DNA from: a virus
Virus record (IMG/VR): IMGVR_UViG_3300028840_006907
Location: 288,001-352,000 of that record
Length of the DNA stretch: 64,000 nt
Strand: one strand, 5' to 3'
The translations under genes and the position numbers were made by a program. The notes beneath the pieces were generated by a model. That model saw nothing but the letters and a program-made list of their open reading frames with translations, had not been told where the DNA came from and ran no database searches. Positions 1 to 64,000 of this stretch are shown one piece after another (within the stretch, counting starts at the first letter, position 1; each line of letters opens with the position of its first letter).

Positions 1-1
1 T

Positions 2-706
2 ATGAATTCGGTCGGAAAAAGAATTTGGATTGGGGCTGATGATCCTAAAAATTTGACCTTAAGAGTAGTAGACGAAAATTTAGACTATGCTTTTGAGATA
101 GGTATGTCTGATATGAAAGATACAGCACATTTATTAAATGCTCAAGAAATCGAAGTTTTCCGAAATAGCAAAGACCACTGGAGATTGGTGAAGGATGTCA
201 AGATCACTGAGCATCAGAAATATCTAATTAGTCATTCTTATTTCAATGGTATGGCGGATTATTTGAGTAGAATTTACAGTCAAGAGTCGTACTTTAGTGA
301 TTTACGGTTGAATGGTGAGATCAAGATATTAAAAGAAGGCGAATTACCTTTATACGATATTAATCCAGAAAAAGAAACCTATTGTTTTGGTGAGGATGGT
401 GAAGAGTTAATAAAGGTTGGATTTAAAAACAGAGTATATGTCCCTCTTTTTGAGATAGCCCAATGTCCTTTAAAAAAGTATAACTCTGTATGGGATGTAA
501 AGGTAGACGATTTTATTACCAATAATGATTTATTGGAATATGAGAACGATTTTTATGAAAGAATCGTAAAGGAGATAGGGACAAAAGTTAAGATAATTAT
601 CCCTATAAGAACTCCTATAACTGTTTTACCAGTGACTAACTGGGTTAAAGGTGAATTTGGTTTTTCATCTTTTATTATTCTTGGGATCGGAGTATTTAAA
701 CAGTGA
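2..706 (+). CDS. hypothetical protein (5' end may lie outside the window)
   Basis: Long ORF starting at window edge; hydrophobic C-terminal tail; no recognisable motif. Confidence 0.5.
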   Translation: MNSVGKRIWIGADDPKNLTLRVVDENLDYAFEIGMSDMKDTAHLLNAQEIEVFRNSKDHWRLVKDVKITEHQKYLISHSYFNGMADYLSRIYSQESYFSDLRLNGEIKILKEGELPLYDINPEKETYCFGEDGEELIKVGFKNRVYVPLFEIAQCPLKKYNSVWDVKVDDFITNNDLLEYENDFYERIVKEIGTKVKIIIPIRTPITVLPVTNWVKGEFGFSSFIILGIGVFKQ

Positions 707-1434
707 TTGATATTTTTATGACCACATGGTTTCGAGAAGAGTTCACACGTAAGTCTATTGAATTGATTCATGAAAGGACTAAACCTGGCACTTTCCAACT
801 TCATATTTTTGATAATAACAGTGGCCCGAAGATGCGCGAGTATTTAATAGGGCTTTTAAAAAATAAGAAAATAGCATCATTACATCTTGATTCTCGGAAT
901 ACCGGATGTCTTTATAATAAAGGTATTTTTCATATGATGGTGGAGGATTTTTGTAAATATTATATATGTACAGATAATGATGTCTATCCGCCTAAACTCT
1001 CTCCTGATTGGCTATCCCAGATGATTAAAATTATGGATGCTCATCCTGAACTAGCCTTTCTTGTCCCTCAGATACCCCCTCAGTGGCTTCAGGAACCTGA
1101 TCTTGCTAATTTAAAGGATGATATCGTTTATTGTAAAGCTGTTGGAAACACTTTTAAATTAGTTCGTAGAAAAGCGTTTCCTATATCAGAATTCCGTCCT
1201 GTACTAGGAGCATATGGTGATGATGCTCAGGTATGTGAACAGGTAAAATTACGAAATTATAAAGTAGCGTTTTGTCGGAATATTTTTTGTTATCATGCAG
1301 GACAATGTGAAAATTGGGGTTATAAAAAAGAAGAGATAGATTTGGATCCTCGTAAAGATGGTTACGGTAAACCGTTTAGCTATAAATTAATGAATGAAGA
1401 AACCTATGAACCTTTTCCGGAGAACAAAATATGA
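703..1434 (+). CDS. putative GT-A fold glycosyltransferase
   Basis: ORF with GTG 703 / ATG 718 start; HIFDNNSG and TDND acidic motifs reminiscent of GT2 nucleotide-sugar binding; weak. Confidence 0.4.
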   Translation: MIDIFMTTWFREEFTRKSIELIHERTKPGTFQLHIFDNNSGPKMREYLIGLLKNKKIASLHLDSRNTGCLYNKGIFHMMVEDFCKYYICTDNDVYPPKLSPDWLSQMIKIMDAHPELAFLVPQIPPQWLQEPDLANLKDDIVYCKAVGNTFKLVRRKAFPISEFRPVLGAYGDDAQVCEQVKLRNYKVAFCRNIFCYHAGQCENWGYKKEEIDLDPRKDGYGKPFSYKLMNEETYEPFPENKI

Positions 1435-1778
1435 AAAAGGCCACAGTAATAAGTCTGAGTGTAATAGTAGCTATTCTGGCAATAATTATTATAGTTACAA
1501 TAACTCATAACAGTGGAATAAATCTTACCAATCTTCATGTATCTGAAGATAAAAAAATTGAAGTAAATGAATGGGAACCTATAAAAACAGCCGGTGAAGA
1601 TGAACTAGTAAAAGTAGTTTGGGATCAGAAATATGGAGCTACGAAGACTGAGAATTGTAAAGTTGTATTTGAGAATAAGAAAAAGAAATTGTATAAATTA
1701 ATTGCCCCTGGTCTGGAAGTAGTAATAGAGCGTTCAAATATAAATGATATCTCATTTGAGATTATTAAAAAACAATAG
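1431..1778 (+). CDS. hypothetical membrane-anchored protein
   Basis: ATGA start/stop overlap with upstream gene; N-terminal hydrophobic helix (VISLSVIVAILAIIIIVTI). Confidence 0.5.
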   Translation: MKKATVISLSVIVAILAIIIIVTITHNSGINLTNLHVSEDKKIEVNEWEPIKTAGEDELVKVVWDQKYGATKTENCKVVFENKKKKLYKLIAPGLEVVIERSNINDISFEIIKKQ

Positions 1779-1844
1779 TGGTTCGAATAGATAGACCTAT
1801 ATATGGCACTATTCATTTAACTTTGATGTGTAAAGGAGATTGAA

Positions 1845-2657
1845 ATGAGTGAGTATATTCCTCAAATTTGTATTAGTGCTAGTGATCCTGTTAATTCGGT
1901 AAAAAGTCTACAGGGAAGTATTATAGGTATTCTATTTGAAAAAAAGGGTAAAGAAATTAAAAGTTCTATTTATGATAGACTCAAATCAATAGATAATAAA
2001 ATCAAAGAATATGAATCAGTATGTGGTAAGACTGAATCATTTGTGGAAGAGAAAGAGAAAGAACTAAAATCTTTAAAGGAATTTCATCAAACAAAAGAAG
2101 ACGAAAAAAAGGCTCTATTATTGCCTATTAAAAAGGAAATTGAAGAAAAAATAAAAAGAGCCAATGATATTACTTATGAATTTGATCTTAGTGTGTTTAA
2201 TGCAACAAAAGAGAAAGCGATTGAATTTGAAAAAGGTTTTGATGATATTAAAAATAAATTTGATGAGATAGATAATTTACTTATAAAAGATAGAGCTGTT
2301 ATTAAAGGTGCCAGAGGTATTCAGGGTTCAACAGGTCTTATGGGAGAAACGGGGATTCAGGGAGAACCTGTTCACGGTATAGGTTATGGAAGTGATGGTA
2401 ATATAGGAATAGGTACTGATAACCCTGATTCTATTCTTCATATGGGGACTGATCCAGGAGATAAAGCATATAGTAGATTAAATACACTTAATAATCTTTT
2501 AAAAAAATATATCAATAAACTGGAATCATTAAAAGAAGGTATTAATAGATTGAAAGAAGAAAAGAGACGTCTTCAATTAACCTATGATAATATTGATGAA
2601 TCCAGGGATTACAAATTAGATCTTAATATGTTGTCTGCTTTCGGTTTCGAAAAATAA
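1845..2657 (+). CDS. coiled-coil protein with short collagen-like Gly-X-Y tract and fibre-type GIGT motif
   Basis: RBS GGAGA upstream; seven consecutive GXY triplets (GARGIQGSTGLMGETGIQGEP) followed by GNIGIGTDNPDSILHMG, the same motif repeated in the giant fibre protein at 59979. Confidence 0.6.
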   Translation: MSEYIPQICISASDPVNSVKSLQGSIIGILFEKKGKEIKSSIYDRLKSIDNKIKEYESVCGKTESFVEEKEKELKSLKEFHQTKEDEKKALLLPIKKEIEEKIKRANDITYEFDLSVFNATKEKAIEFEKGFDDIKNKFDEIDNLLIKDRAVIKGARGIQGSTGLMGETGIQGEPVHGIGYGSDGNIGIGTDNPDSILHMGTDPGDKAYSRLNTLNNLLKKYINKLESLKEGINRLKEEKRRLQLTYDNIDESRDYKLDLNMLSAFGFEK

Positions 2658-2670
2658 CTGGAGGAATGTT

Positions 2671-3144
2671 ATGAAAATTGTAAAAGCAATGAAAAAAATT
2701 GCCCGGTTGAAAGGGGAAGTACGCGAATTAAAGAAACGCATGAGCCGTTGTTTAAATACCCTAGAAGATAATGAAGATTTTGTTGAATCCTATAAGGATT
2801 TAGAGAAAGAATTACTTCATAAAATTACGATGATTATAAATTTGAAAAGTATTATTATGAAAGCAAATATTGATAATAATATGTTTTCTGTTATTGTGAA
2901 TTTGGGTGAACTTAAGAGTTATATGGAATATTTAAAAGAACTTGAACCTAAATCGGGTTTTAATAGTTTAAATGATTATTCAGATAAAAATGCTGAATTT
3001 AAATCACAATTGACTATAAAAGAAAAGAATGATAAAATTTCTGAATGTCAAAAAGCTATTAATGATTTGACAGATCTATTGGACGATTTTAATGCTACAA
3101 CTAATGTAGAATTTACAGAAATAGATTTAAAATTATTTGAATAA
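2671..3144 (+). CDS. hypothetical coiled-coil protein
   Basis: RBS GGAGG 7 nt upstream of ATG; charged helical composition. Confidence 0.5.
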   Translation: MKIVKAMKKIARLKGEVRELKKRMSRCLNTLEDNEDFVESYKDLEKELLHKITMIINLKSIIMKANIDNNMFSVIVNLGELKSYMEYLKELEPKSGFNSLNDYSDKNAEFKSQLTIKEKNDKISECQKAINDLTDLLDDFNATTNVEFTEIDLKLFE

Positions 3145-3361
3145 ATAAAAAGTGTAGTTGTCCGATGAATAGGTTATAATTTAGTTCAGTTCCGATTGAG
3201 CTTTTTTATAATTTATAAAAAATACATGGTATAAAGATATTGATATTTTCTTAATAATCGTCTTAGGTTTTACAAGTTTTTAGTTTTCAGTTGAGTCGAA
3301 TATCATTGTTCTTTTTTAGTTTTAGTTGACAACTACACTTCCTTTATTAGATAGGAATAAT

Positions 3362-3652
3362 ATGGGTAAACTTCATAAAGAACTTTTTAAAGGATTAAAA
3401 TGGGTCCTTATTGCTATACTTATTATAGCGTTTATGGTGGGAGCCTGGGTAGGGTTGGCATGGTCAATAGGTTGGTTTGTAAATAGATTTTTTGATTTAC
3501 AAAATTTCAGCCCTGAGAGTTACATTTCATTCGGATCTATTATGCTGGTCTTTAATCTAATATTACAAATAATAACTGTAATTATCACCGTATGGGCTCT
3601 TCTTGCCTGGGGAAAATCCCGAGGAATGAATAATTTAAAGGGGGTCAAGTGA
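3362..3652 (+). CDS. small membrane protein (two predicted TM helices)
   Basis: ATG 3362 preceded by AGGA; ORF track extends to TTG 3326 which overlaps an inverted repeat; two hydrophobic segments. Confidence 0.5.
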   Translation: MGKLHKELFKGLKWVLIAILIIAFMVGAWVGLAWSIGWFVNRFFDLQNFSPESYISFGSIMLVFNLILQIITVIITVWALLAWGKSRGMNNLKGVK

Positions 3653-4134
3653 ATCGTACAATAGAGATTGATGCTGAATTTTTTGAGCACCTTTTAAATT
3701 GTATGGCAAATCAGAAGTATATCGGATCCCAATTACCTGAAAAAGCTGCCGAGAAACAAAAGATTATTGATGAGGCATGGCGAAAAGGTATGGATATATT
3801 AAATCCTATCGTTAAAACGAAAGATAAAGCAGAGGATGCTTTAAAAAAATTCAATAAGAAACTTCATAAAGATCTCCCCCTTATTACAAAAAAGATAAAA
3901 GATGTAATGGATGACAATAAATATCCAAAGGATTATGTCACTGAATATGCTATGAAGTGGACTTCTGTAAGACAAGATTGTGAGATGTATTGTCTTATAG
4001 CAGAATCGGTAGATAAAGAAGAATTCGAAAAGTTATGTGAAGACAGAAGTTATACCCGGAATATGAGAGATTATATCATAGAGGTTTTAAAACATGTAGG
4101 GTTAGGAGATAATCTTGAACTGGGACATGAATAG
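3649..4134 (+). CDS. hypothetical protein
   Basis: GTG start preceded by AGGGGG RBS; overlaps upstream stop. Confidence 0.5.
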   Translation: MNRTIEIDAEFFEHLLNCMANQKYIGSQLPEKAAEKQKIIDEAWRKGMDILNPIVKTKDKAEDALKKFNKKLHKDLPLITKKIKDVMDDNKYPKDYVTEYAMKWTSVRQDCEMYCLIAESVDKEEFEKLCEDRSYTRNMRDYIIEVLKHVGLGDNLELGHE

Positions 4135-4315
4135 GTTTGAAAGATGGTTTTTAAAACGGCTTTGTAGAAAGATAGTGACACAGGGTGATCATAAGAGGCG
4201 TATTATTGAACATTATAAAATATTAATGGAAGCTGCAAAAGAAGAATTTACAGAAGAAAATAAGTATGGTCTTGATAGTTTCATGCAAGAATGTTTTGAA
4301 AAAGCACTTAAATAG
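4115..4315 (+). CDS. hypothetical small protein
   Basis: Short ORF, TTG start with AGGAG 6 nt upstream; uncertain. Confidence 0.3.
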   Translation: MNWDMNRFERWFLKRLCRKIVTQGDHKRRIIEHYKILMEAAKEEFTEENKYGLDSFMQECFEKALK

Positions 4316-4335
4316 TAAAGGAAGATAATTGAAAT

Positions 4336-7320
4336 ATGGCAGAGCAATTAAAAGTTGGATGGGTCGGATATGGGGGTAATAGTTGGATGGCTGAGGATCT
4401 TCGGCCAGTTATAGAAAAGCTAGGAATGACTTTATTCACGATTCATGAACATGATAACGCAGATATTAAATGGGAAAAGGATAACTGGTTCAATCATTTA
4501 AAAAAAGCTGATATAGTTATAGCTCCAGCTAATTATAAAAAACAACCTGCAAAGAGTGCAAATCGATTAATACAATCAATGTCAATGGGTAAACCTGTCA
4601 TATGTTCTCCTTTACCTGCATATTTAGATGTGGCTAAAAAACATCCTGGTTCATTTCTTCTAGCTGATGTCCCGGAAGAATGGGAGGAATGTTTAAAATT
4701 GCTTAGAGATAATCCTTCTTTTCGTAAACAGATGAGTGAGAAGGCTCTAGAAGCTGTTGAAGATTTTTCGATAAATGTCATAGGAAATAAGTGGCTAGAA
4801 TTATTAGAGAAAGATGTACCAATAAAAAAAGATACTGAATCGAATAAAGTTCTTATTACAGATATAATCATACCTACATATAAAAATCTTCGTGGCTTGA
4901 AGTTATGTATTGAGAGTATTCTGGAGTGTACGTTAGTGCCGTACAATATTATAATTGTAAATAATGGAACTGATGAGGAATTGCATAACTATTGTTCTCA
5001 ATTGGTAAATGTAACTTACATAAAAAAAGACAGACTTAATTTTGCCCAAGCCATGAATGTCGGGATTAAAGCAGGTGATTCTGATTTAGTCGTTCTATTA
5101 AATGATGATGTTATTGTCAGTAAAGGATGGCTTATGAATTTGAAATATGCCTGTACTGAAGATGTGGGTGCAGTAGGACCTTTAAGTAATTGTGATAAAT
5201 CCTGGCTCCATAATCATGATATCAATATTGGTGGAGTAGAATTACTGCCTGGTTCAAATACTTTTGAACAAATTGAGCCTATTATTTCTCAGATATATAA
5301 TTATGAATCTCCTTTTTTAGAAGAACCTGAACGAAAATGGGTTGCATTTTATGCTACTTTAATTCCTCGGTCAGTAATAGAAGAAGTAGGTTTTTTAGAT
5401 GAGTCCTTTACAAATTCGGGAGAGGATGTTGATTATTGTAACAGGATTATGAAGTTAGGGTATAAAATAAAACAGACCTATAAAAGTTTTGTATTTCATT
5501 TCGGAGCTGTAAGTAGGAAATTACTGGAGCAGGAAGATAAGGGCACTTATCAGAAAGCTGATGAGGAGACTCAAGAATATTTAAAGATCAAGTATTCAAA
5601 ACCAACAGTAATAATCTATTCCGGTGCCAGTTGGGAGAGATGGAGTTATAAGTCTCTTGAACAGGGGGGTATTGGTGGTAGTGAAGTTTGGCAGATAAAT
5701 GTTTGTCGTGAGTTAAATAAATTGGGTTATAGAGTAATCAGTTTTAATGATTCCCCGGAAAAGGAAATGTGGGAAGATGGGATTCAATATCTTCATTATG
5801 GAGAATTTTCGAAATGGTGTGATGGTAACTATGCCGATTACGCAATTATAAGTAGAACAACCGATCCTTTACATCATCCTTTAAGAGCTGGAAAAATATT
5901 TATAATGGTTCACGATGTCTGGTTACTTTCTGCTAGAGATCAATTATTCCTTGATAAAGTAGATAAATTTTGTGTACTTAGTAAATGGCATTGGGATTTT
6001 TTTAAAGGTCACCATGGAATCCAAGATGAATCAAAATTGGCGTTGACTTCTAATGGGATAGATTTTAATCGTTATGATAACAAAAATATTGAAAGACATC
6101 CTTATAAAATGTTTTACAGTTCTTCCCCGGATCGAGGTCTTGATACACTCCTTTACCTATTTCCCTTTATTAAGGAAAAAATTCCAGAACTTGAACTCCA
6201 TATTTATTATGGATTTAACAATTGGGAAAAGGCAGTGAAGATGAGAAAAAACCAGATTGAGATAGATAGAATGAATAAAATAAAAAAGGATATGGAACAA
6301 CCTGGGGTATTTTATCATGGCCGAGTTGGTCAGAAGGAGCTAGCTGAAGCGCAATTAGAATGTTCTCTTTGGGCCTATCCGACGGATTTTGAAGAAGTTT
6401 TTTGCATCACTGCTATTGAGGCTCAAAGAGCCAGAATCCCTGTATTAGCAACGAATTACGCTGCTTTACAGACAACAGTAGGTGACTCAGGAATTCTAAT
6501 AGGAAATGGCATGAAAGGAGAATCTTATACACGAGATTATCGATTAAAATTTGTAGATGAGTGTATAAAAGTTTTAACAGATAAAGAATATAGAGAACAC
6601 TGGATTGAGAAAGGTTTAAAAAATACGGAGAAATATTCTTGGGAACAAGTGGCTAAAAATTGGAAGAAATTGTTTGAAAAAAGTGATCAAAAAGTAGAAG
6701 CAAAAATTATAGATGAAAAAGAATACAAGAAAGATCGAGTGCTAGTTCATGAAATGAAAATAAGTTCTAATTATATGCCAGATCCTCACAGCCATTTAAA
6801 TAATGAGAGAGATCGTTTTCATTATTATAAAACACTTAATGCTTTCGTTTCATCAAATTCATGTAGTGCATTGGATGTGGGTTGTTTTGATGGGTGGATT
6901 GATTTTCTTCTTATAGAACAAGGATTTAAATTAACTGGAGTTGAGTTGATGGAACCTCTTGTTCAAGCTGCTCGAAAATATGCAGAAGTTAAACAACTTG
7001 ATTATACAATTTATCAGGGTTTTTTTGAAGAGATTGAGATAGACCAGAAATTTGATTTAGTGATATGTTTGGAGACTTTGGAACATATTGATTTAAAACT
7101 TGTCCCTGAGTATATACAAAAAATGAAAAGTCTTGCTACAAAGGGTCTTTTCATATCACTCCCGGATCAGAAACATGAAGATAATACCCAGCATTTATGG
7201 ACACCTACTGAAAATTTAATAAGAAAAATGTGGGGTAATAAAAAGAATTTTTCATTGGAATACCATACTTATCAGGATTCAAATTTACCCGCTAATTGGT
7301 TAATTTATTTCGAAGTGTAG
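4336..7320 (+). CDS. multidomain glycosyltransferase (GT-B C-terminal-like / GT2 / GT4-like / C-terminal class I SAM methyltransferase)
   Basis: 994 aa; GT2-type region (IIIPTYKNL...IIIVNNGTDEE), GT4-like region (EVFCITAIEAQRARIPVLATNYAALQ), methyltransferase region (LDVGCFDGW ... LVICLETLEHI). Confidence 0.8.
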   Translation: MAEQLKVGWVGYGGNSWMAEDLRPVIEKLGMTLFTIHEHDNADIKWEKDNWFNHLKKADIVIAPANYKKQPAKSANRLIQSMSMGKPVICSPLPAYLDVAKKHPGSFLLADVPEEWEECLKLLRDNPSFRKQMSEKALEAVEDFSINVIGNKWLELLEKDVPIKKDTESNKVLITDIIIPTYKNLRGLKLCIESILECTLVPYNIIIVNNGTDEELHNYCSQLVNVTYIKKDRLNFAQAMNVGIKAGDSDLVVLLNDDVIVSKGWLMNLKYACTEDVGAVGPLSNCDKSWLHNHDINIGGVELLPGSNTFEQIEPIISQIYNYESPFLEEPERKWVAFYATLIPRSVIEEVGFLDESFTNSGEDVDYCNRIMKLGYKIKQTYKSFVFHFGAVSRKLLEQEDKGTYQKADEETQEYLKIKYSKPTVIIYSGASWERWSYKSLEQGGIGGSEVWQINVCRELNKLGYRVISFNDSPEKEMWEDGIQYLHYGEFSKWCDGNYADYAIISRTTDPLHHPLRAGKIFIMVHDVWLLSARDQLFLDKVDKFCVLSKWHWDFFKGHHGIQDESKLALTSNGIDFNRYDNKNIERHPYKMFYSSSPDRGLDTLLYLFPFIKEKIPELELHIYYGFNNWEKAVKMRKNQIEIDRMNKIKKDMEQPGVFYHGRVGQKELAEAQLECSLWAYPTDFEEVFCITAIEAQRARIPVLATNYAALQTTVGDSGILIGNGMKGESYTRDYRLKFVDECIKVLTDKEYREHWIEKGLKNTEKYSWEQVAKNWKKLFEKSDQKVEAKIIDEKEYKKDRVLVHEMKISSNYMPDPHSHLNNERDRFHYYKTLNAFVSSNSCSALDVGCFDGWIDFLLIEQGFKLTGVELMEPLVQAARKYAEVKQLDYTIYQGFFEEIEIDQKFDLVICLETLEHIDLKLVPEYIQKMKSLATKGLFISLPDQKHEDNTQHLWTPTENLIRKMWGNKKNFSLEYHTYQDSNLPANWLIYFEV

Positions 7321-7322
7321 TT

Positions 7323-7610
7323 ATGAATAGGTATGACATTATTTTGGGTAACAATAGTCGGTTAGCGATGATGGAAAAATGGTCCCCTAAAGATTATAGA
7401 CAGGAATATTTAGGGGAATTCGTAAAACCAACATGTTCAGTTTCTGATGGTCATAATAATTATTGCCCATCAAAACCAGAACATTTTTTTGAGTATCATG
7501 GTAAAGAAGTGGGTTTATGTAAAGACTGCTATTTACATTATTTAAATGGACATTTTGATAAAAGATTTCAGAAAAAGAATTATGGTTATACCATCTATCA
7601 AATCGATTAA
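7323..7610 (+). CDS. hypothetical Cys-rich small protein
   Basis: ATG immediately after upstream stop; several Cys (CSVSDGHNNYC...CKDCYLHY) suggest metal binding. Confidence 0.35.
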   Translation: MNRYDIILGNNSRLAMMEKWSPKDYRQEYLGEFVKPTCSVSDGHNNYCPSKPEHFFEYHGKEVGLCKDCYLHYLNGHFDKRFQKKNYGYTIYQID

Positions 7611-7611
7611 A

Positions 7612-8247
7612 ATGAAAAAAGGGCTATTTTTTACTTTTGAAGGTATTGATGGTTGTGGCAAAAGTACTCAATTAAGATTATCTACAGAATATCTTAAAAC
7701 TAAAAATATCCCTCATATAGTGACCCGAGAACCGGGAGGTACACCACTAGCAGAGAAAGTCAGAGAAATAATATTATCCCCACAGAATGATATTAAAGAT
7801 CGAGCTGAAGTTTTATTATACCTTGCTTCTAGAGCACAACATGTGGAAGAAAAGATAATCCCGGCAATGGAGCAAGGTAAAATTGTGCTTTGTGATCGTT
7901 TTCAGGAAGCTACATTTGCTTATCAAGGATTTGGTCGTGGTTTTTTAAGAGAGACTTTAGAAGTTTTAAATAATTTCTCTACTGATGGGTTGCAGCCAAC
8001 AAGGACCTTTATTTTTGATGTGAGTCTTAAATGTGCTAGTGAGAGATTAAAGAAGACCGGTAAAGCTCCGGATCGGCTTGAGCAAAATTCTCTTGAATTT
8101 TTTAGTAAAGTACGACAGGGTTTTTTTTCTCTAGCTGAAATTCATTCTGATCGAATACATCTTATTAATAGTGAGAAACCTATAGATGAAATTTTTGAAA
8201 TTGTTAAAAAAGATATAAACAAATATATAGATTATGGAAGCATATAA
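7612..8247 (+). CDS. tmk: thymidylate (dTMP) kinase
   Basis: P-loop FEGIDGCGKSTQ near N-terminus, DR motif (LCDRF), LID-like region; ORF track start 7546 is a non-ATG upstream extension. Confidence 0.8.
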   Translation: MKKGLFFTFEGIDGCGKSTQLRLSTEYLKTKNIPHIVTREPGGTPLAEKVREIILSPQNDIKDRAEVLLYLASRAQHVEEKIIPAMEQGKIVLCDRFQEATFAYQGFGRGFLRETLEVLNNFSTDGLQPTRTFIFDVSLKCASERLKKTGKAPDRLEQNSLEFFSKVRQGFFSLAEIHSDRIHLINSEKPIDEIFEIVKKDINKYIDYGSI

Positions 8248-8401
8248 ACTTTGTCCTCGATGTGGGGAATTGGTACCATTCAATACATATTTTGGTGGGT
8301 ATTTTTGTAAGTGTGGTTGGAAAGATGATACTTTTGATAAAGAGCGTATTGCTGCTATGAGAAAATGGAAACTACCAAAATCTTCAGATGGAATTATTTA
8401 A
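8234..8401 (+). CDS. small zinc-ribbon protein (not in ORF track)
   Basis: 56-codon ORF MEAYKLCPRCGELVPFNTYFGGYFCKCGW...; two CxxC-type pairs; overlaps tmk 3' end. Confidence 0.3.
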   Translation: MEAYKLCPRCGELVPFNTYFGGYFCKCGWKDDTFDKERIAAMRKWKLPKSSDGII

Positions 8402-8691
8402 GTTCATACCATTCTGGCATTGCTTCTTTTTTTGAAAGTTTTCGTTGTACCTTTATAGATGTTTTAGGTTCATTTTTAACATATACTTTGTTATATCCCA
8501 GGGATTCCTGGGGATTTAATTCCATATCATTTGTTATTTCAAAAGAGATACCAGAAAAATCACTCTCTATTCTAACTCTTCTTTTATTATTCTCCTTCGA
8601 TTTTTTAACTGCTCTAAGAAGTTCTCTTAATGTTTTTTCGGTAAGATGTATCGTACTTTTATCGATATTTATATGAGGCATATTCCCACCC
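8394..8691 (-). CDS. hypothetical protein, possibly DNA-binding
   Basis: Minus-strand ORF with ATG (MPHINID...) and protein-like charged composition; the overlapping plus-strand ORF 8365-8676 is low-complexity hydrophobic. Confidence 0.4.
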
Positions 8692-8930
8692 AATAAATTT
8701 TATAGCCGATCAAAAATTAAAGATAATATAATGCATTTCTAAATTTCAAATTTCCTTTAATTCAAAGGGTATTTCAGTGTCTCTTTGTGGCTCTTCAGTT
8801 TAATAATCATTTAATATTAGCTTCTAATTAGGTAGAGTTATACAAGAAATATTTATGAATAAATTCGATTATCTATTAATAGTTAACCGTTTTAAAAGCA
8901 TAGAAAATCTTAGGAATAAAAAGAGGCTGT

Positions 8931-10280
8931 ATGGAACAAAAATTATCGGTTATAGGATTAGGTAAATTGGGCTGTACAATGATGGTATGTTTTGCTCATA
9001 AAGGATGGGAAGTTATAGGGGTTGATGTTAATGAATTAACTATTGAAACTATTCTACGAGGTCGGAGTCCTATCGATGAACCTTTTGTAGAAGAGATGAT
9101 AAGTGATAATGCAGAAAGGATAAGAGTAACATCTGATTGTGAAAATGCTGTTTTAAATAGTGATGTAAGTTTTGTAATAGTTCCTACTCCCAGTAAGGAA
9201 GATGGGTCTTTTTCGACAGAATATGTTGAAAATGCTACAATGGAAGTTGCGAAAGCTTTGACAAAAAAGAACTCTTATCATTTAATTGTAATTACTTCTA
9301 CTGTTCTTCCTGGAGACAGTCTTCGAATTTCTTATGAGATTGCTCGGGAGTCAGGGAAAGAACTAGGAAAGGATTTCGGTGTTGTTTATAATCCTGATTT
9401 CATAGCACTCGGTAAAATTGTCAGCGATTTTTTAAACCCTGACATGATCCTTATCGGTGAGTACGATGAGAAGTCAGGAGATATCATTCAAGACATACAC
9501 CTGAAACTTATAGATAGTAATCCTACTTTTCATAGGATGAATTTCTTTAATGCTGAACTGGCGAAAATTTCTCTTAATGCCTACTGTACTTTGAAAATTA
9601 CTTTTGCGAACATAATCGCGGAGATATGTGAGAATTTACCTGGCGGTGATTCTAATAAAGTCTTAAGTGCTGTAGGAGCTGATAGTCGGGTGGGTCAAAA
9701 ATATCTCAAAGGTGGTTTGGGGTACAGCGGACCATGTTTTCCGCGTGATAATCGAGCCCTCGCCCATTCTGCAAGGTTCTTTGGCACTACAAATTATTTC
9801 TGTGAGATGACAGATGCAATAAACAACTATCATAAAACAGAAAGAATATGCAATCTTTTATTGGGGTACATGGAAGAAAAGAACACAAAAGAATTAGCTA
9901 TACTTGGTTTATCCTATAAGGAAGATACTCCTGTGATTGAAGAATCTGTATCTATTTCAGTTATAAAAACTCTTTGGGAAAAAGGAATGAATATAAAAGT
10001 TTTTGATCCGGTTGCTATGGAAAATGCAAAAAGAGAATTAGAAGGTTATGATAATATTTATTATGCCTCTTCTGAATATGATTGTATAGATGGTACTTCC
10101 GTTTGTTTTATAGCTACTCCTTGGAAACAGTTCTTTAGTTTGAATCATCAAGAAGTAATAAAAAGAATGAAAAAGAGTTCTATTATTCTTGACTCATGGG
10201 GAGTATTACCTTATGACAGAGCAACTAATAGAGGCAAAAAAGTAGAGGTAAAACAACTAGGGAAAAATTATCAATCGTAA
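8931..10280 (+). CDS. nucleotide-sugar 6-dehydrogenase (UDP-glucose/GDP-mannose dehydrogenase family)
   Basis: N-terminal Rossmann VIGLGKLGC, catalytic-Cys motif GYSGPCFPRD, RBS AAGAGG upstream. Confidence 0.85.
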   Translation: MEQKLSVIGLGKLGCTMMVCFAHKGWEVIGVDVNELTIETILRGRSPIDEPFVEEMISDNAERIRVTSDCENAVLNSDVSFVIVPTPSKEDGSFSTEYVENATMEVAKALTKKNSYHLIVITSTVLPGDSLRISYEIARESGKELGKDFGVVYNPDFIALGKIVSDFLNPDMILIGEYDEKSGDIIQDIHLKLIDSNPTFHRMNFFNAELAKISLNAYCTLKITFANIIAEICENLPGGDSNKVLSAVGADSRVGQKYLKGGLGYSGPCFPRDNRALAHSARFFGTTNYFCEMTDAINNYHKTERICNLLLGYMEEKNTKELAILGLSYKEDTPVIEESVSISVIKTLWEKGMNIKVFDPVAMENAKRELEGYDNIYYASSEYDCIDGTSVCFIATPWKQFFSLNHQEVIKRMKKSSIILDSWGVLPYDRATNRGKKVEVKQLGKNYQS

Positions 10281-10342
10281 AAATTAGATATAAGAAGTCT
10301 CATTGAGACTATTCAATAAAATAATAAATAGGAATAAAAAAG

Positions 10343-11146
10343 ATGCCGAGATTAAGCTTTATTGTCACTGGACGAAATGACAATTATGACCAAAATTTTA
10401 ATGAACGTTTAACCATCGCTTTAAGAAGAAATATAAAATCCCTTCCAGACGCTGAATTCATTTTTGTAGAATGGAATCCTTATTTAGACCGCCCATTAAC
10501 ATGTTCAAAATTAAAAAGGACTTTTGGAGATCGAGTTAAATATTATGTAGTTCATCCTAAATATCATAAATATTATTGTAACATTGATGGTTTTCTTGAA
10601 TACCCTCCAAAAAATATCGGAATACGTAAGGCTACAGGTGAATTTATTATTTGTACAAATTCAGATGTAATTTTTTGTCCAGATCTAGTTCATTGTATGA
10701 ATATGCATTTGGAAAAAAATGTCCTTTATCGTGCTACTCGAATTGATATCCGACCAGATTATCTTAATGTAAGTTTCCCCCTTCATCCAAAATTTAAGCT
10801 TGAAACAAATCAAGGTCCTATGAATGCAGCGGGTGATTTTCTTTTAATGCATCGGGATCTATGGTATAAAACTACTGGTTATTGCGAGGAATACCCGTGG
10901 CAGAGATTACATAAAGATGCTCAGATAGTTTATTTGCTTTCTAATAAAAGAGGGTATGAAGTTCGAAACATAGGATCTATGACACATTGGAGACATCCTA
11001 GCTCCTGGTCTAATGGAAAATGTCGAGCTAGAGTAGGTGATGTGAATTGGGATTTTCAAAAATGTAATTACAAAATGAATAAAAAAACATGGGGTCTCAC
11101 GTTTACAGATGAGGTCGAAAAAGACGGCATAATTTGGCTAATTTAA
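10343..11146 (+). CDS. putative GT-A fold glycosyltransferase
   Basis: SFIVTGRNDNYD and TGEFIICTNSDVIF resemble GT2/GT7-type motifs. Confidence 0.45.
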   Translation: MPRLSFIVTGRNDNYDQNFNERLTIALRRNIKSLPDAEFIFVEWNPYLDRPLTCSKLKRTFGDRVKYYVVHPKYHKYYCNIDGFLEYPPKNIGIRKATGEFIICTNSDVIFCPDLVHCMNMHLEKNVLYRATRIDIRPDYLNVSFPLHPKFKLETNQGPMNAAGDFLLMHRDLWYKTTGYCEEYPWQRLHKDAQIVYLLSNKRGYEVRNIGSMTHWRHPSSWSNGKCRARVGDVNWDFQKCNYKMNKKTWGLTFTDEVEKDGIIWLI

Positions 11147-11176
11147 ATTTACATATAGATATTGAAAGGAGATTGT

Positions 11177-12151
11177 ATGAAACGTATATTGGTTACTGGA
11201 GCAGGCGGTTTTATTGGAGGCCATTTAGTCACTCGATTGAAAGAGGAGGGCTATTGGGTTCGTGGAGTTGATATTAAAGAGCATGAATATAAGAAGACTG
11301 ATGCAGATGAATTTTATCTTAAAGATTTGAGAATAATGCAAAATTGTCTTACTTCATGCGCTGATATTGATGAATGTTATACATTAGCTGCTGACATGGG
11401 TGGTGCAGGATTTGTTTTTACTGGTGAGAATGATGCTGATATCATGCATAATTCTGCGAAGATAAATTTAAATATGGCTGAAGCTTGCCGAATACAAGGA
11501 GTAAAGAAGATATTTTATTCCTCTTCAGCGTGCATGTATCCTGCTCATAATCAAACCGATCCGGATAATCCTTTACTTTCTGAGGATTCTGCTTATCCTG
11601 CAGCTCCCGATAGTGAATACGGGTGGGAAAAACTTTTCTCAGAACATCTTTATTTAGCTTATAACAAAAATTATGGACTGGATGTTCGTGTGGCAAGATT
11701 TCATAATATTTTTGGAGTTTTGGGAACATGGCAAGGTGGAAGAGAAAAAGCTCCTGCTGCATTGAATCGTAAAGTAGCTATGGCTAAAGATGGTGATGTA
11801 ATCGAAGTGTGGGGACCTGGTACTCAAACACGTTCTTTCCTTTATATAGAGGAATGTATTGAAGCAGTACGTCGTTTCATGGAATCAGATTTTTTAGGCC
11901 CTGTAAATATAGGTTCTGAAGAAATGATTTCAATAAACGATCTTGCGAAAATGGCCATAGATATTAGTGGTAAAAAACTTACTATCAAAAATGTGGAAGG
12001 TCCTGTAGGAGTTATGGGCCGTAATTCAGATAATAATTTATATGAAGAAAAGGTTGGATGGAGACCTTCAAAACCTTTACATTATGGTATGGAAAAGACT
12101 TATGCTTGGATAAGTGATCAAATTAAACAAATTTATCCCTTTAGAAAATAG
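11177..12151 (+). CDS. NAD-dependent sugar epimerase/dehydratase (SDR family; GDP-mannose 3,5-epimerase-like)
   Basis: RBS AAGGAG then ATG 11177; VTGAGGFIGGHL Rossmann motif; SSSACMYP...AYPAAPDSEYGWEKL resembles GME-type active-site region. Confidence 0.8.
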   Translation: MKRILVTGAGGFIGGHLVTRLKEEGYWVRGVDIKEHEYKKTDADEFYLKDLRIMQNCLTSCADIDECYTLAADMGGAGFVFTGENDADIMHNSAKINLNMAEACRIQGVKKIFYSSSACMYPAHNQTDPDNPLLSEDSAYPAAPDSEYGWEKLFSEHLYLAYNKNYGLDVRVARFHNIFGVLGTWQGGREKAPAALNRKVAMAKDGDVIEVWGPGTQTRSFLYIEECIEAVRRFMESDFLGPVNIGSEEMISINDLAKMAIDISGKKLTIKNVEGPVGVMGRNSDNNLYEEKVGWRPSKPLHYGMEKTYAWISDQIKQIYPFRK

Positions 12152-12154
12152 CTT

Positions 12155-12856
12155 ATGGAATTAATAACAAAAGCAGTTATAATGGCTGGTGGAGAGGGTA
12201 CTCGGTTAAGACCTTATACAGAAATGACTCCTAAAGCAATGTTAGAGGTTAACGGTATTCCTCTCTTACGTTTAATGATAGAGAGACTTCATAGTTTTGG
12301 TATAACTCATTTCTATTTAAGTGTAAATTATCTCTCGAAAGTAATCTGTGATTATTTCGGTGATGGATCTAAATTTGGGATTAATATCACTTATATAAAA
12401 GAACCTTATTCGATGGGGACCGCAGGTTCAATTAGTATGGTTGATATTGAAGAACCTTTTTTGGTTATAAATGGAGATGTTTATACCAGTCTTGATTTTA
12501 GAGATCTCTTTGTAGAATTTAGAAGATCTAAATCAGATCTATTAATATGTTGTAGGGAGCAATTATTAAAAACAGATTATGGTGTTATTGTAAAAGAAGA
12601 TGACAGGATAACTTCCTGGGTTGAAAAACCTGAGTTTACTCATTACATAAGTTGTGGTATCTATGTATTCAAACCAGAGATTGTAAAATATATACCTAAA
12701 GAACATTTTTTTAATATGAATCATTTAGCTGAAGCGGTTATTGAAAAGAATAAAAAAGCTGGATTTTATTTAATGGATGATCTAGATATCTGGATTGATA
12801 TAGGAACTATTGAAGAATATAATAAGGTCAAGGAATTGTTAACAGTAAAAAAATAA
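12155..12856 (+). CDS. sugar-phosphate nucleotidyltransferase
   Basis: N-terminal AVIMAGGEGTRLRPYT signature of NDP-sugar pyrophosphorylases. Confidence 0.8.
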   Translation: MELITKAVIMAGGEGTRLRPYTEMTPKAMLEVNGIPLLRLMIERLHSFGITHFYLSVNYLSKVICDYFGDGSKFGINITYIKEPYSMGTAGSISMVDIEEPFLVINGDVYTSLDFRDLFVEFRRSKSDLLICCREQLLKTDYGVIVKEDDRITSWVEKPEFTHYISCGIYVFKPEIVKYIPKEHFFNMNHLAEAVIEKNKKAGFYLMDDLDIWIDIGTIEEYNKVKELLTVKK

Positions 12857-12865
12857 GAGGATAAA

Positions 12866-13759
12866 GTGAGAGTTGTATTTATTGGTTGCGTCAATTTCAG
12901 TAAAGCAATGTTGGAATATGCTTTAGAAATAGAGTGCCTTGAAATAGTGGGTATCGTGACAAAATCAGAATCCAATTTTAATACAGATTTCTGTTCTTTG
13001 GCCCCTTTAGCCCAGGAACATAATATTTCTTATCTTTTATACGATCAATTAAAATCGGAAAGTGGACTCAATAGTTGGGTTGAATTAAAATTTCCTGATG
13101 TGATCTTTTGTTTTGGTTGGTCCCATTTATTAAAAGCTGAACTTATAGAAATTCCTAAAATAGGAGTCATAGGACATCATCCTACAATGCTTCCTAAGAA
13201 TAGAGGGCGACATCCAGTAATATGGGCGTTAGCTTTAGGATTGGAGTATACTGCTTCAACTTTTTTCTTTATAGATCCTGGGGTGGATTCTGGGGATATT
13301 CTAGATCAAATCCCTGTAAATATAAATTTTGATGATGATGCTAGTATTCTCTATCAGAAGATCACAGTGACTGCAGGAAAGCAATTAAAAACATTTTCTC
13401 CTCTTTTGGAGAAAGGAGAATATATAGTTGTTAAACAAGATATGAGTAAAGCTACATGGTGGAGAAAAAGGTCAAAAGCTGATGGATATATTGATTGGCG
13501 TATGAGTTGTTTTTCCATTCATAATTTAGTCCGGGCTTTGACTTGTCCTTATGTAGGGGCTCATTGTGAATTTAACAATAGGGATATAAAGATCTGGAAA
13601 GTTAGAATAATGTATAAAGGATTAGATGATATTGAACCAGGTAAAATAATCGATTTAAATAGAAATAAAAATGAAATCTATATAAAGTGCGGGGATGGAG
13701 TTATGTGTATCTATGATCATGAATTTGATCCTCTGCCTGAGATCGGAACTTATTTATGA
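12866..13759 (+). CDS. formyltransferase family protein (probable sugar N-formyltransferase)
   Basis: GTG start with AAGAGGA RBS; HHPTMLPKNRGRHPVIWAL matches the formyl-transferase catalytic loop. Confidence 0.7.
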   Translation: MRVVFIGCVNFSKAMLEYALEIECLEIVGIVTKSESNFNTDFCSLAPLAQEHNISYLLYDQLKSESGLNSWVELKFPDVIFCFGWSHLLKAELIEIPKIGVIGHHPTMLPKNRGRHPVIWALALGLEYTASTFFFIDPGVDSGDILDQIPVNINFDDDASILYQKITVTAGKQLKTFSPLLEKGEYIVVKQDMSKATWWRKRSKADGYIDWRMSCFSIHNLVRALTCPYVGAHCEFNNRDIKIWKVRIMYKGLDDIEPGKIIDLNRNKNEIYIKCGDGVMCIYDHEFDPLPEIGTYL

Positions 13760-14415
13760 AAATTATTGCCATTGCACCTCATCCTGATGATGAGACTCTG
13801 GGATGTGGTGGTACACTCTTGAAGCATCGGGATGCCTCAGATGATATTTATTTGGTTCTTGTTACTACAGCAGGTTCTGAATACAGTGAAGAGCATATCA
13901 ATAATAAATACAAAGAAATAGATAATGCCAACGAGATTTTTGAATTTAAGACTATCTTCGATTTGGGTTTCCCTGTTACTCATATTGGTTCTATAGATAT
14001 ATCAGAAATAATTGGTAAACTAATGGACACATTTAAATTAGTGGGTCCCGATATTATTTATGTTCCTTTCCCGTATGATATTCATACTGATCATCAAGTT
14101 GTTTTTGATGCGGTTTCTTCGTGTACAAAATGGTTCAGAATACCTACTTTGAAAAGAATACTAGCCTATGAAACTATATCTGAAACAGATTTTATTATTA
14201 GACCCGGTCCTTCTTTTATCCCTAATGTTTTTGTCAATATTGAAGATCACATTGATAAAAAGATAGAGGCTATGAAATGCTATGCTAGTGAAATTGCTAT
14301 GCCTCCTTTTCCTCGTAGTGAGGAGAATATCAGAGCCCTGGCAACATTAAGAGGTTCAACATCTGGTTTCAAAGCTGCGGAAGCTTTCATGTTGTTAAAG
14401 GAGATAGATGAATGA
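13756..14415 (+). CDS. PIG-L/LmbE family N-acetyl-sugar deacetylase
   Basis: IAIAPHPDDETLGCGGTL signature; start overlaps upstream stop. Confidence 0.75.
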   Translation: MKIIAIAPHPDDETLGCGGTLLKHRDASDDIYLVLVTTAGSEYSEEHINNKYKEIDNANEIFEFKTIFDLGFPVTHIGSIDISEIIGKLMDTFKLVGPDIIYVPFPYDIHTDHQVVFDAVSSCTKWFRIPTLKRILAYETISETDFIIRPGPSFIPNVFVNIEDHIDKKIEAMKCYASEIAMPPFPRSEENIRALATLRGSTSGFKAAEAFMLLKEIDE

Positions 14416-15380
14416 GTAAAAAAGTTTTAGTTACTGGTGCAGGAGGATTTATAGGATCTCATTTAGTAAAACGGCTCATGGAATATGGGTATGATGTTAC
14501 AGCACTGGTAAAATATAATGCAAATGGTTCTTGGGGCTGGTTAGACACATTTCATCGTTCTGTAATCAAAGATATTAGAGTAGAGTTGGGTGATGTTCGG
14601 GATCCGGAACAAATGATGAGATATAAAAACATGGATATTATTTTCCATTTAGCTGCTTTGATAGGTATCCCTTATTCCTATGTAGCTCCTCGTTCATATG
14701 TCGATACCAATATAAACGGTACTTTAAACATGCTTCAGGTTTGTCGGGAAAATGGAGCTACTTATATTCATACATCAACTTCTGAGGTATATGGTACAGC
14801 CCTTTATGAACCTATTGATGAAAAACATCCTATCCAAACACAGAGTCCATATTCAGCTACAAAAAGTGCTGGAGATAGTTTAGCAAAGAGTTATTATCTT
14901 TCCTTCGATTTGCCCGTTATTATAGTAAGACCATTCAATACTTTTGGAACACGTCAATCTTTAAGAGCTGTTATTCCCACTATTATCAGTCAGGCATGTA
15001 AAGATGATGTTATAAAACTTGGAGATCCAAGTACCATGAGAGATTTCATTTTTGTGGATGATACTGTAGAAGGCTTTATAAAGGCCGCTGAGAGGGGAAA
15101 ATCTGGAGAGACTTATAATATAGGTTATGGCAAAAAAAGGTCAATAAGAAGTATTGTGGATGACGTAGGCAATATATTAGGTAAAGTTTTAAAAATTGAA
15201 TCGGAACCAGAGAGAATGCGACCTCCGAAGAGTGAGGTAAGAGTTCTTGTTTGTAATAATGAAAAAGCAAAAAAAGAATTGGGATGGGATATTAAATGGC
15301 CTTTTAAAAAAGGGTTGGAATATTTGATCTACGATTGGCAACGAGAAAACAAAGAAAGTAAAGATTTTTATCATGTCTAG
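14412..15380 (+). CDS. NAD-dependent nucleotide-sugar 4,6-dehydratase/epimerase (SDR)
   Basis: VTGAGGFIGSHL Rossmann motif; catalytic YSATK (YxxxK). Confidence 0.8.
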   Translation: MSKKVLVTGAGGFIGSHLVKRLMEYGYDVTALVKYNANGSWGWLDTFHRSVIKDIRVELGDVRDPEQMMRYKNMDIIFHLAALIGIPYSYVAPRSYVDTNINGTLNMLQVCRENGATYIHTSTSEVYGTALYEPIDEKHPIQTQSPYSATKSAGDSLAKSYYLSFDLPVIIVRPFNTFGTRQSLRAVIPTIISQACKDDVIKLGDPSTMRDFIFVDDTVEGFIKAAERGKSGETYNIGYGKKRSIRSIVDDVGNILGKVLKIESEPERMRPPKSEVRVLVCNNEKAKKELGWDIKWPFKKGLEYLIYDWQRENKESKDFYHV

Positions 15381-16449
15381 TATATTTTTACACATACCTC
15401 ATATAGGGGAAGAGGAAAAGGCAGAAGTAAATAAGGCTCTTAATACTGGAGAATTGACCTGTGGAAATTATTTAAATCAATTTGAAAAAGAATTAAGTGA
15501 AAGGATAAATTCTCCTGTTGTTTTATGCTCTTCTGGAACAGCAGCTTTGCAATTAGGTCTACATGCTATGGGTATAGGTCCAGGAGATGAAGTAATTGTT
15601 CCTAATATGTCTTTTGTTTCGACTATAAATTCTGTTTTATATATGGGTGCTACCCCAGTTTTGTGCGATGTAGGTGATCCTGAATACGAGCTTTCCATTG
15701 ATCCTGAAGAAATAATCGATCTCATAACTCCTCGAACTAAAGCTATAATGGTATCTCATCTTTGTGGGGGATACGGTGACATTGAAAAGATATTAGATAT
15801 AGCTAGTGCGTATAAAGTTGATGTCATTGAAGATGCTGCTCAGGCAGTAGGTTGTACTATGAATGGCAAAGCTTTGGGAACATTTGGAAAGTTTGGTGTC
15901 TATTCATTTAATGGGAATAAAATTATCACCACAGGTGGTGGAGGCACTCTTTTAACTTCAGATCGTGGAATGAGTCAGAGAGTACGAAATCTTCTTAATC
16001 AAGCGAAAGACATTTTAAATCCTTTTTCTCATATAGAGATGGGGTATAATTATAGAATCAGTAATATCCATGCTGCGATAGGTTGTGCTCAATTAAAAAA
16101 ATTAGACTCTTTTATTGATAAGAAAAAATTTATTCATGAGACCTATAAAAAGAAGTTAGACATAATAACTTATAAGGAAAAATCCAATTATTGGTTGAAT
16201 GTTTATAAAGTAAAAAAATTTAATCCTTATGAAGCTGTTTGGAATCTGGATTACAAAAGCATAGAGACTCGTCCTATTTATACCCCTTTTCATATGATGG
16301 ATTTTCTTAAAAAATATGGTGAGGATGAATACCCGGTTTCAGAGAAATTATATAACAGTCTTTTTTGTTTGCCATCTTATTTATCTCTTGATGAAGAGAT
16401 AATCGATAAAGTAGTGGATGAAATAAATAATTTGGAGAATAGTGAATGA
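15373..16449 (+). CDS. DegT/DnrJ/EryC1-family PLP-dependent sugar aminotransferase
   Basis: Family-typical layout, FNGNKIITTGGGG motif around the PLP lysine. Confidence 0.85.
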   Translation: MSSIFLHIPHIGEEEKAEVNKALNTGELTCGNYLNQFEKELSERINSPVVLCSSGTAALQLGLHAMGIGPGDEVIVPNMSFVSTINSVLYMGATPVLCDVGDPEYELSIDPEEIIDLITPRTKAIMVSHLCGGYGDIEKILDIASAYKVDVIEDAAQAVGCTMNGKALGTFGKFGVYSFNGNKIITTGGGGTLLTSDRGMSQRVRNLLNQAKDILNPFSHIEMGYNYRISNIHAAIGCAQLKKLDSFIDKKKFIHETYKKKLDIITYKEKSNYWLNVYKVKKFNPYEAVWNLDYKSIETRPIYTPFHMMDFLKKYGEDEYPVSEKLYNSLFCLPSYLSLDEEIIDKVVDEINNLENSE

Positions 16450-17141
16450 AAAAACATATCCTTTTGATGTTTAATATGGGAAATAGTGGTGGGAAGTATT
16501 TCGAAGATATTTGTAATACTCACGAAGATGTTCAGATATGGCAAGAAGCAAATCACCTTTTAAAAGTAGATCATCTTGAGACACCAGTTCAGTTCGACAG
16601 GGTATATGCTTTTTTCATGAAACAGTATGAAGAAAATAAGAAAAAAACCATCGGATTAATAAAAGCTTTTGATCATCGGTTAATAGGATTGGCTGAAAGA
16701 ACTGGTGGGTCTATCATGCAGATGTTCAGACATCCTGTAGGTGTGGTGGGTTTTAAGACAGGCCATAAAATGGCTGAGTGTGAACAGAGAGGTTTGTTTG
16801 ACAAACTAGACACACCTGAAAAGATTTTTGAAGCTCATGTGGATTTTTATGCCTCAATATATAATTCCTATACGAAGAATGCTCATAAGTGGCCTGTTGT
16901 TAAATTAGAGGATTTAAAAAAGTCTTTACGGGAAAGAACTCCGTATTTTGAAGATGTAATGAAAAAAGCGCTGAAAGTTGACTGGCAACCGAAACATACA
17001 AAAAAAGTTATTAATATGGGAGGGCTTGAAGAGAATAGAGATCATTTTGATATTTGGAAATCATGGGAAGATTGGAAGAAAGATATTTTTCTGAAGTATT
17101 TCCAGGAAATAATGAAATTGTATATGTATGAATGGGAATGA
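16446..17141 (+). CDS. sulfotransferase-like protein (paralogue of 20367-21158)
   Basis: MGNSGGKYF (5'-PSB-like) and FRHPVGVV (3'-PB-like RNP motif); clear paralogy with 20367 ORF at N- and C-termini. Confidence 0.4.
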   Translation: MKKHILLMFNMGNSGGKYFEDICNTHEDVQIWQEANHLLKVDHLETPVQFDRVYAFFMKQYEENKKKTIGLIKAFDHRLIGLAERTGGSIMQMFRHPVGVVGFKTGHKMAECEQRGLFDKLDTPEKIFEAHVDFYASIYNSYTKNAHKWPVVKLEDLKKSLRERTPYFEDVMKKALKVDWQPKHTKKVINMGGLEENRDHFDIWKSWEDWKKDIFLKYFQEIMKLYMYEWE

Positions 17142-17155
17142 TAGGAGGACGAAGT

Positions 17156-18151
17156 ATGAAAAATTTGGAAATCATAGCTGAGTTCGGAACTAATCATGTC
17201 GATCCTAATGGTAAAGTTCTTGAAAATATTGAGGATTTGATACATACACTAGCAGACAAAGGAGCGACTGCAGTTAAATTTCAGCTTTTTAAAGCTGATA
17301 ATTTAGTAGAAAAGAATACTGAAGTACATGGCCTTATAAAAAATTTGGAAATTGCTCTTGAAGAGCATGTCAGATTAAAAAAGATCTGCGAAGAAATAGG
17401 TTTGCGGTATCTTTGCACTCCTTTTTGCGTTGAGTCTTTGGATGCTCTTCTTAGTATAGGAGTAAAGGAAATAAAAATAGCCAGTTGTGATTGTGGTAAT
17501 TTACAATTGATGTCAGATATTGTACAACGTCATAACAAAATTCATCGAGTTATAATGGCTACAGGTATGTCAACATTGAATGAAATTGGTGTTTCCATTG
17601 ACATCCTTATTGATGGAGGATTTAATATTGATCTTTTACATTGTACAAGTGTTTACCCTACACCGATATACCGAGCTTCTCTAGACATGATAAGAGTCTT
17701 AAAAAAGAAGTGGGGTTTATTTAATATAGGATATTCGGATCATACATTGGGGACTGAAGTGGTGGGTATAGCCCGAGCTATGGGTTGTACCATTTTTGAA
17801 AAGCATGTAACTCCTGATAGAACAATGCCCGGTTTTGATCATGCTTATTCTTTTCCTATTGATGAATTTGATAAATATGTCGATGCTATCAAGAATGTCG
17901 ATCAGATAATAGGAGAAGAAAGAAAATACGTAGATAAAAAAGAAGCAGTATCTCGTGATGCCATGAAAAGAGGCATATGGTTTAAAAAAGAAGTGTTTAA
18001 AGGGCAGAAAATAACCAGAGATGATATCATTGTACGAAGACCGTTGAAAGGGGCCGTTAACCAGACTTACTATTTTTCTGTTCTTGGTAAAAAAGTAAAG
18101 AAGAATTTTAATGAGGATGATCCCGTTTTAACGGAGAATTTATATGAGTAA
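17156..18151 (+). CDS. N-acetylneuraminate/pseudaminate/legionaminate synthase family (NeuB-like)
   Basis: RBS AGGAGG then ATG 17156; IIAEFGTNHVD signature; nonulosonic-acid synthase length. Confidence 0.85.
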   Translation: MKNLEIIAEFGTNHVDPNGKVLENIEDLIHTLADKGATAVKFQLFKADNLVEKNTEVHGLIKNLEIALEEHVRLKKICEEIGLRYLCTPFCVESLDALLSIGVKEIKIASCDCGNLQLMSDIVQRHNKIHRVIMATGMSTLNEIGVSIDILIDGGFNIDLLHCTSVYPTPIYRASLDMIRVLKKKWGLFNIGYSDHTLGTEVVGIARAMGCTIFEKHVTPDRTMPGFDHAYSFPIDEFDKYVDAIKNVDQIIGEERKYVDKKEAVSRDAMKRGIWFKKEVFKGQKITRDDIIVRRPLKGAVNQTYYFSVLGKKVKKNFNEDDPVLTENLYE

Positions 18152-19052
18152 AATAGGAATTCGATGTGATTGTGGACCGGTAATGGGCATGGGTCATATA
18201 TCTAGGCAGAAACTTATTTATGAAGAACTCATGAAATTGGACCACGAAGTTTCTTTTTTTGTAAAAAGAGAACGGAACATAGTTAAATCAATGGGACTTC
18301 CACTTTCAAATAAGATTTTAATGGATACAATGGATACTTTGATAATTGATTTAGTGGAAGGTTTTGAGGATTATGATTTTCCTCGAACTAAAATAGTTTT
18401 TTATGATGGTCCGGAAATGATACATTGTGATGCTGATATCATTTTTGCTTTAAATTATAAACAACAGAAATCCTGGTATAGAGGAACGGGTTATTATGTT
18501 GGGCTAGATTATATCCCGATGGATCCCAGCATTTCTAAAATAGAGAAAGAATTTGGTAATTTAGAAAAAATATTAATTATGACAAGTGGAATCGATCCTT
18601 GGGATATGCCAGGACAAATAGTTAGAGTTATTAAGGATCTGGGTTATGACATCACAGTTAAATTATCTAATGCTTATCCAAAAGATTGGATCAGTAAACT
18701 TGAGAAACATGCTGAGATAATTTTAAATGTGGATAGTGTTGCTTCATTATATGAAGAATATGATTTAATGATATGTACTGCAGGAAATGTGTTGTTCGAG
18801 GCTGCTGTAGCTGGTTTACCCTGTATAAGTTTTTCGACGGGTAAAGTTCAGGAGGGCCATGGGGCGTTTATGAGTGACAAAGGTTTTTCAGTTCATCTTG
18901 GAGGCTTTTGGAATAATACTGCTGAAGTTGGTTATTTGTCTGATGCTATAAAATTTTTAGCTGATAGATCGGATAGAGAACAAAGATCTGAGATAGGTCG
19001 TTCTATTTGTGATGGTAAAGGATTAGAAAGGATAATAAATATTATAGGGTAA
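18144..19052 (+). CDS. putative PseG-like UDP-sugar hydrolase (GT-B-like)
   Basis: N-terminal IGIRCDCGPVMGMGHISR resembles PseG/SpsG motif; position between synthase and cytidylyltransferase. Confidence 0.4.
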   Translation: MSKIGIRCDCGPVMGMGHISRQKLIYEELMKLDHEVSFFVKRERNIVKSMGLPLSNKILMDTMDTLIIDLVEGFEDYDFPRTKIVFYDGPEMIHCDADIIFALNYKQQKSWYRGTGYYVGLDYIPMDPSISKIEKEFGNLEKILIMTSGIDPWDMPGQIVRVIKDLGYDITVKLSNAYPKDWISKLEKHAEIILNVDSVASLYEEYDLMICTAGNVLFEAAVAGLPCISFSTGKVQEGHGAFMSDKGFSVHLGGFWNNTAEVGYLSDAIKFLADRSDREQRSEIGRSICDGKGLERIINIIG

Positions 19053-19055
19053 AAT

Positions 19056-19718
19056 ATGAAAACTATCGCATTTACATTGCCAGTAAGAAAGAACAGTCAA
19101 AGAGTAAAAAATAAAATGTTAAGACCTTTTGCAGGGAGAAGTTTATTTGAGATCTATTTGGATAAAATCGAATGTTTCAAACATTTGGTTTATGTTGTTG
19201 CCTATGAAGAAGAATTTATTAACATAGCTAAAAAAAGGGGATTTAAATATCTTCATAGAAGTGAAGAGTCTGCTAATGGGGAAACTTCTCCAGTTATCCA
19301 TAGTTATTTAAATGAGATGAAAGAAGATTTCATTTTTATGGCAACTGCGTGTTGTCCTTTGATGAAGACAGAGACTTTGAAAAATATCATGGTAGAGCTA
19401 TGTTCAAAACTCCATGATCCTAATTATCACGGTTTAATAACTGTAAAAAGATGTGGTAATGCTATTTGGAATTCAGAGAAGAAAGTAATGAATGATGATG
19501 TTCGAACTTTCAATACTAAGTTAAGAAAACCTTTTTACATCGAGACTAGTTCCGTTTTTGTTTTTAGACGTGAAAGATTTCTTAAACTAGGTGCATATTG
19601 GGATTTTGGTGATAAAGATCCCGATCTTTATGAAATTAATTCAATTGAAGCTACTGATATTGATACAATGGATGATTTCGAAGTAGCTGAAATACTTTAC
19701 AAAAGAAGGTTGTCATGA
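19056..19718 (+). CDS. acylneuraminate cytidylyltransferase family (CMP-nonulosonic acid synthetase)
   Basis: N-terminal FTLPVRKNSQRVKNK matches the CMP-NeuAc synthetase family motif. Confidence 0.7.
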   Translation: MKTIAFTLPVRKNSQRVKNKMLRPFAGRSLFEIYLDKIECFKHLVYVVAYEEEFINIAKKRGFKYLHRSEESANGETSPVIHSYLNEMKEDFIFMATACCPLMKTETLKNIMVELCSKLHDPNYHGLITVKRCGNAIWNSEKKVMNDDVRTFNTKLRKPFYIETSSVFVFRRERFLKLGAYWDFGDKDPDLYEINSIEATDIDTMDDFEVAEILYKRRLS

Positions 19719-20374
19719 AAAATTATGGCTATGCTGATATGAGTGAAAAAGAAAAATTATCTAAAGAACAAGTATTAGAATTTTGGAAAAATCCTATAAA
19801 CGATAATACTAATAAAAATGAGAACAATGATCCTGAGCATTATTTGAGTGGGGAAAAACGTAGCCGATATCTCGTTGAATTAATTAAAAGGCATTTACAT
19901 AAAGAAGCAAAAATATTAGAGATTGGTTGTAATGTCGGGAGGAATTTGCATTATCTATATGAAACAGGTTATAACAATTTAAATGGGATAGAAATTAATG
20001 ATAATGCTGTTCAAGTGATGCATAAAAATTATCCCGAATTATATGGAAGTGTAGGAATTTATAATTGTCCGGTTGAATCTATTATTACATCTTTTTCCGA
20101 TGAAGCCTATGACTTGGTCTTTACAATGGCTGTTTTAGAGCACATTCATTATGAGAGTGATTTCATTTTCTCTGAGATAGCTCGGGTAGCCAAAAGATGT
20201 ATAATTACAATTGAAGATGAAAAAACTACCTGGAGTAACAGACATTTTCCTCGTAATTATAAGGAGGTGTTTGAGAAGATCGGGAATTGGGTACAGATTT
20301 ATGATATGAATTGTGGTGGGATTAATATACTTGATGATCGATTTTGGGTAAGGGTATTTAAAAAGAATGTCTAA
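19715..20374 (+). CDS. class I SAM-dependent methyltransferase
   Basis: Motif I ILEIGCNVGRN, motif post-I/II region; overlapping start. Confidence 0.6.
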   Translation: MKNYGYADMSEKEKLSKEQVLEFWKNPINDNTNKNENNDPEHYLSGEKRSRYLVELIKRHLHKEAKILEIGCNVGRNLHYLYETGYNNLNGIEINDNAVQVMHKNYPELYGSVGIYNCPVESIITSFSDEAYDLVFTMAVLEHIHYESDFIFSEIARVAKRCIITIEDEKTTWSNRHFPRNYKEVFEKIGNWVQIYDMNCGGINILDDRFWVRVFKKNV

Positions 20375-21158
20375 ACGAATAGTGTTAGTCAGAAATATGG
20401 GAAACAGTGGCGGTGCCTGGTTAATGAAGGTATTTAATATGCATGAAAACATATTAATGTTTCAGGAATTAAACCAGATACTGAGGTTAAGATATGATTA
20501 TTCGGATATAAATAAGAAGAATCTAAATTACCCTCATGTTGACTATGATGTAAAAATAGCTCAACGGAGTCGTGATCTTAAAGGATTTTTATTTAATAGT
20601 AGAACTCAGTGTCATATAGCAACTAGTTTTCTTTTATATCAATATGATATTAGAAAAGAAGATGCGATTGGGTTAATAAAATGTTTTGATCATGAATCTA
20701 TAAGAGAATGTAGAGTAAAATGTCCTTCTGTTAAAGTTGTACAAGTTTTAAGAAATCCTATTGGTATAATAGATTTTTATATGAGTCAGGAAAATTTAAG
20801 GCAAATAGCCCATCATGATCCATATGAAATATCTTTTAAAAAACATGTGGATTTCTTTCATAATAAATTTATAGATTTTTGGGAAAATAATGAAAAAAAA
20901 GGTGAGAAAATTATACGACTAGAAGATTTGAATATATCATTGAAAGATGGAAATCCTTTCTTAAAAGACACTATGGAAGATTTATTTGAAGTTAATTTCT
21001 CAAATGAATTTATTGAAAAAATCAAACAAAATTTAGGTTATGGGAATGAAGGTAACCAGAATAAAGAGATATGGCAAAACTGGGAAGGATGGAAAAAAGA
21101 ATATTTCAAGAAATATTTCGAAAATCTAATGATGAATCTTGGCTATGAATTGAGGTGA
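20367..21158 (+). CDS. sulfotransferase-like protein (paralogue of 16446-17141)
   Basis: MGNSGGAWL and VLRNPIGIIDFY (resembles SULT 3'-PB RNPKD region); shared C-terminal W..W.GWKK.YF motif with paralogue. Confidence 0.4.
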   Translation: MSKRIVLVRNMGNSGGAWLMKVFNMHENILMFQELNQILRLRYDYSDINKKNLNYPHVDYDVKIAQRSRDLKGFLFNSRTQCHIATSFLLYQYDIRKEDAIGLIKCFDHESIRECRVKCPSVKVVQVLRNPIGIIDFYMSQENLRQIAHHDPYEISFKKHVDFFHNKFIDFWENNEKKGEKIIRLEDLNISLKDGNPFLKDTMEDLFEVNFSNEFIEKIKQNLGYGNEGNQNKEIWQNWEGWKKEYFKKYFENLMMNLGYELR

Positions 21159-21161
21159 TAA

Positions 21162-21737
21162 ATGAATTTATTTGAATCTGCGTACTATACTGAAGAGGAT
21201 CTGAGAAAAGGCGGTTTTAAAAGTGTCGGTAAAAATGTTCAGATTGATAAAAGTTGCACGATAATAGGCTTAGATAAAATCACTCTAGGAGATAATGTTC
21301 GAATCGATGGTTACTGTTGTATTATTGCCACAAAAGAGGAAGTGATTTTCGGTTCTTATATTCATATAGGTTCGTTTTGTCATCTCTGTGGAACTGCAGG
21401 TCTTATAATGAAAGATTTTTCAGGTTTGTCACAAGGAGTTCGAATTTACTCCTCTTCTGATGATTATTCAGGAAAGTTTTTAACTAATCCAACTGTTCCC
21501 GATAAATACACAGGTATAATAAGAGAACCAGTTATTATAGGTAAACATGTTATAATCGGGGCTAATACTGTTATTCTTCCAGGAGTTGTTATAGGTGATG
21601 GGTCAGCTATTGGTGCCATGTCCCTTGTAACAAAAGACGTAGATAAAAATAGTGTCTATGCAGGTTGTCCAGCGAAATTTATAAAAACACGTTCAAAAAG
21701 AATATTTGATTTAGAGAAGAGGTTATTAAATGAATAA
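21162..21737 (+). CDS. hexapeptide-repeat (LbH) acetyltransferase
   Basis: Left-handed beta-helix repeats IGANTVILPGVVIGDGSAIGAMSLV. Confidence 0.75.
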   Translation: MNLFESAYYTEEDLRKGGFKSVGKNVQIDKSCTIIGLDKITLGDNVRIDGYCCIIATKEEVIFGSYIHIGSFCHLCGTAGLIMKDFSGLSQGVRIYSSSDDYSGKFLTNPTVPDKYTGIIREPVIIGKHVIIGANTVILPGVVIGDGSAIGAMSLVTKDVDKNSVYAGCPAKFIKTRSKRIFDLEKRLLNE

Positions 21738-22443
21738 ATCAATTTTCATATGTTCAGGAGGTCGATGTGGTACACATTGGGTTCGGCCTATTCTTGCTCA
21801 GCTTTTAGATTTACAAACTGGGTTTGATTGGAAAGGATATAATCCAAATAAAATTCCCTTTAAAACAGAACCTGGAGCTATTTGGAAAATAAAGATGGTA
21901 GAAAAGAGAGAGCCAGGAGGAAGGATTTATTCAGGGCATATGCCAATTACAGAACTTCTACCTATTATCAGTTTAGTAAATATAATAATTCTTATAAGAG
22001 ATCCTAGAGATATGTGTGTTTCGGCTGCATATTATACTCCAGAAAGAAGAGTATTAACTCAAGAAGAATTTGAATCTAAATTTAATAATTTATTAATACA
22101 AGGAAGCCCGAATCCTGATTTTCATGAATCTTATATAGAAAGTAAGAATAAAATACCTCATTTTTTATTAAAATATGAAGATATGATTCATGATGATTAT
22201 GGCTCAATAGTTAAATTTTTAAATAATTCAGGTTATAAATTTGAAGAAGAAAAATTAAAATATGTACTTGATAAAAACTCATTCAAGAATTTATCAGGTG
22301 GACGAGAAGCCGGTGAGGAGGATAATACCGCTTTTTATAGAAAAGGTATTGTGGGTGATTGGGTAAATTATCTCTCTAATGGTTTACTTGAACAATATAC
22401 CGATAGGCATAAAACTTTGTTGGAAGAATGGGGGTATATGTAA
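21730..22443 (+). CDS. sulfotransferase
   Basis: 5'-PSB-like SGGRCGTHW, 3'-PB RDPRD, and C-terminal RKGIVGDWVN matching RKGxxGDWKN. Confidence 0.75.
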   Translation: MNKSIFICSGGRCGTHWVRPILAQLLDLQTGFDWKGYNPNKIPFKTEPGAIWKIKMVEKREPGGRIYSGHMPITELLPIISLVNIIILIRDPRDMCVSAAYYTPERRVLTQEEFESKFNNLLIQGSPNPDFHESYIESKNKIPHFLLKYEDMIHDDYGSIVKFLNNSGYKFEEEKLKYVLDKNSFKNLSGGREAGEEDNTAFYRKGIVGDWVNYLSNGLLEQYTDRHKTLLEEWGYM

Positions 22444-22444
22444 T

Positions 22445-23116
22445 ATGGAAGATTATTTTGAACAAATGGTAACAGTTTTTAAAAAGTACTTTAAAGAGTA
22501 TTATCGTAATGTATTCACAAATCAATCAGTGGAAACCTGTACAGGTATTTATAATCTTTGTAAAAAAGAAAATCCAGATCAAGTAGTGGAAATGGGAACC
22601 AATCATGGGGCTTCTACTCTTTCTATAGTAAAAGCACTGACTGATTTAGGGAAAGATTTGTCTATTATTACTTCAATTGATTTAGACCACGAGAAATGGA
22701 AGGCAACATTTAATATACAAAAAGAATTGATTAAAAAGTATGATTTAAATTTAGGAAAAGTAAAATTAATAACTCAAGATTTTAATTCAGTAGATCCTGT
22801 AGAAATAATTGACCCTGAAAAGAAAGTATTTATTTTTTATGATATGCATGATCATCGAGGCCCATGGTCACAGAGACTACTTGATTTATGGGTACCTTTA
22901 GTTAAGAATGGTGTCTTCTCTATTCATGATGTAACTCCTGTAAGTGAATCCTTTGAAATAGTTCAGGATAAAATTTCCCCTCGAACAAAGATACAGTATA
23001 AGAGTGGGCAGTATTTTGCAGGTTTCAATGAATGTTTTCGAATAATAAAATGGGCAAATACAAATAACATAAATATAGAGATATTTCCAGGAGGAGTATA
23101 TTTCAGAAATGGCTAA
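22445..23116 (+). CDS. putative class I methyltransferase (CmcI/TylF-like)
   Basis: ATG right after upstream stop; VVEMGTNHGAST resembles CmcI-type SAM-binding; weak. Confidence 0.35.
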   Translation: MEDYFEQMVTVFKKYFKEYYRNVFTNQSVETCTGIYNLCKKENPDQVVEMGTNHGASTLSIVKALTDLGKDLSIITSIDLDHEKWKATFNIQKELIKKYDLNLGKVKLITQDFNSVDPVEIIDPEKKVFIFYDMHDHRGPWSQRLLDLWVPLVKNGVFSIHDVTPVSESFEIVQDKISPRTKIQYKSGQYFAGFNECFRIIKWANTNNINIEIFPGGVYFRNG

Positions 23117-23795
23117 CATTTTTATTGGAAAAAATATGTCAAATATAAAAAATATTCCTGGTTTAAATAAAATAACAAAGATACATGATGTGGCTGATTA
23201 TGTGAGATTAGCTGATTTTGTCTATAAAACAATTTCCCATTCTATGGATAGTGGGATTGATTTAGATTATTCTGTTAATCAATTGTATTGGCAATTTGTG
23301 AATAAAAAGAGATTTGGATGGTGCTATATGCATGCTCTGTATTATCATCTTATAGTACAAGAATATGGTCGTGAATCTTTTGTTTATGATTATGGCTTAC
23401 CAGCGCCACAATTAACTCATAGTGTTGTTGTAGTAACTTTACGTGATGATAAGTATTTAATTGATCCTTATTTTAATCGTTATTATGTAACAGAAAAAGG
23501 GAATCCGTATACATTTCCTGACTTATTGGCTATGATAAAAACTGATCCAACAAAAATTTATAGTAAATATGGACCTGGTTTGAAAGAAGTTAAACAGGGA
23601 GATAAATATATAGAAACTTCTCCTGAACAATTTGAAAAAGGAGTATTGGAATCGTGGCGAGTAAATCAGAATTATGATAAAATAATGATGGAAAAATTTA
23701 ATAGCACAAATGCATTATTATTAATGCATTGTAAAGTACAAAAAGCTAAAGTATGTAAAAAAATAGATGGGACAAAGTATTTTGACTTTTTCTAA
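23109..23795 (+). CDS. hypothetical protein
   Basis: ORF in operon context; no motif recognised. Confidence 0.5.
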   Translation: MANIFIGKNMSNIKNIPGLNKITKIHDVADYVRLADFVYKTISHSMDSGIDLDYSVNQLYWQFVNKKRFGWCYMHALYYHLIVQEYGRESFVYDYGLPAPQLTHSVVVVTLRDDKYLIDPYFNRYYVTEKGNPYTFPDLLAMIKTDPTKIYSKYGPGLKEVKQGDKYIETSPEQFEKGVLESWRVNQNYDKIMMEKFNSTNALLLMHCKVQKAKVCKKIDGTKYFDFF

Positions 23796-24570
23796 TGTTA
23801 TATCCTTTATCAGTGCATTTAAAAAGTTTAAACCTCCTTATGGTATGATACAGCATTCTGCTATGTATTCATGGAATGCTAATAATATTGAAGTATTTGT
23901 TCCAGATAATGAGGTTGGAGTTAAAGATGCTTGTCAGAGTTATCCTAATATTAAATTAATCCCCGATGTTAAACGGGCTCGGGAAATGGGCTTTTCAAAT
24001 CAGTCTCCTATGGTAAAAGATCTGATTGCAAAAGCTCTACCTTTAATCAATACTCCGATGGTAGCTTTAATTAATTCAGACATTATAATTCAACCTGATT
24101 TTATAGAAAGAATAGAAAAAATACTGAAAGAATACGGTTTTGATATTTATATGGTGGGAACTCGATTTGATATTAAATTGGATATTCATATAAGTTCGGA
24201 AGAGACATATAAACAGGTATTGAGTTCAGAACGAAAAAGTTATGATGGCAGTACTTCTTCAGATATATTTATAGCTTCTAAATTTACCTGGAGGAAGATA
24301 GTTCATGAAATGCCTGATTTTATTCTAGGTCGGTATGGGTGGGATAATTGGTTACATATGATTGCAGAACTTAAAGGATATCGTAAATTTAATTGTACAG
24401 ATGCTTTGACTATTCTTCATTGTGAGCATGATCATAAGCATATAGTTCTTCAGGAAAAGGCTGAAAAACAAAGTGCTCCAAGTTCACAGCATAATTTAAA
24501 GTTATGGAATGAAGTAAAAAATGTTTATGGGACGACCAGGATAAATGCATGGCCAAAAATTGAAATATAA
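23767..24570 (+). CDS. hypothetical protein
   Basis: ORF in operon context; start uncertain. Confidence 0.5.
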   Translation: MGQSILTFSNVISFISAFKKFKPPYGMIQHSAMYSWNANNIEVFVPDNEVGVKDACQSYPNIKLIPDVKRAREMGFSNQSPMVKDLIAKALPLINTPMVALINSDIIIQPDFIERIEKILKEYGFDIYMVGTRFDIKLDIHISSEETYKQVLSSERKSYDGSTSSDIFIASKFTWRKIVHEMPDFILGRYGWDNWLHMIAELKGYRKFNCTDALTILHCEHDHKHIVLQEKAEKQSAPSSQHNLKLWNEVKNVYGTTRINAWPKIEI

Positions 24571-24661
24571 TAGGGGTAAAGAAGTTTCTCTACCCCTACA
24601 TGCACATTTTAACCACAATCCCATCTTATGGCTAAAAATATAATAAAAGGATGATACAAGA

Positions 24662-25480
24662 ATGAACCTTCTTCAGAGAGTAAAAAAATATTGGGATGAT
24701 AGACCCTGTAATATACGCCATTCAAAGGAACCCGTTGGAACCAGAAATTATTTCAATGAGGTTGAATATAAAAAATATAAAGTTGAACCGCATATATCAG
24801 GTTTCGCTGATTTTAATAAATGGAAGGATAAAAAGGTCCTTGAGATAGGCTGTGGGCTGGGCACTGAGACTATAAATTTTGCTAGAGCTGGTGCTAGGGT
24901 TGTCGCTGTGGATATGTCTGAGAAATCTTTGGAGCTGGCTAAGAAACGAGCGGAAGTTTTTGGCTTGTCCGATAAGATTACATTTTATCAGGGAAATGCT
25001 GAAGAACTTGATAAATTTATCCCAGCTCAGAAATTTGATCTTATCTGGTCTTTTGGTGTTATTCATCATACCCCGAATCCTGAGAACGTTATTGAATGTA
25101 TCAAGAAGTACCTGTCTCCAAGCAGTGAATTACGAATGATGGTTTATAATAAATTTAGTTGGAAAGTATTCTGGATCCTTTTTAAGTACGGGAAGTTTAA
25201 GTTTTGGGATATTGATAAATTCATAGCTCAAAATTCAGAAGCTCAGACCGGGTGCCCAATCACCTACACTTATACAAATAAATCAGTTCAAAAATTACTA
25301 AAAGGGTTTGTAATCGATAATATTAAAATTGAGCATATTTTTCCTTATAAAATTCGTGAATATAAGGAGAATAAATTCAAATTTATCTGGTATTTTAGAT
25401 ACCTGCCCAAATGGTTTTTTCATTGGTTAGAAAAGAGAATCGGTTGGCATATGTGCATAATCGCCAGATGGAGAATTTAG
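24662..25480 (+). CDS. class I SAM-dependent methyltransferase
   Basis: VLEIGCGLGTETINFARAGARVVAVDMSE motif I/II; RBS AAGGA upstream. Confidence 0.8.
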   Translation: MNLLQRVKKYWDDRPCNIRHSKEPVGTRNYFNEVEYKKYKVEPHISGFADFNKWKDKKVLEIGCGLGTETINFARAGARVVAVDMSEKSLELAKKRAEVFGLSDKITFYQGNAEELDKFIPAQKFDLIWSFGVIHHTPNPENVIECIKKYLSPSSELRMMVYNKFSWKVFWILFKYGKFKFWDIDKFIAQNSEAQTGCPITYTYTNKSVQKLLKGFVIDNIKIEHIFPYKIREYKENKFKFIWYFRYLPKWFFHWLEKRIGWHMCIIARWRI

Positions 25481-25487
25481 GGGTGGC

Positions 25488-25565
25488 CAGCCCCGCGTAG
25501 GCGGGGAAAAGGGATACGATAAGAAAAAATCTGCTCTGTGGAACAGCCCCACGAAAGTGGGGAAT
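25488..25565 (-). repeat. two reverse-orientation copies of the CRISPR-like hairpin repeat (mini-array) in a convergent intergenic region
   Basis: Minus-strand reading gives ATTCCCCACTTTCGTGGGGCTG and TTTCCCCGCCTACGCGGGGCTG about 56 bp apart, matching the 51417-52310 unit consensus; bracketed by GGGTGGC/GCCACCC. Confidence 0.5.
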
Positions 25566-25631
25566 AATGCCACCCATTTTAAAAGATAGTATTGGGTGGT
25601 CTTTTAAATCAACTCTAAATTTTCCAGGAGT

Positions 25632-26096
25632 TTACAACCAGTCATCTTCTTTTCGGATAGATATTTTAGATAAAGTATCATTGTTAAGAAAAAGAGTTAC
25701 AATATAACGAACCCATTGATCATCATAATACCCAAATTCTTGTATTTCACTATTATCTGGAAATGAATCTACTATAACACTAGGTCCATAAACTTTCAGG
25801 ATTTTTCTTTTTGACATTCCAATCTTTAAATTTTGAAATTTACCTTCTTTAATTTCGATGTTATATAATCGGTGAGCAAAGATGTAACAAACCATATTCG
25901 GATAGTGCATATAAAGATCACTTTTAATAGTATCAATTTTTATAGGTTCTCCGAATTTTTCTATAACATCTTTAACAGTAAGGTCTTTTCGAAGATCGAA
26001 ATCAGGTCCGAATGGGAAGACACCGCAACTGTCGATTGAACGACTGAAGCATAAACTTACAAAAAGTATGATTGATATTAAAGTTTTCATATTCAC
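25632..26096 (-). CDS. secreted hypothetical protein
   Basis: N-terminal signal-peptide-like segment MNMKTLISIILFVSLCFS. Confidence 0.55.
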   Translation of the reverse strand: MNMKTLISIILFVSLCFSRSIDSCGVFPFGPDFDLRKDLTVKDVIEKFGEPIKIDTIKSDLYMHYPNMVCYIFAHRLYNIEIKEGKFQNLKIGMSKRKILKVYGPSVIVDSFPDNSEIQEFGYYDDQWVRYIVTLFLNNDTLSKISIRKEDDWL

Positions 26097-26195
26097 TCCT
26101 CTCTATATATTATACCAGTCAAATAGCCATTTTATACCAAAAAAAATTGTAATAATCTTTTAATTGCGATGTAACGTAATGAAAAGGGGTAAATT

Positions 26196-26963
26196 ATGAT
26201 AGATGCGAAAAGAGTCGTTTTTTCATACTTAAATTTAAAAGTTGCCAAAGATATGACACCAGAAGAGGCAAAGAAAATAGTGGATAAAATGCCTCCAGGA
26301 AGATTTGATAAAATTAAAAAATTGTTACAGCCTTTTGCTAGATTGTTTAAAAAATCTTTTAATGTAAGAGATGCTGGTGTCCTTGATACTTTAGGAAAAT
26401 TAAGTAGGGCTAAGGGAATTCCTCTTGTTGAATTGTTAGCAGTAGCTTCTATCATGTTTGGTGCTACTGTTCCGTCTTATGCTGACACTGCTAAAGAAAA
26501 AGCTCCAATAGTTCAAGTAAAAGAGAAAAGGCCCATTTCTGAGGTAAGAGCGGATCTAGAAAAAGTTTTTGAATTACCAAAAGGTTTAATGACTCTTGTA
26601 AAAGTTACTCCTCAATTAGCAATAAATTTAAAAGGTATAGATGGATTTGTAGAGACCGTGGGTAAAAATCTCGATAAGAGTATAACTCCTGAAGTTTCAG
26701 TATTGTTAAATCAAGTCCCAGATAATCAATGGCCTGAATTATTGTCTGGTTTAGTAATGCAGAAAATTCAAGAAGATGATAAAGTTGATAAGAAATTTAA
26801 AAAGTTTATTAAACACCATAAAACTAGCCCTCAAAATATGAAAAAAGAGATAGCAAAAGTTGTCTCACAAGAGAAATCTGGCATTCAAAAATTTGTTGAT
26901 AAAGGCATGGCTGAGAAGGGCCTAGCTAAAAAAGCCCATGAAAGAGGCTATTTAATTTCATAA
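26196..26963 (+). CDS. hypothetical protein
   Basis: RBS-like GGGG upstream; Lys-rich protein-like composition; preferred over overlapping antisense ORF 26132-26455. Confidence 0.5.
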   Translation: MIDAKRVVFSYLNLKVAKDMTPEEAKKIVDKMPPGRFDKIKKLLQPFARLFKKSFNVRDAGVLDTLGKLSRAKGIPLVELLAVASIMFGATVPSYADTAKEKAPIVQVKEKRPISEVRADLEKVFELPKGLMTLVKVTPQLAINLKGIDGFVETVGKNLDKSITPEVSVLLNQVPDNQWPELLSGLVMQKIQEDDKVDKKFKKFIKHHKTSPQNMKKEIAKVVSQEKSGIQKFVDKGMAEKGLAKKAHERGYLIS

Positions 26964-27496
26964 ATAGCTGTCTTTGTAGTTTTCATACCGAAAAGTTTAA
27001 ATGGATATTTCCCTAAAAACAATTCTATTGCATCTTGGTATACGTATTCTACAGGATTTTGAAGAATTATAATTCCTCCTTTTCTCACTTTTGGAACAGC
27101 CTCTTTGATACAAGAAGATCTTGATCTACCATTTATGAAAATGATATCAAAAGAATGATCAGCAAAGTTATTTATATAATTTACATAGTCTCTAAAATTC
27201 TTATATAAATAAGCCGGTACAGTACTTCCGAAGCTCTCATGGCTGTAAGGAAAGGGTTTAGGGTCATCGATAGGTTCTATTAATTCATAAGTAAAATTTC
27301 CTTTATTAGGTCCTATCTGTTTTTTTAATGTCTCATATGTTTCTCTGTCATGTTCCACTGATACTACAGCTTTAACAGTTCTTCTGAAATAAATAGTAGA
27401 ATCTCCTGATCCATATTCAAAAGTGATCATGTCATATTCAATGAAACTTTTTAACCAGTCTATAGCTTCAGGTTCAATTGGGGGGTAAACTTCCAT
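26948..27496 (-). CDS. putative class I methyltransferase-like protein
   Basis: EYGSGDSTIYF (motif I-like) and FDIIFINGRS; weak. Confidence 0.4.
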   Translation of the reverse strand: MEVYPPIEPEAIDWLKSFIEYDMITFEYGSGDSTIYFRRTVKAVVSVEHDRETYETLKKQIGPNKGNFTYELIEPIDDPKPFPYSHESFGSTVPAYLYKNFRDYVNYINNFADHSFDIIFINGRSRSSCIKEAVPKVRKGGIIILQNPVEYVYQDAIELFLGKYPFKLFGMKTTKTAIYEIK

Positions 27497-27856
27497 TTAT
27501 TCTTCCTCTATTCTTTTTAGTCCAATATTTCCAAGTTCTTCATCATTAAGTTTTTCTAATTTTATATGTTCATTCATGATAATTACATAAAATGGAATAT
27601 CAATAGATGATTGAAAGATGTCAATTAAATCTTGTGCTTGTGCCTCGGTAACAGGCATTTTAGGTCTTATAATGACAAGATCATCTTCTTTCAATTGTAA
27701 CTTTTCTAATTGGTAATTTATAACGATGTTTTCTACATATTGTTCAGCTACCTCTTTTGGATTGTGGCTCAAAGTATATCCGCATTTGTCACATTTGCCT
27801 GTATAAAAATCGATAGCTTCATCTCTACATTCAGGGCATTCTATTTTTTTATCCAT
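27497..27856 (-). CDS. zinc-ribbon hypothetical protein
   Basis: CPECRDEAIDFYTGKCDKCG Cys4 cluster. Confidence 0.5.
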   Translation of the reverse strand: MDKKIECPECRDEAIDFYTGKCDKCGYTLSHNPKEVAEQYVENIVINYQLEKLQLKEDDLVIIRPKMPVTEAQAQDLIDIFQSSIDIPFYVIIMNEHIKLEKLNDEELGNIGLKRIEEE

Positions 27857-27858
27857 TT

Positions 27859-28485
27859 CTAAAATTTCCTTTCTACAGTATCTTTGAATTTAATCATTTT
27901 CCCAGTTCCGGTTCCTATGTGAGGAAAAGGAGTTTCAAATTCATATTTAATGACACATTTTGGCCAAGTCATGGTTGATTTTCCTCTTCTTTGTACTTTT
28001 GTTGTTGTCACACTTCTATTGTTATCTTCTATAATGAATGTGCAAGGTAAATCCCAACCATCTACATAACGAACAGCTTCATAAAAATGTCCTTCATCTT
28101 CAGCTCCATCTCCAATAAAACACCATACTTTATTTTTGCTTTTCTCCATTTTTAAAGATAAGGCTATTCCGGTAGCTATAGAAGCGGTTCCTGCTAGTAT
28201 AGAAGATGACAGGAAATTTAATTTTTTATCGAAGACATGCATTGAATCCCCGTTTAATAATATCTTTTCAAGATCTTTTTCATTTCCTCCTGCTAGTAAA
28301 TAATGGTAGTGGGATCGATGGGTAGAAAGAATATAATCTCCTTCATTAACTTTTTTGAATATTTCAATAATTTGATCTTCATTTCCTCCATTTAAATATA
28401 TCAAATAAGGAAGAAGCCCTTCTTCAAAGAGTTCAATTACTCTCTTTTCAAAAGAGATAAGTTCATTTTTTGTTTTATTAAACAT
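27859..28485 (-). CDS. thiamine-diphosphate-dependent enzyme, transketolase N-terminal / E1-alpha-like subunit
   Basis: TPP-binding motif GDGAEDEGHFYEA and upstream STHRSH; short split subunit. Confidence 0.55.
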   Translation of the reverse strand: MFNKTKNELISFEKRVIELFEEGLLPYLIYLNGGNEDQIIEIFKKVNEGDYILSTHRSHYHYLLAGGNEKDLEKILLNGDSMHVFDKKLNFLSSSILAGTASIATGIALSLKMEKSKNKVWCFIGDGAEDEGHFYEAVRYVDGWDLPCTFIIEDNNRSVTTTKVQRRGKSTMTWPKCVIKYEFETPFPHIGTGTGKMIKFKDTVERKF

Positions 28486-29545
28486 AGTTATCTCCGTAAC
28501 ATTCTATTATTTGATGTATTATCTTATTTTTTGCCTCATTAGCACATTGATGTGTACAAGATATGTCAGGTCTAAAATTTTGAAAGAAATTTTCTGTATC
28601 TCGTGAGAACCAGGTTTCACTGAATTTTTTATTTTTAATGGATCCTACCAATCCTTTTGGAGAATAAGCCATATTGTGACAAGTATAGATATTGAGATCA
28701 GCTCCAATTACAGGTACTATTAACGAGAAGAAACATTTTTTGTATTCTCTTTTATTTACCATAGGAGATATATTGTAACTGTCAAAAACATCAATACCTT
28801 CAATTTGACTAGCATATATAGTATCCAATTGTTCTCTTACTTGATATTTAATGGTATTGTGATAGTTATAAAAATCAGGAACCCACACCGGGGAGAATCG
28901 TATATTATCTACACCCATTTTATGTACAAGTTGAAAAGCTTCTATTAAGAATTCACAATTTTCTTTTGTTATGATATAGTTGACCCCGAGATTACAGGAA
29001 CTTTCTTTTTTTGAAAAGTTAAGAACATTTTCTACTATTTGATGAAACATTTTAGGGGATGCTTTTCTCGATTCGATAAAACTTTTTTCATCCCAGTAAT
29101 CGATAGAAACTCTAATCCATTTAGCATGAGTCATAATATCAGCTATGTTTCCACTGAGGAATTGACCATTTGTTAATATGGAAAGATCTATTTTACACTC
29201 AAGAGTTTTTTCAAGTATTTTCTCAATACCTTTATGAATTAATGGCTCTCCTCCACCAGAATAGGTAATAGCTTTAACACCAATGTCTTGAAGATCCTCT
29301 AATATTTCCATCATCTTTTCTGTGGGAATTTCATCCACTCTTTTCATATCGTCATGCATTTTAGAAAAGGAATAGTTGTACACACAGAAGTAACAATTAT
29401 GACAACATCTATTGGTAGGTTTTATTCTGACATAGATAGGAGAAGTTACAACATCATTTCGAAACGATTTCAATTTATCAGGAAACCACACTATTTTATA
29501 GTTGTTGTATTTATTATTCATTGTCATAGAAACCTCGTGTTTCAA
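28478..29545 (-). CDS. radical SAM enzyme
   Basis: CxxxCxxC cluster in CCHNCYFC near N-terminus; glycine-rich SAM region YSGGGEP. Confidence 0.85.
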   Translation of the reverse strand: MKHEVSMTMNNKYNNYKIVWFPDKLKSFRNDVVTSPIYVRIKPTNRCCHNCYFCVYNYSFSKMHDDMKRVDEIPTEKMMEILEDLQDIGVKAITYSGGGEPLIHKGIEKILEKTLECKIDLSILTNGQFLSGNIADIMTHAKWIRVSIDYWDEKSFIESRKASPKMFHQIVENVLNFSKKESSCNLGVNYIITKENCEFLIEAFQLVHKMGVDNIRFSPVWVPDFYNYHNTIKYQVREQLDTIYASQIEGIDVFDSYNISPMVNKREYKKCFFSLIVPVIGADLNIYTCHNMAYSPKGLVGSIKNKKFSETWFSRDTENFFQNFRPDISCTHQCANEAKNKIIHQIIECYGDNYV

Positions 29546-30038
29546 TTAGCATCATAGAGGTTTCCCATTTTGCTGCCTCTTTATAATGGTATAAAATTTC
29601 TTCTGAGTTATTTAATCTGATAACAGGAAAATCTACCATTTTCGATACAGCTTCAGTATGGTCCTGGACATGAGTTATGCAACTATATAAAGGTTTTTCT
29701 TTTTTCCCAATGACAACTCTTATAATCACTTTAGGATCGTAATCACCGTTTGACATAACTTTTATTTTGTCTAAATGATTTACTATTGAATCTAGTGCAT
29801 TTAAAACAAAATCAAATCGTTCAAAATAAACAATTGGTTTGTATCCTCTGATGCTCATTCCTATGGCCATTCCTGCCATTAAGTTCTCGGCTACAGGTGT
29901 TTCGATTAATTGAGATTCCGGAACATCAATTAAGGTATTAGCTGCTCTAGTGTATTTTGTATTATATCCTATAAATACTGTTTTTTCTTGTTTAGCCAAT
30001 TCATTCATCGAGTATTTAAGAGCATCTATATATCGCAT
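29514..30038 (-). CDS. transketolase C-terminal / E1-beta-like subunit
   Basis: ETPVAENLMAGMAIGMSIRGYKPIVYFERFDF resembles pyrimidine-binding domain of split transketolases. Confidence 0.5.
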   Translation of the reverse strand: MRYIDALKYSMNELAKQEKTVFIGYNTKYTRAANTLIDVPESQLIETPVAENLMAGMAIGMSIRGYKPIVYFERFDFVLNALDSIVNHLDKIKVMSNGDYDPKVIIRVVIGKKEKPLYSCITHVQDHTEAVSKMVDFPVIRLNNSEEILYHYKEAAKWETSMMLIETRGFYDNE

Positions 30039-30656
30039 CTATTTAACCTTTTCTTTTGGTGTAATAATCAGATAACCTTGGTCTCGGTAATCTTTTGTGA
30101 CATCGTGTGTCTCTTTAAACATTTCAACAATGTAATTAGTACCATTTAAACCGTATTTAGGTCTGAAGTATCTGTAACGTGCTATTAAATTACCTGTTTC
30201 AAATGGCCCATCTTCATGATGATTTAGATCATCAATAATCATGACGTCTTTACCTTTTCGATATTTTTTTATCATTTCGAGTTCTAAGTTTAAAGGAAAT
30301 TTCAATCTTTTTGGAAGATCTTCATCATAGTGATGTCCATCTATCTGAAAGTCAGCTCCGGGAAAATGAGCATCTAAAAAGAAAAGAACTACATCAGTTT
30401 CTTTAACTTCATTTTTAAATAGTGATTCGAGTCCTACTGGAGATTCACAATTCAAAAAATTAATTCGTGGGTCTACAATATTTTTTGAGGTTTCATTGAA
30501 AAGTTTTTCGATAATTTCAATAGAGTGTATTTTTTCAAAAGGAAATCCTAATGCATATGTTACTCCTTCTCCTTTTCCCGTACCTGTCTCTATCATAATA
30601 TTGCATCCGTAATCTCTGATATACTCATCAAGTTTATGCTTGTTTAGAGTTCCCAT
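30039..30656 (-). CDS. putative methyltransferase-like protein (paralogue of 32001-32615)
   Basis: IETGTGKGEG and FFLDAHFPGADF shared with paralogue. Confidence 0.4.
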   Translation of the reverse strand: MGTLNKHKLDEYIRDYGCNIMIETGTGKGEGVTYALGFPFEKIHSIEIIEKLFNETSKNIVDPRINFLNCESPVGLESLFKNEVKETDVVLFFLDAHFPGADFQIDGHHYDEDLPKRLKFPLNLELEMIKKYRKGKDVMIIDDLNHHEDGPFETGNLIARYRYFRPKYGLNGTNYIVEMFKETHDVTKDYRDQGYLIITPKEKVK

Positions 30657-31513
30657 TATATTTCCCTTTGGTTAAAGTTTGGTGTATAAAATTGTTGAAT
30701 CGCTTTATAATCATGTGGTAAAAAGTATTTCTTTATCCATGTATATGTAGGCATTCTATTGTAGATATTTTGATCATGAGTTTTTATGAATAATTTATGA
30801 GGAGGAAGTACTTTACAACATAAAATAGCACAGAAAGAATCGCACCCAACATAATAACCTGCGTATTTTGACAGGGCTATTATTGAAGTTAAAGGAATGT
30901 CTTTTGGGGCTATGAAATGATTTAAAGTAGGTGCAACAGGTGTGTCTGAAATAATGAGAACCTTTAAGCCAGTCTTTATTGACAGGTTATTTATAAATTC
31001 CCAATCATCATTATTGATAACCGCTATATCACTTCGTGGTCTTGAAGAGGTTGGATAGTGCATTAAGATATATTTAAAAGGTTCTATTTTTAATCCATTC
31101 CAATCAATATCATCAACACTAGCGCTCATTAAAAATGATGACCCTTGAAAAGTTCTATTGGTATCCATTATCATTGGTACCATGTCTACGGGACGTACAT
31201 CATCTTCAGGTTTTATATTAAGTAATTCTTTTCCTATTGTGTAATCAGGTTCGATGTCAGATCTAAAATGCCAGAAGGTATCTTTTATCGGGCTAGATTG
31301 AAAGGTCCTTCTCATATTTTTTCTACCTACTTCTTCATCTATGAAGTGATGCTTTTTTACTCTGTAATAGATATTATGATCAATTATAGGAGCTATGCAT
31401 TTCCCAAATCTGCATGGCCAGTATATTTCAGTTATAGATTCTCTTTCTTTTTGAGTCATTAAAGCATCGATACACATCATATCTCCGATGCCGACAGAGA
31501 AGTAAATTTTCAT
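30656..31513 (-). CDS. hypothetical protein (possible GT-B-type glycosyltransferase)
   Basis: N-terminal GIGD motif as in 32624 ORF; weak. Confidence 0.45.
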   Translation of the reverse strand: MKIYFSVGIGDMMCIDALMTQKERESITEIYWPCRFGKCIAPIIDHNIYYRVKKHHFIDEEVGRKNMRRTFQSSPIKDTFWHFRSDIEPDYTIGKELLNIKPEDDVRPVDMVPMIMDTNRTFQGSSFLMSASVDDIDWNGLKIEPFKYILMHYPTSSRPRSDIAVINNDDWEFINNLSIKTGLKVLIISDTPVAPTLNHFIAPKDIPLTSIIALSKYAGYYVGCDSFCAILCCKVLPPHKLFIKTHDQNIYNRMPTYTWIKKYFLPHDYKAIQQFYTPNFNQREI

Positions 31514-32001
31514 TATTTTTCTCCAAAAATCATAAATGAGTGAAATAGGTCCCTTTCGGAAGCATAAATATTTTTATAGCCTTTGTTTTTCATGTAATCT
31601 TGGATAATTTTAGGTGTAAAGATATGCCTATGTTTTCTATTGTTCCATGGCCTCCAATATTCTTGTTCATAATGAGGAAGGTATAAGAACAATATCCCTC
31701 CTTCTTTTAAAATTTCATACCAATAATCCATGGCATCTATCCAGTTTTCGATATGTTCTAAGCAATGACTTGAGAAGACATAATCGACATCTTTCTTTGG
31801 TAAATTTAAAGCATGATACCCATCATCGAAGATTAGGTCAATAGGAATAGCTCCAGGTAAAGCCCAGGATCCTTTTCTGCATCCTATGTCATAACCTGTA
31901 CCTTTACATAATTGTTGGGCATAAGGTATAGCGAATTTGGCTGCATAACCTTCTGCTTGAAAATGGGGGTAAAATTTATTATTGAATTCTATTAATTCCA
32001 T
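31513..32001 (-). CDS. class I SAM-dependent methyltransferase
   Basis: GYDIGCRKG motif I and VFSSHCLEHI ... LKEGGILFL. Confidence 0.65.
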   Translation of the reverse strand: MELIEFNNKFYPHFQAEGYAAKFAIPYAQQLCKGTGYDIGCRKGSWALPGAIPIDLIFDDGYHALNLPKKDVDYVFSSHCLEHIENWIDAMDYWYEILKEGGILFLYLPHYEQEYWRPWNNRKHRHIFTPKIIQDYMKNKGYKNIYASERDLFHSFMIFGEK

Positions 32002-32615
32002 TATTCCTCTCGTTTTGGTGTTATTATCATATATCCTTGTGATTGGAAATCTCTAGTAAGAGAATGTGTCTTTCCGAATGCATCAAAAAGGAATTTTGAT
32101 CCGGAGGTAGGAGATATTTCATGGGCTAAAGTATTCGGTCCATCTGTAAAGGGGCCACTCTCATAAAGGCGTAAATCATCAGTTATAATTATATCATTTG
32201 TGACATCTTTTAAAGATGTGATTACTTCTACTTCTTTCTCACATGGGAGTCTCGTATTATAATCAGGTTCACTATTATAATAGGTATAATGGAAGTCAGC
32301 TCCTGGGAAATGAGCATCTAAAAAGAACAGTGTGTTGCCTTTCAAGTCCTTTATGATTTCGGGCAGAATTTTAAATGAGTTACCGTGATAAATTTTACAA
32401 TTTTTCCCTTTTTCTTTTGATAGAGCATCAAATTTTTTTACTGCTTTTTTATATATCTGATCATAAATCTCTATTGAATAAAAATTTTCAAAGGAATAAT
32501 TTAATGCATATTCCAAGCAATCACCTTCACCGGTACCAGTTTCAACATAATTTTTGAGGTTAAACGATTTAATCCATTTTTCCATTTCTGTAATAACTTG
32601 ATTTATGTGTCCCAT
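32001..32615 (-). CDS. putative methyltransferase-like protein (paralogue of 30039-30656)
   Basis: VETGTGEGDC and FFLDAHFPGADF. Confidence 0.4.
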   Translation of the reverse strand: MGHINQVITEMEKWIKSFNLKNYVETGTGEGDCLEYALNYSFENFYSIEIYDQIYKKAVKKFDALSKEKGKNCKIYHGNSFKILPEIIKDLKGNTLFFLDAHFPGADFHYTYYNSEPDYNTRLPCEKEVEVITSLKDVTNDIIITDDLRLYESGPFTDGPNTLAHEISPTSGSKFLFDAFGKTHSLTRDFQSQGYMIITPKREE

Positions 32616-32623
32616 TTAATTCC

Positions 32624-33286
32624 TTATCTATAATTGTAATTGACTTTGAATAAGTCTTTGAGGTGGTAATAGTTCTTTGGTCCCCATCTTGAAAAGAGAT
32701 CAATCTTTTTTGCCTTTAAAGTAAGCTTTTCCATTATGTAATTAAACACTGTATCGATTAATTGAATCTCTTCAGCATTTTCAATTACTTTGGACCAATC
32801 AATTACATTAAAACCTTCATAAAGAGTATTATCTATTATTCTTAAATTAGTGGTAATTGGTATGGGAAAACATTTACTATGAGGAGGAGTACCATAATGA
32901 ATATTTCTAAAGACATATCTCTCATTATCTTTTAAACCTAGTATTTTATAATAAAGTTCATTTTCTTTCTTAGGGAATCTTTTAAAATTAAAGTAATTGG
33001 TCCAATCCCTGTGATCCAGTCCTACTAATTTATACTTTCCTTCCATGATAGGACCTGGAATTATTTGATCCGCATTTTGTAGATCTACATAGAGGTCTAT
33101 ATTATCGGGTTGGCCAAGAGGTACGAATTCGACTCCTGGGCTTATGAGGTAATCATTATACCATAAAAATTCTTTTCTGACGGGCCATTTTACTTGATAG
33201 CCTTGGTGCACAAAGTGCTGACCAATTTTTTGACAGAAAAAGACATCTCCAATGCCAGCCGGTTGATTTATTACGCATAGTTTCAT
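32624..33286 (-). CDS. hypothetical protein
   Basis: ORF in operon; N-terminal PAGIGDVFF motif. Confidence 0.45.
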   Translation of the reverse strand: MKLCVINQPAGIGDVFFCQKIGQHFVHQGYQVKWPVRKEFLWYNDYLISPGVEFVPLGQPDNIDLYVDLQNADQIIPGPIMEGKYKLVGLDHRDWTNYFNFKRFPKKENELYYKILGLKDNERYVFRNIHYGTPPHSKCFPIPITTNLRIIDNTLYEGFNVIDWSKVIENAEEIQLIDTVFNYIMEKLTLKAKKIDLFSRWGPKNYYHLKDLFKVNYNYR

Positions 33287-34090
33287 TTATCCAATAATAT
33301 CCTTTAAGTATTTGTCGTATAAGATATCTTCAATTATGTCATACTGTAAGGCAATTTTGAAATTATTCTCAATATATTCCATCAAGGAATAATACAATTC
33401 AGGGGATAAATCCGATACATCAAAGTCATCTTTTAATGTTATGATACCACGACTATCAAAAAACTCTCCTACATCGGGACTCCCATGATATACTGGAACT
33501 GTACCAGTAGTAAAACAGTCCAATATTTTTTCAGTCCAGTAAGTTTCATATTGTGAATTTTCAATTGTAACGGAGAACATGTAATCTACCAGAGCAATTT
33601 CTTTTTTCTCTATTTCATTAAACCCTCTGCCGTAAAGATCTAATTTATCTCTTAATTTATTTACCCATGCTAGTCTGAAATTATGGCCAGCACACATCCT
33701 TTTAGCAGAACTCATCATTGAGGCTAATTTAGTCTTCTTATAAATTTTAGGTTCCTTTATCCAGTACCCGTGAGAGGTGATGTAATGGAAATTATCTGCA
33801 AGGCTGTAGATTCTTTTGTCATGGGTAAATAGGAGAGGATAGGATTCTGAAATTTCTTTTGCATGGGCTATTATGTTGTCTATTACATTAGGAATAATTG
33901 AACTGGATTCTACTACCCAGGCAATTTTATTCGTTTTATTATTTATGTTCGGAACTATTTGTTCATCTACGAAAAAAGTCAGATCTTCTTGTTTACCTTT
34001 AGACCAATCAAAGTACGTAGGTTTTTTCCATAGTGTAGAAGAATAAGCATGTTGGAACCAACCACCTATAAGTCCTATTTTCTTTTTCAT
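33287..34090 (-). CDS. putative fucosyltransferase-like glycosyltransferase (GT10-like)
   Basis: YMFSVTIENSQYETYWTEKILDCFTTGTVPVYHG resembles the GT10 alpha-1,3-fucosyltransferase motif (FENS...YxTEK...G.VPVV). Confidence 0.5.
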   Translation of the reverse strand: MKKKIGLIGGWFQHAYSSTLWKKPTYFDWSKGKQEDLTFFVDEQIVPNINNKTNKIAWVVESSSIIPNVIDNIIAHAKEISESYPLLFTHDKRIYSLADNFHYITSHGYWIKEPKIYKKTKLASMMSSAKRMCAGHNFRLAWVNKLRDKLDLYGRGFNEIEKKEIALVDYMFSVTIENSQYETYWTEKILDCFTTGTVPVYHGSPDVGEFFDSRGIITLKDDFDVSDLSPELYYSLMEYIENNFKIALQYDIIEDILYDKYLKDIIG

Positions 34091-34710
34091 TACAGACCGC
34101 CCTTGATATAGAATGCATCACCCCATGTCCCTCCATCCCATGTGGTCTCAGCTCTTTCAAAACCGTATTTTGAAAGGAAAGAATCCAACTCAGTTACCAT
34201 GCAACAATTTTCATAGACTTGATCACGATTTACTTCAGCAATGATATAGTCAATCTTTCTTAATGTCTCTGTGCCCCCTTTAAAAACTTCCAGCTCAAAT
34301 CCCTGGACATCAATATTAATGAGGTTGCTAAAATCAGAAAAATAAAAGTTGTCTAATTTTTCTACTCTTATCTCATCCGATTCTTCAAACTTAATATGTG
34401 GGTACTGTCTTAAATGTATCAGTGGTTTTAATAAGGAGCTAGATTCTCCTTGATTGGATGATTTATAGAAAGTCTTAAAACATTCTTCCGGACCTAAAGC
34501 AATGTTATAAATTCTTACTCTAGAGTCGTCTTTGATATTCTCGTATAGTACTTTAAAGGAATCTGGATCGGGTTCGAAAAAGTTCATCTCTTTTATTGAA
34601 TCATATTTTATATAAATTTTATATTCTTCCCCATAATGGGCTCCTATATGAATGATCCCAGTAACATTCATGTCGTATTTGTTTATTAATCTATCGAAAT
34701 CAAGTAGCAT
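34090..34710 (-). CDS. FkbM-family methyltransferase-like protein
   Basis: GIIHIGAHYGEE resembles FkbM motif; weak. Confidence 0.45.
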   Translation of the reverse strand: MLLDFDRLINKYDMNVTGIIHIGAHYGEEYKIYIKYDSIKEMNFFEPDPDSFKVLYENIKDDSRVRIYNIALGPEECFKTFYKSSNQGESSSLLKPLIHLRQYPHIKFEESDEIRVEKLDNFYFSDFSNLINIDVQGFELEVFKGGTETLRKIDYIIAEVNRDQVYENCCMVTELDSFLSKYGFERAETTWDGGTWGDAFYIKGGL

Positions 34711-36765
34711 TTAATCCTCCCACTTAAGTTCAATCTCTTGATGTGGGGAAATATTTTTTACCCCTTTAATATTTCTGATAGATAGTTTACGGCCTTCCAA
34801 ATATTTCTGATTAAATTCTCCTGCTGAAATATTACCATGTCTGTTAGGGTAAGCTCCAACAAGATTTACAGGTATATTAACAATTTTAGATTCGTCATAA
34901 CAGAGCATCATAGGTCTTTCTGGAATCTGTTTCATAAGAGCATCTTCGAAAGTATTAGGATTGTTATAGGTACCGTTTTTTATTGCACTCATTAAATCAG
35001 GTGTACGATAGATATTTCCATCAACACTCATGGGATACCCCCAATCCCCGGCATAATTTTTCCATTCCCATTTATTTTCTGAAGAAAGATCGGGAGGCGG
35101 AGATGGTATGTTTTGGGGATAACAGAAATTGATCCTAGAGCATAATCTCAAAGAGATGCTTAAGATCTCATCTGGATTTAATTTGTCAAAGTCATTTCTT
35201 AATTTGTACGGTTCTTTGAATACAATGTCATCAACTAAAAACATTGTATATTCTTTTTCGGTATTTACAGCATTTATAACTGAATCTTTAAAATCATTAG
35301 TTTGTTTATAAAAGTAGAATCCTGGATGATCTGAGATAACTTTATCATAACCAGCTTTAAAATCATCGTTACTGTATGTCCATATAATAGTTATTTTGAA
35401 TTCGTACCAGTTTTCCCAAAGTTCCTTTATACTTCTTAATAATAAATCTAGTTGACATGCCCGATCTTTACTGAAAATAACAACATTCATATTTTTTAGT
35501 CTTTTATAGGGAGGTCTTTGGAAGATCCCATGAGCACAGTCCCTCTGTGTAGACCCTCTTTTATGGTCATTGACATCACTTTCAGTATTATAGATGTAGT
35601 TAAATGAAGTTAATAATTTAGCGTGTGAAGGACCTGCCATTTCGAGCATGGGTATCATGAATGACAAATCTCCTGCCATATGCCAGAAAGTGTCACCAGA
35701 GATAAAATCTCTTTTATCTATTTTTCTAAACAGCCATGTTTTAAAGGTCCTTAAATGAGTGGCTCTCCAGTCGGTGGTTTTTCTGAGAAGGTCCCAATTG
35801 GGCATTTTTGCCCATCCATCTCGTTCACCTCTTCCATTATATTCTCTAAATTGTCCGAATGAGATCCAGGTATCCGGGTCTTTATAAGCTTCAAGGACTC
35901 TTTCAAAAACCTTATTGTCATCTGGTAGCCAGTCATCTCCATCAATATTTATACAAATATCTTGATTATTAATTTCGGGTCTATGTAAAGTATGATAATA
36001 ATTTCCGCTGACATATCTTTTTTCGGTATTATTTATAATAACAAATCGATCATCTCCGTAAGTATGCCTTTCAATAAAATCAAGACTGTTATCTGTAGAT
36101 AGGTCATTACAGATATAACATTTCCAGTTTCTTACTGATTGGTTTTTTATACTGTTGATACATCGGATAATGTATTTACCTGCATTCCAACATGGAGTGA
36201 CAATTCGTAATGTATTTTTTTCTTCTTGATATTCTTGTAACACTTTGACTTCAGGTTTGGTCTCTTCTTTTTGGATACTCTTTTTTCGAACAACAATTTC
36301 GAAGGACCATTCTCCGTACATTTTTAAGTCGTAACGTTCATGATGGATAAGTTCTACACCACCTATTTTTTGAAGAATTTCCCAGAGATCTTCCCAGCCA
36401 AAATGATGGATATGTTTTTTGTTACATCTTGGATCATCTAATGGATGATAATATTCTTTGTCTACTTGGTAGAGGACTAGATATCCATCATCTTTGAGTA
36501 TTCTGAGCCACTCTCTGAGGGTTGCTTCGGTATCATATATTTCTTCCAATAAATGACTGGAATAGACATAATCAAAATGTTTATCAGGGTAGCAGGGCAT
36601 GAGACGGGCGTCTATGGGCATGTCTGCGAAAGGACTTAAAAGATCTATCCCTATAGCATCAATTTTTATTTTTGTATTACCACAGCCTAAGTCAACTCCT
36701 TGACCTTGACAGTATTTGAGTAATCTATTTCTGCAATTATCTGTTTCTCCTTTATGTCTTTCCAT
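34711..36765 (-). CDS. multidomain methyltransferase-glycosyltransferase (class I MT / GT2 / C-terminal GT-A-like)
   Basis: N-terminal GVDLGCGN ... LKDDGYLVLY; central GT2 RIVTPCWNAGKYI...CNDLSTDNS; C-terminal region with FLVDDIVF. Confidence 0.8.
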   Translation of the reverse strand: MERHKGETDNCRNRLLKYCQGQGVDLGCGNTKIKIDAIGIDLLSPFADMPIDARLMPCYPDKHFDYVYSSHLLEEIYDTEATLREWLRILKDDGYLVLYQVDKEYYHPLDDPRCNKKHIHHFGWEDLWEILQKIGGVELIHHERYDLKMYGEWSFEIVVRKKSIQKEETKPEVKVLQEYQEEKNTLRIVTPCWNAGKYIIRCINSIKNQSVRNWKCYICNDLSTDNSLDFIERHTYGDDRFVIINNTEKRYVSGNYYHTLHRPEINNQDICINIDGDDWLPDDNKVFERVLEAYKDPDTWISFGQFREYNGRGERDGWAKMPNWDLLRKTTDWRATHLRTFKTWLFRKIDKRDFISGDTFWHMAGDLSFMIPMLEMAGPSHAKLLTSFNYIYNTESDVNDHKRGSTQRDCAHGIFQRPPYKRLKNMNVVIFSKDRACQLDLLLRSIKELWENWYEFKITIIWTYSNDDFKAGYDKVISDHPGFYFYKQTNDFKDSVINAVNTEKEYTMFLVDDIVFKEPYKLRNDFDKLNPDEILSISLRLCSRINFCYPQNIPSPPPDLSSENKWEWKNYAGDWGYPMSVDGNIYRTPDLMSAIKNGTYNNPNTFEDALMKQIPERPMMLCYDESKIVNIPVNLVGAYPNRHGNISAGEFNQKYLEGRKLSIRNIKGVKNISPHQEIELKWED

Positions 36766-36788
36766 TTTATTCCTCTAATTTAAATATG

Positions 36789-37337
36789 TTATCTGTTATC
36801 TTTTACAATCTGTTCTAATTGAGCTATACGATTTTTTAACTCAGTATTTTCAGTTTTTAATTTTTCTAATTCTTTCTCTTCTTCAATTTCGGTGTCTTTT
36901 ATCATAATGGAAAGAATTTCAATTTCAGCAGGTTTAATAATTTCTGGAAAATGTTCGAAATTAATTAAATAGAAATCTATTTCGATTTCTTCCTCCAGAA
37001 TTGAGTTGATTTCAGTAAAGAGTTTTTCATATTTATTTTTTAAATCAATAAGTTCAATTTTGAATTGAGGATTTTCTGCAACACCTTTAAATTCTTCGTT
37101 CTCGATGATGGGGGCATTATTTTCGTCTCTATCCACATATTTGGCACAAAGGTTTAGTCTCTTTTCTTCAAATTCATTTAAATCTTTTTGAAGGTTATCT
37201 AATATTTCGAGTTCTTCTTTTATCTTGTTTTTATTTTTTAATAAACCTAGTCCAAACCATTTGGATGCATCTATAATACTAACTCTTTGTATTGATTCGT
37301 TAATTTTTTTGATTTCTCCTCTTTTTATTTTAGCCAT
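36789..37337 (-). CDS. hypothetical coiled-coil protein
   Basis: Glu/Lys-rich heptad-like sequence. Confidence 0.5.
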   Translation of the reverse strand: MAKIKRGEIKKINESIQRVSIIDASKWFGLGLLKNKNKIKEELEILDNLQKDLNEFEEKRLNLCAKYVDRDENNAPIIENEEFKGVAENPQFKIELIDLKNKYEKLFTEINSILEEEIEIDFYLINFEHFPEIIKPAEIEILSIMIKDTEIEEEKELEKLKTENTELKNRIAQLEQIVKDNR

Positions 37338-37344
37338 TTTTTTC

Positions 37345-37842
37345 TCACTCTGTCCTTGTTATGTTGTAAACTTCAGTTTTTATCTTATCTAATTTTTTAA
37401 GAGTATCTTTTAAATTTTTCTCTATATCAAAGATTTCTTTCACAAATACTTCACTAGCGTTATATTGACCTTTTTTTATTTGCATTATAGCTATTTGTCT
37501 ATGTTCCGGTTCTGAAAGTACAAGAACGGTATTATCAGGAATTTTTCTTGAAATTATAACAGTAGCTCCCCACATATAACCCATAATACCATTTCTTATA
37601 GATTCTTTTCTTGTCTCCATATCAATTGAATCTTTACAAAATTTTCTAATATCAACATAAGATCTAGAATTCATTAAAACTTCATTTACTCTATTTTCAT
37701 GTTTTTCTATTTCTGCAAATCCATCAGCTAAAATATCGGGTATAAAATTAGGAATAGGGCTTTTAATAATTTTCCTAATATTTAATGACTTGATGAATTC
37801 TTCATATTCTATGTCTTTTAATTCTTTCGATAGGTATGCCAC
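37345..37842 (-). CDS. hypothetical protein
   Basis: ORF in operon. Confidence 0.5.
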   Translation of the reverse strand: MAYLSKELKDIEYEEFIKSLNIRKIIKSPIPNFIPDILADGFAEIEKHENRVNEVLMNSRSYVDIRKFCKDSIDMETRKESIRNGIMGYMWGATVIISRKIPDNTVLVLSEPEHRQIAIMQIKKGQYNASEVFVKEIFDIEKNLKDTLKKLDKIKTEVYNITRTE

Positions 37843-38393
37843 TATTCATCCCCTTTAAAGATAGTATCTAAAAGTGAACCTTTATTATCCGATAATATGC
37901 AATTTTCGAAATAGGTTTTGAAAGATAAAGCATTTATTAATCGTTGAAAATCGACTCTTATTATTTTAAAGAAATAGTCATAAGCACAAGATGGGCATAT
38001 ATGATATATTTCAGGTTTTCCAGAGTTTTCTGAAACAATATCATATTTAATACATGTACTCTTAGCAGGGATATTACATCCTTTGATAGAACATTTTTGA
38101 GCCCATTCAATTATCTCTATGAATACTCTTCCTTTTTCACCATTATAGAAATTTGTGTAGAAAGGATTTATTTTCATATAAGTAATAGGGAATATATTAT
38201 ATACAGTAAGAACCGTATGGGGCTCTTTCATTGTTGCATCGATATCTTCTGAATTTCGTGAAATATATAATTCAGAGTCACATTGCATAATTTCTTTAGC
38301 CTTATTTTTATCACTAGTGGCTATTACTACTCTGTATGAGAAATTCAAAAGATTATCAAAATATTTATCAGTTGTAAATACTTCTAAATTCAT
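37842..38393 (-). CDS. hypothetical Cys-containing protein
   Basis: ORF in operon; several Cys (CSIKGCNIPAKSTC ... CPSCAYDY). Confidence 0.5.
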   Translation of the reverse strand: MNLEVFTTDKYFDNLLNFSYRVVIATSDKNKAKEIMQCDSELYISRNSEDIDATMKEPHTVLTVYNIFPITYMKINPFYTNFYNGEKGRVFIEIIEWAQKCSIKGCNIPAKSTCIKYDIVSENSGKPEIYHICPSCAYDYFFKIIRVDFQRLINALSFKTYFENCILSDNKGSLLDTIFKGDE

Positions 38394-38731
38394 TATAATC
38401 CTAATCTTTTAATAGTATGAGCTATATTTGGGAAATCCTCTTTTAATATATTAAATTGATTTTTACTATATGCTTTGATTTCGGTTGCTTCAGGAGCTAT
38501 CCAAATTTGAGCACCCCATATTTTTGCACAACATCCTTTTTCAAAACGTTCCTTATTTTTTTCAAAATCAAAAAAATTGTATACTTCTCTTGCGTAAAAC
38601 CAGTCTTGTGGGCCTATAATTATATGATCAACTTCTTCTTTAGCGCTTCGTATTTTTGAAAATATCTGTCCAAAATATCCGATTATATCTTCTTCATTCA
38701 TTTTTTTTAAAATTGACATGTCTACTCCCAT
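38393..38731 (-). CDS. hypothetical protein (paralogue of 38722-39081)
   Basis: Shared C-terminal motif W..P..L..EATE.K.Y....F....DFPN. Confidence 0.5.
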   Translation of the reverse strand: MGVDMSILKKMNEEDIIGYFGQIFSKIRSAKEEVDHIIIGPQDWFYAREVYNFFDFEKNKERFEKGCCAKIWGAQIWIAPEATEIKAYSKNQFNILKEDFPNIAHTIKRLGL

Positions 38732-39081
38732 CGTACTTTTTGTAATAATAGATTGTTAGGGAAGTCTTTTTTCATATCACTGAAATTTCCTTCGTGGTAA
38801 ACTTTGACTTCAGTTGCTTCTTCAATTAATAATACAGGGGTTTTCCATAGGAAACCCACTAGTCCATCTTGAGAGTGTTCATGTTTTTCGATAGAGTCGG
38901 TGTCTAAATATTCTCTGATACCTGATAAGGATGTGAGATAATCCCAATCAATTCGATTTATTATCATATAGCGTGGTTTTTTCTCTTGTCTGATAAAGAG
39001 CAAAGAGATGTGATTAATTACTTTATTCTTTTTAGTATTTTTATTACCGGTTTTTCCAGCGATTTCTTTTAAGCTTGGCAT
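38722..39081 (-). CDS. hypothetical protein (paralogue of 38393-38731)
   Basis: See paralogue. Confidence 0.5.
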   Translation of the reverse strand: MPSLKEIAGKTGNKNTKKNKVINHISLLFIRQEKKPRYMIINRIDWDYLTSLSGIREYLDTDSIEKHEHSQDGLVGFLWKTPVLLIEEATEVKVYHEGNFSDMKKDFPNNLLLQKVRWE

Positions 39082-39084
39082 TTA

Positions 39085-39759
39085 CTATTCCCGGTAAAAA
39101 GGTGGAAAGGAAACCCAATCTTTCATTCCTTTTAGAACGAGTCCATCTACATCTACCTGCATTCCTCCTACTATTTGGATCATGGGTTTGAACTTTTCAC
39201 AAATTCTTTTTATAAATCGGAAATCATGTTCAGGTTCATGTCTCCAAGGTTCTTCGATGGCCCATTCTCTTTTTACTATATAACAAGGAGTACCTACGTG
39301 GCATATGATAGGAAACATATGAATATCAATTTCAGGAACAAGAACAATTGTCTCGGGATCTCCATCTTTATACATCCGGGATTGCTGACATGACATCTGT
39401 ACTATACCAATCATGTTGTCACGGCAATTTGAGATGAGTGTTTCGAGATAAGTATCTTTGTAACGATCATCATCATCACAAAATACTAGGTATTGTCCCC
39501 GAGAAATTTTTATACCGTGATTTCGTGGTTTCGTTCCTGGAGAGATATCCATATTACCGTAATCTTTTTCGATATTACAGAATTGTGTCCAGGGTCCAGC
39601 AGTTTTCATTAAGTTAATGACATCTACAGGAGGTGGTCCATCATATACTATTATATGTTCAAAATTTTTAAAAGTTTGGTTTTTGAAATCGTTAAGTAAA
39701 TTTGATAGTTCTCTTACACCGCGAGAAGCAGGGGTAATAACACTGATAGTTGGTCCCAT
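39085..39759 (-). CDS. glycosyltransferase family 2-like
   Basis: ISVITPASRGV...NQTFKNFEHIIVYDG and VFCDDDD (DxD). Confidence 0.6.
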   Translation of the reverse strand: MGPTISVITPASRGVRELSNLLNDFKNQTFKNFEHIIVYDGPPPVDVINLMKTAGPWTQFCNIEKDYGNMDISPGTKPRNHGIKISRGQYLVFCDDDDRYKDTYLETLISNCRDNMIGIVQMSCQQSRMYKDGDPETIVLVPEIDIHMFPIICHVGTPCYIVKREWAIEEPWRHEPEHDFRFIKRICEKFKPMIQIVGGMQVDVDGLVLKGMKDWVSFPPFYRE

Positions 39760-40011
39760 TTTGTCTCCAAGCCAATTTTAAAAAAGATAAATAAAAATTA
39801 GGTCTCATCATAGTAAAAAATATTAAAAGAATATTAAAATACCCTTTACATGCCATATAAATACTTTTTTCTTTTAGAAGTCCTTATAGTCCAGTAGGTT
39901 ATATATCAATTTAATTATCTTTTAATACAAAATTCCTTTGTATAGATCTAAATTTTCTTTAAAATAGAGATATTAAATTCAAATCTAAATCAAATAGTGA
40001 AAGGATTCCTA

Positions 40012-41475
40012 ATGGTAACAGAGTTTACAAAAGGCAAAAATCAAAAATTTGTAGCAACTATATCCTTCAGTCTTAATTGGGATGATAGAGATATTAAATC
40101 TATTAAGATAAAAGAGGGTCAGGAACTTTTCTATGATGGTGAAGTAGCTACTGTAGAAAATGGTGCTGGACAAGTAAAAGGTCGGTGTATGGGGTTAAAA
40201 TCAGCCATTAATGTTATGAATTGGTTGGTTCCTGTGGAAAATGGGGGGTCTTCAAAAACTCCTGAAGTACCAAAAATAGTTAGTGATAGTTTATTTGAGA
40301 ATGATGATTATAAACCAGGAATAGGTGGAAATCTTGACACTTATATCGAACGAACTAATGAAATTGGTGGGAAACGAGAAATTATCAAGGAAGAAGATTT
40401 GATTGTTAAAACTGTCTCACCTATTAATAAGAGAGAAGAGCAACCTAAGAAAGGAAAATTGGAAATAGCAGGAGATCAAGTTGAAGTCCCTAAAGACCGC
40501 CTTTTAGTAAGTAGTACCACTATAAGAACAAAGTCGAGTAAAAGAGATGTCACAATAACCAGAGCTGATGAAATGGGAGCTGATTCGGTACAACCTCTTA
40601 AAAAGGTTAAAGGAACAACTGCTAAAAAAGAAAAGAAAAAAAGTTTTACAGTTGATGATACTACTCCAAGACAAATTCATGAAGATATGAAATTGGATGA
40701 GATCCATCGTATCACTAAAGTTGTAAATGCTGATGAGTCTCAAGATGCTAAAGTTGTAAAGAAAATCGATAGATCTAAAGTAGAAGTCAAAGAAATTGAG
40801 GGAGTTACATTAAAGAGAACCGATTCTCCAAAAGATGTTAAGTTTAATAAAACAACTTCTCCTACTGAAGTTTCTATAAAAACTACTGTTGGTTCTGGAA
40901 GTAATTATTCCGCAGGAGATCAAGGTGGTGTGGTTGTAGGTAGATCTAAAGTTGCTAAAACTGGAGTTGAGAAAAAAGGTCAAGATTTAATTGATGATAT
41001 TTTTGAGGAAGCTCCAGTAATTACTGAAGAGGAAAAACAAAAACAAGCTAAAAAATTAGCTGAGAGAACAAAAAAAGCCCAAGAACGAGCGGCCAGCAGG
41101 AAAAAAAGTTCTAAAGAAACACAGAAAATGATGGAAAAGGAGAAAGAAGTTCAGAATGTAGAAGTTGAAATCCCTGCTGATAAGGCACCTGATCTTATTG
41201 AAGAAGTAAAAGCAGATGATTTAACAAAAATTACATCAGTGGAAATAGATGGTGATTTAACTGAAATAACTTCTGTAAAAGAAGATACTGTTGATTATCT
41301 ATTAATGTTGCCCGATAATTGGAACAAACTACATTGGGTAAAGAAGGAAAAATTTATAAAAGAAGTAACAGATGCTTCCTTTATAAGGTTTATTCTTTCT
41401 ATGGAAATAACCAAAGCAGTCAGAAATGCTTGTTTAGAAAGGTTAGAAGAACTTGGACAGAAAGAGTCAGGCTAA
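40012..41475 (+). CDS. Lys/Glu-rich low-complexity protein
   Basis: RBS GAAAGGA 6 nt before ATG 40012 (ORF track starts at GTG 39997); long charged low-complexity stretches. Confidence 0.55.
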   Translation: MVTEFTKGKNQKFVATISFSLNWDDRDIKSIKIKEGQELFYDGEVATVENGAGQVKGRCMGLKSAINVMNWLVPVENGGSSKTPEVPKIVSDSLFENDDYKPGIGGNLDTYIERTNEIGGKREIIKEEDLIVKTVSPINKREEQPKKGKLEIAGDQVEVPKDRLLVSSTTIRTKSSKRDVTITRADEMGADSVQPLKKVKGTTAKKEKKKSFTVDDTTPRQIHEDMKLDEIHRITKVVNADESQDAKVVKKIDRSKVEVKEIEGVTLKRTDSPKDVKFNKTTSPTEVSIKTTVGSGSNYSAGDQGGVVVGRSKVAKTGVEKKGQDLIDDIFEEAPVITEEEKQKQAKKLAERTKKAQERAASRKKSSKETQKMMEKEKEVQNVEVEIPADKAPDLIEEVKADDLTKITSVEIDGDLTEITSVKEDTVDYLLMLPDNWNKLHWVKKEKFIKEVTDASFIRFILSMEITKAVRNACLERLEELGQKESG

Positions 41476-41506
41476 ACGAATACTTGCGAATGTTGTCGAT
41501 TTTGAT

Positions 41507-43231
41507 ATGCATAACCTTTTTCCTCCACGAACCTTTATGGAGAATCTGGAAGATGCATCATCAGGAGAGTTTACATCTCAGCCTCAAAAAACTCTTAGGG
41601 AACGCCCTTATGGTACTCAACCATTAATGGTAACCCCTAAGTATGAGGGTGATTTCCTGAAAAAGTTACGGAAACCCGAACTAGAAGGCAAACCTGTAAT
41701 GCCTTTGGAAAATGTCGTGAATGTTTATGCTGCAAATCCAAATAATTTATGGGATTTCAGTATGCCTTCTGAATGGTTAAAACATCAGGAACGGCCTTTT
41801 CCCCGTAACCTCGTGGATCTCTATTATGAAACAAATAGGCCAGGTGAGGGTGTTGGAGAAAAAACTCTTGATGAATACCATGATCGGGGTTGGGATGCAG
41901 ATGATGCTCCTGAAATGTCAGAAGACAAACCTATTCGTAGAGGACCTTTTCCTGGGAAACCTTTAAAAGTTCCTTTTCATTCGGCATCAAAAAGAGTGGT
42001 GGCGTCATATTTATCTGAGTTTACGGAAAAAGATGAATGTTGTGGACCGAATGTAGGGATAGTTGTAGCATCATATTTAATGAATTGTGTTCCTTCTGAA
42101 TTTATTGTTAATTTTGAAAATATTAAAACCGCTATGTTATTAGAGGGGTTAGAAGAAAGTCGGATTGATAGTAAAACAAAAGGACTTCATAAATTAGAGA
42201 CTGGGGATGTGGTTGTAAGACCTTATAGAAATAGCCCTAAACAGGGTAAATGGATTTTTAAAACATTCTCAGGTCCAAGACCACCTGCAGCAATAGAGTG
42301 GCCTTATACTACAACTTTTGAGTTTATACCACATGGAAGAGAAAAACGAGTAAATAAACTTCATGTAAGAACGAGTTGCACTTGTCCTTCCTGGCTTTTT
42401 TGGGGTGCTCAATATAATGCTACTATGCAGGATTATAGGTATGGTCCTATAAGACCTAAGTTTGCTCCTCCTGACAAAAGAGATAAAAGGCGTAAGTTTT
42501 TAGCCTGTAAACATATCATAGCTTGTATTCCATATTTAGTTGGAACAGGACAACGTGGTAAATTTACCGATGAAGGTTTTTCTCTTCATATGATTGATGT
42601 TCCTGTAGAAAAGAGAAAACGGATCATAAAAGCTCCTAAATTTCAAATAATGAAAAAGGCTCCGATAGAAGAGTTAAGAATACCCCAGGAATTAATGAAA
42701 GCAGGTAAGAAGCCTGAAGTAAGATCTATTGTTTCTGAGTGGAAAACTGCTACTCCGCGTTTAAGAAAATCCATGTTGAAAAAGTTGGATGATGTTCAGG
42801 ATGTCTCTTACATAGCTCATAGGTTTCCTGAATCAGCTACTCATTTAGTTGCTGAGAGATTGAAGGAAATTGGTGATAAGACAAAACAGATGGATGTCAA
42901 GAAAGATGCGGTGGAGGAAATAAAAGTAATAGAGAAGATTGAGGATAAAGTTGAAAAAGCTCTTCCAGAAGTTCCGGCTGAATTGAGTCATTTTGAAGAT
43001 GATGAGAAGATCCAAAATTTATTAAAGGACATTAAAGAAACTCCTGGTTGGGAAAGAAAAAGTACACTTTTGAAGGAACAGGATGATGCTGATGCTCTTG
43101 CATATATGGCAATAGCTTTATATCGAGAGGATTTTGATGAAAGTGTTAATATTATCCTTGAAAAATTAAGTGATATGGTTAAGGAAAAGGGTGATCCAAA
43201 AGCCAAGAAATGGTCGGAGTATATTTATTAA
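41507..43231 (+). CDS. hypothetical protein with Cys/His cluster (possible zinc finger)
   Basis: First ATG 41507 (track start 41453 is TTG, overlapping upstream gene); CTCPSW ... CKHIIAC arrangement is SWIM-like but with a longer spacer. Confidence 0.5.
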   Translation: MHNLFPPRTFMENLEDASSGEFTSQPQKTLRERPYGTQPLMVTPKYEGDFLKKLRKPELEGKPVMPLENVVNVYAANPNNLWDFSMPSEWLKHQERPFPRNLVDLYYETNRPGEGVGEKTLDEYHDRGWDADDAPEMSEDKPIRRGPFPGKPLKVPFHSASKRVVASYLSEFTEKDECCGPNVGIVVASYLMNCVPSEFIVNFENIKTAMLLEGLEESRIDSKTKGLHKLETGDVVVRPYRNSPKQGKWIFKTFSGPRPPAAIEWPYTTTFEFIPHGREKRVNKLHVRTSCTCPSWLFWGAQYNATMQDYRYGPIRPKFAPPDKRDKRRKFLACKHIIACIPYLVGTGQRGKFTDEGFSLHMIDVPVEKRKRIIKAPKFQIMKKAPIEELRIPQELMKAGKKPEVRSIVSEWKTATPRLRKSMLKKLDDVQDVSYIAHRFPESATHLVAERLKEIGDKTKQMDVKKDAVEEIKVIEKIEDKVEKALPEVPAELSHFEDDEKIQNLLKDIKETPGWERKSTLLKEQDDADALAYMAIALYREDFDESVNIILEKLSDMVKEKGDPKAKKWSEYIY

Positions 43232-43578
43232 TGAAAATCGTTCCAGACATAATTTATTCAAAATGTAAAACTAGCTTGTATTGTAAAGGAGGAGAGACTC
43301 TAAATGATTCTTTGAATTACGGTTTCGCCTATATAGAACAACAGGATCATATCGTTGAATACATTGTGGCAAACAATCGTGTGATGAAAAGGATTTTGGG
43401 AGAAATCGGTGATTCAAAATTGAAACCTGAAAAACAATTTATTGGAGAACTCTGGACAGCAAAATTATTATTGTCGAATAAATTGCATGATTCACAAATA
43501 CTTTTTTCTAACAGTGTTTTTTCAATAGTTATAAATCTAAATCTAAATCCAAAGGAAGTTGACAATGCCTACATATGA
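43231..43578 (+). CDS. hypothetical protein
   Basis: ATG overlapping upstream stop (TAATG). Confidence 0.45.
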   Translation: MKIVPDIIYSKCKTSLYCKGGETLNDSLNYGFAYIEQQDHIVEYIVANNRVMKRILGEIGDSKLKPEKQFIGELWTAKLLLSNKLHDSQILFSNSVFSIVINLNLNPKEVDNAYI

Positions 43579-43954
43579 CTATTCCTGTTCTTCTTGTAAG
43601 GTAGTAGAAGAGCATATACACCCAATAAATGATGAACCAAAATATAAATGCCCTAAATGCGGTAAAGTAATGAAAAAAATAATTTCAGGTAGTTTCGGAG
43701 GATTTATAATGAAGGGTGGAACACCTGCTATTCATTATAGAGAGAAACAGCAACGCTTAAAAAATAGTGAAAAAATGGAGAAAAAACAGAGGCAAACATG
43801 GGGAGACTCTGGGCCTAAGATAGCCCCCAATATAGCGGGTGTGAGAACTGATTCTTGGTCAGATGCTCAGAAGATGGCTAAAGAGGCAGGAATGAATCAT
43901 GAGAGTTATACACCATATGTAGAGAAGGAAAAGAAGAAAAAAATCATCATTTAA
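43559..43954 (+). CDS. FmdB-family zinc-ribbon protein
   Basis: MPTYDYSCSSCKVVEEHIH...KCPKCGK typical FmdB N-terminal zinc ribbon; RBS AAGGAAG. Confidence 0.6.
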   Translation: MTMPTYDYSCSSCKVVEEHIHPINDEPKYKCPKCGKVMKKIISGSFGGFIMKGGTPAIHYREKQQRLKNSEKMEKKQRQTWGDSGPKIAPNIAGVRTDSWSDAQKMAKEAGMNHESYTPYVEKEKKKKIII

Positions 43955-44005
43955 GTCTTAATAATCTTTTGATATCGGTTTTATATTAAAATAAGGAATT
44001 TATCT

Positions 44006-44647
44006 ATGAATAGTTTTATTGAACCTCTTTATAAAGCAGTCGATTTGATCAAATTTGGTTGGAGTCGAGAAGCTGGTGCAGTCTCATATAATATGTATGT
44101 AGGACAGACTTCAGGGTCTTTATCACAACTTTACACAGATATACCTGATGTAGCAAGCAAACAACCCGTTGGACTAGGGAAAGTTATCCGTGATGCAACG
44201 ATAGAAGATGTAAGATCGACTTTAAGTCTAGCAAGTACAGTTAATTTTGGTAATAGGACGTTGTATTTTGCCATCACTTATGTAGACTCAGTAGGAGCAG
44301 AAAGTGCCCTAGCTGATTCCAGAATAGTAGAAGTACCCCCAGTTGGCATAACTCCAAAAACTATGAAAGATGATCCAACAATCAGAAGACAGGGATTTGT
44401 CTATAGTGAGGATTTATTAAAATGGGTAAAAATGGCTGGTTCCGCAAGTGGTGCTTTAATTACAAGTGAATCGAGTTTTTATTCAGATAATATTACAACT
44501 GAATATACTTATGACGGAACAAATCTATCGACTGAGAAGTCTTATTTAAGTGATGCCACGACTGCAGGGTCACCGGCAAAATTAAAGACATATACTTATT
44601 CTGGGAGTGATTTAATTAAGGTTGTAGTAACGGACAGCACCGTTTAA
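44006..44647 (+). CDS. hypothetical protein
   Basis: RBS AAGGAA; Ser/Thr-rich. Confidence 0.5.
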   Translation: MNSFIEPLYKAVDLIKFGWSREAGAVSYNMYVGQTSGSLSQLYTDIPDVASKQPVGLGKVIRDATIEDVRSTLSLASTVNFGNRTLYFAITYVDSVGAESALADSRIVEVPPVGITPKTMKDDPTIRRQGFVYSEDLLKWVKMAGSASGALITSESSFYSDNITTEYTYDGTNLSTEKSYLSDATTAGSPAKLKTYTYSGSDLIKVVVTDSTV

Positions 44648-44723
44648 TAATCTATTGATACGGAAAAAATAGTATATCTCAGGATTATAATGACAATTTA
44701 TTAATAGCTAAGGAGGAAATACC

Positions 44724-44990
44724 ATGGCAATTCCTACAGTAATAGTCAACTATGATGGTACTGATTACGGCAGAGTTTATCTAGGTGATGTTGGTCGAAG
44801 ACATCAGCTCGGAGGTGCGAAGGGCCTTTATTCTTTAGGTCAAGATCGTTATCTCAGTAGTGGTCAAGATGCAACATTTATCGCTACAAGTGATGTAATC
44901 ATGAGTGCCACATATGCCGGAGCAGATAGAACCGGTCAGATTAAGAACATGGAAGACAGGGGTGCCTTTACAGTTACTGACACCTTTTAA
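44724..44990 (+). CDS. small protein, probably highly expressed
   Basis: Strong RBS AAGGAGG; followed within 40 nt by a strong intrinsic terminator. Confidence 0.6.
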   Translation: MAIPTVIVNYDGTDYGRVYLGDVGRRHQLGGAKGLYSLGQDRYLSSGQDATFIATSDVIMSATYAGADRTGQIKNMEDRGAFTVTDTF

Positions 44991-45031
44991 ACGGTCATAA
45001 AGATGTAATGTATTAGAAATCAGCCCTTAAG

Positions 45032-45067
45032 AAGGCCACCGTTATTTTTAAGGGTGGCCTTTTTTTA
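45032..45067 (+). terminator. rho-independent terminator
   Basis: Stem AAGGCCACC / GGTGGCCTT followed by T7-8 run. Confidence 0.7.
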
Positions 45068-45113
45068 TAAGATATTAGATAACAGATTTAAATATTAGAT
45101 AAGAGAGTTTTTT

Positions 45114-45410
45114 ATGGACGAAAATGAAATTATTACTGATGACAGTTTTGATGCTTCATCTGGCTATCAAACATGTGATTTATATTTGGCAGCTTTTTTT
45201 CTTTCTGCTGGATGTGAAATGATGAAATCAGTACGGAATAAGAGAACAAAAAGAGTTTATTTTCTTTTTGAAAAGAATCCAACACTGAAAGATTTAAAAT
45301 TAGATTACTTTAGCCGTAAAGCTAAAATTGATGCTTTAACATTTGCTGATAATGTGAAATCTCTTAAAAGTCTATGCCATAATATATCGACTATGAGGGA
45401 TATGAGTTAA
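45114..45410 (+). CDS. hypothetical protein
   Basis: ORF after terminator; weak RBS. Confidence 0.45.
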   Translation: MDENEIITDDSFDASSGYQTCDLYLAAFFLSAGCEMMKSVRNKRTKRVYFLFEKNPTLKDLKLDYFSRKAKIDALTFADNVKSLKSLCHNISTMRDMS

Positions 45411-45428
45411 ATCTAAAAGGGGGCATAA

Positions 45429-45599
45429 ATGGCTACCACTATTGTAAATCAAGAAAGAGAAAAGGTGATTTCTCCTACTCTAGGAGATAAAATGTCTTCA
45501 TCAGAGCCTAGTGTTTATTATGTTACACATAAATGGGTTCTTGATTCTACGAGCAATGTGCCTGTTGGTACTCAAGTCGAAATAAGTTTTCCTTCTTAA
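45429..45599 (+). CDS. small hypothetical protein (not in ORF track)
   Basis: 56-codon ORF MATTIVNQEREK... with strong RBS AAAGGGGG upstream. Confidence 0.35.
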   Translation: MATTIVNQEREKVISPTLGDKMSSSEPSVYYVTHKWVLDSTSNVPVGTQVEISFPS

Positions 45600-45613
45600 A
45601 AGGTTTATAATAT

Positions 45614-46051
45614 ATGTTGCTAAATGATTTTGTTCGAGTTGTCAATGCAGCGAAAAAATTCAAAATAAAAGATAAATTTGAATTTATTTCGTTTGATGAT
45701 ATTACTCATGAAACAGGTGGATTGAAAGATGATCCCGAAAGTATTGAAATTTGGGCTGCTGTAAAAATCTTTTATGAAGGCGAACTCCCCGATAGTTATA
45801 AAGCACTCAATCTTATTATCGGGGATTGGGTAGAAAAGAATAAAAGTGAATTAACAAAAGTCCTTCATTCTGAATTGAAATATCACTTTAAAGAAAAATA
45901 TAAAGACAGTGATTCGGAAGAACTGGATAAACTTGATGATTCAGCTATATGGGCGGATCAACTAGATTATATGCCTGCTACAGTTGAAGGTGAAAAAGCA
46001 TTAATGATTGAAATTGAACTTGTTCTTCACGCTGAACCTATCGAGGAATAA
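45614..46051 (+). CDS. hypothetical acidic protein
   Basis: ORF; acidic C-terminus. Confidence 0.5.
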   Translation: MLLNDFVRVVNAAKKFKIKDKFEFISFDDITHETGGLKDDPESIEIWAAVKIFYEGELPDSYKALNLIIGDWVEKNKSELTKVLHSELKYHFKEKYKDSDSEELDKLDDSAIWADQLDYMPATVEGEKALMIEIELVLHAEPIEE

Positions 46052-46053
46052 TT

Positions 46054-46431
46054 ATGAGGAAATCTAATGAATCTACTGATAGAGCATGTAATGCTGTTGT
46101 TGACTATATAGATGAAGGATCATTATACTCTGCCGGTAGATTGGTTATTTATCGGCAAGATTCTAGTGTCATGTCAATTCATAGCCTTTCTGATCCAGCA
46201 TGTATAGACTCAACTGATGGGACCGCAGTATTTAATACTATCTATGATGCTACAGCTATGCTAGACGGTACAGCAACAACATTCGATGTATTAAATAAAG
46301 ATGCAAGTAATGTCTTTGATGGAAGCGTATCCTTAACAAATGGCTCAGGTGATCTGAAATTACCTGCTACAACCATATATCAGGATTCCACCATTAATAT
46401 CTCATATGCCTTTTACTCTGTCCCACGGTAA
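46054..46431 (+). CDS. hypothetical protein
   Basis: ORF tightly packed after upstream gene; Ser/Thr/Asp-rich. Confidence 0.5.
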   Translation: MRKSNESTDRACNAVVDYIDEGSLYSAGRLVIYRQDSSVMSIHSLSDPACIDSTDGTAVFNTIYDATAMLDGTATTFDVLNKDASNVFDGSVSLTNGSGDLKLPATTIYQDSTINISYAFYSVPR

Positions 46432-46437
46432 GGTCCT

Positions 46438-47013
46438 ATGGATATTTATGACGGAAAACTATCCCTTGTTGATAGTACCCATATTAGTGAATTTATAGGG
46501 AGTATTACTCTTACTAGTTCTCTTCGACTTGTTGATACCACTCATACCGTTTCCCTTACTGGGTATGTCTTAAATGACTCAACTTATCTCCCTGGTGATG
46601 CTACCTTTGCTCAAGGCAGTGAGCTAACTTCTGCTGATATGACGGTTGTCTTTGCTGACTGGACATATGCTCACGGTGTTCCGAATATTGATGGTACCCT
46701 TGTAGATGGGACTTTAGGTTATAGATGGTTTGATCCATATAGAATTCATTACAGTATTTATTATATGGATTATGATACCTCTGATTTTAATCTTATCGGA
46801 TATAGGTATCGAGAACCAGGTCGTCAAAATGTAGGTTTATATTTTGCCCCTATGATAGTAGGGCAACCTGGTCATTACGAAAATAGATGGGTATATCAAA
46901 GAGAAGTATTGGGCTATTCTCAAGAAATAAGACAAAAATTTACTTCTATGTCCAGTGGCCTGGACGCTATGAGAGATTACCCAGTGGATTCCACTAGTGG
47001 TGACAGTACGTAA
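46438..47013 (+). CDS. hypothetical protein
   Basis: ORF; Thr/Tyr/Asp-rich. Confidence 0.5.
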   Translation: MDIYDGKLSLVDSTHISEFIGSITLTSSLRLVDTTHTVSLTGYVLNDSTYLPGDATFAQGSELTSADMTVVFADWTYAHGVPNIDGTLVDGTLGYRWFDPYRIHYSIYYMDYDTSDFNLIGYRYREPGRQNVGLYFAPMIVGQPGHYENRWVYQREVLGYSQEIRQKFTSMSSGLDAMRDYPVDSTSGDST

Positions 47014-47027
47014 ATGGAGGATTTAAA

Positions 47028-47807
47028 ATGAAAATATCGAATTTAACTTTAGAACTTGATAAAATAGCGGATGAAATCCAGGTCCAGGATCCTACTATAG
47101 CCCTTGCTATTGATAAAATATCTGATGCTTTGGAGAATCCTAAAAAGAAAATCGATCCTTCAACTTTAACAGATGAACAAATTAAAAAGATGAAAGTTCA
47201 TCTTAGAGTCAGAACTGCTCGATATGTTATTAGTAGTGAAACTTTGCATATGTTAAAGGAAGCAGGTCTTAAGGAAGATTTTGATAAAATATTCAGTAAA
47301 GGTAAAGCCACATGGTTTAATTTATGGAATAAAATTAAAGATAAAACTCTTATGGCTGAAATAAAAGCTTTAAATTCTGTCCATGCTATCAAAGAATTCC
47401 TTAAAAAAAATCCTGCAATGAAATGGACTGTATTAAGTGCTATTGCCTTAGGTCTCATATCTTTGCCTTTGGCAGCGAATGTCGATATCATATCTCCAAG
47501 TAATTTAATTGATCTTGTCACTAGTATCGATATTGATATAGTGATGGATCCATCTGGATTCCCTTCTCTTGAAATCACTATTGATGATTCATGGATACAG
47601 GAAGTAGCTCAAGAAAGTATGATGGATGCAAAATCTAAAGAGCAGTTAAAATCCAATCTTAAAGATAGTCTTATGGAGATTTTAACTGAAAAGTATGAAA
47701 GAAGTCCTTTGAAAAAAGTTATTAAAAAAGAACAGATAATTCCACATCTCCAACGAATTATTAAAGAGCAATTATGGCCAAAAATTTTAAAATATTTAGT
47801 TATATAA
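47028..47807 (+). CDS. hypothetical protein with central hydrophobic segment
   Basis: RBS GGAGG; TM-like WTVLSAIALGLISLPLAA. Confidence 0.5.
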   Translation: MKISNLTLELDKIADEIQVQDPTIALAIDKISDALENPKKKIDPSTLTDEQIKKMKVHLRVRTARYVISSETLHMLKEAGLKEDFDKIFSKGKATWFNLWNKIKDKTLMAEIKALNSVHAIKEFLKKNPAMKWTVLSAIALGLISLPLAANVDIISPSNLIDLVTSIDIDIVMDPSGFPSLEITIDDSWIQEVAQESMMDAKSKEQLKSNLKDSLMEILTEKYERSPLKKVIKKEQIIPHLQRIIKEQLWPKILKYLVI

Positions 47808-47822
47808 TAAAGGAGATATAAG

Positions 47823-47966
47823 ATGCCTACTAGAAAAGTTTATGGTGGTAAAAATTATGATTGGAATTATGGTAGAACCAGAGATGATTTAAAAGCTGAA
47901 GCAAAATGGAAAGAATCAAAAGACCGGAAAGAACGTCAAGAACAAGACAAAAGAAATAAGAAATAA
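47823..47966 (+). CDS. small basic protein (not in ORF track)
   Basis: 47-codon ORF with RBS AAAGGAG; next gene starts on the following nucleotide. Confidence 0.35.
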   Translation: MPTRKVYGGKNYDWNYGRTRDDLKAEAKWKESKDRKERQEQDKRNKK

Positions 47967-48536
47967 ATGTTTTATAGAAGAGAATTAATTGATCTAAATT
48001 CTAGTGAAGGAAAGACTCTAATGGAATGTATGTTGCCAGGTTGTCAGGGCAATGAGTTTAAAGAGACTGTTGCCAATAGATTAAGAAAAGTCTCACGGAT
48101 ACTTAAGGCTCAATTCTATGACATCGATCCTGAAATGCTCCTGAGACTATATCAGGATTATCTCGAAGAAATGCCTGATAATTGGAATTATATCCTTCCA
48201 CCTGAACTTAATGAAATTATAAAAAGTGGTCAGGCTAGTAATTATTTTCTACTTGATATTCGGAAACCTGAAGATTTTCAGGAAGTTCGTATACCAGGTA
48301 CAGTAAATATCTATTGGCAAGATGTATTGAAAAAAGAAAATTTAAATAAATTGCCTATTGATAAAGAAATAATAATTATTTGTTATCTTGGTCATACAAG
48401 TTCTCAGATCTTGGTTATTTTGTCCACATTAGGTTACCGTTGTAGATCTCTGAAGTTCGGGATGGGTAAAAGTCCCGATGTAAAAGTACTTATAAAGGGT
48501 TGGTTGGATTATAATTTCCCAGTGATAAAACAATAG
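47967..48536 (+). CDS. rhodanese-like domain protein
   Basis: FLLDIRKPEDFQEVRIPGTVNI and IIICYLGHTSS resemble rhodanese fold with active-site Cys loop. Confidence 0.45.
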   Translation: MFYRRELIDLNSSEGKTLMECMLPGCQGNEFKETVANRLRKVSRILKAQFYDIDPEMLLRLYQDYLEEMPDNWNYILPPELNEIIKSGQASNYFLLDIRKPEDFQEVRIPGTVNIYWQDVLKKENLNKLPIDKEIIIICYLGHTSSQILVILSTLGYRCRSLKFGMGKSPDVKVLIKGWLDYNFPVIKQ

Positions 48537-48543
48537 ATTTATT

Positions 48544-49032
48544 ATGAATAAGCAATCGTTTAATAAAGAAAATGTTACAGAACTTCTTAGTCAATTGAAA
48601 AAAGTAGTTAATCGGGATTTGGGTGATGAATATAATCAGGAATTAATAGAATTAAGTAGGAAAATAGACCGAAATTTTAAAAAGAGAAAATTAGTAATGC
48701 GGGTGGCTTCTAATTTTTTAAAAACTATTCTTGCTACAATGGCATATAGTACTCATGGTAAATGGTCACCTTCAAAAGAGATTTATAAAACTGAAAAAGA
48801 ACGTGGTAATAAAGTTGATAAACTTCTTTTACAAGAAAATTATGACGCTATTTGGGTATGCCCTAAACCAGAAGATTGTGTAAGATATAATAGAAGTAGT
48901 GATGAAGAAGATGATCCTGTAACACAGGAAGAAATTGATGAACTCGTCAAAGTCAATTTGAGTGGAGCTACACACGTAAAATCTATGGATGATGGTGATG
49001 GCGGGGAATTATGGATTAGAAAGGCAAAGTAG
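48544..49032 (+). CDS. hypothetical protein
   Basis: ORF in operon. Confidence 0.5.
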   Translation: MNKQSFNKENVTELLSQLKKVVNRDLGDEYNQELIELSRKIDRNFKKRKLVMRVASNFLKTILATMAYSTHGKWSPSKEIYKTEKERGNKVDKLLLQENYDAIWVCPKPEDCVRYNRSSDEEDDPVTQEEIDELVKVNLSGATHVKSMDDGDGGELWIRKAK

Positions 49033-49610
49033 TGATTTGTTCTGATGAATATCAATTCATATTTTATGCAGTCCCTAAAACCGGTTCTCGATCCATGCAA
49101 AATTTTCTTCAACGTTACGGTCGTCGCTCTGTAACTGGCTGGTCACCTAATCATAATAATTATGAAGAAGTAAAAAGTGATGTAGGTATAGAAAAAAGTA
49201 ATAAATATTTTAAGTTTGCTTTTTTCAGAAATCCATGGGCTATGCTTGTATCCATGTATTTCTATAATATGCATATATGGGGACTAAATGCCAAAAAAGA
49301 TTCTGTTGTAAATTGGCTTAATACATATAAAGGCGGGGATCCTTATATTCCTTATATTTTTGATAATGAAGGAAATGCCATTTTGGATTTTATGGGTAAG
49401 TTAGAAAATTCCAGAGAAGATTTAAAAACTGTCTGTAAAATGTTAAAGATCCCGATCTCAGGAGAATTGTCCCATATAGGAAAACAACATGTAAAAGGAA
49501 GATTGGATTATAGAGCGTATTATGAAAGTCCAGTACTAGTGGAAAAAATAAGAAAGATATTTTCAAAAAGTCTTAGTGTGTTAAATTATGACTTTAATGA
49601 AGGGGTTTAA
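49032..49610 (+). CDS. sulfotransferase-like protein
   Basis: N-terminal FYAVPKTGSRSMQ resembles PAPS 5'-PSB motif; GTG start. Confidence 0.5.
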   Translation: MICSDEYQFIFYAVPKTGSRSMQNFLQRYGRRSVTGWSPNHNNYEEVKSDVGIEKSNKYFKFAFFRNPWAMLVSMYFYNMHIWGLNAKKDSVVNWLNTYKGGDPYIPYIFDNEGNAILDFMGKLENSREDLKTVCKMLKIPISGELSHIGKQHVKGRLDYRAYYESPVLVEKIRKIFSKSLSVLNYDFNEGV

Positions 49611-49673
49611 CTTAAATATAAAGCTAGGGTCTTATAAGTTGTGATGGGCTTATATATGACTAAAGTGTGGTAA

Positions 49674-49715
49674 GTGGTCAAGGTTCTTAGAGAGGTCCCT
49701 TGACCACTTTTATTT
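49674..49715 (+). terminator. rho-independent terminator
   Basis: 10-bp stem GTGGTCAAGG / CCTTGACCAC followed by TTTTATTT. Confidence 0.6.
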
Positions 49716-49764
49716 AATTTAAGTATATTAATTTCCCAGAGAGCATAACTAATGCAAAGAAGTT

Positions 49765-49807
49765 TAGGTTGTGGGACCAAGGTCAGGGTTCTGCAACCTA
49801 TTTTTTT
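49765..49807 (+). terminator. rho-independent terminator (second of a tandem pair)
   Basis: Stem TAGGTTG / CAACCTA followed by T7. Confidence 0.6.
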
Positions 49808-49949
49808 ATCCTATAATACCTCCCATAATTTATGCCCATTAAAGAGGCCAGTAAAAATTTATTTTCTGGCATTTTTTGTAATAAACTTCTAATATCTGTA
49901 ACCTCCGATAAAGGGAAAGCGACTATTACCCTAAAAAGGAGGTCCGTTT

Positions 49950-50816
49950 ATGGACAAAAAATATGAAGACCGAATGCTTGTCGTTTTTATCTTAGTGGGT
50001 CTAGTTGGTGGGTCACTGTTCTATTTCCTTAAAGATGGTCAGCCTCTCAGCTCAATTTTCATGACTTTCGCTCTATCAAGTATCCTCTATCGATTCCTGG
50101 GTGGAATTGGCCAAGGCACAAAATTCAGTGTCGGAGCATTTCGGTTAGGTGGTAGTGCAGCCTTCATGATCGGCTGTATCTTTTTTATCAACGAGTACAT
50201 TTTCCCAAAACCAGAAATCAACACCATTGTTTTAAGTACTCCCCAGGATCGATGGGTTCCTGTTAAATACCCTACAGGTGAGTATGTGAATGTTAAGGTA
50301 TTAACTCCTTCTGGAGATACTATTATTCATGGTATAAGTAGTGTAGAAATGGATGCTTTAAAAAAAAGGGAATACTGCATCACAAAAGAAGGGGAGAATT
50401 TTTATATCTGTTCTAATGCTGATTCAACGGTAATAGGCCATCTTAAGTTTGAAGATGTTTTTAAAGCTATTGAAAATGATATCCATATCACAGTCCAAGA
50501 TTTTCGGGTTTTTAAATTATACCCTAATCCTATAAATGACCCAAAAGATCAAGAAAAGAAATATAAAACTACTGATTCACTTGATGCTGTAAGTCAGACT
50601 TTTCCCATAGTAATCGAAGTCGATAAAACTAATATGAATATAAAGACAAAGGATGACAGTTTATTAACATCAGATGTACCTCGTAGTGAAAAATTCTATT
50701 TAGTTGATATTGAAAATGAGTATTTTATAGTTACAATATTACATGCTAATTTAGAAACATCAGAAAGTAAATGGTATTCTGAGTTTCTTGTTGGAAAAGT
50801 ATCTATTAATCGATAG
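49950..50816 (+). CDS. membrane protein
   Basis: Strong RBS AAGGAGG; three N-terminal hydrophobic helices. Confidence 0.55.
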   Translation: MDKKYEDRMLVVFILVGLVGGSLFYFLKDGQPLSSIFMTFALSSILYRFLGGIGQGTKFSVGAFRLGGSAAFMIGCIFFINEYIFPKPEINTIVLSTPQDRWVPVKYPTGEYVNVKVLTPSGDTIIHGISSVEMDALKKREYCITKEGENFYICSNADSTVIGHLKFEDVFKAIENDIHITVQDFRVFKLYPNPINDPKDQEKKYKTTDSLDAVSQTFPIVIEVDKTNMNIKTKDDSLLTSDVPRSEKFYLVDIENEYFIVTILHANLETSESKWYSEFLVGKVSINR

Positions 50817-50823
50817 AGGTAAT

Positions 50824-51252
50824 ATGAGCAATATGAAAATTGCAATAGCTTCTTATATGCGTTATACAGTTGTTTTAGCCAACTTGAAAGAGCATTTCAA
50901 AAGAGAACTCGATCTAGCTGGCCTATTTGATAAAGACTCCGATTATAATGGAATGATAGGTAACGCTGTTATGGACCTGTGTAAAGTCTTCTCTGATCAG
51001 GGCCATAGCGGGTTCTCCGCGAACTGGGTTCTGAAATTGTTCGATACTCTTGGTCACTATAAAACGTTGACTCCTATTACAGATAATCCGAAAGAGTGGA
51101 TGAAGGTTACAGATGGCCTCGGTAGAGATGAACCGGTCTGGCAGAGTAATCGAAATCCTTCCCTTTTTTCTAATAATGGTGGAAAGAGTTATTATGATGT
51201 AGACGATAAGAAGCGTAAGAAGATCCGCTCTAAAAAGTTTAAAAAGAAATAA
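50824..51252 (+). CDS. hypothetical protein with basic C-terminus
   Basis: ATG 50824 with AGAGG RBS (track start 50788 is an overlapping extension); KKRKKIRSKKFKKK tail. Confidence 0.45.
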   Translation: MSNMKIAIASYMRYTVVLANLKEHFKRELDLAGLFDKDSDYNGMIGNAVMDLCKVFSDQGHSGFSANWVLKLFDTLGHYKTLTPITDNPKEWMKVTDGLGRDEPVWQSNRNPSLFSNNGGKSYYDVDDKKRKKIRSKKFKKK

Positions 51253-51387
51253 TTTTTCTGAATAAATCAGGTTTTTTTCTTATTCTTTCGATAATTTCTC
51301 TTCTCTTTTTTCTCATAATTTATTATAATTATATATAGTATCTATAGCTCTTTGAAATTGGTAGAAATTTACTGAATCCGTAAGCCC

Positions 51388-51416
51388 TTGATCTTATGAT
51401 ATTTATGTTTTAGTAT
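51388..51416 (+). promoter_or_regulatory. candidate sigma70-like promoter / leader end upstream of the repeat array
   Basis: TTGATC - 17 nt - TAGTAT immediately before the first repeat, inside an AT-rich leader-like region 51253-51416. Confidence 0.2.
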
Positions 51417-52310
51417 ATTCCCCGCGTATGCGGGGCTGGGCCGATAAATCTTAAAATGGGTAAGATAAAAACCTGAATATTCCCCGCCCATGCGGGGCTG
51501 ATGCGTAATATAAATAATTTTTGATCAATTATAGGACATATTCCCCGCCCCTGCGGGGATTCCCCGAAAATATTGATGTTTTTTTGTATATATCAAAAAT
51601 ATTCCCCGCCCCTGCGGGGTTGATGCGAATACCGAACAAGTGCAGGGCCTGCAGATTATATATTCCCCGCGTATGCGGGGCTGGCGCGTAGGAGGTAAAA
51701 ATGAAATCGAAACATATTCCCCGCGTATGCGGGGCTGGTTCTAGAATTGAATGAAGCGCTGAATTTTCCCCGCCCATGCGGGGCTGAACCGACCGGGAAA
51801 TCATATCTATCCATAAATCTTGCATATTCCCCGCGTATGCGGGGCTGAACCGATACTAGATTGGGACATGTGTTTACCCAGAACATATTCCCCGCCCATG
51901 CGGGGCTGAACCGATTTCAAAAAACACGACCAGATAAAGATGAATATTCCCCGCGTATGCGGGGCTGTGTCAGGGTGAGAGGCTCGTGACGAATAATTTT
52001 TCATATTCCCCGACTCTTCGGGGTTGCCCCTCAGGAAGCTATTGAATTGCAAAAAACTGTATTCCCCGTCTATGCGGGGCTGTCTCTCCACATGCAAATG
52101 TAAGTAGTAAATACTGAATATTCCCCGGCATTCCGGGGCTGATCCCGTCTGGTAAAAACATAAAATGGTTCATCATAAGTATTCCCCGCCCATGCGAGGT
52201 TGGGCCATCCAGTACTGCTACTGCTAGGACCGTATTCCCCGCCCATGCGGGGCTGATCCTACGACTGGGACAGAAGTATTCATTGGTTTCACCCCGGCCT
52301 TTCCGGGGTC
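51417..52310 (+). CRISPR. degenerate type I-E-like CRISPR-style repeat array, 15-16 units, no cas genes in window
   Basis: Units start at 51417, 51479, 51540, 51601, 51662, 51716, 51765, 51826, 51887, 51946, 52005, 52061, 52120, 52181, 52234 (degenerate 52291); core ATTCCCCGC-N4-GCGGGGCTG; best units end CTGAACCGA; period mostly 59-62 bp; intervening sequences unique. Confidence 0.55.
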
Positions 52311-52409
52311 TAAAATAAGGATCTGAGATTTTTTTCTTAGATCCTTATATTTTTAATAATGTATTTATATTATTCCTTTAAATAATATCAAAATAAAAAA
52401 GGAAAAAGT

Positions 52410-53315
52410 ATGGCAATTGCGTTTATGAGAGGAAGCACCACTAATCAGAATGATTTGACCATAACGGTACGTGATACATCCAATAATTTGATCGACCCGT
52501 ATTCGTTGGAGTATGCTGTCTTCGATTACACTAGTGGCACTGAGGTCCTCATCGGATCCCCTGTTAATACTCCGCTCAAGTTGTCAACAGGAGAATATTG
52601 GGCGGAGGTTGTAATAGCAGCCGATGCCAATATAGGTCTCTGGCGCATCCGTTGGACAATTCAAGAAACAGCAGTCAGTCCTGTTTATCAATCGGTTCAG
52701 GAATTTCAAGTAGTAGGTTCCAGTGTTGTGACGAGTGTAACCGGAGATGCAAATTTTGATGCATTGGTCCATTCTTTACGAGTGATACTCCGAGACAACA
52801 ATCCGGACCGCAACTACAGATTTCGTCCCCCAGCTTCCGAGAAATTTATCCAAGGTCAGACCCAAGTCTTTGGATTCATTTGGGAAGATGAAGAGCTTGT
52901 AGAGTATATATACATGGCTATTGACGACTTCAATTCACGCCCCCCGACTACAGGTATAGATGTGGCCAATCTTTGGGGAACTGAGAGACGGTGGAGAACT
53001 ACAATTATTTTAAGAGCAGCAGCTTTTGCATGTTTCGCTATAACAATGAATTGGATCGCTGACGAATTTTCTTATTCAATTTCTGGAGTATCTCTTGACA
53101 TTGAGAAATCTTCGAAGTATCAATCTATGAAAGAGAATTATATCAATGAATATGACAAGCTTGTCGAGGCCAATAAGAGATCCATAAAAATTATAAAAGG
53201 TCTTAGGCAATATCGGTACGGGGTGGGCATCACGAGCGCCCTGGGACCCATGAACAGACCTGGAGTTCAAAGTAGAAGAAACCTTATAAGTCCAAGTTAT
53301 GGCCCTTATTTCTAA
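52410..53315 (+). CDS. hypothetical protein
   Basis: RBS AAGGAAAAAG; 301-aa ORF directly downstream of the array. Confidence 0.55.
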   Translation: MAIAFMRGSTTNQNDLTITVRDTSNNLIDPYSLEYAVFDYTSGTEVLIGSPVNTPLKLSTGEYWAEVVIAADANIGLWRIRWTIQETAVSPVYQSVQEFQVVGSSVVTSVTGDANFDALVHSLRVILRDNNPDRNYRFRPPASEKFIQGQTQVFGFIWEDEELVEYIYMAIDDFNSRPPTTGIDVANLWGTERRWRTTIILRAAAFACFAITMNWIADEFSYSISGVSLDIEKSSKYQSMKENYINEYDKLVEANKRSIKIIKGLRQYRYGVGITSALGPMNRPGVQSRRNLISPSYGPYF

Positions 53316-53408
53316 TGAGTTATGGAGATGATAGCTTTTTCTGTAAATCTAAATTATTCTATATGATTTTATAAAGAATATTTGTAGACTTGGACCTAGG
53401 GCAGTACC

Positions 53409-55859
53409 TTATATTTTATTATTTTTTCTAAGGAGAGCTATCTGACGTTTAATCCATCGAGGAGTTTCTTCAAGAGTTTCAGCCATTTGATTTCTTGTCA
53501 TCTTTCCACGATTATCTATTATGAATTGGAGCTTTTCTTCAGTCTTTCTATCTTTGGTACAACCAATAGGGTTTTTTGTAGATAATGTACCTTTTTTTTG
53601 TAAGAATTTTATTTGAGATTTAACCCATCGCTCTGTTTCATTGAGAGCTTTAGATAATTCTTTTTTAGTTTTATTTTTATAATTAGTGATTATATACTGC
53701 GTTTTTTCAGGGGTTCTTCTACATTTTGTTGAGAATTTAGAAATCTCTTTTAAATAGGTAAATTTCTCAGTGGGTTGTTTAATATTTATATCTTCAATAC
53801 ATTTTGAATTATATATTTCTTTTTCTCTTTTAGGATAAGGTTTAGTAACATAATTTTTTAATTTGTTAATTTTTTTCTTATCTCTTTTATTTTCACCTAT
53901 TAATAAGACATATTTATGTTTTCTTTCAGTAATAAATTTTTGAGCTTCAGATAATATATTTTTATTCCAATTATTCCATTGAACTTTAATTCCTTCTGGT
54001 ATGGTACTCATATTTTTAAAACCATTTTCTTTAAACCATTCCTTTTGAGAAATAATCCCTTGATTTTTACACCATTTTTTAAATGCTGATGTACGTTTTA
54101 GAGATTGAGCTGAAAAAGTCCTATTATTTTTAATGGAAGGATGTTTATATAAGTATGAACTTCCAAAGTTATTTCCTAGATAATCAAATCCACAAGCTTG
54201 GTAAATAGTCCCTATTTCAAGAGCTTTAGGATCAGCATAACCTATGAAAGCTCTTTTAGAAGTGTTATTAGCCATCCAATTACAAGCAAACCTTATAAGA
54301 CGGCTACCCAGGTTTTTCGGGGTCCATGAGGCAGTGGCACCTCTTTGAATTAAAGCTTCATATTTGGGAGTATCTTTACCTAGAATTTTGGAATATGCTG
54401 TGGGTTCATTTATAAATAATACTCCTGCGAGAATATTATTGTATCTGGCTGTGAAGCACCATTTTGGTATTACTCCAATTGTTCCTAACCATTCATATTT
54501 TTTTATAAATTGGACCATTTCATTATTAAATTTTTCTTCAGATAATGTAAAAGAAGTAGCTTTTAAAGAAGAGTGATTGAAATCGATATTTTTTTTATCT
54601 TCATCAATCCATTGAAGTTTCTTTTTATATTGGTGGCATATAAAAGTGGTCTTGTTTTTACTGTTAATTTTATTTTTTATTAAATCAATGATAATACCTT
54701 TTCGGATAGCTTCTTTTACATCATCAGACCAAAATCTAATCAAATTGGGTATATTTTTATTTTGGATTTCATCATTCTTAATATTTTCTTTTATTTTTAA
54801 TGCCCTTGGAGACGTATCATTTTCTCTTATTTCTTTACCATGCCAATAATTACCATCATATTGTACCCATAAGTTATAGCGAGGCATATAGAAATCAATT
54901 ACATGTTTAATAATTGGGTGCATAACTTGATGTTCTACAAAAGGATCAAATACAATAAGATAATTAAAAAAGTTATTTTCTTCATCTGAGGATGAGAAGG
55001 AATTATTTAGTTTAACTGTTTTATATGTTTTTTCTTTTATTTCAACATTCTGTTGGGGATTTTCAACGCCATATCTTTCAATATTAGTTTCAGTGATTTT
55101 TTTCTTAATCTCTGGAGATTGGAATACATTGTCAACCCCGTATCTTGATTGTACTGTTACTTTAACTTTTCTTTTTACTTCTTTAGATTGAGAGGGGTAT
55201 TCTACTCCTCGTTTTTCAATATTAGATTGACGGGATTTTTCTTTCATTGAGTTTAGTTGAGTAGAATATTCTACGCCATAACGTTTTTTAATAGTTTCGT
55301 TATTATGTTTAACTATATCTTCATTTATTTTATCTCGATTCCTTCTTAATCCTAGTTTAATAGCTCTTTCTCGGATGGCTTTCCAGGTCCTGTTTTCAAA
55401 GTAGAGCATAATAAATTCCATAGAATTCTTTTCATATACTTCTTTTAAAAGATCATCTTCTTTGGGTGACCAGAAGTCTTCCCTAGCAGGAGCGCTTTTA
55501 CCACCATCAATCATTTCTTGTTTAATTATTTCAGGATTTCTTTGAAGGTTTAATTTTTGAGCATTACTTCGGATGCTTTGCCATGATCGATTCTTGAATT
55601 TAGAAAGGATAAATTCTTTTGAATTATTTTCATATATATTTTTAAGAATATTTATCTCTTCGGTTGTCCAGGAATCTTTTCTTGGTCCTCTTTTTTTACG
55701 GTCTTCATTTATAAGGTCAGGATTACGGTGAAGATTTAGCTTACGTGCTTTTCTACAGATGGTTGTCCAAGATTTATTTAATTTGGAGATAATAAATTCT
55801 TTTGAATTATTTTTATATATTTCTTTTAATAAATTTTCTTCTTCTATTTTCCAACGCAT
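53409..55859 (-). CDS. large multidomain DNA-binding / nuclease-like protein
   Basis: Start at MRWKIEE (RBS AGAGG; track start 55916 is a non-ATG extension); three tandem ~60-aa HTH-like repeats (W..EE..L...Y...S.EFI..F.NR.W..IR..A.KL.L.RN), tandem RYGVEN repeats, Vsr/DUF559-like motif FYMPRYNLWVQYDGNYWHG, two C-terminal ET.RW.K.QI.LL.K repeats. Confidence 0.6.
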   Translation of the reverse strand: MRWKIEEENLLKEIYKNNSKEFIISKLNKSWTTICRKARKLNLHRNPDLINEDRKKRGPRKDSWTTEEINILKNIYENNSKEFILSKFKNRSWQSIRSNAQKLNLQRNPEIIKQEMIDGGKSAPAREDFWSPKEDDLLKEVYEKNSMEFIMLYFENRTWKAIRERAIKLGLRRNRDKINEDIVKHNNETIKKRYGVEYSTQLNSMKEKSRQSNIEKRGVEYPSQSKEVKRKVKVTVQSRYGVDNVFQSPEIKKKITETNIERYGVENPQQNVEIKEKTYKTVKLNNSFSSSDEENNFFNYLIVFDPFVEHQVMHPIIKHVIDFYMPRYNLWVQYDGNYWHGKEIRENDTSPRALKIKENIKNDEIQNKNIPNLIRFWSDDVKEAIRKGIIIDLIKNKINSKNKTTFICHQYKKKLQWIDEDKKNIDFNHSSLKATSFTLSEEKFNNEMVQFIKKYEWLGTIGVIPKWCFTARYNNILAGVLFINEPTAYSKILGKDTPKYEALIQRGATASWTPKNLGSRLIRFACNWMANNTSKRAFIGYADPKALEIGTIYQACGFDYLGNNFGSSYLYKHPSIKNNRTFSAQSLKRTSAFKKWCKNQGIISQKEWFKENGFKNMSTIPEGIKVQWNNWNKNILSEAQKFITERKHKYVLLIGENKRDKKKINKLKNYVTKPYPKREKEIYNSKCIEDINIKQPTEKFTYLKEISKFSTKCRRTPEKTQYIITNYKNKTKKELSKALNETERWVKSQIKFLQKKGTLSTKNPIGCTKDRKTEEKLQFIIDNRGKMTRNQMAETLEETPRWIKRQIALLRKNNKI

Positions 55860-55962
55860 ATGAGTACCTCTTTTTAGTATATTACTTATTATAACAGGTA
55901 TTAGAGTTATTGTCAATATTTCATTTAATAAATATGGAATTCATTAATTTATAGGGAAAAAG

Positions 55963-56316
55963 ATGGAAATTGAAATTTATGGAAAAGAATTTGTTTCTTG
56001 TAATATTTTAAGGGCTGAAGTAGGTACAAATTGCCCACAGGGGGGAGATACAGGACATGGTGGTCGAACTATTTTAAGATTGATTGATGAAGCAGCTACT
56101 GATATAAGTATAAAAGTAGATGGTCAGCCTTTAGGTAGTATAAAAACTTTGGAAATATTATTAGGTGGCGATACTGAGTGCGACACTTTTATGAATGCTC
56201 TTAATTTTGCCTTGAATGTATTAAAAGATCATAATCCAAATTATGAAATGGATCCACATATAAGAGGTTCTGGGAAGGGATTGATACAAAAAGATTATAA
56301 AATAGAAACATTATGA
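55963..56316 (+). CDS. hypothetical protein (first gene of ATPase mini-operon)
   Basis: ORF whose stop overlaps next start (ATGA). Confidence 0.5.
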   Translation: MEIEIYGKEFVSCNILRAEVGTNCPQGGDTGHGGRTILRLIDEAATDISIKVDGQPLGSIKTLEILLGGDTECDTFMNALNFALNVLKDHNPNYEMDPHIRGSGKGLIQKDYKIETL

Positions 56317-56861
56317 TTACAAAGATAGAATTATTAGAAAAATACAGAACTTTAAAACCGTTTGTTATGGAGCCTAATCTAGGAGTCAATCTTATTGTTG
56401 GTGAGAATGGTTCGGGTAAATCCTCATTGTTAAATATTATAAAGGAAAATGCTCCTGAGGTAAGATTAGAAATTGAAGGTACTATAAATTATTACCATTT
56501 TGATACGGAAAAGGACAATCCTCGAACTCAAGGCACTCTTCCATTTAATGCTCCTGGTGATGTTTATGCCTATCATCTGACGTCACATTTCCAGAGTCAT
56601 GGTGAAGTACTATTTCCTATTTTAAATCTTATGAGAACTTTTGAGAACAGGATTTTATTCTATGATGAACCGGAGAGTGGGGTCTCGATTAATAATCAGT
56701 TAAAGGCATGTACTGCGATAAGAAAAGCGGTAAGGAATGGTTGTCAACTTTTTATTGCGACTCATTCTTATATATTTATAAAAAAATTTAAAAAAGTCTT
56801 TGATTTAAAGACATATCAATTTGTAAAATCAGAGGATTGGTTATCTCAATTTAGGATATAA
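56313..56861 (+). CDS. minimal ABC-type P-loop ATPase
   Basis: Walker A GENGSGKSS, Walker B ILFYDEPESG, H-loop-like IATHS in only 182 aa. Confidence 0.6.
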   Translation: MITKIELLEKYRTLKPFVMEPNLGVNLIVGENGSGKSSLLNIIKENAPEVRLEIEGTINYYHFDTEKDNPRTQGTLPFNAPGDVYAYHLTSHFQSHGEVLFPILNLMRTFENRILFYDEPESGVSINNQLKACTAIRKAVRNGCQLFIATHSYIFIKKFKKVFDLKTYQFVKSEDWLSQFRI

Positions 56862-56862
56862 C

Positions 56863-57000
56863 ATGATACCAGAATGGGTTTATAGATTAATGGTTGAAGA
56901 TCGAGAACGATGTATGATAAATCATTTAGAAAAAAGGAATTATATTGACGAGGAAGAGATAAAAGAGAATACTCTTTCTGATATCTCTGAAAAGGATTAA
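56863..57000 (+). CDS. small acidic peptide (not in ORF track)
   Basis: 45-codon ORF starting 1 nt after ATPase stop; weak. Confidence 0.25.
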   Translation: MIPEWVYRLMVEDRERCMINHLEKRNYIDEEEIKENTLSDISEKD

Positions 57001-57073
57001 AATATGACTCTCATGGATTTACATAAATAAATTTTATTTCACATATTTTTTAACTTTACATAAGGAGACATAC

Positions 57074-57913
57074 ATGCACAAAATAATAGTCTTATTATTA
57101 GTTTTGTTAGTGAATGTTTTTTCTGTAACGCCTGAATATTTGTGGGTAGGTTCCTACACTATTGAGCATTACAATAATGGTGTTTATTTGGCTTATAGTC
57201 ATAAGCAAGCTTCTGCTTTTACTTCTCTAATGAGTTGGCTTATTAATTGGAAAAATCTTGATATTGATTATAAGTGGAATCATAACTATAAGGATGCTGC
57301 TGTTAATGAGACAGTATTCGAAGGACAGGATTTTAATATTAATGAATTTCTCATTTTTGTTAGTCATGGTTATCGGGGAGGAATGGTCATTAATAAATAT
57401 AATACTTCGACTACTTATGCAATGGATATCTCTAATCAATATCCTAATACCAGATCATGGGATTTTGGTAATTCTTATACCAAATGGATTATCATGGGTT
57501 CTTGTCATACAATCCTGGATGAGCATGTGACTGTGTGGGGGACCACTTTTTATTTTTACGATCAGATTTTTGATGGTGTGCATAGTATTATGGGCTATAA
57601 ATCTGATGGTAGAAACGTTTATGATGGTGGTCCGATAGGAAGATTCCCATTAGAGTGGGTTCATAATCGACGTTCTATTTGGAATGCATGGCGTGTGTCG
57701 GTCCGGGAAGAAGTATATGAAGGTTGCAACCAAGATGTGACACCTTCCATGGTAGGTGTTTGGGGAACTGTGAATGGGCAAGATTGGGATGCAGATACTG
57801 AATTGTTTTATGCTGTGTATGATGCCTTAACACCTCATAATGAAACTTTGGGGGCTTGGATAGGTTATGGTATGATGTATCGTCATGTTGAATATGGCGA
57901 TCCGGAATATTAA
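57074..57913 (+). CDS. secreted protein with caspase-like His/Cys dyad (putative CHF-fold peptidase)
   Basis: Signal peptide MHKIIVLLLVLLVNVFS; strand-His-Gly (LIFVSHGYRGG) and strand-Cys (WIIMGSCHT) about 48 residues apart as in caspase/gingipain-type peptidases; ORF call firm, function tentative. Confidence 0.55.
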   Translation: MHKIIVLLLVLLVNVFSVTPEYLWVGSYTIEHYNNGVYLAYSHKQASAFTSLMSWLINWKNLDIDYKWNHNYKDAAVNETVFEGQDFNINEFLIFVSHGYRGGMVINKYNTSTTYAMDISNQYPNTRSWDFGNSYTKWIIMGSCHTILDEHVTVWGTTFYFYDQIFDGVHSIMGYKSDGRNVYDGGPIGRFPLEWVHNRRSIWNAWRVSVREEVYEGCNQDVTPSMVGVWGTVNGQDWDADTELFYAVYDALTPHNETLGAWIGYGMMYRHVEYGDPEY

Positions 57914-57930
57914 AAAAGGGAGATAAAGAG

Positions 57931-58848
57931 ATGAAAAAAGTATTTATTATAATAGTATTGTTTTGTGCTTATGGATTTTCAGAAATATCTGTGTCAGATA
58001 TTGTTAAATCATTTGTGGATAATCCAAAGACTTTCAGATCTAGATTGTTGAAATATGAAGTTATTCCAGACCATGTTGATTTACCAATAGAATTTGTCGA
58101 TGATGAAGATGAAAGTTTATGGAAAACTAAGAAAAAGGTTAATTATATAATAGATTATTCAAAGATGTCGAAATGTGCTGATAAATTTAGAGATCTTTTT
58201 GCATATGAAGGATTGACTGAATATCAGTATATGGATCAGTCAAACCTTTTGGTATTTAATCATCCTAATGGTGGCCGTGAAGTATCCGCACAGATTGTCA
58301 GGGATTTGATTAATACTAGAACAGAGGCAGAATTAAAAAATATAGGATTGACTTTAGGTGAAAAGCTCTTTGCCATTTTTAAGAATAAAATAGAATTTCA
58401 ATGTACGGAAATAGAGTATACAAGGGGTCATACGAATTTAAACCAAATAAGTAAATACTCTATTCGATATAGGCGTATTTTTAATGATGGTATTGTCTTA
58501 CAGAATATTTCCTATATAATGTTAACTCTGGAAGGACTTGGTGATTTGATTGAAGTCGAGATTAAATGGCCTAAATTTAAAAAATGTGAAAATATAAAGA
58601 ATGGCATTTTAATTAAGGACGCTTTAATATTAGCTAAACAAGAGTATAATGAAATCGCTTCTCGAAAAGTTGATGAATTCTTAAATATTGAAGCTATCGA
58701 TAGACTTTCTATAACTGGATCTTGTTTTGGATGGACTCATGAGATCATTGATGGTGTTAATTTATTAAAACCTAGTTATGGGTTTGTGGGAATAGCTGAA
58801 ACAAAGAATGGTAAAAAAGAACATCATTATATAAATATCGATAAATGA
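57931..58848 (+). CDS. secreted hypothetical protein
   Basis: RBS GGGAG; signal peptide MKKVFIIIVLFCAYGFS. Confidence 0.55.
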   Translation: MKKVFIIIVLFCAYGFSEISVSDIVKSFVDNPKTFRSRLLKYEVIPDHVDLPIEFVDDEDESLWKTKKKVNYIIDYSKMSKCADKFRDLFAYEGLTEYQYMDQSNLLVFNHPNGGREVSAQIVRDLINTRTEAELKNIGLTLGEKLFAIFKNKIEFQCTEIEYTRGHTNLNQISKYSIRYRRIFNDGIVLQNISYIMLTLEGLGDLIEVEIKWPKFKKCENIKNGILIKDALILAKQEYNEIASRKVDEFLNIEAIDRLSITGSCFGWTHEIIDGVNLLKPSYGFVGIAETKNGKKEHHYINIDK

Positions 58849-58888
58849 TCTATTTTTTTGATACAGTTTTGTAGAAATGGGCTAAATC

Positions 58889-59614
58889 TTGCAACAACAA
58901 ATTTTCGGGTGTTTAAAAGATACTCTTTCGATTCTGATTGTTTTAAAAGATCCTACAGTTGTTAAAAAGATTATAAGGTTTATTCAGCCTACTTATATTT
59001 ATAATATCACAATAGTTAATTCGGTTAAAGGAGCACAGGAAGTTCTTGACAAAGAAAGAGTTCATCTCTGTCTTCTGGGTTCTGAATTTAAAGAATTTGC
59101 TATTATAAATAAATATTTATATACTTCGTTTATAATATTTGTAATTGATGATATAAATTATCATGAGATTTTTAATTATGTGAAATTAGGAGTTAAGACT
59201 CTAATTGACAAAGGTAGTATTAACTTCTCTTTGATAAAAATAATTAATCATTTTTCTCTTAGGAATGTTATTAATCCATTCTATAGAAGAGGTTTCGAAG
59301 ATATTTTATCTGTTTCCACTGAAAAATTAATTGAAAGAAATCCTAGTGGAGTAACTGACTGGGCTTCTGATTGTGGTATATCAGAAAGACAATTAAGATG
59401 GATATGGAATATAAGATTTAAAGTAAAAACTAGAATCGTATTATTTATTTATAAAATTTATAAAACTGCTTTTGATGTTAAAAACCCTTTAGACAAAAAG
59501 ACCTTCGAACAATTAACTTTTTTCTTTATTTCCCATAAAAATGAAATAATAGATTATATCAATTACTTACAATTAAAAGATGTTCCTGTCTACAAAATGT
59601 TCTTTCAATCGTAA
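58889..59614 (+). CDS. hypothetical protein
   Basis: ORF; no motif recognised. Confidence 0.45.
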   Translation: MQQQIFGCLKDTLSILIVLKDPTVVKKIIRFIQPTYIYNITIVNSVKGAQEVLDKERVHLCLLGSEFKEFAIINKYLYTSFIIFVIDDINYHEIFNYVKLGVKTLIDKGSINFSLIKIINHFSLRNVINPFYRRGFEDILSVSTEKLIERNPSGVTDWASDCGISERQLRWIWNIRFKVKTRIVLFIYKIYKTAFDVKNPLDKKTFEQLTFFFISHKNEIIDYINYLQLKDVPVYKMFFQS

Positions 59615-59695
59615 TAAACTTCTAATACTCTATTCAATGTAATAATCAATTGATATTTAGCTCTGTTTTAAAGACTATCTGATAAGGAGCAAAAA

Positions 59696-59941
59696 ATGGC
59701 TTTTGAAGTTGAATATTTTGAATTGTCACCGAGCGATGCAACAAATGAGTATGTCTCATTAGGGGGTGTTCCAGTGGTTGCTGATAATGTTGCAATAGAT
59801 CTTGTGGGAGGTACAGCCCAAGCATTAACGAATGATTTTGCCGTTGATGGAACAAGAATTGTATGGGATAGTACATCCTATAATTTAAATGGACTGCTTG
59901 CTACTGGTGACAAAATGAGAGCTATCTACGATAGATCCTAA
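59696..59941 (+). CDS. small hypothetical protein upstream of fibre gene
   Basis: RBS AAGGAG; 81 aa. Confidence 0.5.
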   Translation: MAFEVEYFELSPSDATNEYVSLGGVPVVADNVAIDLVGGTAQALTNDFAVDGTRIVWDSTSYNLNGLLATGDKMRAIYDRS

Positions 59942-59978
59942 CACCTATAACTAATCGATTTTAAAGGAGTTAGAGCAA

Positions 59979-62900
59979 ATGGCTCAAGTAGAAAGAAAAT
60001 GGATCCAGGACCAAGCAATTTCCAATGAAAAAGTAGATCCCACTGATATTTATACCATTACAGGTTTAAGAGTTGATGAAACCAATGCCATTGGGAGAGT
60101 AGGAATAGGTTTATCTAGCCCTTTGGATGCTCTTCATATTCAACGAACTGATTCTTCTTCTGGAATGATGCTGGATCTTAGTGATGGTACAAATGGTAAA
60201 CTTTATAAGATATATTCAGGAGCTAATGGTTTACTGAATTTTACTGATGCTACAGATGGGGGCATATTCACCTATGGTGAATCAGGTTCGATAGGTCGAG
60301 TTGGTATCAATACCGCATCTATCCAAGATCACCTTCATGTAAGTTCCCCTTTAACAGATGCTGCGTTAAGACTTGATTTAGATGATGGACTCAATGGTCG
60401 AGCTTATCGTCTTGTCTCAGATACAGATGGAGCTTTTAGGATAATTGATGTTGATGCGGGTAATGTAAATAGACTTCAGATTGCTAATACAGGAACTTTA
60501 ACTGTCTCAGGTGATGCAACTTTTGATAGTAATTTTCAAATTAATGGTACTGTTACAGTTATTAATACTGAAATTGTCATTGCAGATCAATTAGAAATAA
60601 ATCAAACTGACAATCAGGCAGCATTGATAGTAAGTCAAGATACAGGTGGTGCTACAGCCACTGTAATGAGAATTGAAAATGCTGGCACAGGCCATGCTTT
60701 AACCGTAGATTCTGGTAATGTAGGTATTGGTACTTTAACTCCGGCTGCTCCTCTTCATGTTCAAGGTGATATAATTACTGCCAATGGGTATAATATCGGA
60801 GACACCACTCATAGAATTGGTACTCTTTGGATGGCTTCTACTGTAGATTATTTGACTGACCTTAATTTTAGTTCAGGTGGAACAAATGTTACTTTTGCAA
60901 CCGGTGGAAATGTCGGGATAGGTTCTGGTACTCCTACCCAGGCCCTGGATGTGGTTGGAACTATAGAAAATACAGGTGATATCATAACAACTGGTTCTTA
61001 TCCTTCCGGTTTAATAAGAGGAGCTTATTTAACGATAACTACTGGAAATTCGACTTTCCAAGGAAGAGTGGGAATTGGTGTTACAAGTCCGTCTTATCCT
61101 CTTCATGTTGGTGGAGACATTTATTCCAATACAGGTAATATTGTAGCCACTGCTGGAACTGTGACAGGTGGATCTGGTTTAATAGCTACTACAGGTGGTG
61201 TTATAGCCTCTGCTGGAAATATAACAGCGACCTTGGGTGATCTCATCGCTTCTGCGGGTTCTGTAACTGCTAATACAAATGTAACTGCTACGAATGGAAA
61301 TATAGTTGCTTCTAATGGAAATATTTCTGCTACGAATGGTACAGTAACAGGAGGCACCGGTTTAATAGCTACCACAGGGGGTGTGACCGCTACGAATGGA
61401 AATATAGTTGCTTCTAATGGAAATATTTCTGCTACGAATGGTACAGTAACAGGAGGCACCGGTTTAATAGCTACCACAGGGGGTGTGACCGCTTTAGCTG
61501 GTAATATCTCTGCTTCGGCTGGTTCTGTAACTGCTAATACTAATATAACAGCCACGAATGGTAATATTGTTGCTTCTAATGGAAATATTTCTGCTACAAA
61601 TGGTACGGTAACAGGAGGCACCGGTTTAATAGCGACTACAGGTGGTGTAACCGCTACGGCTGGAAATATCACTGCTTCAAATGGTAGTTTTGTCGCTCCA
61701 AATGGAATTGTAAGTGTAGGTTTTGGCGTTATAGCAGCAGGGGGTGATATATTTGCCCAAACGGGTAAAGTAGGAATTTCAACCAGTTCTATTGCAGGAG
61801 GTTATGTATTACATGTTCAAGGAAACGCTTATTGTTCAGGTCAAGTAGATACAAATACTTTGGATGTAGGTAGTGGCAGTTTTACTGTAAGTGCAATTGG
61901 TGCAACAAATATCGGACCAGGCTGGTTAACTTTCGGTCAACATATGTCTGGTGGAGGACAGATTGGATCTGCTTCTACCGTAAATATTGTTTCAACCAGT
62001 GGTGCAACTATGTCAGGAGGTTCAGGCGCTGTCTCAATTACTACTAATAACAGTGGTACGCCAAGTGCGATTAATGTGACCTCTGGAAATAACACCGGAT
62101 CAGGAGTTGGTGGAGCACTCAATCTGAATGCAGGTGATTCGGGAGGAGCTGGTACAGGTGGTGCAGTAACTATTACTGGAGGAACGGCTTCAGGTGGTGG
62201 ATCTACAGGAGGAGACATTTTGCTGCTTCCTGGAAGTGCTGTCTCAAATGGGCGCGTTGAGGTAGGCACAGGTGCCTCTTCGAAAAATTTATGGGTTTCA
62301 GGTAGTGTAACTATAGAAGGAGCTAATTCTGCTTTTGCTCTTTCGATTAATAATACGAATTATGTAGGAGCTTATTGTGCAATAGCAGGAGCATCAACGG
62401 TAGCTGGCTGGTTTGAAAATAGTGGTTCAGATTCAACATCTATGTTTGTGCAACAATTAAATACTGGTAAAGGGCTTTTCGCTACTGGATTAGGATTAAA
62501 TTCTTTTGCAGGATTTTTCCAAAGTACGGGCTATACAACTCTTAGGTCAGAAGTGAGTGGTACTGGAGGTGGTGATTATGCTGTACATGCAATATGTACA
62601 AATGCTGGATCGAGTGCCACTTCAGCAGCAGTTTTTGCTCAAAATTGGGGAGGTGGAAAAGCTATTCAGGCAACCGCAGGAACTGGAACTACTATTCAAG
62701 GGTCAAACACTAATGGTACTGCTATTTATGGGTCTCAAGCAGGAACCTCTGGTAGAGCAGGACGTTTTAGGTGTAATGCTGGATCTTATGCATACAATGC
62801 TGTTGAGGTAGAAGTGACTTCAGGTACAGGAGCTTCAAAAGGGATCTTAGTTAATTATACCGGTTCTGGTAATGCTATAGAAGTAAACGGTGGTAGTGGC

Positions 62901-63665
62901 TATGGTATTGAAGCATACCAAAGTGCAGGAACAGTTTATCATGGGACTAATTCAGGAACTACAGGTAGAGCTGCTTTATTCGAAACTTCTAATACCAGTT
63001 TTAATGGTACTATAGTTGAAATAAGTAGTAATACAACATCACTGAATAATAATTGTTTAGTTTGCAATCATTCAGGTAGTGGTACAGGTCTTACTGTTAA
63101 CTCCAATGCAGCGGGTGCTAGTTTTGGTATTAACAGCTTTATGCCGGGTGTCTCTGGAACTGGAAGAGCTATTAATGGCTACTGTGTTTCAGCATCAGGA
63201 TTTGCCGGTTATTTTACTGGGAATGTACATATTGCGGGTACTCTTTCTAAAACTGCGGGTGGTTTTAAAATTGATCATCCAATTGAACCTGAGACAAAGA
63301 ATTTAGTTCATAGTTTTGTTGAAAGCCCTGAGATGAGGAATGTCTATTATGGACGGGCTGTGACTCATGATGGGACAGCATCTATAGGTCTTCCGGATTG
63401 GTGGGTTACATTAAATGGGTCTAATAAGGAAGAGTATAATTATAGTTTAACTACTATTGGTAAATACAGCAGATTATTTATTAGTAAAGAAATAGAGAAC
63501 AATCAATTTGAAGTCTCTTCATTGGATGGAGACTGTACTTTTTCCTGGACTATCTCAGCCATTCGCCATGATACTTATGCTGAGAGCAACAGAATACAAG
63601 TAGAAAAGAACAAAACACAAGAAGAAATAGATGATTATAAAAAAGAGCATGGCATTTCTGTCTAA
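59979..63665 (+). CDS. giant Gly/Thr/Ser-rich fibre protein (tail-fibre or surface-fibre like) with internal tandem repeats
   Basis: 1228 aa; RBS AAAGGAG; at least six G.VGIGT..P...LHV.G motifs, 34-aa tandem repeats, C-terminal FKIDHP...VHSFVESPE...YYG domain. Confidence 0.8.
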   Translation: MAQVERKWIQDQAISNEKVDPTDIYTITGLRVDETNAIGRVGIGLSSPLDALHIQRTDSSSGMMLDLSDGTNGKLYKIYSGANGLLNFTDATDGGIFTYGESGSIGRVGINTASIQDHLHVSSPLTDAALRLDLDDGLNGRAYRLVSDTDGAFRIIDVDAGNVNRLQIANTGTLTVSGDATFDSNFQINGTVTVINTEIVIADQLEINQTDNQAALIVSQDTGGATATVMRIENAGTGHALTVDSGNVGIGTLTPAAPLHVQGDIITANGYNIGDTTHRIGTLWMASTVDYLTDLNFSSGGTNVTFATGGNVGIGSGTPTQALDVVGTIENTGDIITTGSYPSGLIRGAYLTITTGNSTFQGRVGIGVTSPSYPLHVGGDIYSNTGNIVATAGTVTGGSGLIATTGGVIASAGNITATLGDLIASAGSVTANTNVTATNGNIVASNGNISATNGTVTGGTGLIATTGGVTATNGNIVASNGNISATNGTVTGGTGLIATTGGVTALAGNISASAGSVTANTNITATNGNIVASNGNISATNGTVTGGTGLIATTGGVTATAGNITASNGSFVAPNGIVSVGFGVIAAGGDIFAQTGKVGISTSSIAGGYVLHVQGNAYCSGQVDTNTLDVGSGSFTVSAIGATNIGPGWLTFGQHMSGGGQIGSASTVNIVSTSGATMSGGSGAVSITTNNSGTPSAINVTSGNNTGSGVGGALNLNAGDSGGAGTGGAVTITGGTASGGGSTGGDILLLPGSAVSNGRVEVGTGASSKNLWVSGSVTIEGANSAFALSINNTNYVGAYCAIAGASTVAGWFENSGSDSTSMFVQQLNTGKGLFATGLGLNSFAGFFQSTGYTTLRSEVSGTGGGDYAVHAICTNAGSSATSAAVFAQNWGGGKAIQATAGTGTTIQGSNTNGTAIYGSQAGTSGRAGRFRCNAGSYAYNAVEVEVTSGTGASKGILVNYTGSGNAIEVNGGSGYGIEAYQSAGTVYHGTNSGTTGRAALFETSNTSFNGTIVEISSNTTSLNNNCLVCNHSGSGTGLTVNSNAAGASFGINSFMPGVSGTGRAINGYCVSASGFAGYFTGNVHIAGTLSKTAGGFKIDHPIEPETKNLVHSFVESPEMRNVYYGRAVTHDGTASIGLPDWWVTLNGSNKEEYNYSLTTIGKYSRLFISKEIENNQFEVSSLDGDCTFSWTISAIRHDTYAESNRIQVEKNKTQEEIDDYKKEHGISV
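61288..61491 (+). repeat. two perfect 102-bp in-frame tandem repeats inside the fibre gene (third diverged copy near 61552-61653)
   Basis: Identical DNA units encoding TATNGNIVASNGNISATNGTVTGGTGLIATTGGV. Confidence 0.85.
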
Positions 63666-63695
63666 ATTTCTTTTGTAAAAAGGAGTTAAATACTC

Positions 63696-64000
63696 ATGTC
63701 ACAAGTGTTGAGAAAATGGATAGCTGATCAAGCCGTTAATAATGATAAAATAGATCCTACCGATACCTATACAATTACAGGATTGAGAGTCGATGAGACG
63801 AATGCCGTAGGAAGAATAGCAATGGGATTAAGCAGTCCATTAGATGCTATTCATATTAGGAGGACTGATACTTCTGCTGGTATAATAATGGATCTTGATG
63901 ATGGAGGTTCAGGACGATCTTATCAAATAACTTCAGATCAAAGTGGCTTTTTAAATGTAAGAGATAGAGATCTCGATGTTGATCGATTGACTTTATATTC
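63696..64000 (+). CDS. second fibre protein, paralogue of 59979 gene (3' end outside window)
   Basis: RBS AAAGGAG; N-terminus MSQVLRKWIADQAVNNDKIDPTDTYTITGLRVDETNAVGR closely parallels the N-terminus of the 59979 protein. Confidence 0.6.
   Translation, partial: MSQVLRKWIADQAVNNDKIDPTDTYTITGLRVDETNAVGRIAMGLSSPLDAIHIRRTDTSAGIIMDLDDGGSGRSYQITSDQSGFLNVRDRDLDVDRLTLY

Follow-up and report, generated by a model that had tools for sequence, protein, structure and literature searches.

At this locus, a gene for a 182-aa ABC-type ATPase lies on the plus strand between two small ORFs and is divergent from a large gene that encodes a Mom fusion protein (Table 1). The window, by which we mean the whole 64-kb stretch of viral DNA that was analysed, is AT-rich and densely coding in strand blocks, with a large cluster of sugar-nucleotide and glycosyltransferase genes at positions 1-39 kb. 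We treat it as part of a huge phage because of its gene content, the homology of its head-tail connector, the jumbo-phage architecture of its Mom fusion, and the presence of the exact proteins of the locus on contigs of 388-470 kb. The locus is a variable accessory island of this phage of about 470 kb, situated between the head-tail connector gene and tail-fibre-like genes. A megablast search with positions 53-60 kb gave no match in the phage GenBank records, which hold no close sequenced relative of this phage, and Rfam detected no family at the gathering threshold anywhere in the window.

Table 1. Genes, motifs and other features of the locus, numbered by position in the window
Feature	Positions	Strand	Remarks
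Tad3 anti-Thoeris homologue	50788-51252		PF25185, E 5e-33
Head-tail connector homologue	52410-53315		like jumbo phage Tunturi_5, Bacillus phage G gp165 and a 485-kb uncultured phage
Mom (GNAT) + DUF7487/endonuclease-like fusion, 816 aa	53409..55859	-	HTH/Myb-like repeats; divergent from the ATPase
Sigma-70 consensus promoter	55888..55916	-	TTGACA-17-TATAAT with TG, 12/12 match; upstream of the Mom fusion
117-aa ORF	55963..56316	+	ATG start
182-aa ABC-type ATPase gene	56313..56861	+	ATG start; sole conserved element of the trio
Walker A / P-loop GENGSGKSS, residues 30-38	56400..56426	+	G30, G33, G35 and K36 invariant in 34 members
Family-specific loop DTEKDNPR, residues 64-71	56502..56525	+	at the Q-loop / lobe II position
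Signature-motif equivalent SHGE, residues 95-98	56595..56606	+	S95, H96 and G97 invariant; E98 at least 90% conserved
Walker B and catalytic Glu ILFYDEPE, residues 114-121	56652..56675	+	D118 and E119 invariant; strand 114-118 in the model
H-loop ATHS, residues 149-152	56757..56768	+	H151 invariant in 34 members
45-aa acidic ORF	56863..57000	+	ATG start; coding status uncertain

The three plus-strand ORFs and their junctions are as the initial annotation gave them, in coordinates and in letters: the 117-aa ORF and the ATPase gene overlap by 4 nt (ATGA), and a single nucleotide separates the ATPase gene from the 45-aa ORF (TAA-C-ATG). These tight junctions are uninformative on the trio, because such packing is common here: of the 69 pairs of adjacent genes that share a strand in the window, 36 (52%) overlap or abut, and in 8 the overlap is again 4 nt. 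The gene on the opposite strand had been described as nuclease-like. It is indeed divergent and endonuclease-like, but it also carries a Mom (GNAT) domain and is therefore a fusion (Pfam Mom 41.9 bits, DUF7487 62.9 bits), with matches to both Mom-like and homing-endonuclease families in PHROGs. No plus-strand promoter comparable to that of the Mom fusion was found upstream of position 55963. The island also contains a degenerate, type I-E-like array of CRISPR-like repeats, two spacers of which have no exact protospacer match in viral contigs. Together with the Tad3 homologue and the Mom fusion, this array supports placing the ATPase in a conflict-related accessory region.

The compact ATPase and its phage family

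The Walker A, Walker B and H-loop motifs claimed for the ATPase can all be read directly from its translation, and further conserved positions emerge from an alignment of 34 family members. The D-loop (SGVS) follows directly after Walker B and contains the invariant S125, and Q145 is likewise invariant. In the family-specific loop (DxEKxNPR), E66, N69 and P70 are invariant, and conservation is 90% or higher at D64, K67 and R71; in the structure model this loop follows the strand at 60-64 and has lower confidence, and the SHGE motif sits at the start of the helix at 98-107. The protein has the fold of an ABC nucleotide-binding domain (NBD) and retains every catalytic element of such a domain. 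The full ABC-alpha subdomain and the Q-loop glutamine are absent, and the invariant E66 takes the Q-loop region. In canonical ABC domains, about 100 residues separate Walker A from the signature and form the helical lobe. The distance from K36 to S95 in the ATPase is 59 residues, the model reduces the lobe to a single helix (82-91) between strand 60-64 and the signature, and the modelled structure has no insertion.

Profile searches recognise mainly the two ends of the protein. It passes the Pfam cut-offs for AAA_15 (PF13175, 40.8 bits against 32.1) and AAA_21 (PF13304, 31.0 bits against 27), with alignments restricted to residues 2-44 and 111-169, and PADLOC, PHROGs and NCBIfam reproduce this ends-only pattern. 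The match to ABC_tran is marginal (25.6 bits against a cut-off of 25, residues 27-66 only), and that to SMC_N falls below its cut-off (28.6 bits against 40, residues 2-43 only). These data uphold the earlier ABC/AAA_21-type assignment, in that the ATPase is real, intact, unusually compact and a member of the AAA_15/AAA_21 sequence class. Its description as unusually short holds in comparison with AAA_15/AAA_21 proteins (300-600 aa), but it is only about 10% below the smallest solved ABC domains (1sgw_A, 200 aa).

A word-indexed search returned 58 homologues of the ATPase with lengths of 147-309 aa, mostly 170-210 aa, and an exhaustive profile search yielded at least 348 clusters at 50% identity (E <= 1e-30), almost all of 175-210 aa. 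Members occur in the Bacteroides phages DAC19, DAC20 and DAC22, in uncultured phages of 636 kb and 735 kb and on IMG/VR contigs of 65-440 kb, and a scan of metagenome contigs added at least about five further true family loci. No true member was found in the genomes of 185,579 bacterial and archaeal species (one genome per species), where the best matches reach about 80 bits, compared with at least 138 bits for family members. We considered these bacterial homologues as a clue to function and set them aside; they are other, longer AAA_15/21 proteins (240-260 aa) that are solitary and have no conserved neighbours. No PHROG is dedicated to the mini ATPases, and a dedicated family model is likewise absent from Pfam, NCBIfam and PADLOC.

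Among the divergent relatives, P0212 has a GatB/YqeY-like N-terminus (PF02637), a weak match below the cut-off (E 1.5e-5), and P0166 has an N-terminal segment that we read by eye as HTH-like. Others carry assorted C-terminal tails, and most are without a fusion partner, so that no consistent fusion theme is apparent. The mini ATPases form a coherent, phage-only and uncatalogued family without a fixed partner. With hundreds of clusters at 50% identity, it is a large family of mini ABC ATPases that are catalytically intact and occur in large phages only. The 198-aa protein DAC19_53 of Bacteroides phage DAC19 provides a cultured representative, which makes genetics possible.

Neighbours of the ATPase gene

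The closest relatives of the locus differ in what surrounds the ATPase. In L006, where the ATPase is 68% identical to that of the window, the Mom fusion 75% and the connector 86%, the overlapped upstream slot is occupied by an unrelated 104-aa ORF and a homologue of the 45-aa ORF is absent. In L215/216 the ATPase is 64% identical, and only a 14-codon ORF lies between it and the Mom fusion, which is 56-65% identical over two tblastn segments in L215 and holds the same divergent position as in L006. A homologue of the window's 241-aa gene directly follows the ATPase in L215/216, and the 45-aa ORF is absent in L215; it follows from this arrangement that the 45-, 279- and 305-aa genes found in the window are insertions with respect to L215/216. 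In L214, a contig of 1.7 kb, the ATPase is 71% identical and is preceded by a 165-bp gap and followed by a 65-aa ORF. Of the neighbours, the closest relatives retain the Mom fusion alone, and the divergent pair is preserved in all three close relatives with enough flanking sequence.

Both small ORFs had been described as lacking recognisable motifs. For the 117-aa ORF this does not hold, as it belongs to a family of its own with a strong invariant motif (GTNCPQGGDxGHGGRT...LGGDxE). The members are separate, conserved small proteins of mobile elements, and their presence at this slot is lineage-specific; elsewhere the family never adjoins a mini ATPase. The protein can be likened to the PUR-alpha, Whirly and PC4-like beta-beta-beta-beta-alpha nucleic-acid-binding folds, and it is a small beta-sheet-plus-helix protein that possibly binds nucleic acid. 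A sequence match in the PDB to the spliceosomal protein RED (LGGDxE...L.FA, E 0.008) is marginal and probably due to chance. In its own right, the GGDxGHGGRT family of small mobile-element proteins is uncatalogued and widespread.

Among 5.8 billion proteins, the 45-aa ORF finds only itself. Its one partial match is the 65-aa ORF of L214, with which it shares the first 17-20 residues (MIPxWxYxLMVxxRxRC) and the TAAnATG junction. The three available copies of this phage differ by one mismatch in 6.5 kb, and this is too little variation for a selection test on the ORF.

The ATPase family lacks a conserved partner. Our sample comprises about 23 distinct loci, many of them metagenomic with short flanks, and no neighbour family is common to them: an all-against-all BLASTP comparison recovered only the Mom fusion, shared by the window and L006. 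Among 146 neighbours at 20 loci (ORFs of at least 105 aa within 3.5 kb of the ATPase gene), no Pfam family recurs more than twice. Elsewhere in the family, ten ORFs that directly adjoin the ATPase gene, several of them overlapping it, are unrelated orphans in a Pfam scan, apart from one LexA-type HTH protein. When all ORFs of 44 loci were searched with profiles, the ATPase and 117-aa families were found together only on this phage's own contigs. In PADLOC, the trio matches no system model beyond the generic ends of the ATPase, and no neighbour in the window has any match; the 117-aa and 45-aa ORFs are also without matches in NCBIfam and PHROGs. An overlapped ORF of about 100 aa does lie upstream of the ATPase at several family loci, and such neighbours, unrelated in sequence, could be structurally analogous adaptors.

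The initial annotation had proposed a translationally coupled three-gene module, and this proposal fails when co-occurrence is followed across genomes. It had also named, as the outcome that would speak against such a module, homologues that are fragments of a housekeeping ABC transporter or SMC-type protein without conserved small partners. Conserved small partners are indeed missing, but the homologues are full-length and form a distinct family. That a three-gene system is not upheld spares the cloning of a non-existent module.

The association with the Mom fusion is confined to the closest relatives. No Mom gene was found near more distant members of the ATPase family, jackhmmer detecting it in L006 and L215 only, and a single-sequence scan of viral contigs with the Mom fusion gave nothing. 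A tblastn search of phages with the fusion gave domain-level matches only (Lak phages and Vibrio phage 501E54-1), with no ATPase match there. A functional link between the two genes that is specific to this lineage is possible; the linkage may also be inherited gene order, because these genomes are closely related and generally syntenic.

Candidate functions and comparison with known systems

We consider it likely that the three ORFs are independently distributed accessory genes of a giant phage rather than a dedicated system, and that the ATPase is a stand-alone, ATP-gated head. By analogy with other ABC ATPases, it would most likely work as an ATP-gated switch, in which two copies sandwich two ATP molecules between the Walker A motif of one and the SHGE motif of the other, and the dimer then hydrolyses the ATP and reopens. 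The face that carries the DxEKxNPR loop would contact a client whose gene is not adjacent; this could be a macromolecule of host or phage, perhaps nucleic acid or tRNA, or an ABC-type protein of the host. Most likely, the ATPase would serve a dispensable function in phage-host conflict or host takeover. The 117-aa protein would act independently of it, and expression of the 45-aa ORF is uncertain. A counter-defence role of the ATPase is plausible, and the company of Tad3, the Mom fusion and the repeat array backs a role in conflict by association only.

An alternative is that the trio forms one translationally coupled complex specific to this phage, acting in defence, in counter-defence or as a toxin-antitoxin system. 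In its favour are the tight junctions, the further conflict genes of the island and the PADLOC results, in which the ends of the ATPase partially match HEC-02A, mad3, AriA, AbiLi, GajA and PtuA. These matches span residues 1-45 and 100-170 only, which are the generic P-loop and Walker B regions (for example, positions 237-286 of 338 in HEC-02A and 2-44 of 534 in GajA), and junctions as tight are found in 52% of the same-strand gene pairs of the window. A single complex is highly improbable in view of the restriction of the two families' co-occurrence to this genome, the life of the 117-aa family in other contexts without the ATPase, the near-orphan status of the 45-aa ORF, and the swapping or loss of the upstream gene in relatives whose ATPase is 64-71% identical. 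Scarcely more credible, and in our view very unlikely, is that the ATPase helps the Mom-endonuclease fusion in DNA hypermodification or restriction, where it would, for example, load the enzyme on DNA or handle its aminoacyl-tRNA co-substrate. Such a role would be analogous to the GNAT + ABC-ATPase systems predicted for DNA modification in jumbo phages. The window, L006 and L215/216 all retain the divergent pair, although the genes that lie between its members or follow them vary. Iyer et al. 2021 (PMC7824862) describe fusions of Mom with an REase in jumbo phages, and a GNAT that is coupled to an ABC ATPase; Mu Mom uses Gly-tRNA(Gly) (PMC13219725). Some relatives carry the weak GatB/YqeY-like domain, and several ATPase homologues lie near tRNA clusters. 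However, Mu Mom works as a single enzyme (PMC13219725), the three genomes that keep the pair are syntenic close relatives (86% identity in the connector gene), no Mom-like gene lies near some 20 family members that are more distant, and the Vibrio phage with the best match to the Mom domain has no match to the ATPase.

We also considered the ATPase as a translation or tRNA factor, that is, a single-NBD relative of ABCF/ABCE-type proteins whose targets during infection would be tRNA, tmRNA or ribosomes. Its profile alignments to the NBDs of ABCE1, ABCF and MsrE are nearly full-length, and 6 of the roughly 23 distinct loci (L002, L007, L016, L023, L027 and L125) have tRNA or tmRNA genes no farther than about 5 kb from the ATPase, as a raw count. 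At L016 an array of eight tRNAs ends 48 nt upstream of the ATPase, L125 has nine tRNAs and a tmRNA, and L007 has suppressor tRNAs and a gene with an RF-1 domain; the weak GatB/YqeY-like fusions point the same way. Accessory genes of large phages generally concentrate in tRNA regions, and for that reason the proximity has no proper baseline. The 64-kb window has no tRNA gene, the fused domains differ between relatives (an HTH in P0166) and are lacking in most, and the likeness to ABCF/ABCE is no better than that to transporters, all of which makes a tRNA factor quite improbable. The ATPase might also be a counter-defence decoy that mimics the heads of ABC-type proteins in host immunity or repair (AriA of PARIS, GajA, PtuA, LmuB-like proteins or SbcC/Rad50) and forms dead-end heterodimers that block activation of their nucleases. 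In immune ATPases, the insertion between Walker A and signature would be the part that binds effectors or oligomerises. The ATPase belongs to the same AAA_15/AAA_21 class but has no such insertion, its family is restricted to phages, and it shares its island with Tad3, the Mom fusion and the repeat array. Its homologues are often found beside phage tRNA/tmRNA clusters, and phage tRNAs are known counter-measures to the tRNA-cleaving PARIS system (PMC11464382). We rate a decoy as unlikely. It is rather unlikely, too, that head-only ATPases of 175-210 aa are in general a widespread, phage-specific class of counter-defence proteins that neutralise ABC-ATPase immune sensors (such as those of PARIS, Gabija, Septu, Lamassu or retrons) or tRNA-targeting immunity. 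The present gene would then be a single cassette in a counter-defence island, alongside Tad3, the Mom fusion and the degenerate hairpin array of CRISPR-like repeats, which may be an RNA anti-CRISPR.

Should the ATPase prove to be a decoy against defence or a factor linked to tRNA, phage counter-defence would gain a new mechanistic class; as a generic helper, it would still be about the smallest natural ABC head and would bear on what the ABC ATPase cycle minimally requires. The best-supported account is that of a stand-alone, catalytically competent ABC head, situated among unrelated and exchangeable accessory genes, which would dimerise under the control of ATP and act on a client whose gene is not adjacent. 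It is a known kind of protein in a phage-specific form and not a new system.

In the window, a Mom(GNAT)-endonuclease fusion and an ABC-type ATPase stand in divergent orientation, which recalls the predicted GNAT + ABC-ATPase modification systems and the Mom-REase fusions of jumbo phages (PMC7824862). This pairing is conserved in three related phages and was not seen outside the lineage, and Tenacibaculum phage pT24, the source of a published system of this kind, is not among the tblastn matches. Relative to the NBDs of transporters (TM_1403 4yer_B, BtuD 1l7v_C and P. furiosus 1sgw_A), the helical (coupling) subdomain of the ATPase is cut to one helix and the signature reads SHGE, a variant of LSGGQ/LSGGE, and no transporter Pfam family, permease or substrate-binding, occurs near the ATPase in the window or among the 146 neighbours at 20 loci. 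With the heads of SMC, Rad50, RecF and UvrA the ATPase shares an N-terminal SMC_N-type segment, and UvrA, Rad50 and SMC are among its top sequence and fold matches; unlike the SMC/Rad50/RecF heads, it has no coiled-coil or DNA-binding insertion and no Mre11/SbcD-like partner nearby. Its nearest cellular relatives are the stand-alone bacterial AAA_15/21 proteins of 240-260 aa, which are likewise solitary. In the OLD-class AAA_15/AAA_21 proteins (Gabija GajA, PARIS AriA, Septu PtuA, AbiEii-type and HEC-02), the N-terminal half with its beta-hairpin and P-loop and the C-terminal half with Walker B and H-loop both align with the ATPase. The ATPase differs from this class in its length (182 aa against 340-640 aa), in lacking the long insertion between Walker A and signature, and in having no fused or adjacent TOPRIM, HNH, PtuB, AriB or antitoxin at the roughly 23 loci, and it is set apart by its family-specific DxEKxNPR loop and its phage-only range.

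Divergent relatives and tRNA surroundings of the mini ATPase

Phage tRNA arrays or tmRNA genes often adjoin the homologues of the mini ATPase, the stand-alone ABC-type protein of this region, and four such neighborhoods on other contigs are listed in the table. On L007, one of these contigs, there are in addition a pair of suppressor tRNAs (anticodon TTA) and a gene for an RF-1-domain protein, suggesting that this contig belongs to a stop-codon-recoded phage. In three divergent relatives recovered by profile search (P0188, P0212 and P0253), we find an N-terminal segment that resembles the tRNA-binding tail domain of GatB/YqeY (PF02637), with scores that are both under the cut-off for P0212 (E = 1.5e-5) and P0253 (E = 0.022), and a resemblance read by eye for P0188, for which the Pfam search returned no match. 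In the same three proteins, about 60 extra residues are inserted at precisely the point where the mini ATPase of the window lacks the helical lobe.

For the 117-aa family, whose member is encoded directly 5' of the mini ATPase gene, the LGGDxE...L(E/D)FA segment aligns with residues 152-219 of the human spliceosomal protein RED (PDB 6q8i / 5o9z, chain 'Protein Red') at E = 0.008, a match that is probably due to chance. The motif identity between the two is striking.

Cargo and virion-type genes

Features of the window and tRNA/tmRNA regions beside mini ATPase homologues
Feature	Sequence	Position	Strand	Description
Sugar-nucleotide and glycan gene block	window	1-39800		very large
Rhodanese and sulfotransferase-like genes	window	47967-49610		
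Tad3 homologue	window	50788-51252	+	154 aa; Pfam PF25185, 113.8 bits, E 5e-33
Repeat array	window	51415-52260		type I-E-like; 15 copies of 29-nt repeat ATATTCCCCGCGTATGCGGGGCTGAACCG
Head-tail connector homologue	window	52410-53315	+	301 aa; homology to phage proteins
Mom fusion	window	53409-55859	-	816 aa; Myb/SANT-like x3, DUF7487/homing-endonuclease-like, Mom (GNAT), 2 C-terminal HTH
Mom fusion promoter	window	55916-55888	-	perfect TTGACA-17-TATAAT + TG extension
Two ORFs	window	57074-58848		279 and 305 aa; hydrophobic, signal-like N-termini
Tail-fibre-like protein	window	59979-63665		1228 aa; long Gly/Thr/Ala-rich tandem peptide repeats
tRNA/tmRNA region	L007	1600-7057		
tRNA/tmRNA region	L016	2855-3926		
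tRNA/tmRNA region	L125	180-7550		
tRNA/tmRNA region	L002	4861-5072		

Among the products of the glycan block are UDP-glucose dehydrogenase, a DegT aminotransferase, NeuB, a radical SAM enzyme, a 994-aa GT2+GT1+methyltransferase fusion and a methyltransferase+GT2 protein of 683 aa, and with the rhodanese and sulfotransferase-like genes it represents unusual phage cargo. As a virion marker, the connector ORF is the clearest that the window yielded; it has homologues in Tunturiibacter phage Tunturi_5 (head-tail connector), Bacillus phage G (gp165) and a 485-kb uncultured phage, and a counterpart of 86% identity in the close relative L006. The 279-aa and 305-aa ORFs have no family matches and are missing from L215, another close relative, and the 1228-aa repeat protein has no match in Pfam.

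Tad3, the repeat array and the Mom fusion

The gene for the homologue of Tad3, the type I Thoeris inhibitor, lies directly 5' of the repeat array. Spacers in the array are mostly 32 nt long (some 20-30 nt), and each repeat differs from the consensus by 0-8 mismatches, despite which the CCCCGC...GCGGGG hairpin is kept, partly via compensatory changes (CCCCGA..TCGGGG, CCCCGG..CCGGGG). No cas genes were seen among the nearby ORFs scanned, two of the spacers gave no exact match to viral contigs, and the array had no match in Rfam. These repeats may represent an orphan CRISPR array or an array of decoys resembling RNA anti-CRISPRs.

The Mom fusion has the same architecture as the 'Mom fused to endonuclease' proteins known from jumbo phages (Iyer et al. 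2021, PMC7824862).

Follow-up and report, generated by a model that had tools for sequence, protein, structure and literature searches.

The 64-kb stretch of DNA analysed here (the window) has a giant repetitive gene near its end, which raises the question of whether the product is a fibre of a virus particle or an adhesin of a cell surface, and of what its perfect tandem repeats mean. The gene (59979–63665, + strand) has an AAGGAG Shine-Dalgarno-like site upstream and does encode the 1228-residue protein described in the original prediction; exactly the same protein is encoded on three public contigs, the largest of 469,617 bp. With a probability of about 0.75, we read the product as a long, probably trimeric fibre, presumably carried on the virion of an uncultured huge phage of ~469 kb, and built from exchangeable modules; a tail fibre or receptor-binding protein is the likeliest kind.

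The protein is rich in Gly, Thr, Ser and Asn and contains six copies of the motif G.VGIG..P..LHV, both as predicted. Five copies, in the form G.VGIG..P..L[HD]V, lie at nt 60093, 60294, 60714, 60906 and 61062 within the N-terminal module (aa 1–378, 59979–61112), and the sixth, at nt 61764, lies in the middle region (aa 594–1075, 61758–63203), ahead of Gly/Ser/Thr-rich segments. Elsewhere in the six frames of the window the motif is found once, in the ORF at 1845–2657, and it did not appear in 2000 shuffles of the fibre protein. The heptad tract (aa 379–593, 61113–61757) separates these two modules, and the C-terminal tip domain (aa 1076–1228, 63204–63662) completes the protein; all are on the + strand. 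No Pfam (judged at E below 0.1), PHROG or NCBIfam model matches the protein, and BLAST matches to the middle region are limited to one protein (P0001). The N- and C-terminal modules are each common to different database proteins, independently of one another; judged by sequence comparison, the protein is a mosaic of exchangeable modules. Structure prediction, suggested earlier as a check for a fibrous fold, returned β-strands in the heptad tract and a β-sandwich in the tip. Over its full length the monomer is modelled poorly (mean pLDDT 49.6), with aa 594–1075 unmodelled (pLDDT ~33).

The N-terminus follows the conserved pattern M[AS]Q..RKWI.D.A[IV]NNEKID, and the N-terminal module is shared with a downstream paralogue and with ~15 database proteins that have other C-termini; it would dock the fibre and its paralogue to the same site on the particle. 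A family profile compared with the PDB matches only the fibre structures of the Bdellovibrio MAT proteins (8ond, Bd2133, E=1.1e-16; also 8ojn, 8oml, 8ol4 and 8on4), and the fibre sequence by itself matches 8ond with E=0.0046, over the motif repeats. The MAT proteins are trimeric, β-helical fibres with swappable tips (PMC10769870). These matches show that the shaft is homologous to the trimeric β-helix of the MAT fibres, and its repeats, with the motif G.VGIG..P..LHV, would form an intertwined trimeric β-helix of the same kind. Two relatives (P0006 and P0022) end in a Peptidase_S74 (PF13884) chaperone domain and the C-terminal sequence of another (P0013) resembles it by eye; Pfam detects no such domain in the fibre protein. 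A distant N-module relative in IMG/VR matches PHROG tail-fibre families.

The heptad tract consists of ~32 repeats of the pattern x-x-G-x-[IV]-x-[AST], with a 21-nt period. AlphaFold2 places a 3-residue β-strand every 7 residues (pLDDT up to 83), and the tract may act as a regular β-ladder spacer. It contains the two 34-aa units of 102 bp (TNGNIVASNGNISATNGTVTGGTGLIATTGGVTA; 61288–61491, +). As predicted, 61288–61389 and 61390–61491 are in frame and 100% identical; the period of 102 holds without mismatch for a run of 105 nt, making 207 nt perfectly periodic, and TRF reports a period of 102, 2.1 copies and a score of 414. The boundary at 61288 falls on codon position 2; in codon register the units occupy 61290–61391 and 61392–61493 (aa 438–471 and 472–505), and the reading frame is kept because 102 nt equal 34 codons. 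The third, diverged unit of the original prediction exists, but it is neither adjacent nor diverged as a protein. The 102 nt directly after the second unit are, in register, only 47% identical to it; the third copy (61554–61655, +, aa 526–559) lies 60 nt further on, behind a 20-aa spacer, and is identical to the unit in 34/34 residues while differing at 8/102 nt, all in third codon positions and all synonymous. It belongs to an older 54-aa repeat (aa 418–471 vs 506–559). Since this copy differs only synonymously, the codon changes indicate that the 34-aa unit is under purifying selection.

The only tandem arrays that TRF finds in the 64-kb window are those inside the fibre gene. Relatives with the same N-module have 5 to 32 heptads, and some have perfect internal repeats of their own (52, 32/64 and 46 aa); because heptad number varies and relatives have their own duplications, the tract is a hotspot of recurrent expansion. 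The 102-bp duplication may have arisen by a recent slipped-strand or unequal-recombination event within it, and one unit would add ~5 β-strands, or roughly 2–2.5 nm if the strands stack at 4.8 Å. The suggestion of a recent expansion or contraction is supported by the nucleotide-identical units, by an otherwise identical contig that has one unit fewer, and by the heptad range and lineage-specific duplications among the relatives. It had also been suggested that such changes vary fibre length or receptor specificity. An effect on length or reach is plausible, one on specificity less so, as the repeat sits in the shaft and not in the tip. Because the tract has expanded and contracted repeatedly in the family, it would tune the length or reach of the fibre rather than its binding site.

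A Gly-rich segment would lead into the tip domain, which features a conserved segment, F[KR]IDHP..P....L.H..VE[SG]PE, followed by the β-sandwich (pLDDT above 90). The tip belongs to an uncurated and very large family, with 19,167 representatives at 50% identity, whose members cap the tail fibres of phages as well as fibres that bacteria secrete. Neither the fibre protein nor any of the ten family members scanned was matched by a Pfam model, and the tip profile has no sequence-level match to any PDB chain. The domain is present on 169 IMG/VR contigs. Its partners within the family are collagen, YadA-head and DUF5907 fibre modules, and in MAGs of Bacteroidota and Acidobacteriota it is found on proteins that carry signal peptides. 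Where relatives of the tip are annotated, it is as tail fibres, tail spikes or minor tail proteins; tblastn matches the C-termini of a tail fiber of cyanophage P-SSM2, an S-TIM virion structural protein and a Flavobacterium phage tail fiber-like protein, and the BFVD matches are phage tail, minor-tail and collagen-repeat proteins. The best fold matches are the C-termini of phage receptor-binding proteins. Among 10 diverse sequences, 25 columns are invariant; for a domain that binds a host-specific receptor, such strong conservation is no more to be expected than for one that binds glycans generically or serves as a cap in folding or trimerisation.

The genes around the fibre contain further candidates for fibrous proteins. 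Directly upstream lies a small ORF of 81 aa (59696–59941, +), the position of which is kept in a related element (L003), where the counterpart has 83 aa; its product, which falls into no assigned family, may be a fibre accessory protein. Downstream, the paralogue begins at 63696 (+) and runs past the window end at 64000; its predicted relationship is confirmed by 57% identity across the 101 aa that fall within the window. The complete paralogue, of 1158 aa on two contigs (L001 and L006), is similar to the fibre protein over aa 1–380 only, being 87–100% identical over roughly aa 150–330, and differs in its C-terminal two-thirds. Other downstream genes encode a lectin-like protein with a double Laminin_G_3 and a giant protein rich in Gly. 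At the other end of the window, the ORF at 1845–2657 (+) encodes a coiled-coil protein of 270 aa with the predicted features, one copy of the motif as GNIGIGTDNPDSILHM and a collagen-like tract of seven consecutive Gly-X-Y triplets in GARGIQGSTGLMGETGIQGEP (the Pfam Collagen model falls short of E 0.1); the element probably has a further fibrous protein in this product.

The case for an adhesin like the MAT fibres or the trimeric autotransporters, encoded by a cellular organism or by a plasmid in it, begins with the shaft, which is homologous to Bdellovibrio surface fibres, and with the tip, which is found on bacterial proteins that carry signal peptides; the same building blocks thus occur in secreted bacterial fibres, and some relatives contain YadA_head repeats. 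The window and its 10-kb flanks contain no capsid, portal, terminase, sheath or baseplate genes, and a large glycan-biosynthesis cluster nearby in the same genome could be read as a cell-envelope locus. However, signal peptides are absent from the fibre protein and its 15 N-module relatives (maximal Kyte-Doolittle hydropathy of the N-termini at most 1.1; 0.38 over 12 residues for the fibre N-terminus MAQVERKWIQDQAISNEKVD), whereas the same measure detects classic signal peptides in all bacterial proteins with the same tip (1.7–2.9). Pfam finds no YadA anchor or other secretion or anchoring domain in the fibre protein, and the 64 kb contain no tRNA or housekeeping genes. The neighbours are instead a Mom-like/HNH fusion, Tad3, an HNH/endonuclease VII gene and ORFans; genes are co-directional and overlapping, with Shine-Dalgarno sites at 36/54 starts. 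The element has no match in INPHARED, IMG/VR or the GTDB representative genomes. On a contig of 466 kb (L002), a portal gene (phrog_16240, E=6e-44) is followed at a distance of 2 kb by a fibre relative, which has a head maturation protease and a tail fibre identified by PHROG as neighbours. The genomic context points to a huge phage, and an adhesin is improbable. The original prediction took this protein as the strongest hint of a virus, with an adhesin as the alternative. The viral reading is indeed favoured, because of the missing signal peptides and the Mom-like, HNH and Tad3 neighbourhood. The fibre is not the sole viral hint.

A place on the virion does not by itself make the protein a receptor-binding tail fibre. 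It could be a decoration fibre of the head or neck, or a whisker, as on some jumbo phages: the gene does not stand beside recognisable baseplate or tail genes, its relative on the 466-kb contig is in a head-gene neighbourhood, shortly after the portal and not far from the prohead protease, and the product of 1845–2657, with the same motif, a coiled coil and a collagen-like tract, is reminiscent of fibritin-type whiskers. The conservation of the tip would also be unusual for a host-range determinant. We consider this unlikely in view of the tail annotations of the tip relatives, of the matches of neighbouring and related proteins to PHROG tail-fibre families, and of the downstream paralogue, lectin-like and Gly-rich giant proteins, which are typical host-recognition cargo. 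An enzymatic tailspike, that is a polysaccharide depolymerase and not a passive fibre, is very unlikely: the fold matches cover only ~80–100 residues in the C-terminal β-sandwich of such enzymes, no pectate-lyase, NosD or glycoside-hydrolase model is found at E below 0.1, and the middle region is a low-complexity, Gly/Ser-rich sequence of very low pLDDT.

The two-unit array is not present on all contigs of this element. Several assemblies contain contigs of between 469,021 and 469,617 bp, and one of 469 kb (L001) has exactly one 34-aa unit fewer than the window and is otherwise identical. The natural population of this single ~469-kb phage may be polymorphic for the 34-aa block, with one- and two-unit alleles in an otherwise identical genome, but this is a tentative reading, and we rather doubt it. 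It is a serious possibility, if somewhat short of even odds, that the perfect duplication or the one-unit difference is an assembly artefact of no biological meaning. Contig L001 (one unit) and contig L006 (two units) are identical across the remaining 23.5 kb, as expected of the same or sister read sets assembled differently; the one-unit form is known only from two contigs, both from ENA, one of them with a record name in k141 (MEGAHIT) style; and the 207 nt of perfect periodicity would exceed most k-mer sizes of earlier assembly iterations. An assembler that collapsed the repeat could account for the different copy numbers. On the other hand, three contigs have the two-unit form, and they represent two or more strains that can be told apart (a SNP at 58533 separates the window from L006); moreover, two copies of a 102-bp unit should yield no repeated k-mer at k=141, so that both alleles would be resolvable in principle. 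That the unit can be duplicated is supported independently of any assembler by the older, only synonymously different copy and by orthologues with their own perfect multi-heptad repeats. If the polymorphism is real, slippage in the heptad tract would maintain a standing heterogeneity of fibre length in a megaphage, possibly a form of bet-hedging for reaching receptors through surface layers of differing thickness, which may relate to the exceptionally large glycan-biosynthesis cluster of the same genome.

Read as a phage fibre, the protein is a well-built but ordinary example of phage fibre evolution, and the current understanding of phage fibres is unchanged by these results. With this gene, the region for host recognition is located in an uncharacterised, phage-like element of ~469 kb that phage databases lack, and a tip family comes to light that has over 19,000 representatives and, by sequence, no solved structure. 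In the heptad tract, nature provides a clean example of how length evolves through the duplication of blocks, apparently under purifying selection.

The perfect repeat invites comparison with Borg elements, which reportedly carry many perfect tandem arrays, in genes and in intergenic regions (as described by Schoelmerich et al. in 2023). Here, too, the gene with a perfect in-frame repeat belongs to an extrachromosomal element that is large and low in GC. Unlike in Borgs, there is a single array in 64 kb, with only two copies, placed inside a pre-existing structural repeat and not in a new disordered region, and the surroundings feature phage-type genes and Shine-Dalgarno sites, which speak for another kind of element. 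The heptad tract of Gly/small/[IV] β-repeats, varying in copy number, is in turn similar to the Hep_Hag/YadA-head repeats of 7 or 14 residues in trimeric autotransporters such as YadA and BadA, the numbers of which vary between strains. One tip-sharing protein (P0018) has true YadA_head repeats; the fibre protein, in contrast, has no YadA_head match or YadA anchor (Pfam, E below 0.1) and no signal peptide.

Among phages, homologous tips are found in T4-like cyanophages, on PSSM2_295 of Prochlorococcus phage P-SSM2 and on the virion structural protein of S-TIM5/S-TIM66, and in the tail fibre-like protein of Flavobacterium phage immuto, with 28–36% identity and E down to 2e-7; Foldseek aligns Q58M60 with the fibre tip at E=4e-7. 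These proteins are likewise long (~1170 aa) and encoded within tail-fibre or tail-spike gene blocks, but they come from different phage lineages and genome sizes, and the similarity is confined to the last ~150–180 residues. The C-terminal domains of the cyanophage Pam1 tailspike (receptor-binding domain, 7EEA), Klebsiella phage depolymerases, AP22 gp53 and the R2 pyocin fibre are only 6–24% identical to the tip; because the β-sandwich is a generic fold, the modelled likeness is one of resemblance and not of membership.

Among the closest known systems is that of the mosaic adhesive trimeric (MAT) fibres of Bdellovibrio bacteriovorus, e.g. Bd2133 (PDB 8OND), Bd1334 and Bd3182, in which an N-terminal signal peptide is followed by a conserved, β-rich N-terminal domain of ~130 aa, and of which the PDB chains comprise the tips only (PMC10769870). 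The repeated G.VGIGT..P...L.V.G motifs of the fibre protein align with the solved trimeric β-helix. Both kinds of protein have ~1000 aa, a conserved N-module and swappable C-terminal tips, the relatives of the fibre terminating in Peptidase_S74 or other domains. The fibre protein differs in its lack of a signal peptide, in its tip domain and in the additional heptad tract, and its gene lies in a phage-like element and not in a predator chromosome. The construction kit solved in the Bdellovibrio MAT proteins thus appears to be used, without signal peptides, in the fibres of huge phages as well.

The fibre gene (59979–63665, + strand) encodes a protein of 1228 aa that consists of five parts. The N-module (aa 1–378) opens with M[AS]Q..RKWI.D.A[IV]NNEKID, a start that is very conserved among 16 proteins, none of which has a signal peptide. 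It is followed by a heptad tract (aa 379–593) of about 32 heptads with a 21-nt period, in which the AlphaFold2 model, at a pLDDT reaching 83, repeats a 3-residue β-strand with a seven-residue period. The Gly/Ser/Thr-rich middle (aa 594–1075) includes the sixth copy of the motif G.[VI]G[IV][GNS]...P...L[HD][VI]; this region has no BLAST relatives except the near-identical protein P0001, and the monomer model leaves it unmodelled. A conserved linker, F[KR]IDHP..P....L.H..VE[SG]PE, precedes the C-terminal β-sandwich, which is modelled at pLDDT > 90. The full-length AlphaFold2 monomer is mostly of low confidence, and Foldseek against the PDB returned nothing at E ≤ 0.001. Scans with Pfam, PHROG and NCBIfam gave no match for the fibre protein, its paralogue or the small neighbouring ORFs.

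The original prediction counted the motif at least six times in the fibre protein and placed a further copy, with seven Gly-X-Y triplets, in ORF 1845–2657. A six-frame search of the window agrees on both, finding six copies in the fibre protein, one in ORF 1845–2657 beside the seven triplets, and none elsewhere; the motif was absent from 2000 shuffles. The two perfect 102-bp units that had been reported (61288–61389 and 61390–61491) are likewise real: they are identical to each other, within a perfectly periodic stretch of 207 nt, and each comprises 34 codons, so that the reading frame is kept. TRF describes the array at 61288–61491 with period 102 and score 414, and detects no other tandem array in the 64-kb window. 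The supposed diverged third unit exists (aa 526–559; nt 61554–61655), diverged in its DNA only, and it is set apart from the others by a 20-aa spacer. Its protein sequence is identical to that of units 1 and 2, and the 8 of 102 nt that differ are all third codon positions. An older 54-aa repeat (aa 418–471 versus 506–559) differs at 25 of 162 nt and 6 aa. The 34-aa duplication is a very recent event within this older repeat. The amino-acid sequence of the unit is under purifying selection. The antisense ORFs 61121–61672 and 61937–62269 were discarded as probable by-products of the repetitive composition. The tract contains 12 N-x-S/T sequons against 6.9 ± 2.1 expected; this excess stems from the duplicated unit and is missing in four relatives, and the tract was rejected as an N-glycosylation target.

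The number of units differs between contigs. L001 (an ENA contig with a k141-style name) and L006 (JGI 3300017963) are identical over 23.5 kb save one 102-bp unit, of which L001 has one and L006 two, as does the window. A single SNP, at 58533, separates the window from both; as it carries two units and is distinguished from L006 by this SNP, at least two strains have the two-unit form. Either the one-unit form co-exists with it as an allele, or the assembler collapsed the array. ENA and JGI contigs are not generally identical re-assemblies: contigs L003 and L004 differ at 12 sites. Whatever the assembly, the heptad tract is a hotspot of expansion: where this tract lies, proteins sharing the N-module have 5, 8, 9, 14, 20, 27, 28 or 32 heptads, and three of them have perfect or near-perfect internal repeats of their own (P0003, 52 aa; P0009, 32/64 aa; P0013, 46 aa). 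Together with the identical units and the shorter L001, this range bears out the recent expansion or contraction that had been proposed.

Such variation could arise by slipped-strand mispairing or by unequal recombination between blocks of several heptads, and whole sets of β-strands would be gained or lost with the register undisturbed. One 34-aa unit is made of four heptads and one hexad. Stacked strands in a β-sheet are spaced by 4.8 Å, and at this spacing a unit would measure roughly 2–2.5 nm. Because the unit sits in the shaft, the number of units should alter the length or reach of the fibre and not its binding surface; of the suggested roles, variation of length would thus be expected and variation of receptor specificity would not.

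The tip (aa 1076–1228) matches the C-termini of the “tail fiber protein” of cyanophage P-SSM2, the “virion structural protein” of S-TIM and the “tail fiber-like protein” of a Flavobacterium phage. An exhaustive profile search found 19,167 representatives of the family at E ≤ 1e-3, and the tip is present on 169 IMG/VR contigs; its matches in BFVD are tail and minor-tail proteins of phages. None of 10 family members scanned has a Pfam model on the tip domain, and their other modules (collagen, YadA-head, DUF5907) are all fibre-forming. No chain among solved structures is related by sequence to the tip profile. The very high conservation of the tip may reflect a trimerisation or folding cap, or a generic glycan binder.

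The gene starting at 63696, predicted to be related at its N-terminus, proves to be a true paralogue, of which L001 and L006 have the complete copy (1158 aa). It is alignable with the fibre protein over about the first 380 aa, with 87–100% identity over approximately aa 150–330 and complete divergence thereafter. By analogy with tail-fibre families, an N-module common to adjacent paralogues could allow different distal parts to dock at one particle site. Directly upstream of the fibre gene lies an 81-aa ORF (59696–59941, + strand) without a family match, which keeps its position in L003 (83 aa) and may encode a fibre accessory or adaptor protein. Beyond the window end, L001 13616–23585 looks like an extended host-recognition gene block: the paralogue precedes two short ORFs of 100 and 92 aa, a protein of 741 aa whose two halves are both Laminin_G_3/DUF2341 lectin-like, and a Gly-rich protein, at least 1305 aa long, that contains GHGI.A.G repeats.

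The same tip, with GIGT-type motifs straight after the leader, is found in proteins of Bacteroidota and Acidobacteriota MAGs. On such contigs (L007–L015) it ends secreted proteins of 530–1339 aa that open with QNVGI[NG].TG.LP...A.LDV motifs directly after the signal peptide, and which make up a family of surface fibres widespread in bacteria, without a match to any curated model. These proteins all have classic signal peptides (12-residue hydropathy 1.7–2.9), whereas the fibre protein and its 15 N-module relatives have a charged, conserved start peptide of hydropathy ≤ 1.1, which argues that the window fibre protein is assembled in the cytoplasm, like virion proteins. Two contigs of a giant-virus bin from the same metagenome as L006, IMGVR_UViG_GVMAG-M-3300017963-10, also encode the tip (41–48% identity); either giant viruses have this domain too, or the bin contains phage contigs. 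A giant eukaryotic virus as the source of the window was rejected because those contigs have a GC content of 42–45%, against about 33% in the window, and have nothing besides the tip in common with it, and because 36 of 54 window starts have Shine-Dalgarno-like sites, where about 13% would be expected by a hand estimate from base composition. A Borg-like element was rejected as well, the window holding a single tandem array.

The window has tightly packed, co-directional genes with overlaps and many ORFans, and no tRNA. Among its phage-type genes is a fusion of 835 aa (53409–55916, − strand) with DUF7487, Mom-like DNA-modification, HNH/homing-endonuclease-like and HTH regions, which the related 76-kb contig L003 keeps at 63% aa identity and equally placed with respect to the fibre gene. 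A 142-aa product (50788–51252, + strand; L001 846–1274) has a precomputed Pfam match to Tad3 (anti-Thoeris) and would be an anti-defence gene, in support of a phage origin. Another HNH/endonuclease VII gene lies just upstream. Contigs of 469,617 bp and 388,651 bp encode the exact fibre protein, and those of 469,260 and 469,021 bp the form shorter by one unit; from this recurrence, a genome of about 469 kb would seem to have been recovered complete more than once. The fibre relative P0019, on a 466-kb contig (L002), has a portal gene (phrog_16240, E = 6e-44) 2 kb upstream, and its neighbours include a head maturation protease and a PHROG tail-fibre protein. PHROG tail-fibre families are also matched by a distant relative, encoded on an IMG/VR contig of 175 kb. 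No structural hallmark gene was found in the mid-window ORFs or the flanks L001, L005 and L006, and no portal was found in all six-frame ORFs by an HMM of 88 portal homologues, none of which is on a contig of about 469 kb. The element is absent from INPHARED, IMG/VR (searched with the whole fibre protein and the Mom fusion) and GTDB representative genomes, where only tip-domain relatives appeared. The support for assigning the element to a phage is thus good but indirect. NCBI assigns three homologues of the L002 portal (P0227, P0237, P0265) to MAGs named ‘Candidatus Nanoarchaeia archaeon’ or ‘Nitrosarchaeum sp.’; the contigs that encode them, up to 424 kb long, probably belong to huge phages and were placed by a binning error in archaeal MAGs of low GC.

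A very large set of sugar-nucleotide-biosynthesis and glycosyltransferase genes occupies both strands at 4336–39759, and such a cluster of about 35 kb is unusual for a phage-like element. It includes a GT2+GT1+methyltransferase fusion (4336–7320, 994 aa), UDP-glucose dehydrogenase (8931–10280), an epimerase/dehydratase (11162–12151), a DegT aminotransferase (15373–16449), NeuB (17132–18151) and, on the − strand, a radical SAM protein (28478–29545) and a methyltransferase+GT2 fusion (34711–36765). A rhodanese-domain protein (47967–48536, +) and a nearby sulfotransferase-family protein (49032–49610, +) may add sulfate to glycans from the cluster. Two large ORFs at 39997–43231 (+; 492 and 592 aa), without Pfam or PHROG match, may be structural genes. 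Residues 218–364 of the second have 29% identity to the ORF after the L002 portal gene, and a short stretch matches a ‘tail protein’ of Tunturiibacter phage Tunturi_5.

Searched as a single sequence against solved structures, the fibre protein matches Bdellovibrio Bd2133 (8OND) on the motif repeats with E = 0.0046. A profile of 45 family members matches only the mosaic adhesive trimeric (MAT) fibres of Bdellovibrio (8OND at 1.1e-16, and 8OJN, 8OML, 8OL4 and 8ON4). In function and architecture the fibre protein appears to be a counterpart, among phage fibres, of the MAT fibre kit, and its tip is of the cyanophage tail-fibre type. Phage fibres are well known for perfect in-frame repeats and for the exchange of modules; three aspects exceed the routine, namely that megaphage contigs otherwise identical differ by one unit, that the tip-domain family, in which no Pfam model was found, is so large, and that the genome around the gene is unusual. 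MAT fibres are trimeric, β-helical proteins about 1000 aa long, whose N-domain is invariant and whose tips, S74 or non-S74, are exchangeable (PMC10769870). The mosaic logic is the same here: relatives have the N-module, the C-module or both in common with the fibre protein, shaft lengths and tips vary, and Peptidase_S74 forms the tip of P0006 and P0022. The window fibre protein differs from MAT fibres in having no signal peptide, from S74 fibres in having no S74 terminus, and from trimeric autotransporters in every feature compared.
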